A DNA stretch of 60,874 bases, from UHGV virus genome UHGV-0342847. One strand, written 5' to 3'. Numbering within the stretch: the stretch's first letter is position 1; every line of letters begins with the position of its first letter. The translations under genes and the position numbers were made by a program. The stretch comes from a virus. Positions 1 through 60,874 of this stretch are shown one piece after another. Below the pieces are notes generated by a model. It made no database searches and was not told the DNA's origin. It saw only the letters and a list, made by a program, of their open reading frames with translations.

Positions 1-137
1 CGATGCAGTTCCATGTTCTCTTCACTATCGAGGTCGTGGCGTTTGCCTGCCTTTACCGGCTCGGCTGACGGCATTCTGGTGTAAGGGTCGCTATTGTCCC
101 AGCGCCCCTGTGAAATGCCGCTGTCTTTGTAGTCAGC
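1..137 (-). CDS. 3'-partial? No: 5'-proximal fragment of a further late-strand ORF that continues beyond the window start (hypothetical)
   Basis: The minus-strand frame is open across 137..1 (VFDADYKDSGISQGRWDNSDPYTRMPSAEPVKAGKRHDLDSEENMELH...), directly after the stop of the 139..555 ORF. No motif recognised. Confidence 0.25.
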
Positions 138-138
138 A

Positions 139-555
139 TCAAACACGTTTGACGATCTCCTGGTGGAATGTTTTGCCGGTGCTGCGGTCGGTGCGGATAG
201 CGTCAGCGACTACAACGTTACTGGTGGGTTTGACCGGCATCCTGATCAGGTCGCCCAGGTGATCATGAATAAGTGACAGCACTCGATGGTGAGTCATCAG
301 GTTAGTGGCATCCATCCCGTTCTTGTTCAGGAAGGCGGTAATCATGGGGGCCACCATGCGCGGGTTAGCGTCAGGGTCATCAGGATTCCACTTCCACGCG
401 CTGTCCAGCTCAATGACCAGCGGCACGCCGCGGTGATTAGTACGCGTCACCACCAGACACGGGCGCAAGCGCTCGCCATACCAGCAGCCATACAGGGTTA
501 AATCTCCCCGGCTTTTCACAAACGCGCTTTGCGTCAGGTCTAAATCATGTTGCAT
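139..555 (-). CDS. hypothetical protein downstream of terminase large subunit
   Basis: 138-aa ORF on the late strand, tightly spaced after TerL. No recognisable motif. Confidence 0.4.
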   Translation of the reverse strand: MQHDLDLTQSAFVKSRGDLTLYGCWYGERLRPCLVVTRTNHRGVPLVIELDSAWKWNPDDPDANPRMVAPMITAFLNKNGMDATNLMTHHRVLSLIHDHLGDLIRMPVKPTSNVVVADAIRTDRSTGKTFHQEIVKRV

Positions 556-606
556 AAAATCGCCCCGTTATGAATATGTACCGTATGTTGCCACAATCGC
601 AACAGT

Positions 607-2262
607 TTACGCAGCCATACCTGATTTGTTTCTGCGTTTTGGTCTGTTCCCTGACTTCACCACTGGATTATTACCGACAAACGTCTGCGCCGCCTGTCTG
701 AATGAGTCAGCCGCTTCAGAGTGTACATCGTGCAAAGGCTGATCGGTGAAGCATGCCAGCCTGTCGTTCCACGTCCGTTGGTAGCTATCCAGGTGAGCAA
801 TACCCTCTTTGCAGCGTTCCTCGTCAAACTCACACATAGCCAGGAAGTCACGGGTTGCTTGAATGCCGTGCTGTATCTCGCTGACACGTTCAACAATCTC
901 TATCTTCTTCAGGCCCAGATTTTCCAGCATGGTGCGCGGGCTGTTATTGTTGGTTTCTCCCTGCTTCTCGTGCGCCCCGTCATGCGGCAGGTAGTGACGC
1001 CCCCACACACAGCCAGTCTTGCGCTGGTATTCTTCCATTCTTCGCACGAAATAGCTGTAAGGTTCTCCCCAGCCCTCTTCGAAGTTGACGAACCGGTGCA
1101 TTGATCCTACCTGCTGGTGGAACCAGATAGCCGTTCCGTCCCTGTTACCGATATCCCAGAAGGTGTTGACCGGCAGAGACGGATCCAATGGCACCTTGCG
1201 AATACGGCGTTCTTTGCGAACTCGGGTCATCTGGATGGCGTAGTAAGCGCCCTTGTTCGACTGCTGGAATGCCTCGTCAGGTGTGGAAGGGTATTCCTGC
1301 CACATCTTCGACTCTTCGCCGGAATAGACGTTATCGCGCGTCGATATCCACCATGCCCGCTGCTCGATATCGATGAAGCAGCCCATCTTGCCTTCGACTT
1401 CATCAAAATACTCGTGCTCAGACGGGCTAATGTCCACGTTCTCAGGGTCAACGCGGTATTCCTGGTCATCCCACCATGGGAAGAAGTGGAAACGGAACTC
1501 TTTGCTGGTAAGCCTGCGCCCCAGATCGGCAATGCGGCGGGCGCGCTGCGTCATGTTGTAGAACTCACCCGCCCTGCCTTCGGCGGTGGACTCGATGAAT
1601 ATCATCCCCATTTCAGCAGCAGGGATTGAACCGGTCACAACCTCGTTGGCTTTTGCCGGGTTAGTGGCGCATATCTTACCGAACTCAGAAATATGCAGGT
1701 GTGTCAGCGTACCGCCACGGAATGACGTGCTGACGCGTACCCATGAGCCGTTATGCGAGAACTCCAGCTTATCAGCACGGTCACGCTCAAGAGGCATAGC
1801 CTCACGCAGGCTGGCTGGCAGTTGGTCATAGGCAAACTTAATCTTGTCCCTGAATATCTCCTTTGCCACCTCATCGACGTGAGCAACGATCGCCGCCGAT
1901 ACCGGGCGCGTTTTGTGGGCAAACAGAGCACTATCCAGAAACAGGATGGCTATGAACGTGGTAAAGCCCAGCTGACGGGCTTTAAGGATAATATTTCGCT
2001 TATGCAGCCGCTTCAAAAGCCTGCGCTGCGCCCTGTTTGGCTTGAATGGCACAATCATTGGCTCAGCGTCTTCGTCTTCCTTACCGTTTACGTCCTTCGG
2101 CTTCGTCTTGATCTTGTACAACTGACCAGAGCACAAACGCCATAGAGGGTCTGACAGGCAAACAGCCAGGTCAGCAGCCGATCGCGGTACAAAATCATAG
2201 GCAACCGGTATAGAAACTGTAGGCGGTGCATTCGGGTCGAGGTAATTCGACAATTCACTCAT
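607..2262 (-). CDS. terL: terminase large subunit
   Basis: 551 aa. It sits next to a Terminase_2-type small subunit and an HNH gene. It has the long N-terminal ATPase region and C-terminal nuclease region typical of TerL (FKPNRAQRRLLKRL..., acidic nuclease-like segments). Its ATG overlaps the stop of the upstream 100-aa ORF (ATGA). Confidence 0.85.
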   Translation of the reverse strand: MSELSNYLDPNAPPTVSIPVAYDFVPRSAADLAVCLSDPLWRLCSGQLYKIKTKPKDVNGKEDEDAEPMIVPFKPNRAQRRLLKRLHKRNIILKARQLGFTTFIAILFLDSALFAHKTRPVSAAIVAHVDEVAKEIFRDKIKFAYDQLPASLREAMPLERDRADKLEFSHNGSWVRVSTSFRGGTLTHLHISEFGKICATNPAKANEVVTGSIPAAEMGMIFIESTAEGRAGEFYNMTQRARRIADLGRRLTSKEFRFHFFPWWDDQEYRVDPENVDISPSEHEYFDEVEGKMGCFIDIEQRAWWISTRDNVYSGEESKMWQEYPSTPDEAFQQSNKGAYYAIQMTRVRKERRIRKVPLDPSLPVNTFWDIGNRDGTAIWFHQQVGSMHRFVNFEEGWGEPYSYFVRRMEEYQRKTGCVWGRHYLPHDGAHEKQGETNNNSPRTMLENLGLKKIEIVERVSEIQHGIQATRDFLAMCEFDEERCKEGIAHLDSYQRTWNDRLACFTDQPLHDVHSEAADSFRQAAQTFVGNNPVVKSGNRPKRRNKSGMAA

Positions 2263-2561
2263 AAAAATCCAGCTTCACGAAGTGCAATTCTTTCGTAATT
2301 TGCTAATATTTCACCGGGGCTATTACGAAATATTTGCATATCGCGAGGTGATGAATGAACGGATTTGAACTGAAACTCTGGCGCAAGGGCATGAACTGGA
2401 CACAAGCACGGGCAGCAGAAGAGCTTGGCGTCGTCCTCCGCACCTATCAGGGATGGGAAAAGCGCAAGGAGGTGCCAAAGGTTGTCACCCTGGCTACAAA
2501 AGGCCTCTCTCTCTCCCAGCTGGCAAATAGCATCACTCAACTCAGCACCATTGCCCGTCAT
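2259..2561 (-). CDS. questionable 100-aa ORF exactly bridging TerS stop (TAATG overlap) and TerL start (ATGA overlap); antisense to the HTH gene
   Basis: Both overlaps are perfect translational-coupling overlaps. The Cys-rich product has no recognisable fold. It may be spurious or a genuine overlapping gene. Confidence 0.25.
   Translation of the reverse strand: MTGNGAELSDAICQLGEREAFCSQGDNLWHLLALFPSLIGAEDDAKLFCCPCLCPVHALAPEFQFKSVHSSPRDMQIFRNSPGEILANYERIALREAGFL
2288..2340 (+). promoter_or_regulatory. inverted-repeat half-sites (TTTCGTAA / AATATTTC ... TTACGAAATATT) upstream of the small HTH gene; candidate operator/promoter
   Basis: Inspection only: 2291-2298 and 2305-2312 versus 2323-2334. 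Confidence 0.25.
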
Positions 2562-2564
2562 TAA
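2355..2564 (+). CDS. Cro/CI-family (XRE) helix-turn-helix transcriptional regulator encoded antisense between TerS and TerL
   Basis: 69 aa. LKLWRKGMNWTQARAAEELGVVLRTYQGWEKRKEVP is a textbook XRE HTH. Strong SD GAGGTGA 5 nt upstream of the ATG. Inverted repeats lie in its upstream region. Confidence 0.6.
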   Translation: MNGFELKLWRKGMNWTQARAAEELGVVLRTYQGWEKRKEVPKVVTLATKGLSLSQLANSITQLSTIARH

Positions 2565-3310
2565 TCCTCCCCGACTGGTTTGATTAGCGCGCCAGGTAGC
2601 TGCTGAAGGATAGCCACAAGCGGGTTCTCTTTATCGCCTTGCAGCATAAGCTTGTCATTGAACATGCCCAAGTGCCTGGCGATCTGGTCAAGCGCCGCTT
2701 TTTGGTCGTGTGTCTTAACCTCCATGCCGTTCTGAGTGAGTTTCACTCCTGCATAGAGAACCTTTGCCGCTGGCGATAGATTACGGGTATCCTGAAAGAA
2801 AGCATCAGCATGCCCCTCACCGAAACACTTCGGGCATTTTGCGTGAGGTGATAGCGTTGGGTCAAATCCATATCCACCATCATCACTTGGCAGGTCTGGC
2901 GTTTCACCTTCCCCAGCGTCTTCCCGTATCTCATTGCAAACGCGCTCGTATTCTGCTTCATCCTTCCATTGATAACGGTGATCTTTCCCGTAGCAGTGAC
3001 GGCAACATAGGCGGCGAACCTGCATTATCTCGTTTGGGTCAGCAGTTGCCATCATCCAATAGCGTTGAAGAACCATATCAGCGGTGATCTTGGTGCGCTC
3101 AGATCTCTTCTCCATGGCCTTCTGGACTGCATCGAATACCAGCGGCTTCGTCTTACTATTGCTTACCCATAAATAAGCCTTTGTGCGGGCCACTGTAGCA
3201 CTGTAACCCGCAGCAATGGCTGCTCGTTGCGGATCCAAATCAATTATGTATTCGTCTACAAAACGCTTATCACGCGCGTTCAGGCGTTGTTTCTTCGCTT
3301 TATTTTGCAT
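2561..3310 (-). CDS. terS: terminase small subunit (Terminase_2-like)
   Basis: RFVDEYIIDLDPQRAAIAAGYSATVART... is a typical TerS N-terminal DNA-binding region. The start is re-chosen at ATG 3310 (MQNKAKKQ); the track ORF extends to 3358. The HNH stop overlaps the first codons. Confidence 0.8.
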   Translation of the reverse strand: MQNKAKKQRLNARDKRFVDEYIIDLDPQRAAIAAGYSATVARTKAYLWVSNSKTKPLVFDAVQKAMEKRSERTKITADMVLQRYWMMATADPNEIMQVRRLCCRHCYGKDHRYQWKDEAEYERVCNEIREDAGEGETPDLPSDDGGYGFDPTLSPHAKCPKCFGEGHADAFFQDTRNLSPAAKVLYAGVKLTQNGMEVKTHDQKAALDQIARHLGMFNDKLMLQGDKENPLVAILQQLPGALIKPVGED

Positions 3311-3800
3311 GTTCGTCTCGATGGCAGTCTTCGCAGAGGGTAATCCCGTTCCCAACACTAACCCTTAGCATCGGCTCATCAGCCCATCTGACAATGTGGT
3401 GTGCTTCAAGTTTATTTATTGCCCCGCAGTTTTTGCATTCAAATCCGTCTCGTTCGAGGACAGCGCGCCGCCATGAGGTTACTGCTGGGTCGCTCCTGCT
3501 AATTGCTGAAGCTCCTAATATCTCTTCGGTGGATGAGTTGCGCCAGCGAGGGTTTATGCAATCGAGAACCAACTTAGCAACAGATCGCCTAAAATCGTTG
3601 CTTTCTGGGTTTCGTAATATCGCGATTGCCACCAATCCATACAGAAAGTAGTCGTTTACTCTCTGTAAAATTACTTCATCGCTTATTTGTCTAGTTTTTA
3701 CGGATGACAGCAAGCCGATATGCCAGGCAATACACCTACTTGCGTGAAGTGATACTGCCTGTTGATGGGTGATACCTTGCTCTATGACTTTCATTCTCAT
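3300..3800 (-). CDS. HNH endonuclease (terminase-associated)
   Basis: CKNCG...LEAHHIVRW...GITLCEDCH is an HNH motif. Its position immediately upstream of TerS is as in cos phages that need an HNH for cos cleavage. Confidence 0.8.
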   Translation of the reverse strand: MRMKVIEQGITHQQAVSLHASRCIAWHIGLLSSVKTRQISDEVILQRVNDYFLYGLVAIAILRNPESNDFRRSVAKLVLDCINPRWRNSSTEEILGASAISRSDPAVTSWRRAVLERDGFECKNCGAINKLEAHHIVRWADEPMLRVSVGNGITLCEDCHRDEHAK

Positions 3801-3886
3801 TCGCTCAGGTGGGGGTTGACTCCAGTGATCGCGCCGTGTGTAACGCCGCGATCGAATGATGCGATTTTAGAAACGGGGGTTGCAAA

Positions 3887-4150
3887 ATGCAAACAGTAGC
3901 TGATTCAGCGAAGGAGATTGTGAGCTGGGAGCTTCGCCTGCTGCAAAACGGCGCTTACAGGATCTCGAATGCGAGACGGCTTAAAGAGGCTCCGGTAGTG
4001 GATTTATATACAGAACGCATTGACATAGCTCAATTCACAGATTCGCTGGAATGCGTGAAAGAGGTTCTTGGCCTAACTGATGGCGAATGGGTAGGCCTTG
4101 AGCGCCGTTCCGGTTCCCGCGTCGAAGTAATTGCAATGAAGATGGAATAA
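3887..4150 (+). CDS. hypothetical protein
   Basis: 87-aa ORF, first gene of a small rightward cluster divergent from the late operon. Confidence 0.4.
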   Translation: MQTVADSAKEIVSWELRLLQNGAYRISNARRLKEAPVVDLYTERIDIAQFTDSLECVKEVLGLTDGEWVGLERRSGSRVEVIAMKME

Positions 4151-4151
4151 A

Positions 4152-4178
4152 AAAAGCCCATCGTGGGGGATGGGCTAA
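4152..4178 (-). terminator. hairpin AGCCCATC-gtggg-GATGGGCT with an A-run on the plus side (T-run on the minus strand): intrinsic terminator oriented for leftward transcripts
   Basis: Seen in sequence. The T-tract is only on the minus-strand reading. Confidence 0.4.
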
Positions 4179-4325
4179 GACTACATACAGCATATTGCAG
4201 TTACTAACTTGTGGGTTCGAAATAAATCTACATCACTACATCCATTTATGCAACCCAGACTTGCAAATATACAATCTCAGTTGTAAGATAATCTTAGTTT
4301 AAAGATTTATCACAGCGAGGATGTT

Positions 4326-4520
4326 ATGAGGAAAATAACCGCGGAAATGATGGATATGGCTAGATCTGTGCGCATAGCAATGCTGCACGCAGAAGCCATC
4401 AAAGAAGACCTGGCGCGTGAAGAGGCAAAAAACCAGCCTCGTGTGTGTGACCTCACTTACATCCACGACGTTTATGGTCGCCCCAAGGTCGTTCTGTCTG
4501 AGGATGAAATCCCATACTGA
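4326..4520 (+). CDS. hypothetical protein
   Basis: 64-aa ORF. Confidence 0.35.
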   Translation: MRKITAEMMDMARSVRIAMLHAEAIKEDLAREEAKNQPRVCDLTYIHDVYGRPKVVLSEDEIPY

Positions 4521-4609
4521 GCAATGCGCAATTAATTCGTATTTTGTTCGATTATTACCGAGGCGATAGCGAATATTTTTCGCATCGCTATTTCACAAGA
4601 GGACACACC

Positions 4610-5383
4610 ATGCAACGCAATGAACTAATCACGCAGTTGGAAACGTTTCTGTCTGCCAATCAGCAGGTCGCAGACGAAGCAGCCCCTGCCCTTAAACTCC
4701 TGCGAGCGGCTTACGCAGAACTGCGCAAACCCGTTTCGGGTGATGATACTACAGCGCAGCGTTATCTGGCTGAACTGTCCACCGCTGACCGTACGATCAA
4801 CGGACTGAATGACCGACTCGTAGAGCTGGAATTTTTTATCTATGACCTGCTCGCTGAAATGGGCATGGTTCCAGAGATTAACGACGAACCAGTAGCCAGC
4901 CTGAGCGATGCTCTGGAACGCGTACCTAACCTTCTTGAAGCTCTGAAAGAGGCCGTATCTTCATTCTCTAGCGATGATGACACCGCAAAAGCAAAACGCT
5001 TCATCTTCGCTGTTCGCAACCTGCTGGGGGCTGGCGATGTATCACTTGAAGAGGTGTACGCCGCATTAGAAAGCAAGGCTCAATATCTGGCTGGCCTTGA
5101 GAACGGGATTGCAGAGCGAGACAAGAATGTTTCTGAGCTTGAGGCGCTGGTTAGCGCCTGCCTGGACGCTGCTGGAGAGGACTGGCAGGACGTTGAAGGT
5201 CTGCCAGGTGTTATCAAACAGATTCGGCAGAACGCTGAGAGTGAAGGCGCTCCACTTTCTGGATGGGTGTCTGATGCTATCGACCTCGCTCATGCCGTTC
5301 GTGGCAACCTTGCGCCGGAAAACCGCGTAATGGCTAAAGCAGCCGAAGCCCTGATTTTAAAATCTCCGCGGGGTGAAGCATGA
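4610..5383 (+). CDS. hypothetical protein, predicted helical/coiled-coil
   Basis: 257 aa. Start re-chosen at ATG 4610 with SD AAGAGGA upstream. No motif recognised. Confidence 0.45.
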   Translation: MQRNELITQLETFLSANQQVADEAAPALKLLRAAYAELRKPVSGDDTTAQRYLAELSTADRTINGLNDRLVELEFFIYDLLAEMGMVPEINDEPVASLSDALERVPNLLEALKEAVSSFSSDDDTAKAKRFIFAVRNLLGAGDVSLEEVYAALESKAQYLAGLENGIAERDKNVSELEALVSACLDAAGEDWQDVEGLPGVIKQIRQNAESEGAPLSGWVSDAIDLAHAVRGNLAPENRVMAKAAEALILKSPRGEA

Positions 5384-5592
5384 AATCAACTGTCGGCCCA
5401 AGCCAGATACAGCATTACAACAACATGATGACGCAAGCCTGCTCGTGCGAGCGCCATAAGCAGTGGGGTCACGCTGGCAAGATGTGGCGTGAATGCGAGC
5501 GGATGGCTCAGGATAATTTCTGGCGCTGGAAAGAAACATGGTGCGCTAAACGTGCTGAGTTCTGCGAAAACGCCGTGCGGAGTGGTTGGTAA
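5380..5592 (+). CDS. hypothetical Cys/His-rich small protein
   Basis: 70 aa with several C/H residues (CSCERHKQWGH...CER...C). Confidence 0.4.
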   Translation: MKSTVGPSQIQHYNNMMTQACSCERHKQWGHAGKMWRECERMAQDNFWRWKETWCAKRAEFCENAVRSGW

Positions 5593-5846
5593 TGTCTACT
5601 GTTACAGGATGGATATTTGTTATCGGTTGCGCCGTTGGCACGCCAGCAGACCAGTGCATTGAAGAGCCAGTAAACGGATACGCCTACAATGATGTTCAGA
5701 GCTGTCAAATGGATAACGCTGGCGACCCACGCCCTAATATGAAGTGCATCGAGGTGATTGTTGTCAGGGACGCTGGCGAGGATCCTGCTGCTGGTTCAAT
5801 TGAGCGCATTCTGGATAGCTTTGATGACAGCGCGGGGCGTGGATGA
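5592..5846 (+). CDS. putative lipoprotein (candidate superinfection-exclusion/surface moron)
   Basis: MSTVTGWIFVIGC has a hydrophobic signal plus a lipobox-like VIGC. The ATG overlaps the upstream stop (TAATG). Confidence 0.45.
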   Translation: MSTVTGWIFVIGCAVGTPADQCIEEPVNGYAYNDVQSCQMDNAGDPRPNMKCIEVIVVRDAGEDPAAGSIERILDSFDDSAGRG

Positions 5847-6049
5847 TGGAAACAGTAGACAAAAAAGCCCGCCAGCGACAATACAATAAGCGCCACGCTG
5901 ACCGTCGCAGGGATGCTGGCGATACGTGTCACACCGTATGGCTGTCAGCTGAGGGAACTGCGGCATTGGCGCGGTTAACTGGGAATGGCATTGTTCCGAA
6001 GGAATTAGCAATCAACGACGCAATAATCGAAGCAGCCAAACAGAAATAA
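5843..6049 (+). CDS. hypothetical basic protein, possible DNA-binding
   Basis: 68 aa with a basic N-terminus (KKARQRQYNKRHADRRRD). Confidence 0.35.
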   Translation: MMETVDKKARQRQYNKRHADRRRDAGDTCHTVWLSAEGTAALARLTGNGIVPKELAINDAIIEAAKQK

Positions 6050-6055
6050 CGTACG

Positions 6056-6095
6056 CAGCCGCTGACAGGGTAATTTACACCTCAGCGGCTTTTTT
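6056..6095 (+). terminator. rho-independent terminator ending the 3887-6049 cluster
   Basis: Stem GCAGCCGCTGA...TCAGCGGCT followed by TTTTTTGTG. Confidence 0.55.
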
Positions 6096-6127
6096 GTGCC
6101 TGTAGGTATACATTCGGACGGTTGAAA

Positions 6128-6160
6128 AGAAAGAGCGCCCTAAAGCGCTCCTGTTTCGTT
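6128..6160 (-). terminator. rho-independent terminator for the leftward early operon
   Basis: Minus-strand stem GAGCGC-tttagg-GCGCTC followed by TTTCTTTTC. Confidence 0.45.
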
Positions 6161-6178
6161 TTAGCGGCATGGATATAA

Positions 6179-6358
6179 TTACAGTGTGCTGGCATTATCC
6201 TGACCATTGCCACTTTCAGCCGGGTTAGCAACCTGCATCATTTCGCTGAAATGCCGCTCGCGCATGTGTTGCATTCGAATCTCATGCTGCTCCTTAGCTC
6301 TGCGAACCTCTTCCTCGTGGCGCTTTCGCATTTGCTGATATGTCTCATTCATCGTCAT
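6179..6358 (-). CDS. hypothetical protein (last gene of leftward early operon)
   Basis: The start overlaps the stop of the 245-aa ORF (translational coupling). The product is basic and helical. Confidence 0.35.
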   Translation of the reverse strand: MTMNETYQQMRKRHEEEVRRAKEQHEIRMQHMRERHFSEMMQVANPAESGNGQDNASTL

Positions 6359-7082
6359 TCTCCAGTCTGCGCTGCCATTCGGCGCGCTGTTCGTCAAAAC
6401 GGCGGTTAACTTCTTTCATGCGCACTGCATGCCGTTCCCGGCGATCGGCATCTTCCTGCTGCTTTGTGATTGCCATCCGTTTAGATAGTTCACGCAGGCC
6501 TTCGGCAATCTTCTGCCGATTACTGTTAGCGACTTCCGTGGAGAGGTTAGGCAGCGCCAGGTGCTCAGTGCGTGGAGGTGGAAGTAGGCCTTGCTGCTGG
6601 GCTTTCTGCTCAACTAGCTGACGCAGTCCTCCATCCCATCCAGCTGACAGTTCGTTATGTGGCGTCTTCCCTGACGCCTTAGCTGTTGCCACGTTGCGAT
6701 CGTAGGCGGCGATGAAGGCCATGCGAGCGCCTACCTTGTCACCAGACTCCATGAGTGGAAGCGCAACATTCCACGCCTGTTTCGCCTCTTCGGTCCACAC
6801 AACAGAATTACGCTCGTCAACAGCAGGCAGCGCCAGCGACCACGCCTCATTTGCCGAAAGCCAGCCCCCTTGCGGGGCCAGCAGATCGATAATCGCCTTC
6901 AGAGTCAGCTTGCCGGTGATCTCTTTACGGCAGCGCGTGAGCGCCACCATAACATCACTGAAGTTGTACTCAGCCAGATCCTGAGCCATCACCATGACAG
7001 CAGTCGGCTTCATCTCATGCCCCATGACCTCAGCTGTGACCACCAGCTGCTGCATGACGCGCTCTACCTCTTGCGGGTTCAC
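6345..7082 (-). CDS. putative replication protein (lambda P-like / helicase-loader position)
   Basis: 245 aa immediately downstream of, and overlapping, the O-like gene. No Walker motif is clear, so the call is from position plus weak resemblance. Confidence 0.4.
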   Translation of the reverse strand: MNPQEVERVMQQLVVTAEVMGHEMKPTAVMVMAQDLAEYNFSDVMVALTRCRKEITGKLTLKAIIDLLAPQGGWLSANEAWSLALPAVDERNSVVWTEEAKQAWNVALPLMESGDKVGARMAFIAAYDRNVATAKASGKTPHNELSAGWDGGLRQLVEQKAQQQGLLPPPRTEHLALPNLSTEVANSNRQKIAEGLRELSKRMAITKQQEDADRRERHAVRMKEVNRRFDEQRAEWQRRLENDDE

Positions 7083-7975
7083 TGTTCACCCCCTTTTGCC
7101 TGCTGTACGCGGAACATACGGATCGCTTCGTCAGCTGCGTTCGCGTTGGTCTGGGTGCTGTCGATCTGGCGAGCCTGACCAGAAGTCATTGCTCGGCCGG
7201 TTGCCCACTGCGTGCGGTAGCCTTCTGCGCCTTTAAGCAGGATGCCCAGCGGGTGGCTGTTTTTCACCACGTACTGGTCATTCACGCTTCGCACGTAGAA
7301 ACAGGCCACTGCTGGCGCTTCCTTGCCAAGGCACTCCACCAGCTTCTTCATCTGCGTGTTGATACGGGCATTACGCACAGGAGGAACACCATAACGATCC
7401 TGATAAGCCACCGTGAAACGTTCCCAGGCCACTTCAGTGATGCGCTCAGGTGTCAGCTGTTTCTGTTTTGGCAACACACCAGGCGCAGAATCAACCCCAT
7501 CGGCGGCGCAATTTTTCGACGCAGCAGAATCATTACTTGTTGGGTTTATCATTCCTTGTTGATGATCATTCTTTATTAGTGGTGGATTATCCGGCAGCGG
7601 TTCGTCCGGCGACGGTTTTTCCGGCTCCGGTTGTTGCTGATCTTCCGGCGACGGATTATCCGTCTCCGGTGACTCACTAACTACGTAGTCCATACCTCTG
7701 AATTTCCCGTTCTCAGAACGCGCTGTATCGGCTTTCATGTAGCCAGCCGCCACCAGCTCAGCGATAACCCCACGAACAGCGTCACGGCTTGATGGGCGTT
7801 GGCTATCAGCTGTCTGCTTGATGAGGTGAGCAACAGATACCGTCCAGTTATCCGGCTTTCCCAGTAGGAATATCAGCATGCCTCGCGCAGCCCAACTCAG
7901 GCGGGTATCTTCTGAAATATCTTTGTTCAGGGTGTAAAAGCGCGTATCGGGTCGCTTGCCGCGTCTAATGCTCAT
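7079..7975 (-). CDS. replication initiation / replisome-organizer protein (lambda O-like)
   Basis: The N-terminal winged-helix region (RLSWAARGMLIFLLGKPDNWTVSVAHL) is typical of phage replication-initiator N-domains. A Pro/Glu-rich linker is encoded over iteron-like repeats. Confidence 0.55.
   Translation of the reverse strand: MSIRRGKRPDTRFYTLNKDISEDTRLSWAARGMLIFLLGKPDNWTVSVAHLIKQTADSQRPSSRDAVRGVIAELVAAGYMKADTARSENGKFRGMDYVVSESPETDNPSPEDQQQPEPEKPSPDEPLPDNPPLIKNDHQQGMINPTSNDSAASKNCAADGVDSAPGVLPKQKQLTPERITEVAWERFTVAYQDRYGVPPVRNARINTQMKKLVECLGKEAPAVACFYVRSVNDQYVVKNSHPLGILLKGAEGYRTQWATGRAMTSGQARQIDSTQTNANAADEAIRMFRVQQAKGGEQ
7535..7665. repeat. iteron-like direct repeats plus AT-rich stretch inside the O-like gene (candidate ori)
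   Basis: TTGTTGggtttATCATTC / TTGTTGatgATCATTC, then TTTATTAG, then repeated GGATTATCCG and TCCGGCGACGG. Confidence 0.3.
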
Positions 7976-8409
7976 TGCAGATCCTCCACCAGCACGAACC
8001 TGAAGCCATCAGGATGCCCAGGAAGGCTTGCCGGAACCACCTGGAGGGGGGTGTCAAAGAATCCTAAGCGCCCGCGCATCGGATAGAACGGCAGCGGCTC
8101 GCTGGTGGACAGGATGAAACCCTTCGGGCCGAAAAACCACGGACTATCAGACGTATCGACGCAATTCACGATGTGTGTATAGCCAACAACGCCGCCGCGC
8201 TGGAGATCTTCGAAGTCCGGGATATCAACGCTTATTAGACGGTCAACGATCATCATGCAGGCTTCATCATACTCTTTTCTGGTCATTCCCTTAGCCGCGT
8301 GTACCAGCACCCTCCCACGGTATTTCGTGTTCCAGCTGCGGTTTTCGATATCTTTGTAGCCGTTGACGATAAGCCAGGCAAACGGCTGACGAATGGAGAT
8401 AGCTTTCAT
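7972..8409 (-). CDS. ASCH domain protein
   Basis: ISIRQPFAWLIVNGYKDIENRSW is the hallmark ASCH/PUA-like N-terminal motif. Confidence 0.7.
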   Translation of the reverse strand: MKAISIRQPFAWLIVNGYKDIENRSWNTKYRGRVLVHAAKGMTRKEYDEACMMIVDRLISVDIPDFEDLQRGGVVGYTHIVNCVDTSDSPWFFGPKGFILSTSEPLPFYPMRGRLGFFDTPLQVVPASLPGHPDGFRFVLVEDLQ

Positions 8410-8585
8410 CTGGCACCCCCATTCAAAACCATCAAAACAACGGAAATCACAGCGAAAATGAGCGATGTGCGAGCGTCACGACCTACATCCCAGCAATTCT
8501 TGAAATCCCAGTAGATGAATGACCAGATGAGTGAGAACACCCACGGCAGCGCAGCGCCAATAGCTGCAGCGATCAGAATATTCAT
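8406..8585 (-). CDS. small membrane protein (59 aa)
   Basis: Below the track cutoff. ATGA overlaps on both sides. Two hydrophobic segments (MNILIAAAIGAALPWVFSLIW...LIFAVISVVLMVL). Confidence 0.35.
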   Translation of the reverse strand: MNILIAAAIGAALPWVFSLIWSFIYWDFKNCWDVGRDARTSLIFAVISVVLMVLNGGAR

Positions 8586-8938
8586 TTTGCTTCCTTAGCC
8601 GCCTTGCGACGGCGATCCATCAGTACGATAAAACGATATGCTGGGAATTTTGGTGCGCCGTATTCCTGCACCACTTCACGCAGGTGCGCTTTCAGATCAC
8701 CAAAAGCGAATGTCTTCGGTGTGTCTTCGACGCCAGGCCAGTCTGTTTCTTCCAGCAACCAATCACGGGCAGCTTCACAATGCCCGCAAACCTTAAAGCT
8801 CTGACCGCGACCATCCCACACGCCGGATGTGTATTCGTAGACATCCAGCGGTTCGATGATCCCGTGGCACTCGCAGCATTTGTGCTCTTTGCGTGCCACG
8901 CGGTGCGTAACCGTCGAGCATGATGCAAATTCAGTCAT
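8582..8938 (-). CDS. hypothetical zinc-ribbon-like protein
   Basis: HKCCECHG...VCGHCEA cysteine pairs. Confidence 0.4.
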   Translation of the reverse strand: MTEFASCSTVTHRVARKEHKCCECHGIIEPLDVYEYTSGVWDGRGQSFKVCGHCEAARDWLLEETDWPGVEDTPKTFAFGDLKAHLREVVQEYGAPKFPAYRFIVLMDRRRKAAKEAK

Positions 8939-10208
8939 GACTGGCCTCCGCTATTGCTTTCATGATGCGATCGCCTATCCAGCGCATTACCGGTACTGCC
9001 ATGCTGTTTCCGATGGCTTTGTATCGGTGTCCGTTGGCCACTGGCTTACCCAGATATTCAATCAACGTGTGGCCATCAGGAAAACCCTGCAGGCGCTCGC
9101 ACTCTATTGGTGTCAGACGGCGAACGGAAAGCGGGTAAGTCACGGCCAGATCTGTAGCATCCTTGTAATCACGCGCCTTGCATGTCGATGCGGTTTCATC
9201 GTCTGCATATTCACCAAACGCGGTCATTCTGAATGCTCGCTGTTGGGAATAAGCCACAGCGCCTTCAAAACCACCGCCTTTCTCCCTTGCCTTTAAGGTC
9301 CCGAACAGTTCGTGTGCGGCGTTCTGTTCTTCGTCAAGACCAATACAAACCAAACCGCTGCCACGCTGGCTGAATAGCTCCTGATTGCTCTGGCCTATTC
9401 CTCCGATGTTGTGTGATTGGTTAAGGGTTGGGTGTGCGTTTGCTGGATTATCCCAGTAGCTACCGACTTTAACGCTACTTCCAGTAGTGGCGGAAGTGAC
9501 TTCCCGCGCTTCTCTGCACGGCGCAGTATCCCTTCGCACGCCTTCTGACTCAAAAAGAACTCTTGCGGGATTGAAGTCTCTTCTAGCACTTGCGACAACA
9601 AACACACGGCGGCGTCGTTGGGCCACTCCGAAATATTGGGCATCAAGTACCCGCCACGCGATTGTTCTTTTGCCTCGAAGCACACAACCAGCGTTTGCCC
9701 AGCGATTCCCTGGTGGCTGTAACTCACAGTCTTCGCCGGCAAGCAGTCCAAGGAAGGCTCCGAAAGCGTTATCTTTGCTGCTGAGCACTCCAGGTACGTT
9801 TTCCCAGACGATAATAGTTGGTGGAAGTCCTGCTGCTGCTCGGCGGTAGTCGATGGCATCCGCTAATTCTCCGTATGAAATTGTGAGTTGACCGCGTGGG
9901 TCGGAAAGGCCAGCGCGAGCGCCAGCAACAGAAAATGCCTGGCACGGCGTGCCGCCAACCAGAATGTCGGGGGCTTCCATTTCTCCTGCGCGCATTTTGG
10001 CTGCGAGTTTGGTCATGTCGCCCAGGTTCGGCACTTCCGGCCAGTGATGAGCGAGAACGGCAGACGGGAAGTCCGGGCCATTCTGGTATTTGTGTTCGGG
10101 ATCGAACTGGGAGAACCACGCAGGGCTAAAGCCAAGCACTTCCCACGCTACGCTTGCTGCTTCGATACCGCTGCACACAGAGCCGTAGCTGATAGTGTTT
10201 GTATTCAT
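8931..10208 (-). CDS. DNA (cytosine-5)-methyltransferase
   Basis: Motif I SVCSGIEAAS, motif IV GTPCQAFS, motif VI VWENVPGVL and motif VIII QRRRRVFVV. Confidence 0.85.
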   Translation of the reverse strand: MNTNTISYGSVCSGIEAASVAWEVLGFSPAWFSQFDPEHKYQNGPDFPSAVLAHHWPEVPNLGDMTKLAAKMRAGEMEAPDILVGGTPCQAFSVAGARAGLSDPRGQLTISYGELADAIDYRRAAAGLPPTIIVWENVPGVLSSKDNAFGAFLGLLAGEDCELQPPGNRWANAGCVLRGKRTIAWRVLDAQYFGVAQRRRRVFVVASARRDFNPARVLFESEGVRRDTAPCREAREVTSATTGSSVKVGSYWDNPANAHPTLNQSHNIGGIGQSNQELFSQRGSGLVCIGLDEEQNAAHELFGTLKAREKGGGFEGAVAYSQQRAFRMTAFGEYADDETASTCKARDYKDATDLAVTYPLSVRRLTPIECERLQGFPDGHTLIEYLGKPVANGHRYKAIGNSMAVPVMRWIGDRIMKAIAEASHD

Positions 10209-10564
10209 TTTGGCTCCTGTGTTTCTGAAATCGCAACACGCACGGCAACGTCGTTCAGCAGCTTTGTAAGGTGCTTAGTTAGGTTGTCGCAGTCGTGCAG
10301 TCTGCTGAATTTCGTCAGACTACCGCCAAGCGCGATAACAGCGTCAGCCGGGCTGTCCAGTTGGAAGGATTTACTGTAATCCTCGTACCACTGTTCGGCC
10401 TTGTAATCGTAATATTTCCCCATCAGATACCAGGAACCGAGGCGGAACTGCATTTCGTAGCTGAAGCCGTTGCCAATCTCACATTCCACGTCATCAACCG
10501 TGAACCAGTCGAGTGAATAGCGGAAGCGCTTAATCTTTACGGTTTTCGCGACCTGCTCTTTCAT
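10205..10564 (-). CDS. hypothetical protein between the two methyltransferase genes
   Basis: 119 aa, no motif recognised. Confidence 0.4.
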   Translation of the reverse strand: MKEQVAKTVKIKRFRYSLDWFTVDDVECEIGNGFSYEMQFRLGSWYLMGKYYDYKAEQWYEDYSKSFQLDSPADAVIALGGSLTKFSRLHDCDNLTKHLTKLLNDVAVRVAISETQEPK

Positions 10565-11697
10565 GCTCCCCCCTTCTTGTTGTCGTTGTCAGCTTTCTTG
10601 TGTGAGAAGGCGATGCGCGCCGATGCGATGGTGGCAAAGTCCGGGTTAAGGTCGATGCCGATGAAGCTAAAACCTTCCTCGATGGCTGCGCGGCCTGTGC
10701 TGCCACTTCCCATCCACGGATCCAGAACCGTACCGCCTGGCTGGGTGATGAGGCGGCAAAGGTATTTCATCAGTGCGATCGGCTTCACAGTCGGGTGATT
10801 GTTTTTCGCGCCGTTAGTGCGACCGGCACCAGCTCGAGGATCGTTCAGGCCTGCGCTACCCTCTTTGCGCCCGCCAGTCATTTCCGATGCGCTGGTGGGC
10901 ATGAACCGCTACAGACCTTCGTCACGCTCTTTCGGCTTGACCTTTGCGCAGTAGAAGAACCGCGCCGCGCTGCCTTTGTCGCCGTGATGCTTGGTACCGA
11001 CACGCTTGCGCAGGCCCAGAACCTGACCAGTTGACGCAGATGACGGTTCATCCCCTGTTACAGGCGCAGCGGCGCCGGCATTTTTAGGGAAGCAGGCGAT
11101 CACTTCATCGCTGCCGTCGTGAATTAGGTTAGCAGGCCATCGTCCATCAGGTGACTGCTCATAATCGCCTGTTGGCTGCGTTCCGTCGCGCTGGTGAGAT
11201 AGAAGTCCACCAGCGCCACCATTGAGCTTTTCGTCTGTTGGGATGCGGCAGGCTGCGATATTCAGTGCGCCTGTGCCGTGCTCTGCCATGTTTTCGGCAA
11301 CGGTTTTCTTGAAAGGCTTACGGGCCATTACGATCGGCTCGTGTGCTGGTTTCAGCGCCGTTCCCCATCCTTCCCAATCACCATCGAGGTTGTGAGACTT
11401 CGGGAATCCACTGCCATAAACCCAGAGGATTTGATCACGGATTTCAAAGCCAGCATCTTCGGCGTTGACAACCAGACGGTGATAGGTTCGGGAACCACCA
11501 AATGCCAGCAGATACCCGCCAGGCTTCAGCACGCGCAGACATTCCTGCCATTGCTCAATTGTCGGGACGTCGTAATCCCATTTTTGGTTCTGGAAGTTCA
11601 GTCCGTACGGTGGATCCGTGACAATGGCGTCAACGGAGTTATCCGGCAGCGTTTTGAGTACGTCTTCGCAGCGCCCTACATGCAATTGATAGCTCAC
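10561..11697 (-). pseudogene. beta-class N6-adenine/N4-cytosine DNA methyltransferase interrupted by a single in-frame TAG (10909-10911)
   Basis: The N-terminal part 10909-11697 carries motif IV IVTDPPYG. The C-terminal part 10561-10902 carries motif I VLDPWMGSGSTG and HPTVKP. Both parts are in the same frame, separated by ...EGL-TAG-RF-MPTS... Confidence 0.7.
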
Positions 11698-12017
11698 TGG
11701 GCATCCTCCGCAACATACAGCAGGGATGCGTCCAGCAGTTCTTCCAGCGGGAAAGCTTGCAGGCTACGGACAACGTGCTGCATGTGCTGCACGTATCGTT
11801 TTGCGCCGTGGGTGTTGATGACGTCCAGAACGGGAATAGGCTTGTTGCGCTGTGCGTACTGCTCCAGCAACCAGGCGTGAATGATACGGGCCTGCTCACT
11901 GATGCCAGCCGCACTACCGGCGACAGGAACAACGCTCTTCATGTGAGGAATGACTTTAACGCCGCCCTTCGCTCGTGGGGGTGACGGTTTAAAGGTGGAT
12001 AACTCAATTCCTTTCAT
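11694..12017 (-). CDS. hypothetical protein
   Basis: Start re-chosen at MKGIEL. The stop overlaps the methyltransferase start. Confidence 0.4.
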   Translation of the reverse strand: MKGIELSTFKPSPPRAKGGVKVIPHMKSVVPVAGSAAGISEQARIIHAWLLEQYAQRNKPIPVLDVINTHGAKRYVQHMQHVVRSLQAFPLEELLDASLLYVAEDAQ

Positions 12018-12212
12018 ACTGTACCTGCAATAAAAAACCGCTCTGGCTTCAGTGGTGACACTCCGCACGCGCAAAACGCGATTGGACACTGAAATCAAAG
12101 CGGTTAGGTCATTATCTTAGCTTAACAGCTTCAGGGTGTCACGCCTGATATGGCCGGTAAGCTATCGAATCGGTGTTACGATCCTGCTCTATCTGTTGCC
12201 AGTTTGACAACA

Positions 12213-12659
12213 CTAAATTTCTTCAAAAATCCAGCCACCACCATCTTTCTGCGTCCTGGGGAACGCGTAGCGGAAAACAAATGGATAGTGCTCAGCTGCA
12301 ATTTTCATTTTTGCACTGGCGTCGTCCTCGATGATGGCCTTTGCGCCCTTCACGTCGTACATCACCAGCAATCCGTCAGCGTGCATCACGTTAAAATCGA
12401 CGGTTAGCGTCGTGCGGTCAGCTAACTGCAGCTTTATCCCTTCGTGCTTCCACCAGAGCACCTCCCCGGTGATCTCCAGCGTGCGGAGGTAGTTAGCGAA
12501 TTTCTGCTCTGTGGCATTCATTTCGCCTTTCTTTTTGCGCCCCAGAGCATGCAGACGCTCTTTGCTGGTGGGCTTTGAGGATTTAGGGGCAGACTTCGCC
12601 GTTTTCTTCTGACGCTCGTTGTGACGCGCCAGATCCTCTTCAGTCCAGTTCAGGCTCAC
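12213..12659 (-). CDS. putative PD-(D/E)xK-fold nuclease (DUF1064-like)
   Basis: Lys-rich N-terminus, then a VDFNVMHADGLLVMYDVKGAK D...D-x-K pattern. Confidence 0.4.
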   Translation of the reverse strand: MSLNWTEEDLARHNERQKKTAKSAPKSSKPTSKERLHALGRKKKGEMNATEQKFANYLRTLEITGEVLWWKHEGIKLQLADRTTLTVDFNVMHADGLLVMYDVKGAKAIIEDDASAKMKIAAEHYPFVFRYAFPRTQKDGGGWIFEEI

Positions 12660-12976
12660 AGCCGTTCCTCTGCTTCGACCTTTTCAGGGCTGATGCCTGC
12701 GATAGCGCAGAATGCCTTTTTCTCTGCATAGGTGGGCTTGCGGATGAAATACACGGCAGATGCTTCGTCACCCTCGGACAGAATTAAACGCCAGTTAGCC
12801 CAGTGCGGCCACTCCACCAGCTCGGCATTTTTGGTTTCCTGCGTTTCGTCAACAGCCACCAGCCCGCGGGTAATGATCGGGTGTTCTAGCGGAACCTGAT
12901 GCAGATAACCCTTCGCTACTGCGTCCTCTAATGCCTGTTTTAACAGCTCATCAGAACGGCGTGTGTTCATGCTCAT
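12656..12976 (-). CDS. hypothetical protein
   Basis: 106-aa ORF coupled to its neighbours. Confidence 0.4.
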   Translation of the reverse strand: MSMNTRRSDELLKQALEDAVAKGYLHQVPLEHPIITRGLVAVDETQETKNAELVEWPHWANWRLILSEGDEASAVYFIRKPTYAEKKAFCAIAGISPEKVEAEERL

Positions 12977-13293
12977 ATATTTTCCTCGTTCAGCCCCAGC
13001 TCTTTCAGGGTGCGTTCGTATAATTCCAGCTCGGTGCCGAACTGGGCTTCAAATGCTCTTTTCGCCATGTGGATAGATGGCGTACGCGGGTGATCTGCGC
13101 CGCGGTGATGTGCTGGACAGAGTGCGATGCTCTTCTGGTGTTCTGCTCGCTGCCCGCGGCCAAGACCTTCACGCAGGTGATGGATTTCTGCTGGAGTGCC
13201 AGGCGTCCCCTGTACGAGGCAGGCGATACATCCGATCCCAGTAGCTGCTGCCATCCACGCGTTATCCGCTTTTGTGCGGTGCTTAGTTGCCAT
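12973..13293 (-). CDS. HNH-like nuclease (Ref-like)
   Basis: CIACLVQG...EIHHL...CPAHH; His/Cys motif reminiscent of P1 Ref/HNH proteins. Confidence 0.45.
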   Translation of the reverse strand: MATKHRTKADNAWMAAATGIGCIACLVQGTPGTPAEIHHLREGLGRGQRAEHQKSIALCPAHHRGADHPRTPSIHMAKRAFEAQFGTELELYERTLKELGLNEENI

Positions 13294-13296
13294 GGG

Positions 13297-13476
13297 TTAG
13301 CCCTTACCGATAACCGCGTTAATTTGATTGAGAACGATATCTGTCATCAGGCCTTTCCCGTTTACAGCGACGTGGGCCAGAATTTCACTGCGAGCGGCTT
13401 TGAGTGCTCCGACGCTCACCATCACCATTCTCTGATTCTCTTTATTTGCAGCTTTCAAGCGCTCTAAAGGTGTCAT
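13297..13476 (-). CDS. hypothetical small protein (59 aa)
   Basis: Open frame with ATG, below the track cutoff, in operon context. Confidence 0.3.
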   Translation of the reverse strand: MTPLERLKAANKENQRMVMVSVGALKAARSEILAHVAVNGKGLMTDIVLNQINAVIGKG

Positions 13477-13479
13477 GGG

Positions 13480-13698
13480 TTAGTCCTCCCTGTACGGATT
13501 TAATTTGTTGTGCAGTTTGTTAAATGGCCCCCATACGATGGAGCTATACCACTCAGCTATTTTTTCTGCCTGCTCTCCTGCTAGCCAGATGAGGACTATC
13601 GGTAATATTGGAATCATTAAAATAAGAAAGAGAAGGAAAAATAGAGCCTCTTTAACCCGGCTTTGGCGCGGGTAATTCTTCCGGAATATTTTTGTCAT
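13480..13698 (-). CDS. small single-pass membrane protein in an AT-rich patch (moron-like)
   Basis: ALFFLLFLILMIPILPIVLIWLAG TM helix. Local GC is clearly below its surroundings. Confidence 0.45.
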   Translation of the reverse strand: MTKIFRKNYPRQSRVKEALFFLLFLILMIPILPIVLIWLAGEQAEKIAEWYSSIVWGPFNKLHNKLNPYRED

Positions 13699-13699
13699 C

Positions 13700-14203
13700 T
13701 CACTCCCCCTTCACGCCAATGCCAGCGGCGGCAAGCACTTTGCTAACAAGAACCTTATAAGCATTCTGAGCACGTACAGCGTCAACGGAGCGCCATTTCT
13801 CCACATCTGGAAGTGTTACAGTGCGCGCTTCCATTTCCTCTGGTGCTACAGTCGCTGGTGCGTCGTCCCATTCACGAATAACTGCTGCAAGTTTCTCGGC
13901 GTCAGATGCGGAGATATCGCCATCAATAAACATCACTGGCTTACACTTATTCGCCTCCAGTTCTGCCATGCGACGACGGCGGTCAGCAATAACGCCTTCG
14001 TAATACTCACGTTGTTCTGCTACGCGCTTCTCTGTGGCTTCCAACTCATCCAGCAGCGCCAGCACAACCTCTGGGGTTATAGCATCATTGAATTCGTCGC
14101 GGTCATAACCCCAACTATCGGATGCTGCTCTCTCCGCCATTTCACGCAACGCCTGTTTGTTGAGTGCTGTCATTGTCATCATTTCGACCTCGTTACCAGG
14201 CAT
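13700..14203 (-). CDS. Ead/Ea22-like family protein
   Basis: Acidic coiled-coil protein with ALLDELEATEKRVAEQREYYE typical of lambdoid Ea22/Ead proteins. Confidence 0.5.
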   Translation of the reverse strand: MPGNEVEMMTMTALNKQALREMAERAASDSWGYDRDEFNDAITPEVVLALLDELEATEKRVAEQREYYEGVIADRRRRMAELEANKCKPVMFIDGDISASDAEKLAAVIREWDDAPATVAPEEMEARTVTLPDVEKWRSVDAVRAQNAYKVLVSKVLAAAGIGVKGE

Positions 14204-14216
14204 GTATTCTCACCAG

Positions 14217-14423
14217 TCACTTGAACAGCGAACTGTAAGCCCTTTGCCGGTATGTTTTATTGTAACTCTCACAGAGGCCTGACAGCTGCTCTCTGTCGTG
14301 TGGTGTGCTGATATCGCTGTATTCAACGACGTCGCCCACGTTCATCATCAGGAACGGGTGTTTCAGCTCTCTGCCTTCAGTTGGCTTTGCGCGATAGACC
14401 CACTTCCACGGGAATGTTTTCAC
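14217..14423 (-). CDS. hypothetical protein
   Basis: 68-aa ORF. Confidence 0.35.
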   Translation of the reverse strand: MKTFPWKWVYRAKPTEGRELKHPFLMMNVGDVVEYSDISTPHDREQLSGLCESYNKTYRQRAYSSLFK

Positions 14424-14432
14424 TTTTCCCCC

Positions 14433-14732
14433 TTACGCCTGGCCCCAGAGGAAAAAGCCCAGAATGATAAATCCGGCACCGGCCAGAAGAGCGAAAATGC
14501 CAGCCATCGCGAAGATGAAACGACACAGCATTTCATCAATACGATCCCATCCCATGTCCCACTCGTAGAAAATCACCAGCGGATTGTAGAATTTCAGGGA
14601 GAATGCGAACTCTTTACGCCACGCAGCCCAGCCAGGGACTTCATTCTCACGCAGTGGTGCTTTGCCCATCGGATAGATAACCATTCCGATAAGGCAAACG
14701 CCTGCGAGGATTGCCATTATTGCTTCACCCAT
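14433..14732 (-). CDS. two-TM membrane protein next to the immunity region (candidate exclusion/Kil-like)
   Basis: Hydrophobic N- and C-terminal helices. Second gene of the Cro-side operon. Confidence 0.4.
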   Translation of the reverse strand: MGEAIMAILAGVCLIGMVIYPMGKAPLRENEVPGWAAWRKEFAFSLKFYNPLVIFYEWDMGWDRIDEMLCRFIFAMAGIFALLAGAGFIILGFFLWGQA

Positions 14733-15045
14733 TACTCAGCTCCTTAAGAGCACTCTCTAATGCGGAACGCGCAGCTTCAACGCTCAGCGGTTTATCGGAT
14801 TTGATGCGCTGCTCGAAAGCGTGGAACTCTTCGCTATCAATGTCAGTTGGTACGCCCAGTACGTGCTGGAGGTAGACCAGACGGCGAACATGTTCGGGGA
14901 TCGGCGTCCGTCCAATTTCGTACGAACATCCTCGCGTCGTGCTGTACCCGATTGCGCCCCAGAACGCTTTCTGAGATAGCCCCTTTGCAATTCGAAGCTC
15001 CAGGAGCGCTGCGGGGCTAAGATTTTTGTCTTGCATATGATTCAC
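14725..15045 (-). CDS. Cro-like HTH regulator
   Basis: LELRIAKGLSQKAFWGAIGYS is an XRE HTH. It is divergent from the CI-like gene. Confidence 0.55.
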   Translation of the reverse strand: MNHMQDKNLSPAALLELRIAKGLSQKAFWGAIGYSTTRGCSYEIGRTPIPEHVRRLVYLQHVLGVPTDIDSEEFHAFEQRIKSDKPLSVEAARSALESALKELSNG

Positions 15046-15164
15046 CGTGTTGTTATTTCAGAAACATTATGTGCAAAAATAGGATGTGATTGCAAGAACA
15101 GGAGTTGCATTTTCACAACATCGATCATATCAGGAATCAAAAATCACGGAACAGGAGGTTCCAA
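15046..15164. promoter_or_regulatory. immunity region: divergent promoters/operators between the Cro-like and CI-like genes
   Basis: Repeated TTGCAA/TTGCAT/GTGCAA elements and TGTGA...TCACA. SD AGGAGG before the CI-like gene. Confidence 0.35.
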
Positions 15165-15755
15165 ATGTCTATTAACAAACGATATTTTCATGACCTGATG
15201 AAAGACCGCCGCTTATCACTCCGTGAAGTGGCTCGCAGAATGGAAGTGTGGCCCGCTGCATTATCCCGTTCCCTCGATGGAAAGCGGAAGATGCAGATCC
15301 CCGAAGCCGTTGCGCTGGCGCGCATTCTCACGGTCCCGCTTACAGAGGTAATGCTCAACGCCGGGATCGAACAAGTTAAAACCGTAGGCAGGCGTTGCAG
15401 CATTATAGGCCATGTTCATGAGGGTGCTGTTGTTGAACCAGTTCCAGCTGGTGTGATTGAGCGTGTTTCTATTCCTGATGGGCTGGATGACAACGTGGTG
15501 GCTGTGCAGGTACATACTTCAGAAACGCCAGCTGCTTATTCTGATGGATGGATAATATTTCTCGGGCCAGAGGTAGACCCGGCTGACTGCCTTGGCTGTT
15601 ATTCGCTGGTATACGTCGAAGATGACGGCTGGGTACTCGGTACTATTCGGCGTGGTTACTATCCCGGTACATGGAATGTCTTTCTCCCTATGCGGGACAA
15701 CAGAAAGAACGTGCGGATAATCTGGGCGCGCCGCGCAATTCTCACAATTCATTAA
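15165..15755 (+). CDS. CI-like phage repressor (N-terminal XRE HTH plus C-terminal domain)
   Basis: LSLREVARRMEVWPAALSRSLDGKRKMQIPEAVALARILTVPLTEV. The C-terminal roughly 110 aa could not be confirmed as an S24 peptidase. Confidence 0.6.
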   Translation: MSINKRYFHDLMKDRRLSLREVARRMEVWPAALSRSLDGKRKMQIPEAVALARILTVPLTEVMLNAGIEQVKTVGRRCSIIGHVHEGAVVEPVPAGVIERVSIPDGLDDNVVAVQVHTSETPAAYSDGWIIFLGPEVDPADCLGCYSLVYVEDDGWVLGTIRRGYYPGTWNVFLPMRDNRKNVRIIWARRAILTIH

Positions 15756-15763
15756 AAAACATG

Positions 15764-15830
15764 TTGCGCATTTGCACGCCATTATTCTATCATGCAACTA
15801 CAGGTTGAGAATATTTGGTGAACAATCACC
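15764..15830 (+). promoter_or_regulatory. PL-like promoter (TTGCGC-18-TATCAT) followed by hairpin GGTGA-acaa-TCACC (boxB-like?)
   Basis: Seen in sequence. It sits between the repressor and the first early-right gene. Confidence 0.3.
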
Positions 15831-15843
15831 AATAAGGGGATTT

Positions 15844-16320
15844 ATGTTTAAGGCATTATGGCGAGCAATTATCTCGCTGTTTGAATGCAGCAAAGAAGAG
15901 CGCTGGGAACGGCTTGACCGCCTGGCTGAGACAAACCCTCAGAAGTACCGGGCTGAAATTGCAACTCTCTCCATGAAAGAGCTTAACGCCTACATGGATT
16001 CAGAGCTTTACCCGCTTCCGTCCGGAGAAGCTGCACGCCAGAAGCGTGAAGAAGTTATGCAACACACCTATGTTGACCACGCATCACCAACTGGTGACAC
16101 AACAGCCGTGTCTGTAGTCCGTGTTGTTGATGAGGTCGTGGTTATCGATAAGGAATATCACTGGAAGCCTGGACAGGAGCACCTAGAGCCAGCAAAGCAG
16201 CCAGTCAGGAAGAAGAACCGTCCAGGCGTTTTTGACCGTCCAGCAATGAACAGGAGGGATCGCCGCAAGGCTGATGCCGCCGCTCGCCGCCAGCGTAATG
16301 CTGGTAAGGATGCAGTATGA
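15844..16320 (+). CDS. hypothetical early protein with C-terminal arginine-rich motif (N-like?)
   Basis: The C-terminal NRRDRRKADAAARRQRNAGK resembles the lambda N ARM (TRRRERRAEKQAQWK). Strong SD AAGGGGA. Confidence 0.4.
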   Translation: MFKALWRAIISLFECSKEERWERLDRLAETNPQKYRAEIATLSMKELNAYMDSELYPLPSGEAARQKREEVMQHTYVDHASPTGDTTAVSVVRVVDEVVVIDKEYHWKPGQEHLEPAKQPVRKKNRPGVFDRPAMNRRDRRKADAAARRQRNAGKDAV

Positions 16321-16784
16321 GAACTGACACCTGGAAACCTGAAGAGGTTAAGTTTCTGCTGGATAACAACGGTTCTATGCCCGTCACTGAAATGTCGCGC
16401 CAACTGAAACGCAGCTCAGCAGCAATCAGGACAAAACTGTGTCGTATCGGCGGTAGAGTGAAGCCCTTTGCTAAGTGGTCACGCGCTGAAACTCTCTTTC
16501 TTGAGAGCAATGCAGATCGCATGATGGCTAAAAATATCGCTGCTCATCTGGGGCGAACCACCAGCTCAGTTCTTGGTAAGGCATCGCATCTGGGAATACG
16601 TTTTACGTCAAACAGAAAAATACATAGCGATGAAGATGTAAGGCTCTGCATTGCTCTGCACGCTGATGGTATGAGCATACCCCTGATCGCTGAGAAAATG
16701 GAAATGTCTATCCACACGGTGAAGAGCTTCATCTATCGCTCACACCGCGGTTATCGTGAACTAAAACAGTCCCGTCAGGGATAA
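16317..16784 (+). CDS. DNA-binding protein with three HTH-like repeats (putative regulator)
   Basis: Repeated ...LDNNGSMPVTEMSRQL..., ...MMAKNIAAHLGRTTSSV... and ...MSIPLIAEKMEMSIHTVK... segments. Confidence 0.4.
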   Translation: MRTDTWKPEEVKFLLDNNGSMPVTEMSRQLKRSSAAIRTKLCRIGGRVKPFAKWSRAETLFLESNADRMMAKNIAAHLGRTTSSVLGKASHLGIRFTSNRKIHSDEDVRLCIALHADGMSIPLIAEKMEMSIHTVKSFIYRSHRGYRELKQSRQG

Positions 16785-16792
16785 GGAAAGGT

Positions 16793-17653
16793 ATGAATAA
16801 GTCTGAAATGGTACTGGTGCCTCGCTCTTTACTCGACGCAGTGGCTAGCGCGTTAGAAACTGGAAATCCGGTAGCGAAAACGCTGGAATCAGTCAGAGAG
16901 TTTTATCTCGTTGATGGTAGCGAAGAGCAACCAAGCGAGGCAGTAGTAACCCTGCTCGCAATCGCCTCTCAAGTCGGACTGGATCTGTCCGGACTGCTTC
17001 CTGAAGGTGAGCTTTCAACGGTTATCATCAATGCCATTCGTGGTAGTGCTGATGATTTCACAGACGTCAAAACGTTACAGGAATCTGGCAAATTTACTGC
17101 CAGTGCAGACTGGGCATTAGCTGATGACGGAATAGACCTTGAAGCCGCCGACTTCTCTGACGCGCTGATGTGGTTGAAAGAAGGTAAGCGCGTTCGCCGT
17201 TCTGGGTGGAATGCTGGTGGTCAGTGGGCTGAGCGCATCATAAATTCAGGTATTGTTTTCCGTTCAGAGCTAACTGGAGAAACTTACCAAGTTGCTGATA
17301 GCCTGATCCTGAAAAATGCGCAGGGCATCGTTGTGCAGTGGGTTCCTTCCATTGGCGACCTGATGGCTACCGACTGGCAAGTGTATGAAGGACAGTCGGT
17401 ATTCGTTAATAAAACTGCCCAAGTGCCTCTTTCTAGCGAGCTTGTGAAGCTGGAAGCAGATATTCCACCTCACCAGCTGCGCGTGCTGGAAGAGTTGGCC
17501 CAGCTGACTGATCGCCTGGACAAGCTTACGGCATTCTTTGACACAGACGTTTACCGTTCTCTTGATGTTGACGAGCGCGGGCGCCTGAAAGAGCAGTGCG
17601 CGCTGATGGGCGAGCTGCAGCGCGTTCTGGCTGAGAGGGTGGCAGCGTTCTGA
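16793..17653 (+). CDS. DUF2829-domain protein (Tad2-like candidate) with flanking coiled-coil regions
   Basis: FSDALMWLKEGKRVRRSGWNAGGQW...VVQWVPSIGDLMATDWQVYE matches the DUF2829 pattern. Confidence 0.5.
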   Translation: MNKSEMVLVPRSLLDAVASALETGNPVAKTLESVREFYLVDGSEEQPSEAVVTLLAIASQVGLDLSGLLPEGELSTVIINAIRGSADDFTDVKTLQESGKFTASADWALADDGIDLEAADFSDALMWLKEGKRVRRSGWNAGGQWAERIINSGIVFRSELTGETYQVADSLILKNAQGIVVQWVPSIGDLMATDWQVYEGQSVFVNKTAQVPLSSELVKLEADIPPHQLRVLEELAQLTDRLDKLTAFFDTDVYRSLDVDERGRLKEQCALMGELQRVLAERVAAF

Positions 17654-17886
17654 TGAAAACCGAAGTGGGCCGTGAAGCTGTTTGGCAGCACGCAGAAGAA
17701 GCTGACATTCAGGATATGATCCGCAAGGTAGCGTCACACTTCGATATCGCTGATATAGCGATACATACGCCGGGGAAACTTACTTATGTGCATGAGGCTC
17801 CCCGGAAATACACACGCATAAGACCGTTTGAAAGTGACGTTAAGCTTGACGTCGCCACCGGTCAGTTACTGAGGAAAGGAAAGTGA
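17653..17886 (+). CDS. hypothetical protein
   Basis: 77-aa ORF with ATGA overlap to the upstream gene. Confidence 0.35.
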   Translation: MKTEVGREAVWQHAEEADIQDMIRKVASHFDIADIAIHTPGKLTYVHEAPRKYTRIRPFESDVKLDVATGQLLRKGK

Positions 17887-18018
17887 TCGACTGGCTTAAC
17901 TCGCTGTCACCGATTAACGGTCGTCGTATCGCGTTGCTGTTCTGTATTTGTACATGGGCGCTAACAGTTGTGGGTTTAGCGTTTCTGTTTTGAAAACACC
18001 GTTTAAGGAATAAAAACA

Positions 18019-18825
18019 ATGTCCGAAGCAAATATCGCCACCAGCCTGGCTAATGCCATCAATGAGCACTGCCGCCAGTTCGAAGCGTCAGACGAATTTA
18101 GCGAAATGATCATTAAGCACGTTCGCTGCTTGTACGAAAACGCCATTCAGGATGTTTTCCGCTGGGGTAAGTTTCCTGATGCCGTGAAAGAAGCGCTTAA
18201 AGAGGCATTACCCGCCAACATCACAGAAGTGTGTGACCTGCCGCGATACAACCTGCTGCTGGCCCGCACGCTGGATGAGCAGTGGAAAACTAACGCTGTC
18301 AGCGATCGCCTGGTAAATCAGATGCAGGCGCTGGTGAAAGACTTCATCGAACAGGATCAGGTTCCTAAATACATCAAAGCGTCTGACCTGTGGGCAGCGT
18401 ATATCGAAGAACACGAGGAAGAGGCGGCACAGGAAGGATGGGATCGCCCGCAGGTTGTCATTGCTGAGCAAGATGAAGAATGGTTGAAAAACTACTTCCA
18501 GATTGGCCTGGAGAAACAGCCACACGAGACTTCTCGCTGGAGCACATCGCGTGAAAAAACGCACTACTTCCAGTGCGAAACATACCTCTGTTTCCGTAAG
18601 CAAACTACCAGAGAAGACAGAAAAGAAGTTCCGGTGCTGCATGACGGACAGGAAGTCTATTCGCTTTACACGGGGAAGCTTTATGGTAGCGATACCCTTG
18701 GCAAGAAGCCTGTTCAATTCCGTTCCCGGTTCGAGAAGCTCGTTGGCGCGCTGTATTACGGCGATAGCCTGCTGATCCTCGATGCTTCCGACGCAGACGA
18801 TATTTACTACCCGTCAGCGTACTGA
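18019..18825 (+). CDS. hypothetical protein
   Basis: 268 aa, no motif recognised. Confidence 0.4.
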   Translation: MSEANIATSLANAINEHCRQFEASDEFSEMIIKHVRCLYENAIQDVFRWGKFPDAVKEALKEALPANITEVCDLPRYNLLLARTLDEQWKTNAVSDRLVNQMQALVKDFIEQDQVPKYIKASDLWAAYIEEHEEEAAQEGWDRPQVVIAEQDEEWLKNYFQIGLEKQPHETSRWSTSREKTHYFQCETYLCFRKQTTREDRKEVPVLHDGQEVYSLYTGKLYGSDTLGKKPVQFRSRFEKLVGALYYGDSLLILDASDADDIYYPSAY

Positions 18826-19235
18826 TGAAGAGAGTAGCCTTTTACCGCCGGTCGGGTGATCAAAGCACCAAACTAGCGGGACTGAAAGAGCGGGTTGTCT
18901 GGCGTTTATCGAAAGGCCCGGCAACCGGCAGCGAATTAGCGGCGATATTCGATATCACCCGCGTGCAAATGAACAGGATCGCGTCGAAGTGGCACTACCA
19001 CCAGAAGACGGCGCAGATCTCCGCTGGGGAGTGGTTCGACTTACCTGAAGGGGGAAAGGACAGGGTTTATACCCTTGAGAAGGTTAAACGCGTAACGCCG
19101 CAGGGTGAAACGCCGAAATATACACGCAAAACTTTTCTAACCGCCAACGAGGAATCTCGGCGCATTAATACAGAAAAGGCAAAGCGTCGGGCGCGGCTGA
19201 TTAAAGCTGGGCTTTATATACCTGAATTTGATTAA
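18825..19235 (+). CDS. putative winged-helix DNA-binding protein
   Basis: VVWRLSKGPATGSELAAIFDITRVQMNRIASKW. Confidence 0.35.
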   Translation: MKRVAFYRRSGDQSTKLAGLKERVVWRLSKGPATGSELAAIFDITRVQMNRIASKWHYHQKTAQISAGEWFDLPEGGKDRVYTLEKVKRVTPQGETPKYTRKTFLTANEESRRINTEKAKRRARLIKAGLYIPEFD

Positions 19236-19244
19236 GGTCGTTTC

Positions 19245-19433
19245 GTGGAAAAATTATCTGTTCAACGCTGCAAGTGCGGCGGTGAAGCAAAAATAAATAT
19301 GACGGTCGAGAGTGGTGTGCAGCGGTTTTATGTTCGTTGCAATGCCTGCGGCCTGACCAGTTCAACCAACAAATCACCTGTGAAAGTGGTAGACCGCTGG
19401 AACGGGAAAAATGAGGAAAGGACTTGTGAATAA
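19245..19433 (+). CDS. Lar-family restriction-alleviation-like zinc-ribbon protein
   Basis: CKCGGEAKI...YVRCNACGL...VVDRWNGKN pattern (CxxGG...CxxC...WN). Confidence 0.5.
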   Translation: MEKLSVQRCKCGGEAKINMTVESGVQRFYVRCNACGLTSSTNKSPVKVVDRWNGKNEERTCE

Positions 19434-20502
19434 ACCACTGGCTTACATCATCGACCTGGACGGCACGCTGTACGATAACAGTCATCGCCAGCACCTGATA
19501 CCGGCAGACCGCAGCAATACCGCTGGCTGGGTGGAATTTAACTGCGCATGTACCGACGACGTGCTGCGCGAGGATATGGCTGACCTGGTTCGCAGCGTCA
19601 TGCTTTCTGGTCGTGAAGTAATTTTCCTCACCGGCCGCGGTGAGGCAGCTGGCGAACAGACAATGCAGCGTCTGCTGAAAGACTTCAATTTCATTGAGCA
19701 GCCGACGCTGATCATGCGCCCGATGGACTGTCATACATCGGCTGCAGAGTTCAAACGCGATGCTGTAAAGCGCATACGGGATTCTAAACGTTGGGCAGGT
19801 TACGACTTGATCGCGCTGGAAGACGATCCTTCAATCGTGGAGGTGATGCGCGGCATTGGAGTCACCGTTCTGCATATCGATAGCAAGTGCTGCACCGTTG
19901 AGAAACCGCACCACAACGGCATGATGCAGCTTTCCAATGAGCTGGCAGACGCAAAATCAGCGCTGCGCCGCCTTAGCGCGTTTGCGCGTTCCCATGCTGG
20001 CGATATCCAGTACACCGGCGATCACCCTATCGCAGTTGCTGAAAAACTGGCTGGGCAGTCGTTCGGTAATGCCGAACAACTGGATACAGCCCCAGCGCAG
20101 TTCGAGTCACTATCCGGTGATAAATCTGTAAGCCAGCCTTGCAATTTTCCAATTGAAATGACGCCTGAAATGATGCGTGCCGTTCAGATTGGCAGTGAGC
20201 TTGGGGCGTACGCCGCCGCCAACTTGTCTGGTGCGTATGGATTATTTGCTGAGTTTTGGGATGTGGCCTGTCGAGCTGCTGGCAACTCTCCGGTAATTCC
20301 GGATGGTTGGATTAATTGCAGAGAGCGGATGCCAGAGGAAGGTCAGGAAATAATCGTCATGGATGTGACGCGAGGAGAAGTTCAGTCTGGGATGATTTAT
20401 CAAAATGGGCGCTTTGTAGATTTCAATGAAGAATCTTACGAGGTGAAAAGCCCATCGCACTGGATGCCACTGCCAGCAGCACCGCAGCAGGAGGTGGTAT
20501 GA
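19411..20502 (+). CDS. HAD-superfamily phosphatase-like N-domain fused to a C-terminal DUF551 domain
   Basis: YIIDLDGTLYD (HAD motif I). The C-terminus has GWINCRERMPEEGQEIIVMD...SHWMPLPAAP (DUF551). Confidence 0.5.
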   Translation: MRKGLVNKPLAYIIDLDGTLYDNSHRQHLIPADRSNTAGWVEFNCACTDDVLREDMADLVRSVMLSGREVIFLTGRGEAAGEQTMQRLLKDFNFIEQPTLIMRPMDCHTSAAEFKRDAVKRIRDSKRWAGYDLIALEDDPSIVEVMRGIGVTVLHIDSKCCTVEKPHHNGMMQLSNELADAKSALRRLSAFARSHAGDIQYTGDHPIAVAEKLAGQSFGNAEQLDTAPAQFESLSGDKSVSQPCNFPIEMTPEMMRAVQIGSELGAYAAANLSGAYGLFAEFWDVACRAAGNSPVIPDGWINCRERMPEEGQEIIVMDVTRGEVQSGMIYQNGRFVDFNEESYEVKSPSHWMPLPAAPQQEVV

Positions 20503-20584
20503 AGAAAAAATACACTCTGCCAGCAAAAATATTCCTCGCATTTATTTTTGGCGGCAACGCCGTTCTGTTTATCGCTTTTATTGC

Positions 20585-21118
20585 ATGGGCTATCAGGGAG
20601 GCTATGTGAGCTTTTGGAAATTTAGCAGTAAAGAAGCGCTGGCGGCGTGGGATGAGATGGAGCGCCAGGAAGCTGAGCTGAAGAAGCAGGGTGATGAGTT
20701 CTCAGCTCTGTTTGGTGGAAAGCCTGTATATCAGAAAACAGCTTGTGACTGGCGTTTCTACGGCGTGCGCTTCGATGGGCGCGAGTACAACAACCCGGCG
20801 CTGTGGACGAAATCCACCAGCAAGAACGGCTATGCTCAACAGCCACGCGTAAAGGTTCCGGCCGCTCTTAAGCGTGAATCAGAGGCGCTATGGCAGCTGT
20901 GGAATGATCAGCGCCCGCACAAAATCGCAGACCGTGAAGCATTTTATCAGTCCATTGGTATGGACTGGGGGAACCTGCTGTTTTCCGGCTTCGCGATGTT
21001 CCGTCATGGTGACGTGATCTACGTCGAAACAGGGGCTACGCCAAAAGCAGAAGCTGGTGGCGTGGAAATTCTTGGAAGTGAATACGGTGCCGCACGTAAA
21101 GCGGCAGATGGGAAATGA
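20585..21118 (+). CDS. hypothetical protein
   Basis: 177-aa ORF. An alternative start is at 20609. Confidence 0.35.
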   Translation: MGYQGGYVSFWKFSSKEALAAWDEMERQEAELKKQGDEFSALFGGKPVYQKTACDWRFYGVRFDGREYNNPALWTKSTSKNGYAQQPRVKVPAALKRESEALWQLWNDQRPHKIADREAFYQSIGMDWGNLLFSGFAMFRHGDVIYVETGATPKAEAGGVEILGSEYGAARKAADGK

Positions 21119-21468
21119 TGGGATGCGGATACCAAGGGCATGAGTTCGGTGCTCATTACCCAGACAGCATTTGCTGTGATGGATATTTGTGGGATGCCGA
21201 TAGTGGTGGAGAAGGTTATCTCGATCGCGGAGGCGATATTCCGTGCCCAGAGTGCAATCGCAAGGCGTGGATGGCTTACCACCGCGAAGAGATCATTGAA
21301 TGCGGCATGGAAGAATCTGAGCGTAAGCGCGGCCCTCGGACGGTAAAATATGGCGGATATCCGCGCACTGTCCTCGATGACAAAAAGGCTATGCGAACGA
21401 TCCGGCGCTGGTTGCGCCGTGGATGGTACAAGGGCAAGAAGTTCGACGCTGATCAGTACAAGAGCTAA
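21115..21468 (+). CDS. hypothetical Cys-rich protein
   Basis: CCDGYLWD...CPECNRKAW. Confidence 0.35.
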   Translation: MMGCGYQGHEFGAHYPDSICCDGYLWDADSGGEGYLDRGGDIPCPECNRKAWMAYHREEIIECGMEESERKRGPRTVKYGGYPRTVLDDKKAMRTIRRWLRRGWYKGKKFDADQYKS

Positions 21469-21509
21469 TCGGCCGCAAGACACAACAACAACCCATAAGG
21501 GGATATTTA

Positions 21510-21988
21510 TGTCAGAAACTGAAAACAAGTACGCTTTGCAAGCTCTCGTGGAAGCTAAGCGCCATACTCTGCACTCCATGCTGCTTGATATGGCAGGACA
21601 GGCTGGCGTCAAAAATCTAGCAGCAGTGGATACTAATTCGATCGCTGACCTGGTAAACGCTTCATACCGTCGTTTAGAAAACCCTGATATGGGTGAAGTG
21701 TCTGACGGCTACCATACGTTCAATGAGCTTTATGCTCACCGCGTACGCCTGTTTTCTACCCTGATGCGCGCCTATCCTGATAAATCATGGTGGAGCGATA
21801 CCCACCACGACGGCAGCGTGTGGGATGGGTGGATCATCGCTGGCATCGACACACCAGCGGGAACGGCGACGTATCACCTACCGGTGTCTGAGGTTGACCT
21901 GCTGGGGGCTATTCCCCGCCTTGATCGCGGTAAGGAATGGGATGGTCATACCTCCGATGACGTACTGGAGCGCCTGAAGTCTCTTTAA
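21510..21988 (+). CDS. hypothetical protein
   Basis: Start MSETENKY with SD AAGGGGA. No motif recognised. Confidence 0.4.
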
Positions 21989-22079
21989 GTCGGATGGCAG
22001 GGGAGTTCACTGGATTCCCCTTTTCAATCTGTTTCGCTCCTGTTATCGATGTTTCGATTTCAACAACAGGAGCGATCCA

Positions 22080-22283
22080 ATGAAGAAGCGTTATCTCACT
22101 CAGGATGAAGTAGCCGATCGCTACCGTGGACTCATATCGGTGCGAACATTGTGTAATTGGCGCTCCCTTAGAATTGGCCCGCCTTATTGCAAGATCGGTA
22201 AGACAGTTCTCTACGAAGAGGCTGAGCTTGATGCGTGGGATGCGAAGAACACGGTTAAGTGCGCGTCTTCTGTTCGCGATTGA
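22080..22283 (+). CDS. AlpA/excisionase-family HTH protein (putative Xis/regulator)
   Basis: YLTQDEVADRYRGLISVRTLCNWRSLRIGPPYCKIGKTVLYEEAELDAWD. Confidence 0.55.
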   Translation: MKKRYLTQDEVADRYRGLISVRTLCNWRSLRIGPPYCKIGKTVLYEEAELDAWDAKNTVKCASSVRD

Positions 22284-22297
22284 CCGACCACCAGCGG

Positions 22298-22549
22298 CCC
22301 ATGCGCCCGCTATGGAGCAATGTGGAAAAGCAAATTAGCGATACCAACGTCGTTGAAGGCGTGATCGGCACCCTGAAGCGCTACGGCTGGAACGTAGACC
22401 GCAAATCCCTGTCGCCTGTGCTGGTTGTTATCTTGCAGCAACTGAAGGCTCACCGTGACGTCGCTGACGTGATGATCCGCTACCTTCAGGATCCTGAGCT
22501 GCTGGCGATTGATACCGCGCCGGTGAAAAACGATGGCAACCAAAGCTGA
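22298..22549 (+). CDS. hypothetical protein
   Basis: Part of the track ORF 22259-22549. Start uncertain. Confidence 0.3.
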   Translation, partial: PMRPLWSNVEKQISDTNVVEGVIGTLKRYGWNVDRKSLSPVLVVILQQLKAHRDVADVMIRYLQDPELLAIDTAPVKNDGNQS

Positions 22550-22826
22550 GTTACAGCTGCGCGTGGATGCGTTGGAGAATGAAAATCACGATCTCCGGCG
22601 CATGCTTGCCAGGGCAGAGCGCGAGCTGGAAGGCAAGCTGCTGCCGGAAGAGCTTGCACCTGACGGCATGACCAACAGCGTCAAAAAGTGGATGCTCGAA
22701 TACAAACTACCGTGGGAAATATTCTGGTGTGCCGATCACCATCAGTGGATGGATGAGTTGGGCAGCAGCTTCCCATACGATATTTATGCAGAATGCCCCG
22801 GTTGCCGGGGTAAGGACGAGGTGTGA
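22533..22826 (+). CDS. hypothetical coiled-coil/zinc-binding protein
   Basis: LQLRVDALENENHDLRRML...CPGCRGKDEV. Confidence 0.35.
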   Translation: MATKAELQLRVDALENENHDLRRMLARAERELEGKLLPEELAPDGMTNSVKKWMLEYKLPWEIFWCADHHQWMDELGSSFPYDIYAECPGCRGKDEV

Positions 22827-23056
22827 GACATTATTACAAAGCCCGCCAGCGCCTGCATCACTGGCTGCTAATACTCAAACCAGGTCAGTGCATGGAATTT
22901 AGCCCAGCTGATTTTGATATCAAAGCCGAAACAGCGGTGGCTTACGTGGAGGATATTAACCGCCTTCACGTCAATGCCCGCTTCAAAACGTGCAGCACCG
23001 GCAAGGATACGATTGGTGTTCGCCGTCTGGTCGATGCGGGAGTGGCGAATGGTTAA
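22823..23056 (+). CDS. hypothetical protein
   Basis: 77-aa ORF. Confidence 0.3.
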   Translation: MRHYYKARQRLHHWLLILKPGQCMEFSPADFDIKAETAVAYVEDINRLHVNARFKTCSTGKDTIGVRRLVDAGVANG

Positions 23057-23333
23057 GCCAAAAATGATAATGGTTAAGGAGGTATGGTACTGCGGAGAGC
23101 CAAACCGAAAAGCCATTGATGACACATTCGGCAGTGGAGTAACGCCAGTTGGCGCGTGGCGAAAGTGGTACGAATTTACACGCTATGTAGCGATTAGATT
23201 TATACCAACCGCTGTAACTTATAACGTTCTCGGTGGTTCTCGCCTACAGCAAAAATGCAAAGGCATAATCTTTCATGACAGATACCTGTTGAAAGTGGAT
23301 AGCCGCCAGCCTGGCGGTAAGGGGAATATGTGA
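23053..23333 (+). CDS. hypothetical protein
   Basis: In-frame ATG inside the track ORF 22914-23333. Coupled to the downstream HNH gene. Confidence 0.3.
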
Positions 23334-24082
23334 AGCTGAGCAAATCAGCCAGGCAAACCGTTCTGGATAAGTCTGGAGGCCACTGCTGGTACTGCGGCGC
23401 GAACATCGCCAGCACGCGATGGCAGGCTGACCACTTTCACCCGATTGTGCGCTTTAACGATCGCTGCCTGTATCCGCTGCTGGATGCAATTGAGAACATG
23501 GTTCCGGCGTGCGGGCCATGCAACAACTACAAACACAGCATGAGCATCGAGGTGTTCCGCAATAACGTCGCCAGACAGCGGGAGGCTACGCTAAAAGCCA
23601 GCACAGGCCTGCGCCAGCTGCTGCGGCTTGGAAGAGTGGAATTCAGCAGCGATCCTGTTGTGTTCTGGTTTGAGCGCGCCGGACTACAGGCACCGGATAT
23701 GATGGCAATCATGGGCGTCAGTGACGAGGCGAAATCAGTCGAGTGGCACGAAGATCGCACAGAACCCGGATGCTTTTATGCTGATATAAGCGGGCGCATG
23801 GTTACGGTAAGGCGGCTGCGAGACAGCAGTACCAATCTGGCGATCATCACGGGTGCTGACTGGAATCAAATTAGGTTCGAATTTGACGGTGGGCATATGA
23901 AGCTGCTGGCGGCTCAATGGGCAATTGATACCATCGCAAGAGGCTGGGACGGTGCCGACGGTAACGCTGGTGACGGTGTGGGCGCGAACGGGAACATGCG
24001 AGAGGTCGAAGCGCTACCAGTACCAGACCGCAGCACCAGTAAACCCGACTTATCGACTAACGTTATTGAAAAGATTGAGTAA
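23330..24082 (+). CDS. HNH endonuclease
   Basis: HCWYCGANIAS...ADHFHPIV...ENMVPACGPCNNYKH. Confidence 0.75.
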   Translation: MKLSKSARQTVLDKSGGHCWYCGANIASTRWQADHFHPIVRFNDRCLYPLLDAIENMVPACGPCNNYKHSMSIEVFRNNVARQREATLKASTGLRQLLRLGRVEFSSDPVVFWFERAGLQAPDMMAIMGVSDEAKSVEWHEDRTEPGCFYADISGRMVTVRRLRDSSTNLAIITGADWNQIRFEFDGGHMKLLAAQWAIDTIARGWDGADGNAGDGVGANGNMREVEALPVPDRSTSKPDLSTNVIEKIE

Positions 24083-24089
24083 TTTTAAA

Positions 24090-24135
24090 CGGCGTAGGTT
24101 GATCCACAATCACCCTTACGCCATTTTTTAGTTCA
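24090..24135 (+). terminator. rho-independent terminator after the HNH gene
   Basis: GGCGTAGG...CCTTACGCC followed by ATTTTTTA. Confidence 0.45.
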
Positions 24136-24300
24136 CGCTGGTTCACGCTGAAACCCTTTGATTACCGGAGAAAAAGCACGCTATTGACTGGTAGCGGCTT
24201 CCGATCAATAAAACAGCTACGGTTGTCAAACCGATACCAACAACAGCACCAGCTAACACCCCAAAACCACCACCAGCCCATGATGGGCTAAGGACTGAAA

Positions 24301-24960
24301 GTGAGCAAGATAACAAAACAATTGCTGAACGAGATCGAAGAGCGCGCAATCGACGCCGCCAAAATTTACGGCGACACATGGGATAGCTCACTGGTTCAGT
24401 TAGGCCCGGAAAACAACGTTCATGCCATCACGTCAGAAACGACAAATGACGTTGTGGTATCAGCTGCCGACGATAGTCGGGAATCTTCATGGCTGTGCGA
24501 CTACCTGGAGAGCGTCAGCCCTTCTGTAATTGTGGAACTGGTTAAGATTGCCAGCGCAGCTGAAAGACTGGTTCGCTGTAAGGGCCGCTATCACAGTGAG
24601 CAGAACTACCGATCGCTGGCTGCGATATTTGGCGTGACAGCGCCAGACCTACCACCTCTGGAAGGCGAGCAACAGCAAGCGCCATTTTACCCAGATACGT
24701 TACCCTGCCCGGTTCGCCTTGAACCGGGATTGCTCTTCGGTAAAGGCGTCACCACCAGCACCATGCTTGATGCTCTACAGCGTCGTGCAGAATACCACGA
24801 AGAACTGGAGTCCATGACACCGGAGGAACGGGAAGAGCGTGAGAAAAATATCAAGGCATTTAAGGCGGGGTTAGAAACCGGGCAGGCCTTCTCACCATTC
24901 GAAGAGGTGAGCATAGAAGAGCTTCAGCGTCGGTATCCACCAAAACCAGAACAGCAGTAA
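24301..24960 (+). CDS. Ead/Ea22-like acidic protein
   Basis: GTG start with SD AAGGA. Acidic C-terminal half. Confidence 0.4.
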   Translation: MSKITKQLLNEIEERAIDAAKIYGDTWDSSLVQLGPENNVHAITSETTNDVVVSAADDSRESSWLCDYLESVSPSVIVELVKIASAAERLVRCKGRYHSEQNYRSLAAIFGVTAPDLPPLEGEQQQAPFYPDTLPCPVRLEPGLLFGKGVTTSTMLDALQRRAEYHEELESMTPEEREEREKNIKAFKAGLETGQAFSPFEEVSIEELQRRYPPKPEQQ

Positions 24961-24977
24961 CAGCAGGAGACGACCGC

Positions 24978-26039
24978 ATGCCGAGTTTAACAGACGGACA
25001 AATCAAGAACGCGCTGAAGCGTGTAGCCAAAGCGCAGAAACCTGAAACGCTGGTGGACGGCGAAGGGCGCGGCACCGGTCGTCTTGTTCTGATTATCAAA
25101 CCCCAGCCGACGCGAGTGACGTCGGTCTGGTACGCGCAGCAGTGGAACGATGGCAAGCGCAAGCTGAAGAAGATAGGTGATTACCATCATATCTCGCTTG
25201 CTGATGCCAGAGAGCTGTTTACGCGAGATTTCGCAGGAGCCATCAATAAAGGTTCTTCCATTAAGGTGCAGGGTGATACCCGTCCAGGCACCGTGGGGGA
25301 TTTATTCGAAGCCTATGCCGACTGGCTGCGCGATAGCGGCAAGTCCAGCCACAAAGAGGCCCGTAAAGGCCTGAACAAGATAGCCGACGATCTGGGGCGC
25401 AATAAACTGGCCCGTGACGTTGAGCCTGCCGACGTCGTGAACGTTATCCGTCCCATCTTTGAGCGCGGTAAGCGGTCTATGGCTGACCACGTACGCAGTT
25501 ACATTCGCAGCGCCTACAGCTGGGGGATGAAGAGCGAACACGATTACCGCTCCACCAGCCCGCGTCGCTTCATGCTGGTACATAACCCGGCTGCAGGGAT
25601 CCCCACCGAACCGAAAACTGTCGGCACACGCTGGCTGTCAGAAGATGAATGGTGTGACCTGTATTTCTGGCTGGACGTGCCTGACGTGACAATATTCCCC
25701 GGCTACACCCGCGCTATGCAGTTTCTCATGCTCACCGGCCAGCGCGTAGAAGAGATAGCCCGCCTGCACGTTGACCAGTACGACAAAGCGGAAGGCCTGA
25801 TCGACTGGTCGAAGACGAAGAACGGGAGACAGCACTGCATTCCGCTACCGTCGCTGGCGATTGAGCTGCTGGAGCGTATCACGCCAAATGAGCATGGCTG
25901 GTTTTTCCCGTCAGCGATGGACCCAGAGAAGCCAGTAAGCCACGGTTCACTGTACGCGTTCCTGTGGCGGCAGCGTGACCGCGGCATACTGCCAGACAGC
26001 ACTAACCGCGATCTGCGCCGCATTAAGATTGTTGCATAA
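24978..26039 (+). CDS. int: P4-type tyrosine integrase, apparently lacking the C-terminal catalytic-Tyr segment
   Basis: N-terminal arm-binding region (DUF4102-like). Box I MLTGQRVEEIARL, the K hairpin SKTKNGRQH, and FPSAMDPEKPVS. The ORF stops 5 codons after an RDLRR (HDLRR-like) box, with no downstream Tyr. Confidence 0.75.
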   Translation: MPSLTDGQIKNALKRVAKAQKPETLVDGEGRGTGRLVLIIKPQPTRVTSVWYAQQWNDGKRKLKKIGDYHHISLADARELFTRDFAGAINKGSSIKVQGDTRPGTVGDLFEAYADWLRDSGKSSHKEARKGLNKIADDLGRNKLARDVEPADVVNVIRPIFERGKRSMADHVRSYIRSAYSWGMKSEHDYRSTSPRRFMLVHNPAAGIPTEPKTVGTRWLSEDEWCDLYFWLDVPDVTIFPGYTRAMQFLMLTGQRVEEIARLHVDQYDKAEGLIDWSKTKNGRQHCIPLPSLAIELLERITPNEHGWFFPSAMDPEKPVSHGSLYAFLWRQRDRGILPDSTNRDLRRIKIVA

Positions 26040-26042
26040 GGA

Positions 26043-26068
26043 AAGCCCCGTTCTGGGGCTTTATTTTT
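26043..26068 (+). terminator. rho-independent terminator directly after int
   Basis: AAGCCCC-gttct-GGGGCTT then TTTATTTTT. Confidence 0.6.
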
Positions 26069-26339
26069 AAATCAGGCTGCGAAGTTCGCTCTCTATTTCT
26101 CTCAGTTCCTGAATTATAAGGTCGGTATCCTGAATGCCCCTTTCAAGGGCATGAATAATTCCAGATGGCGAACCATCTTTTTTCTCTTTCAGCGTTTCAG
26201 GGTGTTCGCCGCGCAGCCGAGCCAGCGTCTGCAACAGACAAATTTTTACATCGTTCAGATCAGTATTCTGGCGTTTCTGCATGCTAACTACAGATTCAAG
26301 TCTGCTTTGTACTGCACACTCATCATTGTCAATATTCAT
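26067..26339 (-). CDS. hypothetical 90-aa protein adjacent to int/att region
   Basis: SD GAGGG 8 nt upstream. Helical, no motif recognised. Confidence 0.4.
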   Translation of the reverse strand: MNIDNDECAVQSRLESVVSMQKRQNTDLNDVKICLLQTLARLRGEHPETLKEKKDGSPSGIIHALERGIQDTDLIIQELREIESELRSLI

Positions 26340-27249
26340 AGCAATACCCTCAATTAAGTTTGATTCTTAATTTTCAGGGTTTCAAGGAAGGAAGTACAAC
26401 GAGGAATTTTTACCGAAACGATAAAAAGCGTCCCTGGCGGTCAGAACAATTATCTTCTTCCTCCGATTAGTTAGAAGACCCCGCCAGGGCGAAAATTTCA
26501 CATCCACGAATGTTATGGCTGTTACCTCATAACGCAGGTATCCCTCCAGTTGGATTTAACGCCAAGACCTCATTGAGGAAACGGAGTTCTGAAAGAATAC
26601 CTGCGTTATGAGTTGTGTTCGTGGGGTCTACTTCCCTCCTGTCACGGTTCTTTCCCCGCGTCATCATGTGTTCATTCGGTACATGAAACCCATTTGTCGG
26701 GATTCCACCGACGCCCATCTGTTTTTAAAGCCACTCAGATATCGTCCGGGCTTGTTGTGGTGTCCGGTGCTGAACCCCGGATTAATGGCGATAGGCGCGT
26801 GGAGTCGCCTCGTTTTACGTCTTGTCCGATATACCATCCTCCGCGACACCGCATAAAACTCTGCGGATTAGCATCACCCGGCTCACGGTCTTGCCAGCTC
26901 GTTTAGGGACTTTTCCAAAGTACCTGACAAGTTCTCGCTCATCTGATTAGCGCATCAGCCTGCGCATTCACCACAACGGAAAGAGCACTGGCTAACCAGG
27001 CGCGCCGACTCTTCACGATTATCGGCTCAATGCTCTTACCTGTTGCATCCTCGTCTCTTCCGAGGTGTCACACCGTACCGCCACGATGGTGAGTCGCTGT
27101 CGTGCATGTTGGAGCATGGCTTGCACATTCCGGTTGCCCTGGTCGGGTATGGATAAAGGACCGACCAGCCCGCTAACGCTGCATGTGCCATACAACGTAC
27201 TGCACATACACTATAGCAAAACAGAATATTAATTTGCAAACATGCAATA
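26340..27249. other. ORF-poor, stem-rich 0.9-kb region (candidate attP and/or structured ncRNA)
   Basis: No convincing ORF in six frames. Perfect 16-bp inverted repeat 26526-26541 / 26597-26612, and a 9-bp IR 26432-26440 / 26481-26489, among many further stems. Confidence 0.35.
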
Positions 27250-27288
27250 AAAGAAAAGCCCCAGACGTGTGAACTGGGGCTTTTGTCG
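27250..27288 (-). terminator. strong rho-independent terminator closing the late/lysis operon
   Basis: GCCCCAG-acgtgtgaa-CTGGGGC. The minus strand is followed by TTTTCTTTT. Confidence 0.6.
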
Positions 27289-27326
27289 TACTGATGGAAG
27301 CAATGTCGCGAAGCAAGTTAAATATA

Positions 27327-27896
27327 TCAGGGCTTACACTGTTTCGCCACGTCGTTTATGTAATTTTGCAGATACTGGATTACTTCGTCGTCGCGCTGGG
27401 TTGACTCTCTGAGATCGAGAACAGTTTGTTGACCAGCTGCGGAGAGTTCGATTTGTACTGCATCGCCCATGCTGCTGCTGCCGGTATCTCTGCTTGTGGC
27501 GCGCTGACCAGCTGCAAGTTTGGCTGTGGCGAGGTTTGCGGAGAGGATACGCACCCGCTTGTCACCAGCGGCAACAGCATCGCGCAGAGCATCATTTTCA
27601 CGTTTGGCATTGGCTAACTTCTCCTGAGAGGTTTTATCGGCGTTTGCGGCTGCTTCCTGTGCGGCATGCGTACGCTGTAGAGCGGAAGCGGTGTCTTGCT
27701 GCGCTTTTATGGTGATTGCAGTCTTCTCGCGGCCCCACTCCTCACGATCATTTGAGTGCTGTTGCTTCAGGTCTGCAATATCGGCTTTGTAGCTGGTGGA
27801 TGTTGCCCACCATGCGATTCCGGCACCGGACCCGGCGATAATCGCAACAGCCAGGGCAGCACCAACTGCTTTTACCTTCCAGGAGAGGGGGTTCAT
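27327..27896 (-). CDS. i-spanin (Rz-like)
   Basis: N-terminal TM segment (AVGAALAVAIIAGSGAGIAWW) and a long coiled-coil periplasmic domain. Last gene of the lysis cassette. Confidence 0.65.
   Translation of the reverse strand: MNPLSWKVKAVGAALAVAIIAGSGAGIAWWATSTSYKADIADLKQQHSNDREEWGREKTAITIKAQQDTASALQRTHAAQEAAANADKTSQEKLANAKRENDALRDAVAAGDKRVRILSANLATAKLAAGQRATSRDTGSSSMGDAVQIELSAAGQQTVLDLRESTQRDDEVIQYLQNYINDVAKQCKP
27380..27610 (-). CDS. o-spanin (Rz1-like) embedded in the +1 frame of Rz
   Basis: Lipobox LVTSGC and a Pro-rich mature region, fully inside the Rz gene. Confidence 0.55.
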   Translation of the reverse strand: MPNVKMMLCAMLLPLVTSGCVSSPQTSPQPNLQLVSAPQAEIPAAAAWAMQYKSNSPQLVNKLFSISESQPSATTK

Positions 27897-28198
27897 GTTC
27901 GCGGTTTCCGGTGTGATTTAAGCATCTTCATGAAGAAATGCCGCAGCCCTATACAGGCTACGGCGACGACGACAATCTGATTGGATCTGTAAATCGTGAG
28001 CGAGTGCTCAGAGAAAATCGCCGCAAATGCGGCGATAGCGATAGCTGAGTACATAATGCGTCCGAGAATGCCATCCTTCACACTCTGACTGAAGACGCAC
28101 CATGTAGCCCACAAGAGGATTACGATATAAACGCCGGTTACGATCATTGAGAGCCTCCACCAAAACGAGATTTGATAACCTCCTTTGCCAGCGACCAT
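27893..28198 (-). CDS. membrane protein in lysis cassette (possible antiholin/second holin)
   Basis: Two or three hydrophobic helices. Overlaps its neighbours. Confidence 0.35.
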   Translation of the reverse strand: MVAGKGGYQISFWWRLSMIVTGVYIVILLWATWCVFSQSVKDGILGRIMYSAIAIAAFAAIFSEHSLTIYRSNQIVVVAVACIGLRHFFMKMLKSHRKPRT

Positions 28199-28479
28199 AG
28201 ATCAGCCGCTTCCAGTGCTCTCAGTATGGCAATGATTATTGCACCGCCAAACATGCCCAGCAAAAATCCGATTCCTCCTAAGTTCTCCCCGGTAAATTTA
28301 AGCCATTGGCTTACAGGGATACTCAGATAGTGGGCTGTTGCCGCACCGGAAAGGACAAAGATAACAATGTCCTTTTTAGTTTTCGTGTCTTTTTGGTAGC
28401 GGGCGACCACCAGCGCCCCGAAGAATCCGGCGATCGCTAACTGGAACTTGACTACCATGTATTCAAGCCATTCCATCAA
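28144..28479 (-). CDS. holin
   Basis: 111 aa with 2-3 TM segments and a charged C-terminus. Sits between endolysin and spanins. Confidence 0.55.
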   Translation of the reverse strand: MMEWLEYMVVKFQLAIAGFFGALVVARYQKDTKTKKDIVIFVLSGAATAHYLSIPVSQWLKFTGENLGGIGFLLGMFGGAIIIAILRALEAADLWSLAKEVIKSRFGGGSQ

Positions 28480-29066
28480 GCACCCCCGAAGCGCTTATCA
28501 GCGGCTGCAAGTTTCGTATCGTAGGCGTTCTTCGCGTAGGCTGGCCCGTTGTAGACGCGCGCAAAAGTCGCCCAGTCTTTCATCTTCAGAGCGCGGTAAA
28601 GTCTGCTGTCAGCCTGGATGAAGCGAACGAAGGAATTTAACTGACCGGCAGCGGTCTGTTGTGCGTTGATGAATTGCTGAAGTGTTTCGTAGCCGCACGT
28701 CTTCCAGTGGTAGCCCATGATCTGAAATGCGCCCCAGCTGGCTGACTCAAGAGCACACTGCCGGTCGATAACCTGTGCAGCACGTGCCATGTCTTTATCT
28801 TCTTTGTCCAGTGACTGATAGCTGCCTGGCTTTAGCGCCACCAGGTCAGGATGCGCCGCCAATTCCCTGTCAGCGCGTGGTTGTCCGAATTTTGTTTTCA
28901 ACTGCCGATACATAACGTGAGGTTCGTACTGAACCTTAACCAGACCGTCAGGCAGGAAGCCGCCGCCATTACTTTCTACGGTTGCCACTGCCTTCACCGC
29001 CGAGAGGTCGGCTCCCAGCACGGCGGCAGCGTTCCGATAGTCCTGCTCAACAAGCGTCTTGCTCAT
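28476..29066 (-). CDS. endolysin (N-acetylmuramidase-family-like)
   Basis: AVATVESNGGGF...GAFQIMGYHW...FARVYNGPAYAKNAYDTKL pattern. Start re-chosen at MSKTLVEQ with SD TAAGGGG. Confidence 0.65.
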   Translation of the reverse strand: MSKTLVEQDYRNAAAVLGADLSAVKAVATVESNGGGFLPDGLVKVQYEPHVMYRQLKTKFGQPRADRELAAHPDLVALKPGSYQSLDKEDKDMARAAQVIDRQCALESASWGAFQIMGYHWKTCGYETLQQFINAQQTAAGQLNSFVRFIQADSRLYRALKMKDWATFARVYNGPAYAKNAYDTKLAAADKRFGGA

Positions 29067-29121
29067 GAAATGCCCCTTAAAGGTAGTCAGCACGTCATGT
29101 GCAGTTGTTGTATTCGTCCTG

Positions 29122-29150
29122 ATTATAGAACGGGTGTTTTTATTTCAACA
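29122..29150 (-). promoter_or_regulatory. candidate sigma70 promoter (TGTTGA-17-TATAAT) in front of the lysis cassette
   Basis: Seen on the minus strand immediately after the terminator below. Functional status unknown. Confidence 0.25.
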
Positions 29151-29154
29151 ACGC

Positions 29155-29177
29155 AAAAAACCCGGCACGTGGCCGGG
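29155..29177 (-). terminator. rho-independent terminator after the giant gene
   Basis: CCCGGC-acgtg-GCCGGG with T6 on the minus strand. Confidence 0.5.
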
Positions 29178-29287
29178 TATGGGCAGACTGTGACGATTAC
29201 GCCCTGCCCGCAGCGCTCATCGAGGTGAGCATGTCATTTGCTTCGCAGGTGAGCCGGATCGCACGCCAGCCCACCTGCGCATCGGCG

Positions 29288-32200
29288 CTAGTCGTAAATT
29301 CTGGGTGCTTGTTCCTCCAGAATTCGTTCGCGCAGCTTCCGATTGTAGCGCATTCCACCCGTCGCGCTCTCAGCATTTTGCGCACGCGTTTTCATGGAAC
29401 TCTTGATGCTCTTGCCTGTGATGGCCTGCTCTGGGTATTTCTCGTTGAACTTAGTGATTTCATCAACGATCTTATCTTTCGCAGTGTCATCGCCTTTCTT
29501 ATCGGCTTTCCAGTACCCATCCATGAGTTTAGAACGCTGGCGCAATATCGTTTGCTGCAGGTTGTAGCCAGCATTGTTGATATCGTACTGCTCTGCCAGT
29601 TTCGCCGGGGTGGAGCCAAGAGCCTGCCGGATAACGTCGCCGTAGCCAACATCATCAACGATCGTGTCGCCTTTCAGGTTCGTTGCACCTTCTGTGGCGT
29701 AACGGTAAGCCTTCATCGGATCCTTAACCGCTTTCGGCATCATCGTTTCAATGCCGCGGTAGGTTTCTCCCTGTTTCATGAGGTTGAAGCCACGGAAGAT
29801 ATTGCTGGCGATCGACGGCGTAGCCCCCAGCAGCTGAGACTGCCAGTATTCAAACTCGCTTTTCCCTTCCAGCTCTGTAGATGGGGAACGGAACCAGAGA
29901 TCGCGCATCCCCAAGGATTCAGACTGGCTGGTGCCGGTCACGTAACCCGGCACGCCATCGAGGATAATACCGGTCATCATCGGGCCAAGCGCTTCGACCA
30001 TGTTCTTTTTCAGCTCCTGCTCTGGGTCTTTGTCATCATCCATGAACATAGAGGCCAGGGCAAACACGATACCAGCTCCCCACGTTCCAGCCAGGCCAGC
30101 GCCAAGCATCATCATTCCTGTGATACCGGCCAACTGGATCCGCGCCTCTCTCTTCGCTGCCGGGCTATCTCCTTTCACCGACTGGTGAATATCGCGGAAC
30201 AGACGATACAGCATGTTGATCGAGTAGTTACGGAAGACCAGTGCCACCTTCATCATATCGTTGTGCATGACACGAGGACGGCTGTTGTTCTGGTAGTCGA
30301 AATGGGTTTTCCACGTCAGATCGTTAGCTGCTTCAATCGCTTTCTGGTGGCTAAGGCCTTTGGCGCGCGCCATACGGTACGCCATCAGCACAGTGACCTC
30401 GCGGTTGATGCGCTCTGTATGGTGGAATGCCCACGACGCAGCAGCCATCAGGCGAGTTTTCAGCGGGCTGTAGTCAATGCCAGTTTCGCCAATGCTCGCC
30501 AGGTCATGCGCCTGCGTACGGTCAATGATGCCGATATCATAAGCAGCCTGAATCGCCTTCTTCTCGTCGGCGGTCAGGTTTTTGCTTTCACCGATAGAGC
30601 CTTTACCACGCACCAAATCGGAAGATGCGCGGGCAAACTGATTAATTGCCCGGGTAAACCCTTTCGCCGTTCCGTCGTACGCAGCCATCACCGGAATACC
30701 AATCATCGGCGTCTGGGCAAGGTTTCTAATTGCCGTGATAGGTGACGCAGCCATGAACCAGAGGAATGCCGCGCTGGTGAGCTTAGTCGCAATCGATCCA
30801 CCTGTCGGGTTCATGATGTACTGGTGTCGTTTCTCCATTTCGTTGACAACCAGACCGTCGCGAACAGGATCCTTCGTCTTGCCAGCCTCTTCGCGGGCAG
30901 CGTCCAGAGCCTCTTCCATATCGAAGGTGTACTTCAGGCGCGCCAGTTGGTGTGCGCTATGGAACATCTGATTACCAAATGCCCGCAGCGCGTCAGCGTT
31001 GTACCCCTTGCGGCCAGTACGGTGGATACGGTTTTTACGGATGGAGAAATCCGGCAGGCTTTCCAGATAGCGCTGCCACACCTCATCCTTCACGGTTTCG
31101 GCGTTTGGCAGGTCAGCCAGAATGTCTTCGACGTCGGCCACAAAGTTAGCGTCTACTGCTTTGCGGGTCGTCATACTGTCGTCCAGCGCGCCAACCTGCA
31201 CCGTATATTTCGGGTTTTCGCGCATCAGCTGAGCAAATTCACGCTGTTCACGGGCAGATTCAAAGCGGCTGAATGACTCGACCTTTCCGGATTCCTTATC
31301 GCGCACGGTGACAAACAGGTTTCCGAAGCGAGCCAGCGGGAAGTATGGCCCCTGCAAGCGGTTCATTTCGAACTGCGTACGCAGTTGGGTGATACGTGCC
31401 TTACGGTTCCATGCTGTCTTCGTCTTGGCGATTTTCAGCTTTTTATCTGCTTCGGCCTGGGCATCTGCTTTCTCCTGCCCGGTCAGACCTTCATCAACGA
31501 TACGCTGCAGATCGGCGCGGTGCTCACGCTCAGCGCGTTTGATGCGCACGTTAATGGCCTTCTCCATGTTGCCCAGTAGGGTTTTCTCGTACTCGTTGGT
31601 GATTTCCGTATAGGCGTCACGAACTTCCTTGAAGATTTCCTGGCCTTCTCCGGACAGCTTCTTATAACGGGCGTTCAGATCACCCCATGCTGAATACCGG
31701 AGATCATCCTGTGCCGCTTTCGCCACCAGCTCCAGTTCTTGCTCGCTGCCAGCGGCAACGGTACGCAGAGCATCACGATCCCGGTCAGTCATCATCGGTT
31801 CAAACGATTCAGACGGGTCTACCTGGGAAATGGTGGCGTCGTGCATCAGATCCATCAGCTCGACGTTTTCAACCGGATGCAGTACGCGGTACTTCAGCCA
31901 TTTCTGCGCCGTTCCGTCAGTCTTCGAATGCCATTTGTTACGCATGGCGTCCATTGACTGCTTCAGAGACATGTATTTAACCAATGACAGGATGTTTTTT
32001 CCCAACTCCGTTACCAGCGGGCGAAGCGGCAACAGCCCCAGACCATGCTTCATTGAGTCAGTAATCTTGTCAGCAGGCAGGTTTTTGAGGCGATCCCACC
32101 AGGTGCGTACCTTCGCGTTGTCCTGCGCTTCGGTTGGGATGTTAGGGTCCGGCTCCATGCCAGAGCGCAGGGATTGCAGGTCTGGAGACTGATAGTCACC

Positions 32201-35200
32201 AAACTGATTAACCAGACCATACATATCATCGCCGGTGCGGTTGATAATCTGGTTGTTCACAAACTTGCCGTCACCGGCCAGAACGGAATCCAGAGCCTCC
32301 ATTACCGCGCTCGGGTCGTCGCCTTTGGCACCCAGGATAGAGCGGATTTTCGCGATGATCTGCTTCATCACTTCAACAGCGCGATCCACCCATGTTTTCG
32401 GTGCATCACCGCGGGCCTTACGCTCTGCGATGATACGCGCGCCGTTCTCCGCCCAGTATTCAGACGGGGAAGCGTACTGGTAATCGCCTGGCGGCAACTC
32501 TCCAGTAGCAAATGCCTGTCGAGCACGCTCCAACCCCTCTTTATCGCCGTACATACCAGCAACCAGATCCGCTAACAGGTGCTCGCGACGGGTATCCCCG
32601 GCGTCTGCATATTCCTGCATGCGAGCTTCAAGTGCCTGCGTCCACTCTTTTGCAATGGCTTCCTGCACGTTCCGCGGCAGCATGCGCTCCATGTGGTGCA
32701 TGATTTCGTGCGTTGCGGTATTGGCATCGGTCGTTCTTACCGGCGCACCATTACGGGCAAAATCGCTGAAGAGAGTAATCAAACGGTTAGGAACGTTGTA
32801 GTTACCGGCTGGCAGTGAATCCCCTCCGCGGGCCAGCTCGATGTTCAGTGAGTTAGCGATGTGCGGATACTGACGAACCAGCCACTGAGCCAACTGCGCC
32901 CCTTCTTTGCTGTATACCCCGCTAATTTCAGCAGCACGCAGGGTAGCAAGAACTTTCTCCTGGTTTGTGGTAGCTGTGCGGTTCTGGAATTCGATACGGG
33001 ATACCAATTCAGCAAATTTATCAGCCGGGATAGCTTGGCTTTCTTGCCCGCGCATACGGGTAAGAGCTGCAATATCGTCAGCAGATGCCTGGCGCTGGTC
33101 GTTCGTGAATGCCGGAAGTTGTTCTCCCTGCGGCTCACGGTACATCGTTTCGCTGATCTCGTAGTCCTTGTTGCGCCCTTTGTTGTCCACAAAGCCAAAG
33201 CGCTTATAGAACTCATTGAGACGCGACTTGTTACCGCCAAAGTCACTGGACGGTGACAGCGCTACAGTTTTTCCGTTGGCATCGGCCCAGTTGGTAATCT
33301 GCTGCATGATAGCCGTACCGGTTCCAAGATTTCTGGAATCAGATGGCAGTTCGATGCGTTGCAGTGTCACAACATTACCGGTTCCCGTGAGGCTGAGTTT
33401 CAACCCGGGATACTGTGCTTTCAGCTGGTCTGCAAACTCTCGTGTGGTTTGCTCACGACGGAAAGACGGCAGGTCGCTCATCTGCTGCTGGCGACCTTCA
33501 CGATCGCTAACAGACAGGTCTTCAATCTGGTCAAACAGATCGTTGATGCTGTTGGCATTGCTCAGGTCTTCCTGCTGGGTCTGCGGTGCCTGATAGTCCT
33601 CGCTGGTGTTCTTCTCCAGTACTAGGACGCGGGTATTAACCTGTGTACCGGCGCGTTCAAACGTGGATCGCGGCATCCAGATATCTGCTACCAGATGAAT
33701 ACCGTTCTCTTCGTTGTCGCGCATAAACTGGTTAAAACGCTGGTCAGCCAGACCACCGCGCGGCACCAGCGCCACGATGCGACCGCCTTCACGAAGGTGC
33801 TGCACTGCTTTCGATACGTGATCGTAGGCAGTTTTCCCACCCATGCCGTAAGGCGGGTTCATAACGATAGCGTCGTACTTGTTGGTGCGGTTCAGGTCTT
33901 CAAAGCGACTGTTAACGATACGTGCCACGCCATTCACCAGCGCAGCGCGCTGTGACAGGTTCAGGGAAGGTTCAACCATCGTCACGTCAGTCTGTGCAGG
34001 GAAGAAGCGAGCGATCGCGCCGTGACCAGCTGACGGCTCCAGCACTTTGTCGCCTGGCTTAATGCCAGCCCATTCTACCATCTTCATGCCCACCGGTTCC
34101 GGCGTGGCGTAATAGTCCACCCCTTCGCGGTTATCCCTGCTCTTACTGTTCTTCTGCTGGGCGTAGTAGTAGGACTTCGCCTTGTCGAACTCAGAGATCG
34201 TATTGCTGTCCCGCTGGTCTGCTGCCTTGCCGCCTTTCCCGTCAGACTTACTCGCAGTAATAGGTGCTGCATCCTGATAGGAATTGATGAAAGACTGCTT
34301 CAGAGCACGGGAATCCGGCCCCATGGCGAGGTTTTCAGCGGTAGATGCACGCTCTGCAAGTTTCGATGCGAACGCGCTGGCTTCCCACGCTGTGCCGGTT
34401 GTCATGTATCGGAAAATAGCGTCAGAAGCCTGGCCGGTGCGATAGATGCGCCCCTCAAGCTGGATCGCCTTCGTCGGCTGCGTCGGCAGGCCAAGGTTAA
34501 TCTCTACGCGCTGGTGCTTGCCGCTGGTGTCGTGAACGCTGACACCCTCACGCATAGCGTCAGACTGGGCAATCAGGATGTTCGGCCCTGTCAGATCGTC
34601 GTTGAACTTATCCGCATTCGCTCGGCGCTTAGACTTCGGCACCGTACCGTTAAAGGTCATCGCATTCGGGAACGCCGCCAGCAGGGTATTCAGTGCAGAG
34701 TCAAGCCCGCTGAAGTTAATGCGGAACAGTGGCCTTTGGAACAATTCACGGGCAACCTGGCGCAAAGCCGGATCCATATCCTTCAGAGATTCAGCAAACG
34801 GATTGAAGCCGCCGCCCTGGTTGTAGTCGTGAACTACCAGAACCTTACGGCCTAACGCGAGGTGTTGCTTAATGATCGGGATAGCGGCTCGGGCCTTCAT
34901 CGACTCCAGAAGGAACATTTTGCGCTGGTGGTCGAAGGTATCCATTACCGCACTGTAGATATTGCGGTACATGCCATTCTCGCCGCTGTTCAGGTACTCC
35001 AGAGCCTGATCAAGCTTCTTGCCCGCGGCATCGTCAATCAGGACGAATTTGCGGTCGTAGTCGAATGGAACATCGAGGGAACGGCCAATCAGAGCACCGG
35101 TATCTTTCAAATACTGGTTGAAGTTCTGCTCCATCAGCTCGGTGTTAACCTCAGCATCAGGGCGAGTCAGCCGGTTGTACCGCATGCGGTAGCCGAAATT

Positions 35201-38200
35201 CTGAATATAGAACATATCTCGCGGGTTGCCGCTGTTGTACCCGCCGCCGCTGCGGTCTTTGAAACGATCCGCTGGTGGCGTGTGGTGGAACAGGTAGCCT
35301 TCTGCGTAATCGGTATTCATGACGTACGCGAAAGGAGTGGCAGACATGAAGACGGTTTTCGGCAGGTTCTCCTGCTTCTCCCAGCGCGCATTCCATTTCG
35401 CACGCTCGCTTTTATACAGATCATTCCACTGCGCCAGCAGACGGTCATAACGCGCTGAACGCTTCTCGGCGGCATCGGTTTTGTTGTTTTCTGTAGCATC
35501 CTTGTCGCGGGCATGCTGTGCGGCCACCAGCTCAGCATACTGATCGCCATACTTCGCCTGCAGCCATGAAGAAAAGCCATCCGGATGACCAGTTAGCGCC
35601 CGGAACATGCGCAACTGCTCGGTAACGTCGCCGCTTTCGTTCTGCATCAGGCGGTGAGACTCATCAGGGATAACCAGGTCCCACTCACGCTGGGCCAGGA
35701 AATTATTCTGCCCAAGGTTTGCGTAGGTGGTGATCACAGGACCGCTGCCGCCATTGTCAGTGATACCGCTCAGCTGCTTCAGTGGCATATCCAGCCAGCC
35801 AGCTGATTTAACCCAGTCAGAGGCGATCTTGTCGGACGGGACAAGAATCAGGATGTTTTCGCGACCTGCGTTATGGAAGCGCTTAGCCACGCCAAGGCCT
35901 GACATGGTTTTACCCGTTCCGGTACCGTTGGTAATGACGATCCCGTTGTCTTTTTGGTGGCGCTGTTCCACTTTGACAACATCATCCTGCTGCGCAGACA
36001 GTAGCATAGGCAGAGAGGCGCGTACGCTATCAGCATCACCCCACTTAGTTTCTTTCGGCGCTTTCTTCTGCGCTGCTAAACGTTGAGCGAACTCCCCGGC
36101 TCCAGCGGCGTGAGCATTTGCAGTAACTGCTGCTGCTCGGCTTCGCTCAGTTGATAGTCCTGCTTCGCTACGCCCAGCGCTTCCGGTGCGGATATCACTT
36201 CCGGACACGCCTTGCGAAGGTCGGAATTGCCCGTCTTCTCGATGTACGCGCTGATCGCCTGGTTCTCCGCGAGTAGCGGCCCCATCGTCTGATACGCGTT
36301 GATCACGCTGTCCGGTGTCCCGTTCTTCGTTAACGCGTCGGCCTGCTGTTGCAGGGCGCTGTCCATCTGTTCCTGATCCATTGCCATCAGCGCTTTCATT
36401 GACGGGTTTTGCATTTCCGGCTGCTGCGCTATCTGGTTCCAGACCTGTGCGGGGAGTTGATACATTAGGCACCTCGTTATCGAACTGTGACACCATATCA
36501 TCCATTGCGCCGATTGCCCGGGATGGTTGACGGGTGCTTGATTTTTGCGCTTCATCCTGCTGTGCGGCTGGCGCGTTTGGTTGATCGTTGCTTGCTGCTG
36601 GCTGCTCATTCAGTTTCGCCAGCTCGCTGCGCACGGTTTCCGCGGTATCCATCCCCTCGATACTGACACCGCTATCCTCCATCATATCGCGGGCACCGTT
36701 ATACCAGCTGCGCAGGTACGGACGAACACGGTTAAGCGGCAGGTCGAGATCGTTCGCCATCGCTTTCGCGAAATCGGCAAATTTACGGACACCGGCCTCA
36801 ATGTGGAACACGGCCAACTCGGTACCGATCGCCAGAATCTCCGGGTCAATACCGCTATTCAGCTGGGAGAATTTAGCCTTCAGGCGCTGGCGCAGCTCTG
36901 CCGCACGATCCTGAGATACCAGTTTGTTGTTGGCTCCGTACTCCGCTGATTTGGCTGCTTCCTGCGGCTGCTCAGTCACCTGGCTGGCATCGTAACCCTT
37001 TTTCCACGCATCAAACTCGGCCTTACCCTCTTGGGTGGATCTAGATGGAATACCCAGCGTTGCACGCACGCTAGTAATGAAACCTGTGCGTTCTTCCTTG
37101 CCGACAAATTTCAAACGGTCAGATAGCTCGCTTTCAACCTGCGCTACCGTCTTACCGTCAGCAAACAGCCTTTCAATGTCCAAAGTCAAACCCGCTTTAT
37201 CCGCACGATCACGATCTTGCTGTGCGTTCTGGTTTACCCAGCTCTGCTCATCTTTCCCAACGGTGACGCGAGGCGTCTCTCTGGTTTCAGGAATATTTTC
37301 AGGAATATTTTGTTGTTCGTTTTGTCGTGCTGATGCTGAGCGATTTTTTGCAGTCGGGCCTTCAGGATCGCCAAACAACAAGCTATTAACGGTATCCTGG
37401 TCTGATTGAGACATTCGGTTAGGGTCAATGGCTTTCAGTAGGGTAGCATTCCAGTCATTCCCAGTTTCCTGAGCCTCTTTTACTGCTTCCTCATACATCC
37501 AGTTGTTCAGACGCTTCGTGCTGTTGCTTAGTTTCTGAGGGCCAGTAGTGTCAATCTTAGGTGCGGGTGATAATTTACGCCCACTCATACTGTAAAGCTG
37601 TTCACCGGACTCGACCACTCCATCACGCGGCGGCTTACGTTCGTTTCGTTGTTCTTGCTGAGGAGATGTTTTGGTTTCCGCAACAGTCTCTGCAGTAGAT
37701 TGAGCAACTGGCTCAGTCTTATTCCACGTCACATTACGGGAACGGCCAGATTCCATTTCGGCAACAGAAAGCGTGGTGCTGCTTCCGGTTTCCTGGTTGG
37801 TGAGGTGGATCGTTCCGTTTTTATCGATGCCGTTGATCTTGTACTTGCCACCAGCCTTCGCATAGCCGACATCACCAGACGGTGACACGATATTTCCCTC
37901 TGCACCGACAACCTTACGGGCGCGGTTAACGCGTGGGCTTTCCTTCTTCCCTTTCGGCAGTTTAGGTGCTTCTGCTTTGGCACCCTCATTCGTGAGGGTA
38001 CCAGACGTTTCCGCCAGCGCTGGTTGTTCAACCTTGTGGATCTCGAAACGATTAGGCTTCACCTGTACCGCGTCGTAACCATCCAGCTTGCGGCGATCGA
38101 TAAAGGCCTTTGCCTTCTCCTGGGTAGAGAACCATTTCGGCTTGCCGTCACCGCCGATCAGTGCAGGGCTGGCGTCGGCGGTTGCAGTGTCACCAGAAAC

Positions 38201-41200
38201 AGTAGCTCGTCCACCGGCAGCAGGCTGGTCGGCAACACCCGCGTCATTTCGTTCACCGGATCCAGCAACTCGGCTTTCATCTGGTTGTACTGCAGTTGTG
38301 ATATCAGGATCTGCCTGCGCAGGAGTTTCAGCGCCTGCAGGCTGCTCATTTCTCTGTTCCTGTTGAATTGCCGCATTCTGTGAACCTCTCTGTTTAAGGC
38401 CAGCAATAGCGTTTTTATCAATAACAGCGTATTCGGTGCGCCCACGCGGGTCAGTGCCCACGACAACGCCGTAACCTTTCGATAGCAGATCGTTGATAGT
38501 GTTCTCTGACAGGCGGGTGATATCACCTTCCTTACGGAAAACCTTTGTTCCAGGCTTGATATTGACGTCGTAAACCGTTGGCGTTCCGCCCATCATCCCG
38601 GCGTAACCTTCAGCCTGTGCCGCGTCCTCCGCCCGGGTGCCGTAGAAACCACCATAAACGCGACCTTTCTTGCCTTGCTTCTGGCCTTCAGGACGGATGA
38701 TCTGGATATCATCGGCAGTGAGGTTAGGGTTTCCGGATCCATGAACGATGGTCATGCCTTCGTTGCCTACGGTTTCCCCGTCACTTTCACTATTCCCTCG
38801 GTTCAGGAACTCTGCTGATTTGTCGTTGAGCCTTTTTGACTCTGCCGTCTCTTCGGCTGTGCGGTTGCTCTTGTTCAGCAATTCTTTCAGGCGCAGGGAT
38901 TCCGTTTTGGTCAGGCCAAAATCATCGACTGCGTTACCGCTTTCCCGGTCTTTTACTTTGGCGTTAAGCGCTTTTTCCACCTGGCGGCGTGCATCCATCA
39001 GACGCTTATCCATCCCGCCGTTCTGTTTTGCCTGCTGCGCAATATAACGCATCCGGCCGCGCAGCTCGTCTTCACTCAGATCGGTAAGTGGGCGCTCCTG
39101 CGGCACGTCGATTTCGCGCACAGCTGGCTTGCCATCGATGATTTCACCAGTAGCAGGGTCAACGGTCATGCCGTCATCGGTAGCCTGCTGCTGGATTTCC
39201 GGCTGCGCTGCAGGCTGTTCTTCCTGCACTGGTGCGGCGGCTTGCTCAGTCTGAGGCAGGTTAATGTCGATATCATCAGGAGTGACGGTGTACGGCGTGC
39301 CGGTTCCGTCGCGAACGGTAACACTGCCGTCATTCTCGTAACGGTCAATGGTGACGTCCATCGCGGTAGACGGGTCGCCTTTTGCCTGAATGTTGATGGC
39401 GTTTCCAGGTTCTCCCGCCCAGAGATTGCCGTTTGCCGCTGTTGGTTGATCAGCCGTTCCACGCACTGCTCGCTCAAGCGGTCCAGCATCATCCGACAGG
39501 CCACTATCGTCACGCGGAGGTGTTGGTGCAGCATCCGTGGCCGCATCCTGCATCTGTGCTTCCGGATCTGTAGGCGCAACTTGTACAGGAGTGGTTTCTG
39601 CTGGCGTAGCATCCTGTTGCTGGCTAACGCGAGGGGCAGCAAGCCCCATTCCTGCCCCCATCATCCCACCAAGAGCAGCGCCGCCAGCTACCTGGTTAGC
39701 TACGCCCTTCATCAGAGGCGTGCTCGGGTCAGCTTCCTGCATGGCATAGTTCTGCCCCATCTGCTGGAATGCGCTTTGCGGGGCTTCTTCAAACAGGCCT
39801 TCACCTATAGCGCCGGTAAGGGCAGACTTCAGGCGACCACCAGCATTCCCAGTGATGATTTTCGCCATAGCGCGATCGCCCATGCCGCCGAAAATACCGG
39901 TACCGACACCGGCCAGCAGGAAAGCTTTCGACGCGGCGTTTTCTGCCAACTCTGAACGGGCTTGTTCAAACGTCTTGCCGCCGTCCATAAGAGATTTAAG
40001 CGCCTGGCTGTCTTTCAACTGGTCAGGCGTCATCTGGTTGATCTGCTCACGCGTTTCGCGGGCAGACTGCGCACCACCTAAACCACCTTCCAGAATGCCA
40101 CCAGCAACGGTAGCAGTACGGGCAGCAGCCTTTGCTGCCACCTCACGTGAAGCACCACTCGCAATAGCTCTTTTATAGGCCATAGACGCAAGGCGACCAG
40201 ATCCGCCCATCGTTACCGCCATTTCTGGCAGTGATTCAAGGATTCCGGACATATACGCACGAGGATCCGACCACGCCGGGCCGAAACTGTAGCCAGTGGC
40301 TTTCTTGCCGCCGCCGATATCATCACCAGGCTCGACCACCCACGCCTTTTTGCGGGCAGCGGCAAGCTCAGGCGAGTAGGATTTCTCAGTGGATTTGTCC
40401 CACTCTTTGAAAATTTCCTCAGAGCTTTTCCCATTTGCCCAGCGGTCAAAGCGATCGGCAGCATTGACGATTGGCTTACCGATCAGCGGTACACGGCTTA
40501 CCAGCTCCTTTGTATCCTTTGCGGCAATGTTCACACCGGATTGTAGGAGGTTCATCACGTCAGCGCCCATTTCCAGCGCGTCGTCCATGATCCCCTGTTG
40601 TTTGGCGGTCTGCGCCTGCTGCTTCTGCTCTTCCTGTGCCATATGCTCAGGAATGGATACGGGCTGAGTAATAGCCTTCACATCCTGCTGTAACTGGTTA
40701 GCCTTGCCGATTACGTCACTTTCCTGCTGCTGTACCTGTGCCATTTCAGAGGCGGTCAGCGGTCGGTAACGACCAGGCTCTTCGGCGTTAAGTTGATCGA
40801 GAACGTTTTGTGTTTCGATAGCACGAGCACGGAGATCGTTCTGCTCCATGTTCTCCATAGCACTCTGCGCTGCCGGGTATTCAGCTGCAAAATCACGCTG
40901 CGTCTGTGCTGGCTGCTTGATCTGCCCCTGCGTACCATCAAAGAAGGTCTGCGCCTTGTTAAGGACGTCAACACCGTACTGGCGGGTTTTTGGCCCCCAC
41001 TGTTTGCGGTCATCACCGCCGAAATGCGCGGATATCGCTTCCTGAATGGAATAGCCTTTATCGAGGCGCTGCTTCAGCTGCTTAGCTGCGGCGTCAATCG
41101 CCTGGCGTGGATCGTACGGGTTAATGCCCATCCCGGCAGCGGTAGAGTCGAGATACTGCATCAGGCCTTTGGCTCTGCCCCATTTGGTACGTTGCCCCAG

Positions 41201-41431
41201 CGCGGTAGGGTTGAAACTGGATTCCTGTTGCGCGAGCGCCATCAGTACGTTCACCGGAACACCGTATTTCTGCGATGCACTGGCAAAGTCTGACTGGAAC
41301 GGCACGTTGCCTGGTTCAAATGTGACCTGTTGGCGTCCTTCCTGTGACTTCTGGAATGACTCTGGCAAACCGAAAGACGGCGCTTTTGCCAGCGCCGCTT
41401 CAATTGGTGACGGAAGAGTATCTCGTGCCAC
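29288..41431 (-). CDS. giant (4047 aa) multi-domain virion/ejection 'polyvalent' protein: SLT lytic transglycosylase + SF2 helicase + N6-adenine methyltransferase + GNAT + HExxH peptidase-like + C-terminal membrane segments
   Basis: SLT AQQESSFNP...GLMQYLDSTAAGMGINPY (about 40950-41315). Helicase GTGTGKT / DESH / SAT / QLEGRIYRTGQ (about 34400-35930). MTase VLEPSAGHGAI + NPPYG (about 33700-34130). GNAT RNLGTGTAIM...FYKRFGF (about 33150-33420). HEIMHH (about 32683-32725). Hydrophobic C-terminal segments (about 29700-30750). Confidence 0.85.
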   Translation of the reverse strand: MARDTLPSPIEAALAKAPSFGLPESFQKSQEGRQQVTFEPGNVPFQSDFASASQKYGVPVNVLMALAQQESSFNPTALGQRTKWGRAKGLMQYLDSTAAGMGINPYDPRQAIDAAAKQLKQRLDKGYSIQEAISAHFGGDDRKQWGPKTRQYGVDVLNKAQTFFDGTQGQIKQPAQTQRDFAAEYPAAQSAMENMEQNDLRARAIETQNVLDQLNAEEPGRYRPLTASEMAQVQQQESDVIGKANQLQQDVKAITQPVSIPEHMAQEEQKQQAQTAKQQGIMDDALEMGADVMNLLQSGVNIAAKDTKELVSRVPLIGKPIVNAADRFDRWANGKSSEEIFKEWDKSTEKSYSPELAAARKKAWVVEPGDDIGGGKKATGYSFGPAWSDPRAYMSGILESLPEMAVTMGGSGRLASMAYKRAIASGASREVAAKAAARTATVAGGILEGGLGGAQSARETREQINQMTPDQLKDSQALKSLMDGGKTFEQARSELAENAASKAFLLAGVGTGIFGGMGDRAMAKIITGNAGGRLKSALTGAIGEGLFEEAPQSAFQQMGQNYAMQEADPSTPLMKGVANQVAGGAALGGMMGAGMGLAAPRVSQQQDATPAETTPVQVAPTDPEAQMQDAATDAAPTPPRDDSGLSDDAGPLERAVRGTADQPTAANGNLWAGEPGNAINIQAKGDPSTAMDVTIDRYENDGSVTVRDGTGTPYTVTPDDIDINLPQTEQAAAPVQEEQPAAQPEIQQQATDDGMTVDPATGEIIDGKPAVREIDVPQERPLTDLSEDELRGRMRYIAQQAKQNGGMDKRLMDARRQVEKALNAKVKDRESGNAVDDFGLTKTESLRLKELLNKSNRTAEETAESKRLNDKSAEFLNRGNSESDGETVGNEGMTIVHGSGNPNLTADDIQIIRPEGQKQGKKGRVYGGFYGTRAEDAAQAEGYAGMMGGTPTVYDVNIKPGTKVFRKEGDITRLSENTINDLLSKGYGVVVGTDPRGRTEYAVIDKNAIAGLKQRGSQNAAIQQEQRNEQPAGAETPAQADPDITTAVQPDESRVAGSGERNDAGVADQPAAGGRATVSGDTATADASPALIGGDGKPKWFSTQEKAKAFIDRRKLDGYDAVQVKPNRFEIHKVEQPALAETSGTLTNEGAKAEAPKLPKGKKESPRVNRARKVVGAEGNIVSPSGDVGYAKAGGKYKINGIDKNGTIHLTNQETGSSTTLSVAEMESGRSRNVTWNKTEPVAQSTAETVAETKTSPQQEQRNERKPPRDGVVESGEQLYSMSGRKLSPAPKIDTTGPQKLSNSTKRLNNWMYEEAVKEAQETGNDWNATLLKAIDPNRMSQSDQDTVNSLLFGDPEGPTAKNRSASARQNEQQNIPENIPETRETPRVTVGKDEQSWVNQNAQQDRDRADKAGLTLDIERLFADGKTVAQVESELSDRLKFVGKEERTGFITSVRATLGIPSRSTQEGKAEFDAWKKGYDASQVTEQPQEAAKSAEYGANNKLVSQDRAAELRQRLKAKFSQLNSGIDPEILAIGTELAVFHIEAGVRKFADFAKAMANDLDLPLNRVRPYLRSWYNGARDMMEDSGVSIEGMDTAETVRSELAKLNEQPAASNDQPNAPAAQQDEAQKSSTRQPSRAIGAMDDMVSQFDNEVPNVSTPRTGLEPDSAAAGNAKPVNESADGNGSGTDGQRPATAGRRVNEERDTGQRDQRVSDDGAATRGEPGDQRVHREDGQFRPSQGVSGSDIRTGSAGRSEAGLSTERSRAAAVTANAHAAGAGEFAQRLAAQKKAPKETKWGDADSVRASLPMLLSAQQDDVVKVEQRHQKDNGIVITNGTGTGKTMSGLGVAKRFHNAGRENILILVPSDKIASDWVKSAGWLDMPLKQLSGITDNGGSGPVITTYANLGQNNFLAQREWDLVIPDESHRLMQNESGDVTEQLRMFRALTGHPDGFSSWLQAKYGDQYAELVAAQHARDKDATENNKTDAAEKRSARYDRLLAQWNDLYKSERAKWNARWEKQENLPKTVFMSATPFAYVMNTDYAEGYLFHHTPPADRFKDRSGGGYNSGNPRDMFYIQNFGYRMRYNRLTRPDAEVNTELMEQNFNQYLKDTGALIGRSLDVPFDYDRKFVLIDDAAGKKLDQALEYLNSGENGMYRNIYSAVMDTFDHQRKMFLLESMKARAAIPIIKQHLALGRKVLVVHDYNQGGGFNPFAESLKDMDPALRQVARELFQRPLFRINFSGLDSALNTLLAAFPNAMTFNGTVPKSKRRANADKFNDDLTGPNILIAQSDAMREGVSVHDTSGKHQRVEINLGLPTQPTKAIQLEGRIYRTGQASDAIFRYMTTGTAWEASAFASKLAERASTAENLAMGPDSRALKQSFINSYQDAAPITASKSDGKGGKAADQRDSNTISEFDKAKSYYYAQQKNSKSRDNREGVDYYATPEPVGMKMVEWAGIKPGDKVLEPSAGHGAIARFFPAQTDVTMVEPSLNLSQRAALVNGVARIVNSRFEDLNRTNKYDAIVMNPPYGMGGKTAYDHVSKAVQHLREGGRIVALVPRGGLADQRFNQFMRDNEENGIHLVADIWMPRSTFERAGTQVNTRVLVLEKNTSEDYQAPQTQQEDLSNANSINDLFDQIEDLSVSDREGRQQQMSDLPSFRREQTTREFADQLKAQYPGLKLSLTGTGNVVTLQRIELPSDSRNLGTGTAIMQQITNWADANGKTVALSPSSDFGGNKSRLNEFYKRFGFVDNKGRNKDYEISETMYREPQGEQLPAFTNDQRQASADDIAALTRMRGQESQAIPADKFAELVSRIEFQNRTATTNQEKVLATLRAAEISGVYSKEGAQLAQWLVRQYPHIANSLNIELARGGDSLPAGNYNVPNRLITLFSDFARNGAPVRTTDANTATHEIMHHMERMLPRNVQEAIAKEWTQALEARMQEYADAGDTRREHLLADLVAGMYGDKEGLERARQAFATGELPPGDYQYASPSEYWAENGARIIAERKARGDAPKTWVDRAVEVMKQIIAKIRSILGAKGDDPSAVMEALDSVLAGDGKFVNNQIINRTGDDMYGLVNQFGDYQSPDLQSLRSGMEPDPNIPTEAQDNAKVRTWWDRLKNLPADKITDSMKHGLGLLPLRPLVTELGKNILSLVKYMSLKQSMDAMRNKWHSKTDGTAQKWLKYRVLHPVENVELMDLMHDATISQVDPSESFEPMMTDRDRDALRTVAAGSEQELELVAKAAQDDLRYSAWGDLNARYKKLSGEGQEIFKEVRDAYTEITNEYEKTLLGNMEKAINVRIKRAEREHRADLQRIVDEGLTGQEKADAQAEADKKLKIAKTKTAWNRKARITQLRTQFEMNRLQGPYFPLARFGNLFVTVRDKESGKVESFSRFESAREQREFAQLMRENPKYTVQVGALDDSMTTRKAVDANFVADVEDILADLPNAETVKDEVWQRYLESLPDFSIRKNRIHRTGRKGYNADALRAFGNQMFHSAHQLARLKYTFDMEEALDAAREEAGKTKDPVRDGLVVNEMEKRHQYIMNPTGGSIATKLTSAAFLWFMAASPITAIRNLAQTPMIGIPVMAAYDGTAKGFTRAINQFARASSDLVRGKGSIGESKNLTADEKKAIQAAYDIGIIDRTQAHDLASIGETGIDYSPLKTRLMAAASWAFHHTERINREVTVLMAYRMARAKGLSHQKAIEAANDLTWKTHFDYQNNSRPRVMHNDMMKVALVFRNYSINMLYRLFRDIHQSVKGDSPAAKREARIQLAGITGMMMLGAGLAGTWGAGIVFALASMFMDDDKDPEQELKKNMVEALGPMMTGIILDGVPGYVTGTSQSESLGMRDLWFRSPSTELEGKSEFEYWQSQLLGATPSIASNIFRGFNLMKQGETYRGIETMMPKAVKDPMKAYRYATEGATNLKGDTIVDDVGYGDVIRQALGSTPAKLAEQYDINNAGYNLQQTILRQRSKLMDGYWKADKKGDDTAKDKIVDEITKFNEKYPEQAITGKSIKSSMKTRAQNAESATGGMRYNRKLRERILEEQAPRIYD

Positions 41432-41440
41432 GGTATATCC

Positions 41441-42598
41441 TCAACGTGAAATAATTTGTCCGGTTCGGGTATCGAGATACATCAATCCGCTGCCGCCTTG
41501 CGGTTGTGATTGCTGTTGTCCTGGTAGACCGATTCCCTGCTGTTCATTGATGAGTCTATCACGCATCTTAATAGCGTCTAACGCCTGTTTGGTTTGTTCT
41601 TGAGGCGACAGCTTTTTCCATTCTTTATCGGTGAAGTCTTCTGAGCGAGACTTGATATAATCATCGAGACGCTTGGACATAGGTGCTGACTGGTTTTGCA
41701 CGCCGATAAGAGCCGGGGCCAGCGCTTTAATCTGCGACTCTGGAACGCCACGAGAGCGCAGGTAATCCTCCGCTGCCTTTGCATCCTGCACCTTTTTATT
41801 TCCCGATCCACCTTCAGCTGATTTTTCTGCACGGCGCAGCTGGCTTTCGTTGTTCTGTCCTTCGAGTTTGTAATTCTGGTCAATTTCCTTTTCGGTGAGC
41901 TTACGCTGCCAGTCACGCTGCTCTTTTGCAGACTCAGCGGTAATCTTCTGTCCCGACTTCAGCTGGTCAATGCCGTACTCAAAGACGTTTTTCGGATCAC
42001 CGAACTGCATGGCGGTCTTGTAAATATCATCCATGCTGTTGAAACTATGCGTTGTCTCTTTGCCGGTCTTATCGTTCTTCAGGGTAATATCCCAACCAGC
42101 GGCATTCCCGTCCTTGTCACGGCGAACATCGGCCTTAACAGCGGTCATGCCATCCTCAAAATAGCCAGGCTGGTTGTACAGTTTGACCATGTTATCCATT
42201 ACGGCATCGGGATTTCCCATTTGCGCCGCACGGATCATTCCAACACCGTATTTCATGCCCTGCTGTACGTTGGTGTCCTGAATCCACTTCCCGAAGGCGT
42301 TGGCCTTGTCCATATCGCCTTGCGACAGCCAGTATTGCTGAAGTTTCGGCGCGGTGTTCTGCATGTAGTAGTTCATAACGTTATCGATTTGCCCGTCAGT
42401 TTTTGCAGCGGCTTCATCAGCACCCTGCGCTGCGAGATCGATAGCGCCCTGTTTTGACTTGTTTTCGCGATCCAGTTCGTTAACCCTCATATCCGTCAAC
42501 TTCTGACGGCTGCGAGCGTTCTGGATGTTTGCGTAAGCGTCAGCGCCCTGGGCCACACCAGACAGGAATGAACCAAGCCCGATACCGAAATTTGCCAT
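41441..42598 (-). CDS. internal virion/ejection protein (Gly-rich N-terminus)
   Basis: MANFGIGLGSFLSGVAQG N-terminus, paralogous to the next gene. Position is upstream of the giant gene. Confidence 0.45.
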   Translation of the reverse strand: MANFGIGLGSFLSGVAQGADAYANIQNARSRQKLTDMRVNELDRENKSKQGAIDLAAQGADEAAAKTDGQIDNVMNYYMQNTAPKLQQYWLSQGDMDKANAFGKWIQDTNVQQGMKYGVGMIRAAQMGNPDAVMDNMVKLYNQPGYFEDGMTAVKADVRRDKDGNAAGWDITLKNDKTGKETTHSFNSMDDIYKTAMQFGDPKNVFEYGIDQLKSGQKITAESAKEQRDWQRKLTEKEIDQNYKLEGQNNESQLRRAEKSAEGGSGNKKVQDAKAAEDYLRSRGVPESQIKALAPALIGVQNQSAPMSKRLDDYIKSRSEDFTDKEWKKLSPQEQTKQALDAIKMRDRLINEQQGIGLPGQQQSQPQGGSGLMYLDTRTGQIISR

Positions 42599-42607
42599 GA
42601 TGACCCC

Positions 42608-42964
42608 TTAGAAAAAGCTGGCAATGGTTCCCCAGTTGCCTGAGTTATTGGTTGCAGTCTTCGCCTGCGGAGAGCTGGGCATCACCTGGCTCTGTGTCGG
42701 GTTGTAACCCATGCCAATACCGGCATTACTACCCAGATCGTCAAAACTGCTTTGTGGTGGCATTTGCCCGGGTAAGTCCATTGAACCAGGCTGAGCTGCT
42801 GCATTCTGGATAGCCGTGCCAGAACCAACGCCTCCACCAGAGCCGTTCTTCGCTGCCATATTCTCCAACGCATCGGACATTTTCTTATTTCGGTCCATGC
42901 TCATACCCAACTGCATGCCGCCAGATACACCTTCAAGAAACGAACCTAATCCCATACCAGCCAT
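42608..42964 (-). CDS. small Gly-rich internal virion protein
   Basis: MAGMGLGSFLEGVSGG... low complexity. Confidence 0.4.
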   Translation of the reverse strand: MAGMGLGSFLEGVSGGMQLGMSMDRNKKMSDALENMAAKNGSGGGVGSGTAIQNAAAQPGSMDLPGQMPPQSSFDDLGSNAGIGMGYNPTQSQVMPSSPQAKTATNNSGNWGTIASFF

Positions 42965-43209
42965 TACGTATCCTCCCGCACGGATAAGCCCATGCCTTTA
43001 GCCGAAGCCATCTTATCGACCTTCTTACTCAAGTCCTGAACGGCCTTCATCGTCAGCCCCAGACCATCAACGAGGTTGAGCGTCGTACCGTCACCCTTAC
43101 CAGTTGCTTTCGTGAAGTCTTCAGCATAAACGCCGATGTGCTCGCCACCATCAGAAACGCCGTCTTTGTACTTCCACTCTTCAACCGGTTGTTTGTTCTC
43201 TTTGAGCTT

Positions 43210-44187
43210 TTAGGAAGAGAACGCCATCAGGCCCATACCGGCCAGCGAACCAATGCCACCCCACAAGCTTGATGAAGACTGGTTCTTCATTTGCTGCTGG
43301 GCCAGATTGTTCTGGAATTGCTGGTTCAGGATATTAGCCTGCTGACCATAGCCATTCATCGCACCCTGGAAGCCGCTACCCATAATGTTGGCATTACCAG
43401 CTGCCTGCGCGTTGTTGCTGGCGGTCGTGCCGTATCCTGCTGATGCAGTGGATGAACTTAGCCCCAGCGAGGTGGCCGGGTTTACACCCAGACCAGATCC
43501 AAGGTTGATGGCGTCACCCTTCAGTGACATAGCCTGATTACGTACCGTGTTGCGCGCCTGGTTCTGTGCTCCTGCGGCAGCGAGAGTTGTCGCCCCCTCC
43601 GCTGCGCGGTCAACACCGGCATAACGCCCGCTGGTTGGATTAACGCCCATACTGGCCTGCTGACGCTGCGTTGCGGCGCGCTGCTGGCTGGCATTGGTCA
43701 GTACGTCGGCCTTTGCCTCAGCCGCCATCTGCTGCTGTCGTTCTGGGCTATCCCAGTTGTTCGCCTTATCAATAAATTCGTCCTGGAGAGGGACAAACGT
43801 ATTTTGATAGCGGTCACGGTCGGAGGTGGCCCATTCCTGCGCCTGTTTGCTGGCGTCGAGCTGCTGCTGAGTGACCGCGTTAGCGAGCTTGTCCTGTTCC
43901 TTCTGTCGCTCATTGGCGACAGCGAACTGCTCATTGGCGAATTTTAGCCAGTCCTCGCCGGTCTGTGCAGTTTTCAGGGCTGCAATGCCTATATTAGGAT
44001 CTGATTGCACATTGGTGCTGCTACCCTTTTTGAACATGACGTTCTTTTCCCATTCAGCCTCTTCGGGCTTCTCTGGTTTTGGTAGAGCATCACCGATAGC
44101 TGCCAGAGCCGTATCTGGCAGCTGCGGCCACAACGTCATAACCATGATTAACATCATGGTGAGCATGAGTGGGATCTCATTTTGCAT
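43210..44187 (-). CDS. internal virion/ejection protein with N-terminal TM segment
   Basis: N-terminal hydrophobic helix, Gln/Ala-rich body and Gly-rich C-terminus. Confidence 0.45.
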   Translation of the reverse strand: MQNEIPLMLTMMLIMVMTLWPQLPDTALAAIGDALPKPEKPEEAEWEKNVMFKKGSSTNVQSDPNIGIAALKTAQTGEDWLKFANEQFAVANERQKEQDKLANAVTQQQLDASKQAQEWATSDRDRYQNTFVPLQDEFIDKANNWDSPERQQQMAAEAKADVLTNASQQRAATQRQQASMGVNPTSGRYAGVDRAAEGATTLAAAGAQNQARNTVRNQAMSLKGDAINLGSGLGVNPATSLGLSSSTASAGYGTTASNNAQAAGNANIMGSGFQGAMNGYGQQANILNQQFQNNLAQQQMKNQSSSSLWGGIGSLAGMGLMAFSS

Positions 44188-44647
44188 CGTGTTTCCTCCG
44201 GTATTTCTTCTGGATTTCGATAAATCGCTCTCTCAGCATGCCAAGGATGATTAAATCATCGTCTGGCAGTGCCTGCCTGAGATATCCCTCGCGCTCGAAC
44301 CCAAGATGCAGATCAAACCGAAGGGCTTTCTCATTTTTTGCTGGCACCAGGCCGGTCACACGGCGAAGGTTCCACACCACAAAAGGCTGGTAAAAACTCA
44401 TGTTGAGGTAGGTTCGTGAGAACCAGTGACCGGTTAGATCACTGGCAATATGGATGTTGCAGTCACACTCAGAAAACCCGTCATAGAGCGTGACTGCGTG
44501 AATACCTTTCTCGCTAACCAGACCAATGCACTTTGCATCAGGACGCGGCTTGAAATGTATTCTCTCCGCTGCCCATGCGATCAGCTCATCGCTGTGACCT
44601 ACTATCTGTCTCACAATGCAATCCTCATGTTGCCCTTTCGACAACAT
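44177..44647 (-). CDS. GNAT-like acetyltransferase-fold protein within the virion module
   Basis: LRRVTGLVPAKNEKALRFDLHLGFEREG resembles GNAT motif A and the acetyl-CoA binding region. Confidence 0.4.
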   Translation of the reverse strand: MLSKGQHEDCIVRQIVGHSDELIAWAAERIHFKPRPDAKCIGLVSEKGIHAVTLYDGFSECDCNIHIASDLTGHWFSRTYLNMSFYQPFVVWNLRRVTGLVPAKNEKALRFDLHLGFEREGYLRQALPDDDLIILGMLRERFIEIQKKYRRKHDAK

Positions 44648-44679
44648 GATAGATGGAAAGGCAACATTTAAACAGCAAG

Positions 44680-45861
44680 CTACGCCGACAGGCGAGTTAT
44701 TTTCACGCCAGCATTGGCTAGCTGATATGACCCAGAGCCTGAGTTATAGAAATAGACTACGCGCTGTGCTCCAGCAGCAAGCCTTTCCATACATACCAGT
44801 CTGATTAATGTCGTAGAGTTTTCCCCCATAGATACTACTCCAGCAGCGCTGTAACCTGTCCTCAGCGATGTTGGCACTGTGGTGGTATCGGTGCTGATTC
44901 CCAGCAATGCTCCTTCAGGAGGCTGACCGGAACCGCCGCCAACAACCCTTATCCACAACTCAAACATGTATATCCCTGCCTGGGGAACAGTGAATATGGT
45001 ATTGCTCGTTTTGGTTATCCCGCCACTCAGCTCATTACTGGTGAAAAATGGTATCGCGGTGTAAGCGCCAGCAGGGAACGTCGTAGCGCCTGGATTTACC
45101 TGGTCAGCGTATGGCGCAGCCTGTAGGGAGGCAAGATCCTGCCATGCACCCCACACACCGCCAGACCTGAAACGAACATACGTCCTGCCTGTTGCGTTGA
45201 TAACGCCGAACTGAGTGAGGTCGTTACCACTCGATGCCACTGTCCAGCCATGGCCAAAGCTACCTGCTACTGGCGTATTTGTTGATGCACTCGACCACTG
45301 GAACTCTTTATTCCTGACGGCAGTGTTTAGATCTGCGGTGACGTTAAGAAACGATGCACCCAACTCAAGATCGTTAACATCAACTTCAAGCTGAGCGATA
45401 TCGCCTTCATTTGCCGTCACTCTCGCAGTTAGTGCAGTCAGGTCTGTTTGTAGATGTGAAACATCGATCTGCAACTGAGTGACGTCACCTCCGACACTAT
45501 TCAGCTCGTTACTGATCGTGGCAATGTCATTTTCCAGTTGGGTGAGCGCCCCTTCCGCATCAGCAATTCGCTGCTCCAGTGCGCTCATTGCTGTTTCAAG
45601 GTCATTAATATTCTGCTCGACCTCGTTAAGTCTGATTTCAATCTGTGTTATCTGCGCATTGATATCGTCAATATCATCCTTGACCTCCTTCAGCGCAGTT
45701 TTCAGGCTTTCAATGGATTTCCTGACCTCTGCGATGATCTTCTGAACGTCCACCAGCTCGCCACGCCTCAGCGCCCACTCTCGTGGATTGCCACGCGAAC
45801 CCCAGAGAATTTCCAGCTTTTCGGTAGCTAACTGTCCGCCAACACCGGCACGTCCCGCCAT
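44680..45861 (-). CDS. tail fiber protein (N-terminal anchor, heptad coiled coil, C-terminal globular domain)
   Basis: Long run of heptads DIDDINAQITQIEIRLNEVEQNINDLETAMSALEQRIADAEGALTQLEND..., then a Gly/Ser/Thr-rich distal domain. Confidence 0.6.
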   Translation of the reverse strand: MAGRAGVGGQLATEKLEILWGSRGNPREWALRRGELVDVQKIIAEVRKSIESLKTALKEVKDDIDDINAQITQIEIRLNEVEQNINDLETAMSALEQRIADAEGALTQLENDIATISNELNSVGGDVTQLQIDVSHLQTDLTALTARVTANEGDIAQLEVDVNDLELGASFLNVTADLNTAVRNKEFQWSSASTNTPVAGSFGHGWTVASSGNDLTQFGVINATGRTYVRFRSGGVWGAWQDLASLQAAPYADQVNPGATTFPAGAYTAIPFFTSNELSGGITKTSNTIFTVPQAGIYMFELWIRVVGGGSGQPPEGALLGISTDTTTVPTSLRTGYSAAGVVSMGENSTTLIRLVCMERLAAGAQRVVYFYNSGSGSYQLANAGVKITRLSA

Positions 45862-47597
45862 TACGCCCCCTCAGCCATTTCTGACGCTGAAGTAGCCATT
45901 ACAATCTGCGACACCTGAATGTTGCCGCGCACCTCAATTTCCCATGTACGGGCCAGAAATCCGGCAGGCAGGCGAATGACCTTGTTCAGCTTTGATGTTG
46001 TCCAGATAAGTTTGTCGTCAGCATAAACGGACACAGCCAGAGAGGACGGGTCGCCAGAAACAGCATCGAGCAAGCTACCTGCAAATGGGATAACACCAAT
46101 CGCTACGCCGCCGATTTCACCACCAGAACGGTGCTGGTCCATGATGGCTTTATTTGCCGCCATGATAGCCTTCGCTTTATCCTCCAGCGTCTTCTTCTGC
46201 GCAGCTGTGGTAACGTCATCCCCTTCAACGAGAAGAGCACCAAAACAGGTTTCAGTAGGAGAGACGAACTTCTTTGATCGCCATAACTGCTCACCGAATG
46301 GCTCAGCTATAGCGTCCCACTCGTAGATATCCGTTCCGGACTTCAGCAGATACAACGCGCCTGTCTCAATGTCGTAATACATCGAGTGTGCATAGTCGTT
46401 ATTCCGGATGATGAACGGCTGATCGCCAGTAAGGTCGATGATGATTATCCCGCGCTTACCTTCACCAGCTTCATCCGTGTATGCGTATGAAGCCATCCAC
46501 CGGCCAGCATACTGACCGGATATGAAAGAATAGGGATTCATCTGCAGCCACTGGTCACGGGTGAGAATGCCGGTAGTCGCCACTGACGCGCCGTTGCTGC
46601 TAATTGAAACCAGCCCCAGATGTGACGGATACGCAACGGAATACCCAAGATCGACAACACCGCGGGCATTGATACACGGCAGGTTAACCTCCACCCGTTC
46701 CATTACCATGCTTTCCGGGCCTGTGCCTGATGCCACATACGGCATACCCTTTGTCAAAATCGCAACACTTGAGCCAAATGCACCCAGCGCTACGATCTCA
46801 TAGTCAGTGGTAAGGATGTACTTTTCAGGCCACGCGTGGGGGATCCATGGTTCACTGAAGTACAGCTTTTTACCAACGAATGCAGCCAGCATGCCGTTAG
46901 GTAGTGCAGTGATGCCCTGAAGGTCATCAGGAGGCGCATTGTAGTCAGTTGACGGGATCGGCTCTACGATATCGAGATTGTCATCAATGAAGTCGCCCAC
47001 ACCTGCAGGACGCTCAGCAATGAAGTAAAGCTCAGTCGCGCCGGTCGCTGACGTCTGAGAACGGTAAATGCGCATCAACGTGACGCGGCGGTTTGCTGGT
47101 GGCTGAGAAAATCCACGCACAGTGACAATCAGGCCAGGACTCCATTCAACACTGTCACTCAGTGGTGACGGCTCAGACTCTTCACCCAGGTCCGTTACCC
47201 ACGTATACGCGTAGATGATACTGGAAAGCAGGTCTGGATCAGGCGTTCCCGCAACACTGGCGACCGGCACACCATCCGGGCGAGCAATAGCGAGGTTGTA
47301 CACCTGATCCTGATACATCAACTTTGGCGCACCATCACCGGTAAAATACAGGCGATCGTCCGCAACAGGTCCAGGCACAACATCAACGACTGACGGCCAG
47401 CTAATCCACTCCCCTTTATGGAGATAGATGGTCTGCGCGGTATCACTCAGCGCTTCAACAAAACGGGCGCGGTGAATAGGCTTAAGTGCGCCGTTCTCCA
47501 GTTTCGTGTTATACGCCTGCTGTGCCATGCTTTCCGGAAGAAGCCGCGGGATTGTGCGAGGGCTTTCACCCTGAAACGCAGAAAGTTTAATAATCAT
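45861..47597 (-). CDS. tail protein (putative tail hub/tubular component)
   Basis: 578 aa between tailspikes and fiber. Start overlaps the downstream stop. Confidence 0.45.
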   Translation of the reverse strand: MIIKLSAFQGESPRTIPRLLPESMAQQAYNTKLENGALKPIHRARFVEALSDTAQTIYLHKGEWISWPSVVDVVPGPVADDRLYFTGDGAPKLMYQDQVYNLAIARPDGVPVASVAGTPDPDLLSSIIYAYTWVTDLGEESEPSPLSDSVEWSPGLIVTVRGFSQPPANRRVTLMRIYRSQTSATGATELYFIAERPAGVGDFIDDNLDIVEPIPSTDYNAPPDDLQGITALPNGMLAAFVGKKLYFSEPWIPHAWPEKYILTTDYEIVALGAFGSSVAILTKGMPYVASGTGPESMVMERVEVNLPCINARGVVDLGYSVAYPSHLGLVSISSNGASVATTGILTRDQWLQMNPYSFISGQYAGRWMASYAYTDEAGEGKRGIIIIDLTGDQPFIIRNNDYAHSMYYDIETGALYLLKSGTDIYEWDAIAEPFGEQLWRSKKFVSPTETCFGALLVEGDDVTTAAQKKTLEDKAKAIMAANKAIMDQHRSGGEIGGVAIGVIPFAGSLLDAVSGDPSSLAVSVYADDKLIWTTSKLNKVIRLPAGFLARTWEIEVRGNIQVSQIVMATSASEMAEGA

Positions 47598-47950
47598 CCC
47601 GTCACCGTCGCATCACTGATTGAAATATTAACAGGACCATCAATAACACCCAGCGCGGCAAGTGCTGCTGTTGTCAGTGGCAGGAATACAACGTCACCGG
47701 CATCAAATACCATGGCTTGTGTTCCTTCTTGTTCGCGGAGAACGGTCATTACGTCACCTGCTCTCGCGGTAGCTCGCATATATTCGATATCCCCCTGTGC
47801 ATTCTGCACTGCCAGAGGAAACCAGTCACCAACGCCAAGCGTGGGAAACTTGATGCCATGACCGGCCAGCACGCGCACCATCGTTTCATCTACAGACAAT
47901 GAAGCCGCCAGACTGCTACCTGCATTATTTTTGAGTTTAAGCCCCATCAT
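47594..47950 (-). CDS. tail-associated protein
   Basis: 118 aa with ATGA overlaps on both sides. Confidence 0.35.
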   Translation of the reverse strand: MMGLKLKNNAGSSLAASLSVDETMVRVLAGHGIKFPTLGVGDWFPLAVQNAQGDIEYMRATARAGDVMTVLREQEGTQAMVFDAGDVVFLPLTTAALAALGVIDGPVNISISDATVTG

Positions 47951-50900
47951 TCAACTCCCGTTTCCTGTAACCATTGCGCAGTAAGGCGCAGACGCTCACG
48001 CAAAACAGCATCGGTGATCGCTGCTGGCCTAACGGATTTGCCTTCGTCAAGCATAACCGAAATCGACGTTACGATCTCGAAATGCCAGAAGCCGAACCAT
48101 TCACCAGCATCTGGGTCTGGCGACCACGTATAGCGCATTGGCCCCTGCGTTACCCAACAGCTTTCAATGTAATCCCAGCAGCGCATGATCAGATCATCGA
48201 GAACTGACGCATTGCCATATCCTGATAGCTTCATCCATATGCAGGAGCGCATGATGATAGCCGGGGAATGCGGTTCTTCATAAAGTGTCTGCGGAGGGCT
48301 TACACGCGGGTCAGGGAAGTCTGTCGGCATACCTCGAATAGCGCCATTGAGGTCAGGCCAATAACCATTTAGCCATGTCAGCCAGTCGGATGCCATCTTC
48401 CCCGCCATATCGCGGCATGTTTTCCACCCAGCACCGAAGCGGGATATCCACGTCATGCGCGCCAGACTTTCCACTACGCGAGCCTGGTAGCCAGCCCATC
48501 GAGTGTTAGGATCGTCGTTTGTGTACACCCATGTGTGCGGCGTGGGGTTTCCCAGAGACATACGAGCTGGGGTATTCAGGACGAACGTATGAGCGAATGG
48601 TCCAAACTGCCCACCGTCAATTTGCCACCGTTGCTGTGCATGTTTCAGAAAATATAGCTGCTGTTCCATCAGTAGAGCAGCTTTCGGCTTGGCATATCCG
48701 TCGCTGCTGGTGGCGGTAATTGGCGTGCTGATAACACCCGTTGCCGGGTCAGCAACAGTTAGATCAGACAATTTAAGACCTGGATGTACGGCATCAGCCT
48801 CTGCTGTGAGGATAAACCAGTAATCAGGCAACTGATACCCGTGGAATGGCGATCCGTTCCATCCGACAAACTGCTGCGCTATCGTGTCGGCGTTGATGGC
48901 AAACGGCATTGCCCCAGGAAAGTACGGCATTTTCGAGCCTTTACGGGATTCAACAGTCTTATCCTTCACCATACGCATGCTACCGATCTTAACTGTGTAG
49001 CCGCCAGGATGTTCTATTGAGATCCCGAAATTTTCAAAATGTGTGCCATCTGGTAATTCGCTATTGTTAGCATCCTTCAGTTTGAAGGAACTGCGCGGGA
49101 TGTAGAAGTTAACCTGCTGTCCTGCGTTGAACGCCGTCACCACATCATTCCAGCCGTCGATAGTTTTCAGGTCAGCATACCAGCGCTTATTTGCGTCATA
49201 GTTTTTAGTGCTGGACACGTACACGAAGATATTGCCGGTGTACTCCACGTCGTAATTCAGCGTTTCAGTCAGTTTTTGACCGACAGTAAGCGCTTTTACA
49301 TCGTCATTTTCTTTGTCCAGCGTGAACTGACAATACCCAGCAGTCTGAATGACAAAATGCCCGTATTTTCCGTCTTTATCTGCGGCACCTGATACAAATG
49401 GCGTACCAGTACCATAAAGACCTTCAAGCAAATCGCCATCAATCACATCAGCCTTTTCGGTCTTTCCGAATGCGGTTAGTTCAAATCCATCTGCCACCTT
49501 CTTAATGATGATATCTTTGCTTTTAGCCTGCTTGTAGCCGTTGCTTTCCAGCTTTGATGACAGGCTGATGGATAACCATAGATAGCCGTCAGCGTCCTGA
49601 TAGCTGTTTGCCTGACGCCATTGGTCATTGAATCCCCTGCCGATCTGCGTCTGTATTGGGAGATTCCCAGAAGGAACTACACCAACGATGTTACCCGCAG
49701 TGTCTCGTGAAAAGAAATTAGACCCAGCCCCGCCCTGTCCGCTGGTGGCTTGCTTATGTGTTGAATGGCAGTACATGCCATCAGGCTGTTTTCCGCTTGC
49801 CGGGAAAACTGGCATTCCTGCCAAAGGCTTCATTACTTCACGCAGATCGGTTATCGCCTGCCCGCGAACAGCTGACTTCCTCAAAGCTGCGCGGAGCGTT
49901 GACCACCTTTGATCGCTAACTACCTTCATCGCTTCAGTGATGGCTATATCAAACCAGCGGAAGGTATCAGGGGCGCATGCTGAGTAGCCGTCAGCAATCG
50001 GAGTCCAGAACGGATAAGCCTCAAAACCCTGCCCCTGCTTAATCAGTCCCTGGTAGTGTCCGAAGACCACCTTCCATTGCGCCTTGTCTGGCGCTGTCGG
50101 CGGGACGGTGATAATGGTCTGTCCGTTCTCGATACGCCAGTCAGCGATTTGCACCTGCACCTCATTGCCGTTTTCGTCGTAGGCTGGGCTGAATGGGCGC
50201 TGATACAGCAGCGCAGCATCGACTGGATAAATCATCCAGACATTGAAGATATCGGTGCGCGGTATCGTGACCACCCCATTCGACACGTTTCCTATGTAAT
50301 CGTATATGGCAACTTGACCTGGGATGCCACCCTTGGCGGCGAATAGCCAGTGAAGCAAGGTGATGGTGTTGGCATCCGTGGGAAACTCCTGGCGAAGGAT
50401 TGGCCCATTCCGCGATCCACTGCCAATGCCATACAGAAGTGATGCCCCCATCAGCTTAAACCAGTTTCCTGCAATTCTGTCCGCATCATTGCCACCCAGC
50501 ATCGTGCGGCACGCCCGCATAGCCCCCTCAATAGCGACGGACTGTCCTTCGGATGTTCCTGAGTTCGAATGAAAATATCCACCTCGCCCCAGTTGATTAT
50601 TGTAGGCATTGGTAATCAGGCTTGACTTTATGAGTGGACCATTAATTACTACCGGAATAATTTTGCATTCGGCGCTACCGCGCGAGATGACGGAATTTAC
50701 CGGGTCGGAAACAATGACAAAAAATCTCCTGGCGTTGCTGGTTTCTCGTGGCATTATTTCCACACTGATCGACTTGGAGGTTTCTCCAGGCGAGAATTTA
50801 GTTACGCCGTTAGCTTCCTTGTAATCAATGCCAGAAAGCGCAGTGTCATCTTTGGTTGCCCATGACACAGACACATCCTCTGTAGCCGCCATCGAAAGGA

Positions 50901-50955
50901 AAATATTAATCCCCACACTAACAACCCCCTTTGGTTGCTGGAATTGTGGATTCAT
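47947..50955 (-). CDS. tailspike/receptor-binding depolymerase 2 with N-terminal Calx-beta/Ig-like anchor
   Basis: The N-terminus VSVSWATKDDTALSGIDYKEANGVTKFSPGETSKSISVEIM is homologous to the N-terminus of the 833-aa tailspike. The large C-terminal region has Trp-rich hydrolase-like segments. Confidence 0.55.
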   Translation of the reverse strand: MNPQFQQPKGVVSVGINIFLSMAATEDVSVSWATKDDTALSGIDYKEANGVTKFSPGETSKSISVEIMPRETSNARRFFVIVSDPVNSVISRGSAECKIIPVVINGPLIKSSLITNAYNNQLGRGGYFHSNSGTSEGQSVAIEGAMRACRTMLGGNDADRIAGNWFKLMGASLLYGIGSGSRNGPILRQEFPTDANTITLLHWLFAAKGGIPGQVAIYDYIGNVSNGVVTIPRTDIFNVWMIYPVDAALLYQRPFSPAYDENGNEVQVQIADWRIENGQTIITVPPTAPDKAQWKVVFGHYQGLIKQGQGFEAYPFWTPIADGYSACAPDTFRWFDIAITEAMKVVSDQRWSTLRAALRKSAVRGQAITDLREVMKPLAGMPVFPASGKQPDGMYCHSTHKQATSGQGGAGSNFFSRDTAGNIVGVVPSGNLPIQTQIGRGFNDQWRQANSYQDADGYLWLSISLSSKLESNGYKQAKSKDIIIKKVADGFELTAFGKTEKADVIDGDLLEGLYGTGTPFVSGAADKDGKYGHFVIQTAGYCQFTLDKENDDVKALTVGQKLTETLNYDVEYTGNIFVYVSSTKNYDANKRWYADLKTIDGWNDVVTAFNAGQQVNFYIPRSSFKLKDANNSELPDGTHFENFGISIEHPGGYTVKIGSMRMVKDKTVESRKGSKMPYFPGAMPFAINADTIAQQFVGWNGSPFHGYQLPDYWFILTAEADAVHPGLKLSDLTVADPATGVISTPITATSSDGYAKPKAALLMEQQLYFLKHAQQRWQIDGGQFGPFAHTFVLNTPARMSLGNPTPHTWVYTNDDPNTRWAGYQARVVESLARMTWISRFGAGWKTCRDMAGKMASDWLTWLNGYWPDLNGAIRGMPTDFPDPRVSPPQTLYEEPHSPAIIMRSCIWMKLSGYGNASVLDDLIMRCWDYIESCWVTQGPMRYTWSPDPDAGEWFGFWHFEIVTSISVMLDEGKSVRPAAITDAVLRERLRLTAQWLQETGVE

Positions 50956-50984
50956 AGACCCTCCTGTTGCTTTTTCGAAAAACT

Positions 50985-51008
50985 AACCCCGCCGAAGCGG
51001 GGTTTTTT
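50985..51008 (-). terminator. bidirectional intrinsic terminator between the two tailspike genes
   Basis: AACCCCGC-cgaa-GCGGGGTT with T-runs on both strands. Confidence 0.45.
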
Positions 51009-51009
51009 A

Positions 51010-53511
51010 TCAATAACCTGCTGTTGTATTTAGAGCATTTATTACAAAGTTAAGATTACCTAACCTAACATCATCCTTATCAAAATACACATAAGAACCT
51101 ACTTCCTCTGCTATGCGTATAGGGTATATCTTGCCATTCTCATATGTGATATCAGTTTGGTTACCAGCACTACTGGCTAGCATAGTCCTACTCGTAATGT
51201 TGCCTACAGTATTATCAATACCTAAACTATCCGGTAACGATATACCAAAGTATGCGTCAGTGATGTTTTTATCAGTACAAGTAATTTTGGCAGTCACCCT
51301 AATATTATCAATACCTTCTTTCCTAAACTCGATATTACCAGTGAAACCTCCTCCAGCAATTAGTGAAGAAGCCGGGTAAGTGAATCTATTAGTCAGATAT
51401 GTAACATTACCCCCTAACACGTGGTTCTGCCATTTACGTACAGCAGATTGGTAGATTACAGCAGGAGTACCCAAGGCAGAATCATTATTAACCATTAAGT
51501 TACTAATAGTATTCTGCGTACCAATAGCATTATACAGCTTAACCTTACCGGGTTTAGTTTGCCCATGAACCAGGATGAAGCACTTATCAATAGTAGAATT
51601 GTAACCATTAAAGACTATATTCACCCCATCATTACCTGATTGTGCTACATCATAACCTTCAGTATCAACGCTATCTAAATAGCAGTGCGTGACGTGGGTA
51701 TTACTATCGAGACTAAGCGCAGTGAGTAGCTGTCTGTTTTGATATTCATTTCCTGACGTTGCAGGGAATCCCCACGGATGGCAAAAATCAATGTGGTTAG
51801 TTCCTGATGATCTGATACCGCGAGCATAGCCGACACAAACAAGCGAGCCGTTTATTCCGTCAGCAGCAGATAAGTCTATTCCCCATTTTGACTTATCTGT
51901 CCAACTAGTAATCCAACAGGTTACGGTTTTAATGGTGATCTCATACCCTTTTGGGCCTGTCTTAACGCCACCAAGCCTGCACCCATATGTGTAAACATTT
52001 TCAACGATAACTTTGGGTGTTGTTATCAATAGGCCCATAACGTCACGGTCAACAATTAAACCTTCCCCGATAACAGGACTAGTAGACAAGATTAGCGTAC
52101 CAATACGAGTTGTTTTCTCGTTAACAATTCCGTGGTCATCAACAGACCACATCAGGCCGTTCTCAAGCCCTGACGGGTCTTCGCAAAATATAATACCATT
52201 GCGGCAGTCTACTGAGCTGTTTGGGGGCTGCTTAACAGTCTTTGTTATTCTCACCTTTCCAGTAATATCCAGTGTCAGTCCATGAGCTGCCGAATATGCC
52301 AACGCCTCAATTAACCCGTCATCTGCAGGTAAAACGCCGGTAGTATCCACAAACCGCGATACTGGAAGACGTGAATTTAGCTCACTAAAAACAGTTCCGC
52401 CGAGGTGACTTACGAGGCTAGAACCTTCTGGCTGCAATAATGCTGATTTTAAATCTCCATCCTTTACATCTGCCCAACCACCAACTCCTAACCCTCCAGT
52501 TGAGGCAGGAGTTGAATCCGGTGGGACTGACTTAGGTAGCGGACCGCTCCACACAAAATAAGGGCCAGATCCTGATGGAGCAGCTTCCCAAAGCAACGCA
52601 TCCTTCACGGTTTTTATTTCCGAGCTACCTTTCTCGAATGATTTATGTTTGTTGTAATACCCTGGCTCAGTCACGGACAGGATTGATTCGCGTGAGTTGT
52701 AGTCAGAAACTAAGTCATATTGCACGGCATAGAGAACATCACCAGCAACAGCTGAATGAATAACAATGCTTCCGTTTTTGAGAAGCTCCCATTTTGGCGA
52801 CAGAAAAGACCCGGACCGCAAGATGCGTGGGTAGAATCCTGCACCAGAGAAATCAACAGCATCACCTGAGAGATCGGTAGCAGAGAGTGTGTTATCGCCA
52901 TCAGACAGGGTAACTGTAGCTATTTTGGCCTGGGAGGCGTATGCAATTCGACGAACAGCAACTTTAACCGTGGTGCTGTCTGGTTTACTGAGAGCTTCAG
53001 TCCCATCTGCAATAAGCGTCGTGTCACCTACATCAATAAGCGGCGCAACTTCCAGAGCAATCTCTGCAGGATCGCCCTTGAGTGAATCAACCCATTCAGC
53101 CTCGGTCATTGGCGGGTTATCTGTTGTCGTATCCAGATACGATTGATAAGCACTCTTACCAACTGGTCCAACAGGCCCGGTCGGTACAATAATCTGTGTA
53201 ACAGGCGTACTGCCACTGGTGTCTACCGTGATAATGCACTCACCAATTGATGCGCCAAGAATGGCATTCGTTGGTGGCAACATTTCAACGTAGAAAGAAC
53301 GGTCTTCTGCGCCTACTGCGCGCCCATAAACCAGAATATCGACGGTCTTTGCTGTTTCTCCAGGAGCGAAAACAACAGTACCCTTGTTAGCAGCATAATC
53401 GACGGAGGCCTTCGCCGTTCCGTCCGATGTGTGCCATTCAACCTGAACAGGCTCAGTAACAGCTGTGCTCAGGGTGATCGTGAATCTTGCGAGTGCAGAA
53501 CCGGTATTCAT
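51010..53511 (-). CDS. tailspike/receptor-binding depolymerase 1 (beta-helix) with N-terminal Calx-beta/Ig-like anchor
   Basis: TITLSTAVTEPVQVEWHTSDGTAKASVDYAANKGTVVFAPGETAKTVDILVY at the N-terminus. A long Asn/Gly/Thr-rich repetitive beta-helix-like C-terminal region is encoded by low-GC DNA. Confidence 0.6.
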   Translation of the reverse strand: MNTGSALARFTITLSTAVTEPVQVEWHTSDGTAKASVDYAANKGTVVFAPGETAKTVDILVYGRAVGAEDRSFYVEMLPPTNAILGASIGECIITVDTSGSTPVTQIIVPTGPVGPVGKSAYQSYLDTTTDNPPMTEAEWVDSLKGDPAEIALEVAPLIDVGDTTLIADGTEALSKPDSTTVKVAVRRIAYASQAKIATVTLSDGDNTLSATDLSGDAVDFSGAGFYPRILRSGSFLSPKWELLKNGSIVIHSAVAGDVLYAVQYDLVSDYNSRESILSVTEPGYYNKHKSFEKGSSEIKTVKDALLWEAAPSGSGPYFVWSGPLPKSVPPDSTPASTGGLGVGGWADVKDGDLKSALLQPEGSSLVSHLGGTVFSELNSRLPVSRFVDTTGVLPADDGLIEALAYSAAHGLTLDITGKVRITKTVKQPPNSSVDCRNGIIFCEDPSGLENGLMWSVDDHGIVNEKTTRIGTLILSTSPVIGEGLIVDRDVMGLLITTPKVIVENVYTYGCRLGGVKTGPKGYEITIKTVTCWITSWTDKSKWGIDLSAADGINGSLVCVGYARGIRSSGTNHIDFCHPWGFPATSGNEYQNRQLLTALSLDSNTHVTHCYLDSVDTEGYDVAQSGNDGVNIVFNGYNSTIDKCFILVHGQTKPGKVKLYNAIGTQNTISNLMVNNDSALGTPAVIYQSAVRKWQNHVLGGNVTYLTNRFTYPASSLIAGGGFTGNIEFRKEGIDNIRVTAKITCTDKNITDAYFGISLPDSLGIDNTVGNITSRTMLASSAGNQTDITYENGKIYPIRIAEEVGSYVYFDKDDVRLGNLNFVINALNTTAGY

Positions 53512-53520
53512 GCGTAATCC

Positions 53521-53877
53521 TTATTGATCAAAGCCGATTGTTGCCGTTGTGTCGGCAATATCTACGATAGCCACGCCGCCAGATGTGCCGGTCGTCGTCA
53601 GCAGGAATGATTGCTCTTTGCGTCGTCCCTGGTCGGTGTCTATGGTAACGGTAATGGTGTACTGGATCTTGTCCTCACCACCAGCCAGCCAGACGGCGAC
53701 CTGATTTTTCGTGTAGCCCACTCGCGTAATCTGCAACGTGCTAGCCGGTTCGGTTATGGATGGGGCTGAGATAACGGCGCTGGCACCAATGATGTATTCA
53801 CGCCCAACCAGGAAGCGATTGAAATCGATCGTGTAGTCCAGCGCCTCCCGGCTGTCTTTGCAGTAGTATTCCAGCAT
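53521..53877 (-). CDS. hypothetical virion protein
   Basis: 118-aa ORF in the head-tail joining region. Confidence 0.35.
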   Translation of the reverse strand: MLEYYCKDSREALDYTIDFNRFLVGREYIIGASAVISAPSITEPASTLQITRVGYTKNQVAVWLAGGEDKIQYTITVTIDTDQGRRKEQSFLLTTTGTSGGVAIVDIADTTATIGFDQ

Positions 53878-53964
53878 CAGCGGATATCCCTGTTATCAGA
53901 TGGTGCAACCATGCGGCGCTGGGGATTCTGCGGCGCGGTGTCTATGGGTATGCCCTGTACCCTC

Positions 53965-54582
53965 TCAGAAATAATCGGGCTTGGTTCTTGTCCTTGCACG
54001 TTGTTGACCTCTCAGGTTGTCGCGGAAATGATTATTGCACGCTGCCTCAAACTCACCAGCAAAATTTATCGCCAGCTGGGGCTGCGTGAAATCGTACCCC
54101 GGGAGCATCAGAATCTTTCTCAGTGCGCCCGCGGCGATAATGTCTGGGTGCAGCTCAACAAGATAATCAGGAACTTCAGTCGCCTGCTGGTCTGGCTTCA
54201 GATACATGATGACGCGCAGCTCACCAGCAGTGAACGGAGACACCTGCAGCTTTCCCGCCAACCTCTGCGAGAAGTGTAAAGGGTTTCCGTCCTGATAGTT
54301 GCCGGCGATCTCTTCGTACTGCGATGGAGTCATGGGTACCTGCCACTGATCACCAGGAGACTGACGCCAGCGCACGCTTTCAATGTCGTGAATCACGCCA
54401 TCACAGCTTGCCATAATGTCGATCTCGTCGGTGATGAGCTGATAAACCTTGTCAACTCGCCAACTTCTGGAACGGCAGCAGAAATCAATTGCAGCTTCGC
54501 GCAGGTAGCGAATCATGATCGGCTCAGGACAGTTCGGCGCAAAGGGAAGAACATGCGGGCTTATTTCGATGAGATCCCTCAC
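53965..54582 (-). CDS. putative head-tail adaptor/neck protein
   Basis: Position only. Confidence 0.35.
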   Translation of the reverse strand: MRDLIEISPHVLPFAPNCPEPIMIRYLREAAIDFCCRSRSWRVDKVYQLITDEIDIMASCDGVIHDIESVRWRQSPGDQWQVPMTPSQYEEIAGNYQDGNPLHFSQRLAGKLQVSPFTAGELRVIMYLKPDQQATEVPDYLVELHPDIIAAGALRKILMLPGYDFTQPQLAINFAGEFEAACNNHFRDNLRGQQRARTRTKPDYF

Positions 54583-55286
54583 GATGCGTTACCCCCGGTA
54601 GCTTTGTAGTTAGGGCTGTTGACCATTGCAGCATTTGACTTGATGCCCAGCGCATTGGTGAATTGCTGGTAATAAAGCGCTGCACGGTTGGCGGCACCGG
54701 CATTTTGTGCATCTTTGCAGTAAGCACGGTACAGCGTGTAATCCAGAATGAGGTTCGCGTAGACGTCGAGCACATCGAGCGTCATGCTGTATGAATCTAG
54801 GCTTTCCGGGTCTTTACCGTCATCTGCCTTCACAGCAGTAGGGATAACAGACACAACAGCTTCAACATGGCCGGTGCCGTCATTGCCAGGCCAGACGTAA
54901 AACGTCAGCGGATCCGTTTCATCGAAAACGAAGTGTCTGGCATACGGTTTGAAACGCACATACTGCCCGTCGTGCCAGTTCGGATTCTCAGCATCGATGG
55001 CGCGCCGGTCAACGATAGTGACCACGCCCTTTCCAACGCGGTTATCGCCTTCCAAATCTACGTTTCGAACAACGCGCAGTACCTGCTGGCAATCGGCAGG
55101 AAGGCGCTGAAACGTACCTTCAACGAGATTGATAACGATATTTCGAGAGGTAGCCGTAGGAACGTAAAGCGCCACTTCGCGCAGCGCATCGGTAAGCCAA
55201 TCAGCCAGCTCCGTCATGGTCCAGCGGGTATAGTCTTCATCCAGCAGGATGCGGCTGGCGCGCGTCATAATTTCACTGGCTTTCAT
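54579..55286 (-). CDS. putative head completion/connector protein
   Basis: Position only. Overlapping stop/start. Confidence 0.35.
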   Translation of the reverse strand: MKASEIMTRASRILLDEDYTRWTMTELADWLTDALREVALYVPTATSRNIVINLVEGTFQRLPADCQQVLRVVRNVDLEGDNRVGKGVVTIVDRRAIDAENPNWHDGQYVRFKPYARHFVFDETDPLTFYVWPGNDGTGHVEAVVSVIPTAVKADDGKDPESLDSYSMTLDVLDVYANLILDYTLYRAYCKDAQNAGAANRAALYYQQFTNALGIKSNAAMVNSPNYKATGGNAS

Positions 55287-55288
55287 GG

Positions 55289-55918
55289 TTATTCGTCGTC
55301 CTGGCTCAGAGCACGGGCGATCGCTGGCTTGTCCATCTGAGTGGATGGCTTGCGACCGAAGCGTTTCTGGAACATTTCAACCAGCTGAGGGCGCGTAAAG
55401 TCGTCAGGATTGAGAGCACCGGTAACGGCAGCAGGTTCTTCTTTCTGCTCTTCAGTCTCTTCCTCAACCTTTTCGACTGGCGCGGCTGGCTCTTCTTCTG
55501 CAACTTCGCTGCCCTGCAGCTCCTTCAGCACTACATTGATGCGATCGCCGCGTTCGGCGTCGGAAAGCGTGTTCCAGTCTTTAATCTCCAGTTCGGAGTC
55601 ATCGAGGGCCATATTGATCAGTACGCGAACATCGACGGTATCACCGCCCATTATTTTATAGCTGGTGGCAGTGATTACTGACGATCCCAGCGGTTGCGGC
55701 CCTTCAACTTCAGGCAGCGGTGCAGGCGCTTCGCCTTCATACAGGCGGTAGGCTTCAGTGTGTCGCAGGAACAAGCTGGCGTGTCCATCATCGGTGACAA
55801 CAGCTACGTGCGGTTCTTCAAAGTCGCCGTTCTCTGGTGCGAATTTATAGGTAATAGTCGGGTGATCCATCTTAACGACGGTCCCTTTTTTGCGCTTAAT
55901 GATGCTCTCGATTTTCAT
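55289..55918 (-). CDS. acidic virion protein with C-terminal Rho-N/SAP-like segment
   Basis: FTRPQLVEMFQKRFGRKPSTQMDKPAIARAL at the C-terminus. Glu-rich centre. Confidence 0.35.
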   Translation of the reverse strand: MKIESIIKRKKGTVVKMDHPTITYKFAPENGDFEEPHVAVVTDDGHASLFLRHTEAYRLYEGEAPAPLPEVEGPQPLGSSVITATSYKIMGGDTVDVRVLINMALDDSELEIKDWNTLSDAERGDRINVVLKELQGSEVAEEEPAAPVEKVEEETEEQKEEPAAVTGALNPDDFTRPQLVEMFQKRFGRKPSTQMDKPAIARALSQDDE

Positions 55919-55974
55919 GCGATGGCCTCTTGAAAGAAAAAAGGGAGGGCTAAGCCTCCCTCTCAGTCAGTGGA

Positions 55975-56433
55975 TTACTGATGGTAGAACAGCAGGAGGG
56001 TGAGCTTCTTGCCAGCGGCAGCAGCTACCGCGCCGGAGAATTTCACGCCTACACTGCGGTTGCTTTCGGTTGCCGTCAGCAGGATAGCGTCAGGCTTGGA
56101 AAGAGCAGACAGCTTAACGGTCAGATCAACGTCGTCCCACAGCTCTACGCCGCTGGTACGTGCAGTGGTGCCGTCAGGCATAAAGTCAGCCCCGGTGTCA
56201 CCGGTCATCATGCCAACATCAGCAGTAATGCCAGTCCAGGTGCCTTCTGGGATCAGCGTTGCGTGGGTGATGCGGCAGTACGGAGGCAGAACACCCAGCT
56301 CCAGAATGTCGGAAGCACCAACGCCGACCTTTGACAGATCGAACTCAAAGCGGGTGACGCTGTTGTCACCTGCAGTTTGCGGGCGAATGGTCTGCGCTTC
56401 GCCCTTAGCCCATAAAGATTTAACAATAGCCAT
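55975..56433 (-). CDS. putative capsid-associated (decoration-like) protein
   Basis: 152 aa immediately downstream of the major capsid gene. Confidence 0.35.
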   Translation of the reverse strand: MAIVKSLWAKGEAQTIRPQTAGDNSVTRFEFDLSKVGVGASDILELGVLPPYCRITHATLIPEGTWTGITADVGMMTGDTGADFMPDGTTARTSGVELWDDVDLTVKLSALSKPDAILLTATESNRSVGVKFSGAVAAAAGKKLTLLLFYHQ

Positions 56434-56443
56434 TGTTCGCCTC

Positions 56444-57541
56444 TTACGCGTTAGGGTCTTTGGAAGCGGTGTCTACGGAGATCACCCCGAAGTCGCGCTG
56501 GTTAAAGCGGGTTTTGCTCACTCCGATGATAGTACCGGCCGCAACGGAAGGTTCGTTACCGTAGTCGTCGGTTTCTTCTTTCCAGGTGAAGCGCAGACCG
56601 CCAGCAGTACCGTACGCAACAACGCCAGCCTGACGGCCCATGAACAGCGCACGCGCAGCCAGAACGTTATTACCAGCGCCGTAGTCGTTGTAACGAATTA
56701 CGGATTCGTGGGAGTGCAGAACAACGTTGTTGATCATACCCAGACCACCCTGGAACAGCGGGTTTTTGCGGCCTTCAGCAGCAGCAGCAGCTTTCTGGAT
56801 TTCCAGCCAGCCTTTTTCATCTGCTACGCGCAGGTCATGCTCCTGGAAAGGAGACATAAGCATAACGAAATGCTTCTCTGCGCCGACAGTTACCGGCAGA
56901 ATGTTGGAGTTTTCACGGTTTACAGCGCGCAACATGCGGGCTTTAGTGGCCGCTTTCTCTACAACCTGGCGAGTCATCTTATCGTCGTCGGTCAGTGACG
57001 CTTTGCTGGTGGCATCACCTCCGTACATCAGGTGATCGGCATCAGGCGCACGGAACGGGTTGCCAGCATGACCAGCATAAGCCGGATCCTGCTCCAGAAA
57101 GTCCTGGTTAACACCACGAGAGCCAGACAGGTACATGAAGTTCAGTTCATCGATGTACTGCGCCCAGTAGTCAGACAGACGGTCTTTAGCTACCTGACGC
57201 AGGTCATGCGCGGTACGCTTACGCGTCATACGACCACCTGCAGACACCGCGTGACGGATCTGGTCGATGATGATTTCGTCTGTGAAGAACTTCAGCGCTT
57301 CTTCTTTGCCTTTTACGCGAACATCGCCGGAAGTCGGTTTACCACGTAGCTGAACAGAGAGATCGAAGGAGATGCGATCGCCTCTATCCGATTCCAGCTC
57401 AGTCTTCTGCTGGATAATGCTGTTATCTGATTTACCGATAAAGCGATCGAAGTATGATTTCTTGTTGGTTTCAACCGCCAGCGCACTAGACCATTTCTTT
57501 TGCGCTTTCGGATCGCCAAACTTGATTACGGTTTGACCCAT
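56444..57541 (-). CDS. major capsid protein (HK97-fold type)
   Basis: 365 aa following scaffold and portal. Size and composition are typical. No motif proof. Confidence 0.65.
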   Translation of the reverse strand: MGQTVIKFGDPKAQKKWSSALAVETNKKSYFDRFIGKSDNSIIQQKTELESDRGDRISFDLSVQLRGKPTSGDVRVKGKEEALKFFTDEIIIDQIRHAVSAGGRMTRKRTAHDLRQVAKDRLSDYWAQYIDELNFMYLSGSRGVNQDFLEQDPAYAGHAGNPFRAPDADHLMYGGDATSKASLTDDDKMTRQVVEKAATKARMLRAVNRENSNILPVTVGAEKHFVMLMSPFQEHDLRVADEKGWLEIQKAAAAAEGRKNPLFQGGLGMINNVVLHSHESVIRYNDYGAGNNVLAARALFMGRQAGVVAYGTAGGLRFTWKEETDDYGNEPSVAAGTIIGVSKTRFNQRDFGVISVDTASKDPNA

Positions 57542-57653
57542 GATAATTCCTCACATGTGCGGAGATAGTTTTTTACCCCACGTCATGTGCGGCACATTCA
57601 ATCGTTGTGATTATCAATGCAGTGTTGCCGAAATGCAAACACTGCATTGCTGA

Positions 57654-57836
57654 TTAAACAAGCTGGGCTTTTTCCTTATCCTCCTGATTGCCTTGAGACT
57701 GCACTGGTTTGGTGACTTTCACATGCTCTGGCGCTTCGATCTGGAGAGAGCAAACGCGCCCTGACTTCTGCACCATACGCAGCTTTGTTTCACCGATCCA
57801 AATCTCATCGCCTGGCTTCAAATCTTGTCTAATCAC
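57654..57836 (-). CDS. CsrA-like small RNA-binding protein homolog
   Basis: GDEIWIGETKLRMVQKSGRVCSLQIEAPEHVKV aligns in pattern to CsrA (GESI/MIGDEV.V.VL.VKGNQVRIGI.APK.V.V). SD AAGGA. Sits between scaffold and capsid. Confidence 0.4.
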   Translation of the reverse strand: MIRQDLKPGDEIWIGETKLRMVQKSGRVCSLQIEAPEHVKVTKPVQSQGNQEDKEKAQLV

Positions 57837-57845
57837 GATAGTTCC

Positions 57846-58748
57846 TTATGCAGATTGCAGGTATGCGTCACGGTCGGCGTCTGACAACTTCGCCAACTCG
57901 GATTCATAACGCAGCGGATCGGTATCAATCAGGCGGTCGAGCTGCGCCCAGCGACCATCTTCTGTGCCGGTAGCAGATGAAGCTGGCAGACCACCCAGGA
58001 CAGGAGGAACTTTGTTAGGCTGCTTCTCCTGCTTCTGTTCAGTCTCCGGCTTCTTCGCATCCAGCCCAAACTCTTTCGCCAGTTGCGCGTAGGCTTTATC
58101 GATCTCGGCCTGACCTGGCATACCGCCTGCTGCCATAATCGGCGCGGTGACTTCACGCAGAATCTGGTCAAAGGCGTTCTGGCGTACCGGTGTGGAAATT
58201 GCTTCTGGATGAGCACCAATGAATGAACCCATCAGGGTATCCCAGTGCTGTTGCAGGGATACAGTAGCGCTCTGGTCAGAGATTTCAGAGCGTAGCTTGA
58301 TCTCGCGCAGGTCTTGTTTTTCATCGGCTAGCTTATCGCGAGCATCTTCATACTCATCGAAAGAGATATCGCCGTCATTGTACTTTTTACGCAGGTCTTT
58401 CATCGCCGCGGCGTTCTGTTCAACGCGCTGCTGATAGTCTTCAGGCAGGGTGTCATTCAGCACACCACGCGGGCGAGGCGTAACGACCGTCTTCTCTGGC
58501 TCCGGTTCTGGCTCGGTTTTCTTCGCTGCATCTGCTTCAGTTTGTACCTTTGCCGCTGCTGCGTCTTCTTCTGCCTTTTTGTCGGCTTCTGCCTTTGCGT
58601 CAGCCTCCGCTTTAGCTGCTGCATCAGCCTCAGCTTTCGCCTCAGCGTCATCATTGCTTTCTTCTTCCTCAACCTCATCAGGTTCAGCAAGGGCTGCACG
58701 CTCTTCATCAGTCAAAAGCGCCAGTTCTTCTTCGGTATATCCGTCCAT
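57846..58748 (-). CDS. scaffolding protein
   Basis: Highly acidic Ala/Glu/Lys repeat protein (AEADAAAKAEADAKAEADKKAEEDAAAAK) between portal and capsid. Confidence 0.65.
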   Translation of the reverse strand: MDGYTEEELALLTDEERAALAEPDEVEEEESNDDAEAKAEADAAAKAEADAKAEADKKAEEDAAAAKVQTEADAAKKTEPEPEPEKTVVTPRPRGVLNDTLPEDYQQRVEQNAAAMKDLRKKYNDGDISFDEYEDARDKLADEKQDLREIKLRSEISDQSATVSLQQHWDTLMGSFIGAHPEAISTPVRQNAFDQILREVTAPIMAAGGMPGQAEIDKAYAQLAKEFGLDAKKPETEQKQEKQPNKVPPVLGGLPASSATGTEDGRWAQLDRLIDTDPLRYESELAKLSDADRDAYLQSA

Positions 58749-58758
58749 CTAATTCACC

Positions 58759-60874
58759 TCATTGCATCTGTTGGGGTTGGGGTTGCTGCTGGGCCTGTTG
58801 CTCAGCTGCCTGTTGTTCAGCCATTTCCTGCTGTTGTTGCTCTATGTTGTCTTCTTCTTCCGTTCTGGAAACGAAACCTGCTTCATGAAGCATACCATCT
58901 GCGACACGAACTGCACCCGGAACAGTAAGAGCCTGAACAGCTGCGCTGAGTGCTTGTAGCTGCGCCTGAATACCTTTAAGCGCGGTATCAGTCTGGATCT
59001 GGCGAGTGCTGGCAACGTCTTTACCTGCTGAAGCCATATCTTTCTGTGCTTTCGCCTCTTTCACAGCTATCTCAGCCATGGCGTTACGCTCCTGAACCTC
59101 AGCCTGTTTCTGCTCAGCCTGTGCTTTCACCTGCATTTCTGCCTGCTCTTCCGGCGTCATTTCAGTCTGATCCGGGTCACGCATGCCAGTAACCTGACGG
59201 ATACGTTTAACGATTTCGTCACGGTTCGGGATATCCATCGTTTCAACAAGCAGGTCCAGCATAACAATGACAACCTGCGGGGCCATCGGTGCCAGCTGCT
59301 GAAGCAGTGCAAACAGCTCTTCCGATTGCGCCTGACGAATTGTAGCGCGCCAGTCTTCGTCACTGATAATAAAGTCTGCCTTACTGCGAACAATATCATT
59401 CTCTGGCAGACCGTCGTTAACTTCAACATATTCAGGAGTACCGCGCATATTTGTGATGCGGAACGCCTTTTGCTCAGTGAAATACTGCTCAATGAGGGAT
59501 AATTCTTTCTGGCCGTGCAGCTGAACAGCTAAACGCAGGTTATCGAAGATGCCCGCCGTGGTCATTGCCCCCTGCTCCTGGCGGCGACCGATAGCTATCC
59601 CGCTGGTGGCATTGGTCTGACGCCCCATATTCTCATCAGTAACGCCAGACAGAGACTGAATCATCGAGATAGAACGGCTCATCAGGTCAAGGTGGGCCGG
59701 TGCAAGCTCGCGCTCAGCGTTGATAACCAACTCTGCCCCGCGTTTCTTGACGATCACGGCATCCGGACGGCTAACCTCTTCCATGAACTCGTCGAGGTCA
59801 TCAACCGCCCCCTCTTCCATGATTGTTTTGTTGGTAGACAGGATGTGCAGCGCCTTGGAAGCTCGCTTGTTAATGTCCTCCTGAATGTCACGCATCATGC
59901 GGATCATTCCATAAGGCAGGCCATCACGCCCACGGCGGTAACACCAGATGGGGGTAAACGGGAAGTCGTTGTGACGATAAGGAGAAACGTCGTTGTATAG
60001 CAGGCCAGTGCTACAGAATAACGCGACGTGCATGCACATCATCTTTTTGCGAACTGTCGGGACTGCACCCTCTTTCTCAATGCTGTACTGGTGCGCTGGG
60101 GCTGGATTTTCTTTGTCGTAAACCTCTCCCTTAAACTCACCGCCGCGCATAATCATGACGTCGGTTGGCTTGCGGTACCAGATCTCAATGACGCGAACAC
60201 GCTCACGACGCACACCGTCAACCACTGAACGAATTGACGTGTACCCGCCTAACTCGTTTTCCTGGCTATCCATTGCGGTGTCTCCCAACTCATCCAGGCC
60301 ATATGAGCGATTACCAGCCGCAGACGAACGCAGGGCAGCAGTGCGATCAGGGAAAATAGCTTCGGCCACATCGAGATCGAGCCACTTCGACCGGATTACA
60401 TAGCGGCAGTCTTCAAGGTCTTTGGTTGTGCAGGCGCTATCCCAGAGCATGTTACGCCAGCTTTCATAGCGCATAACAACGGGTTCACCGTCGTCATCGT
60501 TCTGTACGCTCGCTTCCATCCAGCCAATACCGACCTTCGCGGCATCCTCAAACGCCTGGCTACGCTTGAATGGCTCCATGTTCACATCGCTGAGGTACTT
60601 CATCAGCTGCGTCTTGCGCTCTGCTGGTTTGCCGGATTCTTTGCGACGTGGCAGGATCTTGTAATCGGTACGCCCGCGCTTCTCTGTACCGATAACCCAG
60701 TTAACTGCAGACGAAATGACGTTATAGACCAGCGGCACCTGCCCGCGCTTCTTCAGCTCGGCGGCATCTTCCTCCCGCCACTGAATAGAATCATAGAAAT
60801 CCTCGTCAATGGCCTGCTCTGAACGGTTCTCTGCCTGGCGGTCCAGCTCATCTTCATAGATGGCCTGAAGCCTG
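58759..60874 (-). CDS. portal protein, 5'-partial (continues beyond window end)
   Basis: The frame stays open upstream of the listed Met to the window edge (...DFYDSIQWREEDAAELKKRGQVPLVYNVIS...). Its size above 700 aa and its position before scaffold fit a portal. Confidence 0.75.
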   Translation of the reverse strand, partial: RLQAIYEDELDRQAENRSEQAIDEDFYDSIQWREEDAAELKKRGQVPLVYNVISSAVNWVIGTEKRGRTDYKILPRRKESGKPAERKTQLMKYLSDVNMEPFKRSQAFEDAAKVGIGWMEASVQNDDDGEPVVMRYESWRNMLWDSACTTKDLEDCRYVIRSKWLDLDVAEAIFPDRTAALRSSAAGNRSYGLDELGDTAMDSQENELGGYTSIRSVVDGVRRERVRVIEIWYRKPTDVMIMRGGEFKGEVYDKENPAPAHQYSIEKEGAVPTVRKKMMCMHVALFCSTGLLYNDVSPYRHNDFPFTPIWCYRRGRDGLPYGMIRMMRDIQEDINKRASKALHILSTNKTIMEEGAVDDLDEFMEEVSRPDAVIVKKRGAELVINAERELAPAHLDLMSRSISMIQSLSGVTDENMGRQTNATSGIAIGRRQEQGAMTTAGIFDNLRLAVQLHGQKELSLIEQYFTEQKAFRITNMRGTPEYVEVNDGLPENDIVRSKADFIISDEDWRATIRQAQSEELFALLQQLAPMAPQVVIVMLDLLVETMDIPNRDEIVKRIRQVTGMRDPDQTEMTPEEQAEMQVKAQAEQKQAEVQERNAMAEIAVKEAKAQKDMASAGKDVASTRQIQTDTALKGIQAQLQALSAAVQALTVPGAVRVADGMLHEAGFVSRTEEEDNIEQQQQEMAEQQAAEQQAQQQPQPQQMQ

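Follow-up and report, generated by a model that had tools for sequence, protein, structure and literature searches.

The 12.1-kb open reading frame (ORF) analyzed here encodes a giant virion protein of an already known type that occurs in temperate short-tailed phages. The window, that is, the whole stretch of DNA under analysis (60,874 nucleotides), represents a temperate phage of ~61 kb with an integrase, which is probably a Salmonella phage. We consider it likely that the giant protein is an internal-virion (ejection) polyvalent protein of a temperate podophage of the Bcep22/PEp14/Parlo/Lastavirus type. Judged from its sequence, it would probably leave the capsid with the DNA, help to breach the cell wall, and carry enzymes thought to counter host defense. 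An earlier note on this DNA had proposed an injected ejection and anti-defense polyvalent protein, and this proposal is supported by synteny, mass spectrometry of JC1 virions, cysteine avoidance, and the polyvalent-protein literature. The further statement that no specific characterized protein could be matched did not hold, because an annotated family exists (phrog_10089 "DarB-like," matched with 2083.7 bits, and NCBIfam PLxRFG).

The single ORF described in the earlier note was recovered at its full length, and its translation ran without any stop codon. All quoted motifs were located in the translation: AQQESSFNP at aa 67, GTGTGKT at 1836, DESH at 1923, SAT at 2030, QLEGRIYRTGQ at 2324, VLEPSAGHGAI at 2463, NPPYG at 2525, RNLGTGTAIM at 2700, FYKRFGF at 2741, and HEIMHH at 2908. 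A GAGGA ribosome-binding site precedes the GTG start codon by 8 bases, and the stop codon of the upstream gene precedes it by 10. The size of the ORF is unusual (~20% of the genome) and could suggest an assembly or annotation artifact joining several genes; however, the stop-free 12.1 kb, a base composition equal to that of the flanking DNA, and collinear full-length homologues of 3764 to 4936 aa in isolated phages and metagenomes make such an artifact hardly conceivable, and it was rejected. A collection of 5.8 billion proteins was searched with segments of the giant protein. No identical protein was found in the assemblies index and no near-identical DNA among complete E. coli genomes, and DNA similarity in the phage collection was confined to 1.6 kb of the helicase (72–73% identity). 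The features of the locus are collected in Table 1.

Table 1. Features of the giant gene and its surroundings (positions in the window; aa numbering of the giant protein)
Feature	Position	Strand	Basis or remark
Promoter-like TTGAAA, 15 nt, TATAAT before endolysin gene	29122..29148	(-)	Direct reading of the sequence
Intrinsic-terminator-like hairpin and T-run	29152..29178	(-)	110 nt after the giant stop codon
Whole giant ORF	29288..41431	(-)	4047 aa, GTG start, no cysteine
PLxRFG domain, aa 3361-4034	29330..31351	(-)	PLARFG at 3365
Transmembrane-like hydrophobic segment, aa 3774-3792, MMLGAGLAGTWGAGIVFAL	30056..30112	(-)	Kyte-Doolittle 1.59
LPD39 domain, aa 3114-3322	31466..32092	(-)	PF18858 E 8.6e-56, AF2 model
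Zincin-like metallopeptidase domain, aa 2815-3075	32207..32989	(-)	H2908, E2909, H2912, H2913, E2915
Minimal GNAT acetyltransferase, aa 2661-2770	33122..33451	(-)	Motif A RNLGTGTA and homologues
Gamma-class N6-adenine DNA methyltransferase (MTase), aa 2438-2630	33542..34120	(-)	MTS, N6_Mtase, DarB alignment
SF2 (SWI2/SNF2-related, Strawberry-notch-like) helicase/translocase, aa 1810-2370	34322..36004	(-)	ResIII E 2.5e-10
Divergent ART-PolyVal-like domain, aa 893-1011	38399..38755	(-)	hhalign
Gly/Ala-rich conserved block, aa 246-600	39632..40696	(-)	phrog_938 match to aa 246-773
SLT lytic transglycosylase, aa 45-150	40982..41299	(-)	Pfam PF01464 E 1.1e-14
385-aa upstream virion protein, candidate ejection partner	41441..42598	(-)	phrog_9667 "virion structural protein"; no cysteine
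118-aa protein, N-terminus MAGMGLGSFL, candidate ejection partner	42608..42964	(-)	No cysteine
325-aa virion protein, candidate ejection partner	43210..44187	(-)	phrog_8003; no cysteine

Domain annotation with sequence profiles and structure models left the SLT, helicase, MTase, GNAT, and zincin calls of the earlier note standing. These domains and an ART-like domain occur in one polypeptide, together with LPD39 (PF18858), a "large polyvalent protein associated domain" (LPD), and the gene lies in a series of late genes (portal, capsid, tail, internal virion genes, giant gene, lysis cassette), which are hallmarks of a polyvalent protein. The LPD39, PLxRFG, and ART-like domains had been overlooked in the note. 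In the SLT domain, the catalytic Glu70 lies in ESSF and is followed by GLMQ at aa 89 to 92; aa 42 to 195 align with aa 7 to 142 of T7 gp16 (29% identity, E = 7e-7), in agreement with the Pfam match and with the claimed T7 gp16-like transglycosylase.

The roughly 1500 aa that follow had been described as a low-complexity Gln/Ala/Gly-rich region. A moderate richness was indeed found (A 12.8, G 9.6, and Q 7.0% in aa 150–1800), but the region is conserved outside ~520 aa of hydrophobic-poor linkers (601–680, 1001–1100, 1241–1300, 1361–1420, and 1581–1800). The view of the N-terminal 1500 aa as mere low-complexity filler was rejected, because blocks are conserved in relatives and no tandem repeats were found in aa 150 to 1800; aa 1 to 1260 share 52% identity with Klebsiella phage ZX1. 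The Gly/Ala-rich block contains glycine-zipper-like runs, ends in a weakly hydrophobic segment (aa 581–599, by hydropathy), and is kept in ZX1, Serratia phage Parlo, and the relatives P0019, P0020, and P0028. When ten segments were scanned separately, neither aa 150 to 1800 nor the HExxH region gave a Pfam match. The supposedly low-complexity region contains conserved blocks, one of them a divergent ART-PolyVal-like domain, which is a new point.

In an hhalign comparison with a 51-sequence ART-PolyVal family, whose seed was confirmed as PF18760, this domain aligned over 111 columns to template positions 14 to 143 of 151 (probability 94.3%, E = 1e-7). It gave no direct Pfam match, and a plain HMM of ART-PolyVal domains scored only 6.7 bits on aa 870 to 1045 and, at a realistic database size, found no match. 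Comparing the small alignment of the domain against one ART protein did not reach significance, and a PDB sequence search with the profile of the domain returned no meaningful match. Among these approaches, profile–profile comparison was the only one in favor of the link to ART-PolyVal. His897 is retained, whereas the Asp of the family's G.DG motif aligns to GYG, in which an acidic residue is missing; the Asp of the H-Y-D triad might be replaced by a TE(Y/H) close by that looks invariant. Lacking the conserved Asp, the domain may be inactive. It occurs here, in ZX1, and in P0020 and is absent from P0019. Small "stand-alone" ART-like homologues were rejected as independent genes, as they resemble frameshifted fragments of giant genes.

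The proposed SF2 helicase was borne out by the ResIII match and by motifs I (GTGTGKT), II (DESH), III (SAT), and VI (QLEGRIYRTGQ). Its match to Helicase_C_4 (Strawberry-notch C-terminal) stayed below threshold (24.1 bits against a cut-off of 30.5), and those to Helicase_C and SNF2 were weak; a PDB sequence search with the helicase–MTase segment returned no meaningful match. The gamma-type N6-adenine MTase shows a TP cap, motif I (VLEPSAGHG), and motif IV (NPPY). When the segment was scanned alone, MTS (30.5 bits) and N6_Mtase (26.1 bits) both exceeded their cut-offs, and the alignment with P1 DarB given below also agrees with the assignment. Two separate DNA methylase genes lie elsewhere in the phage, and self-protection by methylation may therefore not need the giant protein. 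The GNAT motif scored below the gathering cut-off (Acetyltransf_7, 20.9 bits against 27), but the segment has at least 13 homologues at 45 to 61% identity, most with precomputed PF13508/PF00583 assignments, which upholds the call. In scans of these homologues, P0014 was above the cut-off (28.5 bits) and P0018 below it (20.6). The acetyl-CoA-binding motif A (Q/R-x-x-G-x-G/A) corresponds to RNLGTGTA, and motif B to FYKRFGF.

The zincin assignment was likewise confirmed. H2908, E2909, and H2912 did not vary in any of 150 sequences, nor did E2991, the candidate third ligand, in any of 146. In the structure model, the HExxH motif and E2991 both lie in predicted helices (H91–102 and H175–192, model numbering), and the predicted fold, in which a three-stranded sheet lies against the helices of the active site, is that of a zincin. 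None of 26 family members matched a Pfam peptidase model, a PDB sequence search with the zincin profile gave no match, and the P1 DdrB zincin showed no significant similarity. The family, which is not in any curated library, comprises over 500 sequence clusters. Hundreds of giant proteins carry the domain, which shares 33 to 35% identity with its counterparts in Erwinia phages.

Toward the C-terminus, LPD39 (189 bits, cut-off 27) forms long helical hairpins in the AF2 model, and the PLxRFG domain (NF032893, 756.9 bits against 100, profile positions 1–680 of 681 matched) is mostly helical and has no solved relative. Fold searches with the model of the C-terminal 948 aa returned generic helical hairpins only. 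Since this part has no solved structural relative, a role in a conduit is conjecture, based on where the part lies and on how well it is conserved. Of the C-terminal hydrophobic helices described previously, one transmembrane-like segment was found (aa 3774–3792); the Gly/Ala-rich segment at aa 581 to 599 is weaker. With a single convincing hydrophobic helix, a membrane-spanning role can be put forward only tentatively.

Tail and virion-protein genes are followed by the giant gene and then by the endolysin, holin, and spanin genes. The giant gene holds the same position in ZX1, Parlo, and a metagenomic relative (L004), within a conserved order that begins with a small GNAT gene, continues with two or three genes for virion proteins and with the giant gene, and closes with endolysin, holins, and spanin. 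The synteny with ZX1 and Parlo thus agrees with the ejection-protein position claimed earlier. The terminator said to separate the giant gene from the lysis genes is present as a hairpin (ACCCGGC-CACGT-GCCGGGT, then TTTTTTG, at 29178..29160 on the minus strand) between the giant gene and endolysin, but it is a feature of the phage group and not peculiar to this gene: in L004 the hairpin recurs with one A-U pair turned into G-C by compensatory change, and ZX1 has a different hairpin at the equivalent place. The promoter-like element beyond it has a 15-nt spacer, below the 16 to 18 nt rule of the scan. Upstream of the giant gene, the 385-aa protein has a Gly-rich N-terminus (MANFGIGLGSFL), the 118-aa protein gave no family match, and the 325-aa protein carries an N-terminal transmembrane segment (hydropathy 1.72).

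The giant protein contains no cysteine in 4047 aa, compared with 0.99% in the other proteins of the window (P ~3e-18). The ZX1 and Parlo homologues, each of the three proteins encoded upstream, and T7 gp15 and gp16 also lack cysteine; its absence from the giant protein and its three upstream neighbors is a new point. Among 149 related giant proteins, 100 have none, and the overall content is 0.0185%. Suppression of cysteine has been described as a hallmark of those ejection proteins whose route leads across the periplasm (PMC11445570). The total avoidance over four adjacent genes points to an ejection operon, and its completeness in the giant protein to a probable passage through the periplasm; such a cysteine-free run could serve as a simple sequence signature for ejection operons. 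The virions of Bcep22 and BcepIL02 were reportedly studied by mass spectrometry by Gill et al. in 2011. Packaging has been shown for a homologue in another phage, JC1 gp69, with 51 unique peptides in CsCl-purified virions by mass spectrometry (PMC9144972).

Comparison of the relatives revealed a pattern of modular exchange. P0020 shares aa 1 to ~1017 and P0028 aa 1 to ~830 with the giant protein, and both also share ~2733–2775 to 4046, at 57 to 65% identity; their middle holds a different cassette, methylase followed by helicase, which is the order in DarB. The zincin is absent from Parlo, and a different 210-aa module takes its position in ZX1. Among 149 metagenomic representatives, just one (P0019) showed the complete order of modules again. 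The relatives retain both ends of the protein and exchange the middle, which is a new point.

For timing, injection, cleavage, and enzyme targets, we infer the following course. A few copies would be packed in the head alongside the three small upstream cysteine-free proteins and, at infection, would be expelled unfolded, passing portal and tail to reach the envelope. There, the N-terminal SLT would cleave peptidoglycan in the manner of T7 gp16, while the Gly-rich and hydrophobic segments and the zincin–LPD39–PLxRFG part would help to build or anchor a conduit across the envelope. The exchangeable middle, composed of the ART-like domain, the Strawberry-notch-like SF2 translocase fused to the gamma-class N6-adenine methylase, and the GNAT domain, would enter the cytoplasm with the DNA and, before phage gene expression, act either on host proteins or on the genome as it comes in. 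The translocase–methylase pair would most likely methylate or shield the entering DNA in cis against restriction, and the zincin would most likely cut the polyprotein into working pieces.

An alternative, in which the protein is foremost a polyprotein precursor cut by the zincin at head maturation or after ejection, is possible but somewhat doubtful. The SLT, effector, and PLxRFG pieces would then act independently, and the single ORF would be a packaging and stoichiometry device rather than a single working machine. The invariant catalytic residues of a domain present in hundreds of giant proteins and the hydrophobic-poor linkers between conserved blocks are consistent with this, as are the processing of the MPTase-bearing P1 DdrB prior to packaging and the autoproteolysis of polyvalent proteins proposed by Iyer et al. 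(PMC5512222). However, N4 vRNAP, ArdC, and TraC1 carry MPTase domains and are transferred uncleaved (PMC5512222), cleavage data for the family of the giant protein were not found in the accessible literature, and the zincin is missing in Parlo and replaced in ZX1, so that cleavage by it cannot be general. That the gene instead encodes a purely structural tail or tape-measure-like component, retained in the particle with enzyme-like domains that are relics or act on the cell wall only, is very improbable: helicase, methylase, GNAT, and zincin all retain intact, conserved catalytic motifs, the enzyme substrates are cytoplasmic (ATP, SAM, acetyl-CoA, and DNA), and the complete cysteine avoidance points to periplasm passage, although the gene lies within the structural block, the C-terminal region is long and helical, and the PHROG families for parts of the protein are labeled "endolysin" or "structural."

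Instead of countering restriction, the SF2 translocase might be a motor of ejection that is held in the envelope by both ends of the protein and pulls the genome into the cell, with the methylase marking the passing DNA, which we regard as unlikely. In T7 and N4-like phages, RNA polymerases pull the genome into the cell, and the giant protein takes the place of T7 gp16 or the Schitoviridae vRNAP within a cysteine-free ejection operon. The DEV giant ejection protein has been proposed as a motor (PMC11445570), and SWI2/SNF2 enzymes translocate on double-stranded DNA (PMC5512222). Against a motor, only 12 of the 149 zincin-carrying proteins match the helicase, and the majority of the 33 that match PLxRFG do so without a helicase match, both counts coming from single-sequence phmmer searches of low sensitivity with the window's own module. 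Close relatives also carry a non-orthologous helicase cassette, which suggests exchangeable cargo and not core machinery. An improbable but far-reaching reading makes the protein the gp16/vRNAP equivalent of a four-protein cysteine-free ejectosome, in which the SLT and Gly-rich block at the N-terminus and the zincin–LPD39–PLxRFG part at the C-terminus (a fold without a solved relative) may serve as anchors, the middle as a cargo bay, and the translocase of this lineage would reel in the genome and also methylate it in passing. If true, a DNA-entry motor would be coupled to in-cis protection, unlike in any characterized ejection system.

Reading the giant protein as an ejection polyvalent protein leaves the current picture unchanged, since earlier descriptions already cover the class, the place of the gene, and most of the domains. 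Giant polyvalent virion proteins occupy a fifth of these phage genomes, and to our knowledge functional study has covered only P1 DarB and N4-type vRNAP. Added here are a well-resolved domain map, an uncurated zincin family, a case of constant ends with a swappable middle, and the cysteine signature. These lead to predictions that studies of phage entry and anti-restriction can test.

The closest known counterparts are the "DarB-like antirestriction" or "PLxRFG" giants of Parlo (QBQ72230, 3764 aa) and ZX1 (QZE12048, 3867 aa; Klebsiella Lastavirus), Erwinia phage PEp14/Pavtok, and Burkholderia Bcep22-like phages (Bcep22 gp75, JC1 gp69). Like our protein, they stand between virion-protein genes and the lysis cassette, have an N-terminal SLT, C-terminal LPD39 and PLxRFG, and no cysteine, and come from temperate podophages of ~61 kb with an integrase, but overall protein identity to them is only 46 to 62%. 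Parlo and ZX1 share the helicase–MTase–GNAT block in that order (62–66% identity); the zincin is shared with the Erwinia phages and not with these two.

Polyvalent proteins were defined by Iyer, Burroughs, Anand, de Souza, and Aravind in 2017 (PMC5512222). Like our protein, they combine many effector domains per polypeptide and are encoded among late phage genes (PMC5512222). LPD39, an MPTase-type zincin, a methylase–helicase dyad, an ART-type domain, a peptidoglycan-cleaving domain, and a GNAT of the gammaproteobacterial-prophage type are shared with them. GNAT and zincin modules in proteins of this kind were already reported there from computational analysis (PMC5512222), which corrects the earlier note on this point. 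Our protein differs in its zincin family, which matches no Pfam model, and in a helicase of the rarer Strawberry-notch-like kind that is N-terminal and not C-terminal to the methylase; cysteine avoidance and an ejection role of the conserved ends are not discussed in PMC5512222. The zincin resembles those of PPEP-2/PPEP-3, anthrax lethal factor (ATLF-like), Wss1/Spartan (SprT-like), and the ArdC C-terminal domain in its three-stranded sheet, the helix that bears HExxH, and, farther along, a helix whose Glu is invariant, but sequence identity is only 12 to 17%, and the signature HE(I/V)(L/M)HHxERMxP ... SE(F/Y)WA and extra C-terminal helices are its own.

The analogy with P1 DarB (YP_006479, 2255 aa) is loose: it held for the methylase, the only domain with detectable homology, and the domain order is reversed. 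Both proteins join a gamma-class adenine methylase to an SF2 ATPase, and the MTase marks are shared (TP cap, xEPSAGxG, and N-P/V-P-Y/F). The EcoKI/TaqI-like MTase domain aligns with DarB aa 88 to 297 (BLASTP E = 6e-7, 24% identity over 217 aa), with YATPEP matching YYTPKP, LEPSAGHG matching LEPSAGTG, and NPPY matching NVPF, whereas the helicase gave motif-level matches only (E = 0.06–1.5). The order is LPD36–MTase–SF2 helicase in DarB and helicase then methylase in our protein, which is a new point. DarB is virion-carried and guards incoming DNA in cis against type I restriction, while the virion place of our protein is deduced from a homologue and from sequence. DarB lacks the SLT, GNAT, zincin, LPD39, and PLxRFG domains and has 9 cysteines. 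It is a myovirus protein whose packaging needs DarA, Hdf, DdrA, DdrB, and Ulx; a non-systematic look through the window ORFs scanned with PHROGs revealed no match to them.

T7 gp16 shares the homologous N-terminal SLT, and beyond it no other segment was better than E = 0.95; our protein is three times longer. As in the gp14–gp15–gp16 system of T7 and the gp73–gp72–vRNAP system of Schitoviridae, it is the largest and last product of a cysteine-free run of internal virion genes in a podophage obliged to build a trans-envelope channel (PMC11445570). Where T7 and Schitoviridae have the gp16 body or an RNA polymerase, our protein carries DNA- and protein-modifying enzymes.

The giant gene is an uninterrupted minus-strand reading frame of 4047 codons, as seen in the ORF listing and the translation. 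It starts ten bases past the preceding gene's stop codon, at a GTG with GAGGA ahead of it. Its base composition is that of the flanking DNA, and no tandem repeats of note were found. The motifs named in the earlier note were all located: AQQESSFNP of the SLT domain at aa 67; GTGTGKT (1836), DESH (1923), SAT (2030), and QLEGRIYRTGQ (2324) of the helicase; VLEPSAGHGAI (2463) and NPPYG (2525) of the methylase; RNLGTGTAIM (2700) and FYKRFGF (2741) of the GNAT; and HEIMHH at aa 2908. These results confirm the observation made in that note and support its interpretation in substance, and the giant protein is a fairly divergent member of an already known protein class. We infer that it would be packaged and ejected, methylate DNA in cis, and cleave itself.

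The domain assignments were then compared with profile libraries and known proteins. The SLT domain matched Pfam (E 1.1e-14) and aligned to the lytic transglycosylase at the N-terminus of T7 gp16 (29 % identity, E 7e-7). The SF2 helicase was recovered through ResIII (E 2.5e-10), and this match together with sub-threshold Pfam matches to the Strawberry notch C-terminal domain, Helicase_C, and SNF2 indicates an SF2, SWI2/SNF2-related ATPase of the Strawberry-notch-like kind, which is mentioned as rare in polyvalent proteins (PMC5512222). The N6-adenine methylase segment, scanned alone, passed the MTS and N6_Mtase cut-offs, and its placement in the gamma class was correct because motif I precedes motif IV. 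The GNAT segment scored below the cut-off for Acetyltransf_7 (20.9 bits versus 27); however, this 110-aa segment has at least 13 homologues at 45-61 % identity, most of which have precomputed Pfam GNAT matches, in agreement with the proposed GNAT. These homologues often have ART-PolyVal, MuF, or LPD domains alongside, and the segment fits the "gammaproteobacterial (pro)phage" family of GNATs in polyvalent proteins, whose typical neighbor is an ART domain (PMC5512222).

With regard to the HExxH region, no Pfam model and no PDB sequence was matched, and an exhaustive HMMER search returned 548 cluster representatives at E<=1e-3. Among the matches listed, 150 of 150 sit in larger proteins, most of them longer than 1000 aa. 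H2908, E2909, H2912, E2915, and E2991 are invariant in the alignment of these 150 homologues, and H2913, Y2878, and W2993 are almost invariant. The AlphaFold model, for which 26 sequences were used, was confident (pLDDT 85, pTM 0.72) and placed a three-stranded sheet before the HExxH helix. The invariant residues and the modeled fold support the predicted zincin identity; the family is absent from curated libraries and is among the useful additions to the earlier description.

The region of 1500 aa previously regarded as low-complexity has a mild compositional bias, and approximately 520 aa of it are linker-like, but the remainder is conserved, with 52 % identity to Klebsiella phage vB_KpnP_ZX1 (ZX1) across aa 1-1260 and 57-80 % to metagenomic relatives. 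Hidden within this part, and new to the description, is a domain matching a 51-sequence ART-PolyVal family (probability 94 %, E 1e-7, 111 columns), the seed of which was confirmed as PF18760. By this profile-profile comparison, the segment belongs with the ART-PolyVal ADP-ribosyltransferase domains as a divergent relative. It retains the catalytic His, but the conserved Asp of the family is replaced, so that its activity is uncertain.

The C-terminal quarter consists of two domains not named in the earlier note, LPD39 (E 8.6e-56) and PLxRFG (NCBIfam NF032893, 757 bits). The model of this part was confident (pLDDT 84, pTM 0.79) and nearly all helical, and no specific match was found among solved structures. 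The two-domain module has many invariant polar residues, such as FHxxERxNRE at approximately aa 3670-3680, and LPD39 has been suspected to be enzymatic (PMC5512222). As for the C-terminal hydrophobic helices proposed earlier, transmembrane-like hydropathy was found in a single segment, aa 3774-3792.

Coordinates of the features discussed (window unless another sequence is named; aa positions refer to the giant protein)
Feature	Coordinates	Strand	Remarks
HNH endonuclease gene	3300-3800	-	overlaps start of small terminase gene
Stand-alone DNA methyltransferase gene	8931-10208	-	early region
Stand-alone DNA methyltransferase gene	10909-11697	-	early region
Polynucleotide kinase-like gene	19411-20502	+	early region
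Hairpin	29160-29178		110 nt past giant gene stop codon
Giant gene	29288-41431	-	4047 aa, cysteine-free
Modeled C-terminal part	29291-32134	-	aa 3100-4047
ART-PolyVal-like domain	38399-38755	-	aa 893-1011
385-aa protein gene	41441-42598	-	cysteine-free
118-aa protein gene	42608-42964	-	cysteine-free
325-aa protein gene	43210-44187	-	cysteine-free
Small acyl-CoA N-acyltransferase (GNAT) gene	44177-44647	-	structural operon; four cysteines
Tail-spike gene	51010-53511	-	matching part 50985-52400
Hairpin, metagenomic relative contig L004	3577-3595		
Replacement module, ZX1 (L001)	16215-16922		aa 2690-2925 of the ZX1 giant protein
Other module upstream of the GNAT, Serratia phage Parlo (L002)	15868-16590		aa 2460-2700 of the Parlo giant protein

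The window is a complete temperate podophage genome of approximately 61 kb. It encodes both terminase subunits (large and small), replication genes, and an integrase, as well as two stand-alone DNA methylases besides the one within the giant protein. The minus-strand genes include the portal, a scaffold-like protein, the major capsid, tail, and tail-spike proteins, an internal virion protein, the small GNAT, and three small virion proteins, followed downstream by the giant gene, the endolysin, two holins, and a spanin. This gene order is repeated in two isolated phages, ZX1 (Lastavirus) and Parlo, where the giant gene is annotated as "PLxRFG protein" and "DarB-like antirestriction protein", respectively, and in a metagenomic contig encoding a C-terminal fragment 90 % identical to the giant protein. 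The small GNAT gene is also kept in ZX1 and Parlo, and with the GNAT inside the giant protein, the phage has two. Some headful and cos packaging modules commonly show an overlap such as that between the HNH and small terminase genes. The polynucleotide kinase-like gene may serve in RNA repair or anti-defence. The C-terminal part of the tail spike has 89-94 % DNA identity to Salmonella Kuttervirus myophages (pertopsoe, LPST94, and Se-B), and the remainder of the genome is without a close DNA relative. The tail-spike match indicates that the host is probably Salmonella and suggests a recent horizontal exchange of the receptor-binding module.

The giant protein contains no cysteine in its 4047 residues, against an average of 0.99 % in the remaining window proteins; the probability of this occurring by chance is approximately 3e-18. 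Its ZX1 and Parlo homologues are also cysteine-free, and cysteine makes up 0.0185 % of the residues in 149 related giant proteins, 100 of which have none. Furthermore, the three genes directly upstream lack cysteine, forming a newly noted four-gene block that points to an ejection operon. The 325-aa protein combines a transmembrane helix at its N-terminus with a body rich in Gln, Ala, and Asn. Near-identical Gly-rich sequences open the 385-aa and 118-aa proteins (MAxxGxGLGSFL; MANFGIGLGSFLSGV and MAGMGLGSFLEGV, respectively). No Pfam family was matched by any of the three. T7 gp15 and gp16 contain no cysteine, and P1 DarB contains nine. In N4-like phages, the ejection operon shows a conserved suppression of cysteine, which has been explained by passage across the oxidising periplasm (PMC11445570). 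Of the sequence-level arguments for ejection of the giant protein and its three neighbors, cysteine avoidance is the strongest.

The separate terminator reported between the giant gene and the lysis genes is present, as a 7-bp GC-rich hairpin and six T's, with a TTGAAA-15 nt-TATAAT element after it, ahead of the endolysin gene, but it is not special to the giant gene. The same hairpin occurs in L004 with the closing pair changed on both sides from A-U to G-C, a different hairpin occupies this place in ZX1, and none was found there on that strand in Parlo. The hairpin looks like the usual end of the structural operon among these phages.

Comparison of the relatives revealed constant ends and a variable middle, a further new aspect. 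Two metagenomic relatives, P0020 (4594 aa) and P0028 (4936 aa), match the giant protein at 57-65 % identity in the N-terminal region, to approximately aa 1017 and 830, respectively, and in the C-terminal zincin-LPD39-PLxRFG part. Their middle is another cassette with the domain order of DarB, in which ResIII/Helicase_C follows an Eco57I-type methylase. The reversed cassette, helicase then methylase, was found in the giant protein, Parlo, ZX1, the metagenomic relative P0019, and Ruegeria phage 45A6. An unrelated 210-aa module takes the zincin position in ZX1; Parlo is without the zincin and has another module just upstream of its own GNAT. Neither of these modules, of approximately 210-240 aa, matched a Pfam family. 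Among isolated phages, only Erwinia phages Pavtok, Stean, and PEp14 share the zincin. At single-sequence sensitivity, the full module order, including the GNAT beside the zincin, was found in one of 149 zincin proteins, P0019 (72-80 % identical); by these comparisons the GNAT-zincin adjacency appears uncommon, yet assembled from standard mobile modules.

The earlier note could not match the combination of GNAT and zincin to a specific characterized protein. However, the class is known: it was described with transglycosylase, helicase, methyltransferase, and acyltransferase domains in the Parlo announcement (PMC6606913) and also in the ZX1 paper (PMC9505181) and the JC1 paper (PMC9144972), and the polyvalent-protein concept of Iyer et al. 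(2017) covers LPD39, zincin MPTases, GNATs, ARTs, and the methylase-helicase dyad (PMC5512222). The 4515-aa homologue in JC1, gp69, yielded 51 unique peptides from purified virions (PMC9144972). In the searchable literature, P1 DarB is the only class member for which a functional test is reported. The proposed analogy to DarB holds for the methylase domains, which are homologous (E 6e-7), but homology was detectable in this domain only, the domain order is opposite, and DarB is without every other module. Judged from these sequence comparisons, the name "DarB-like" overstates the relation.
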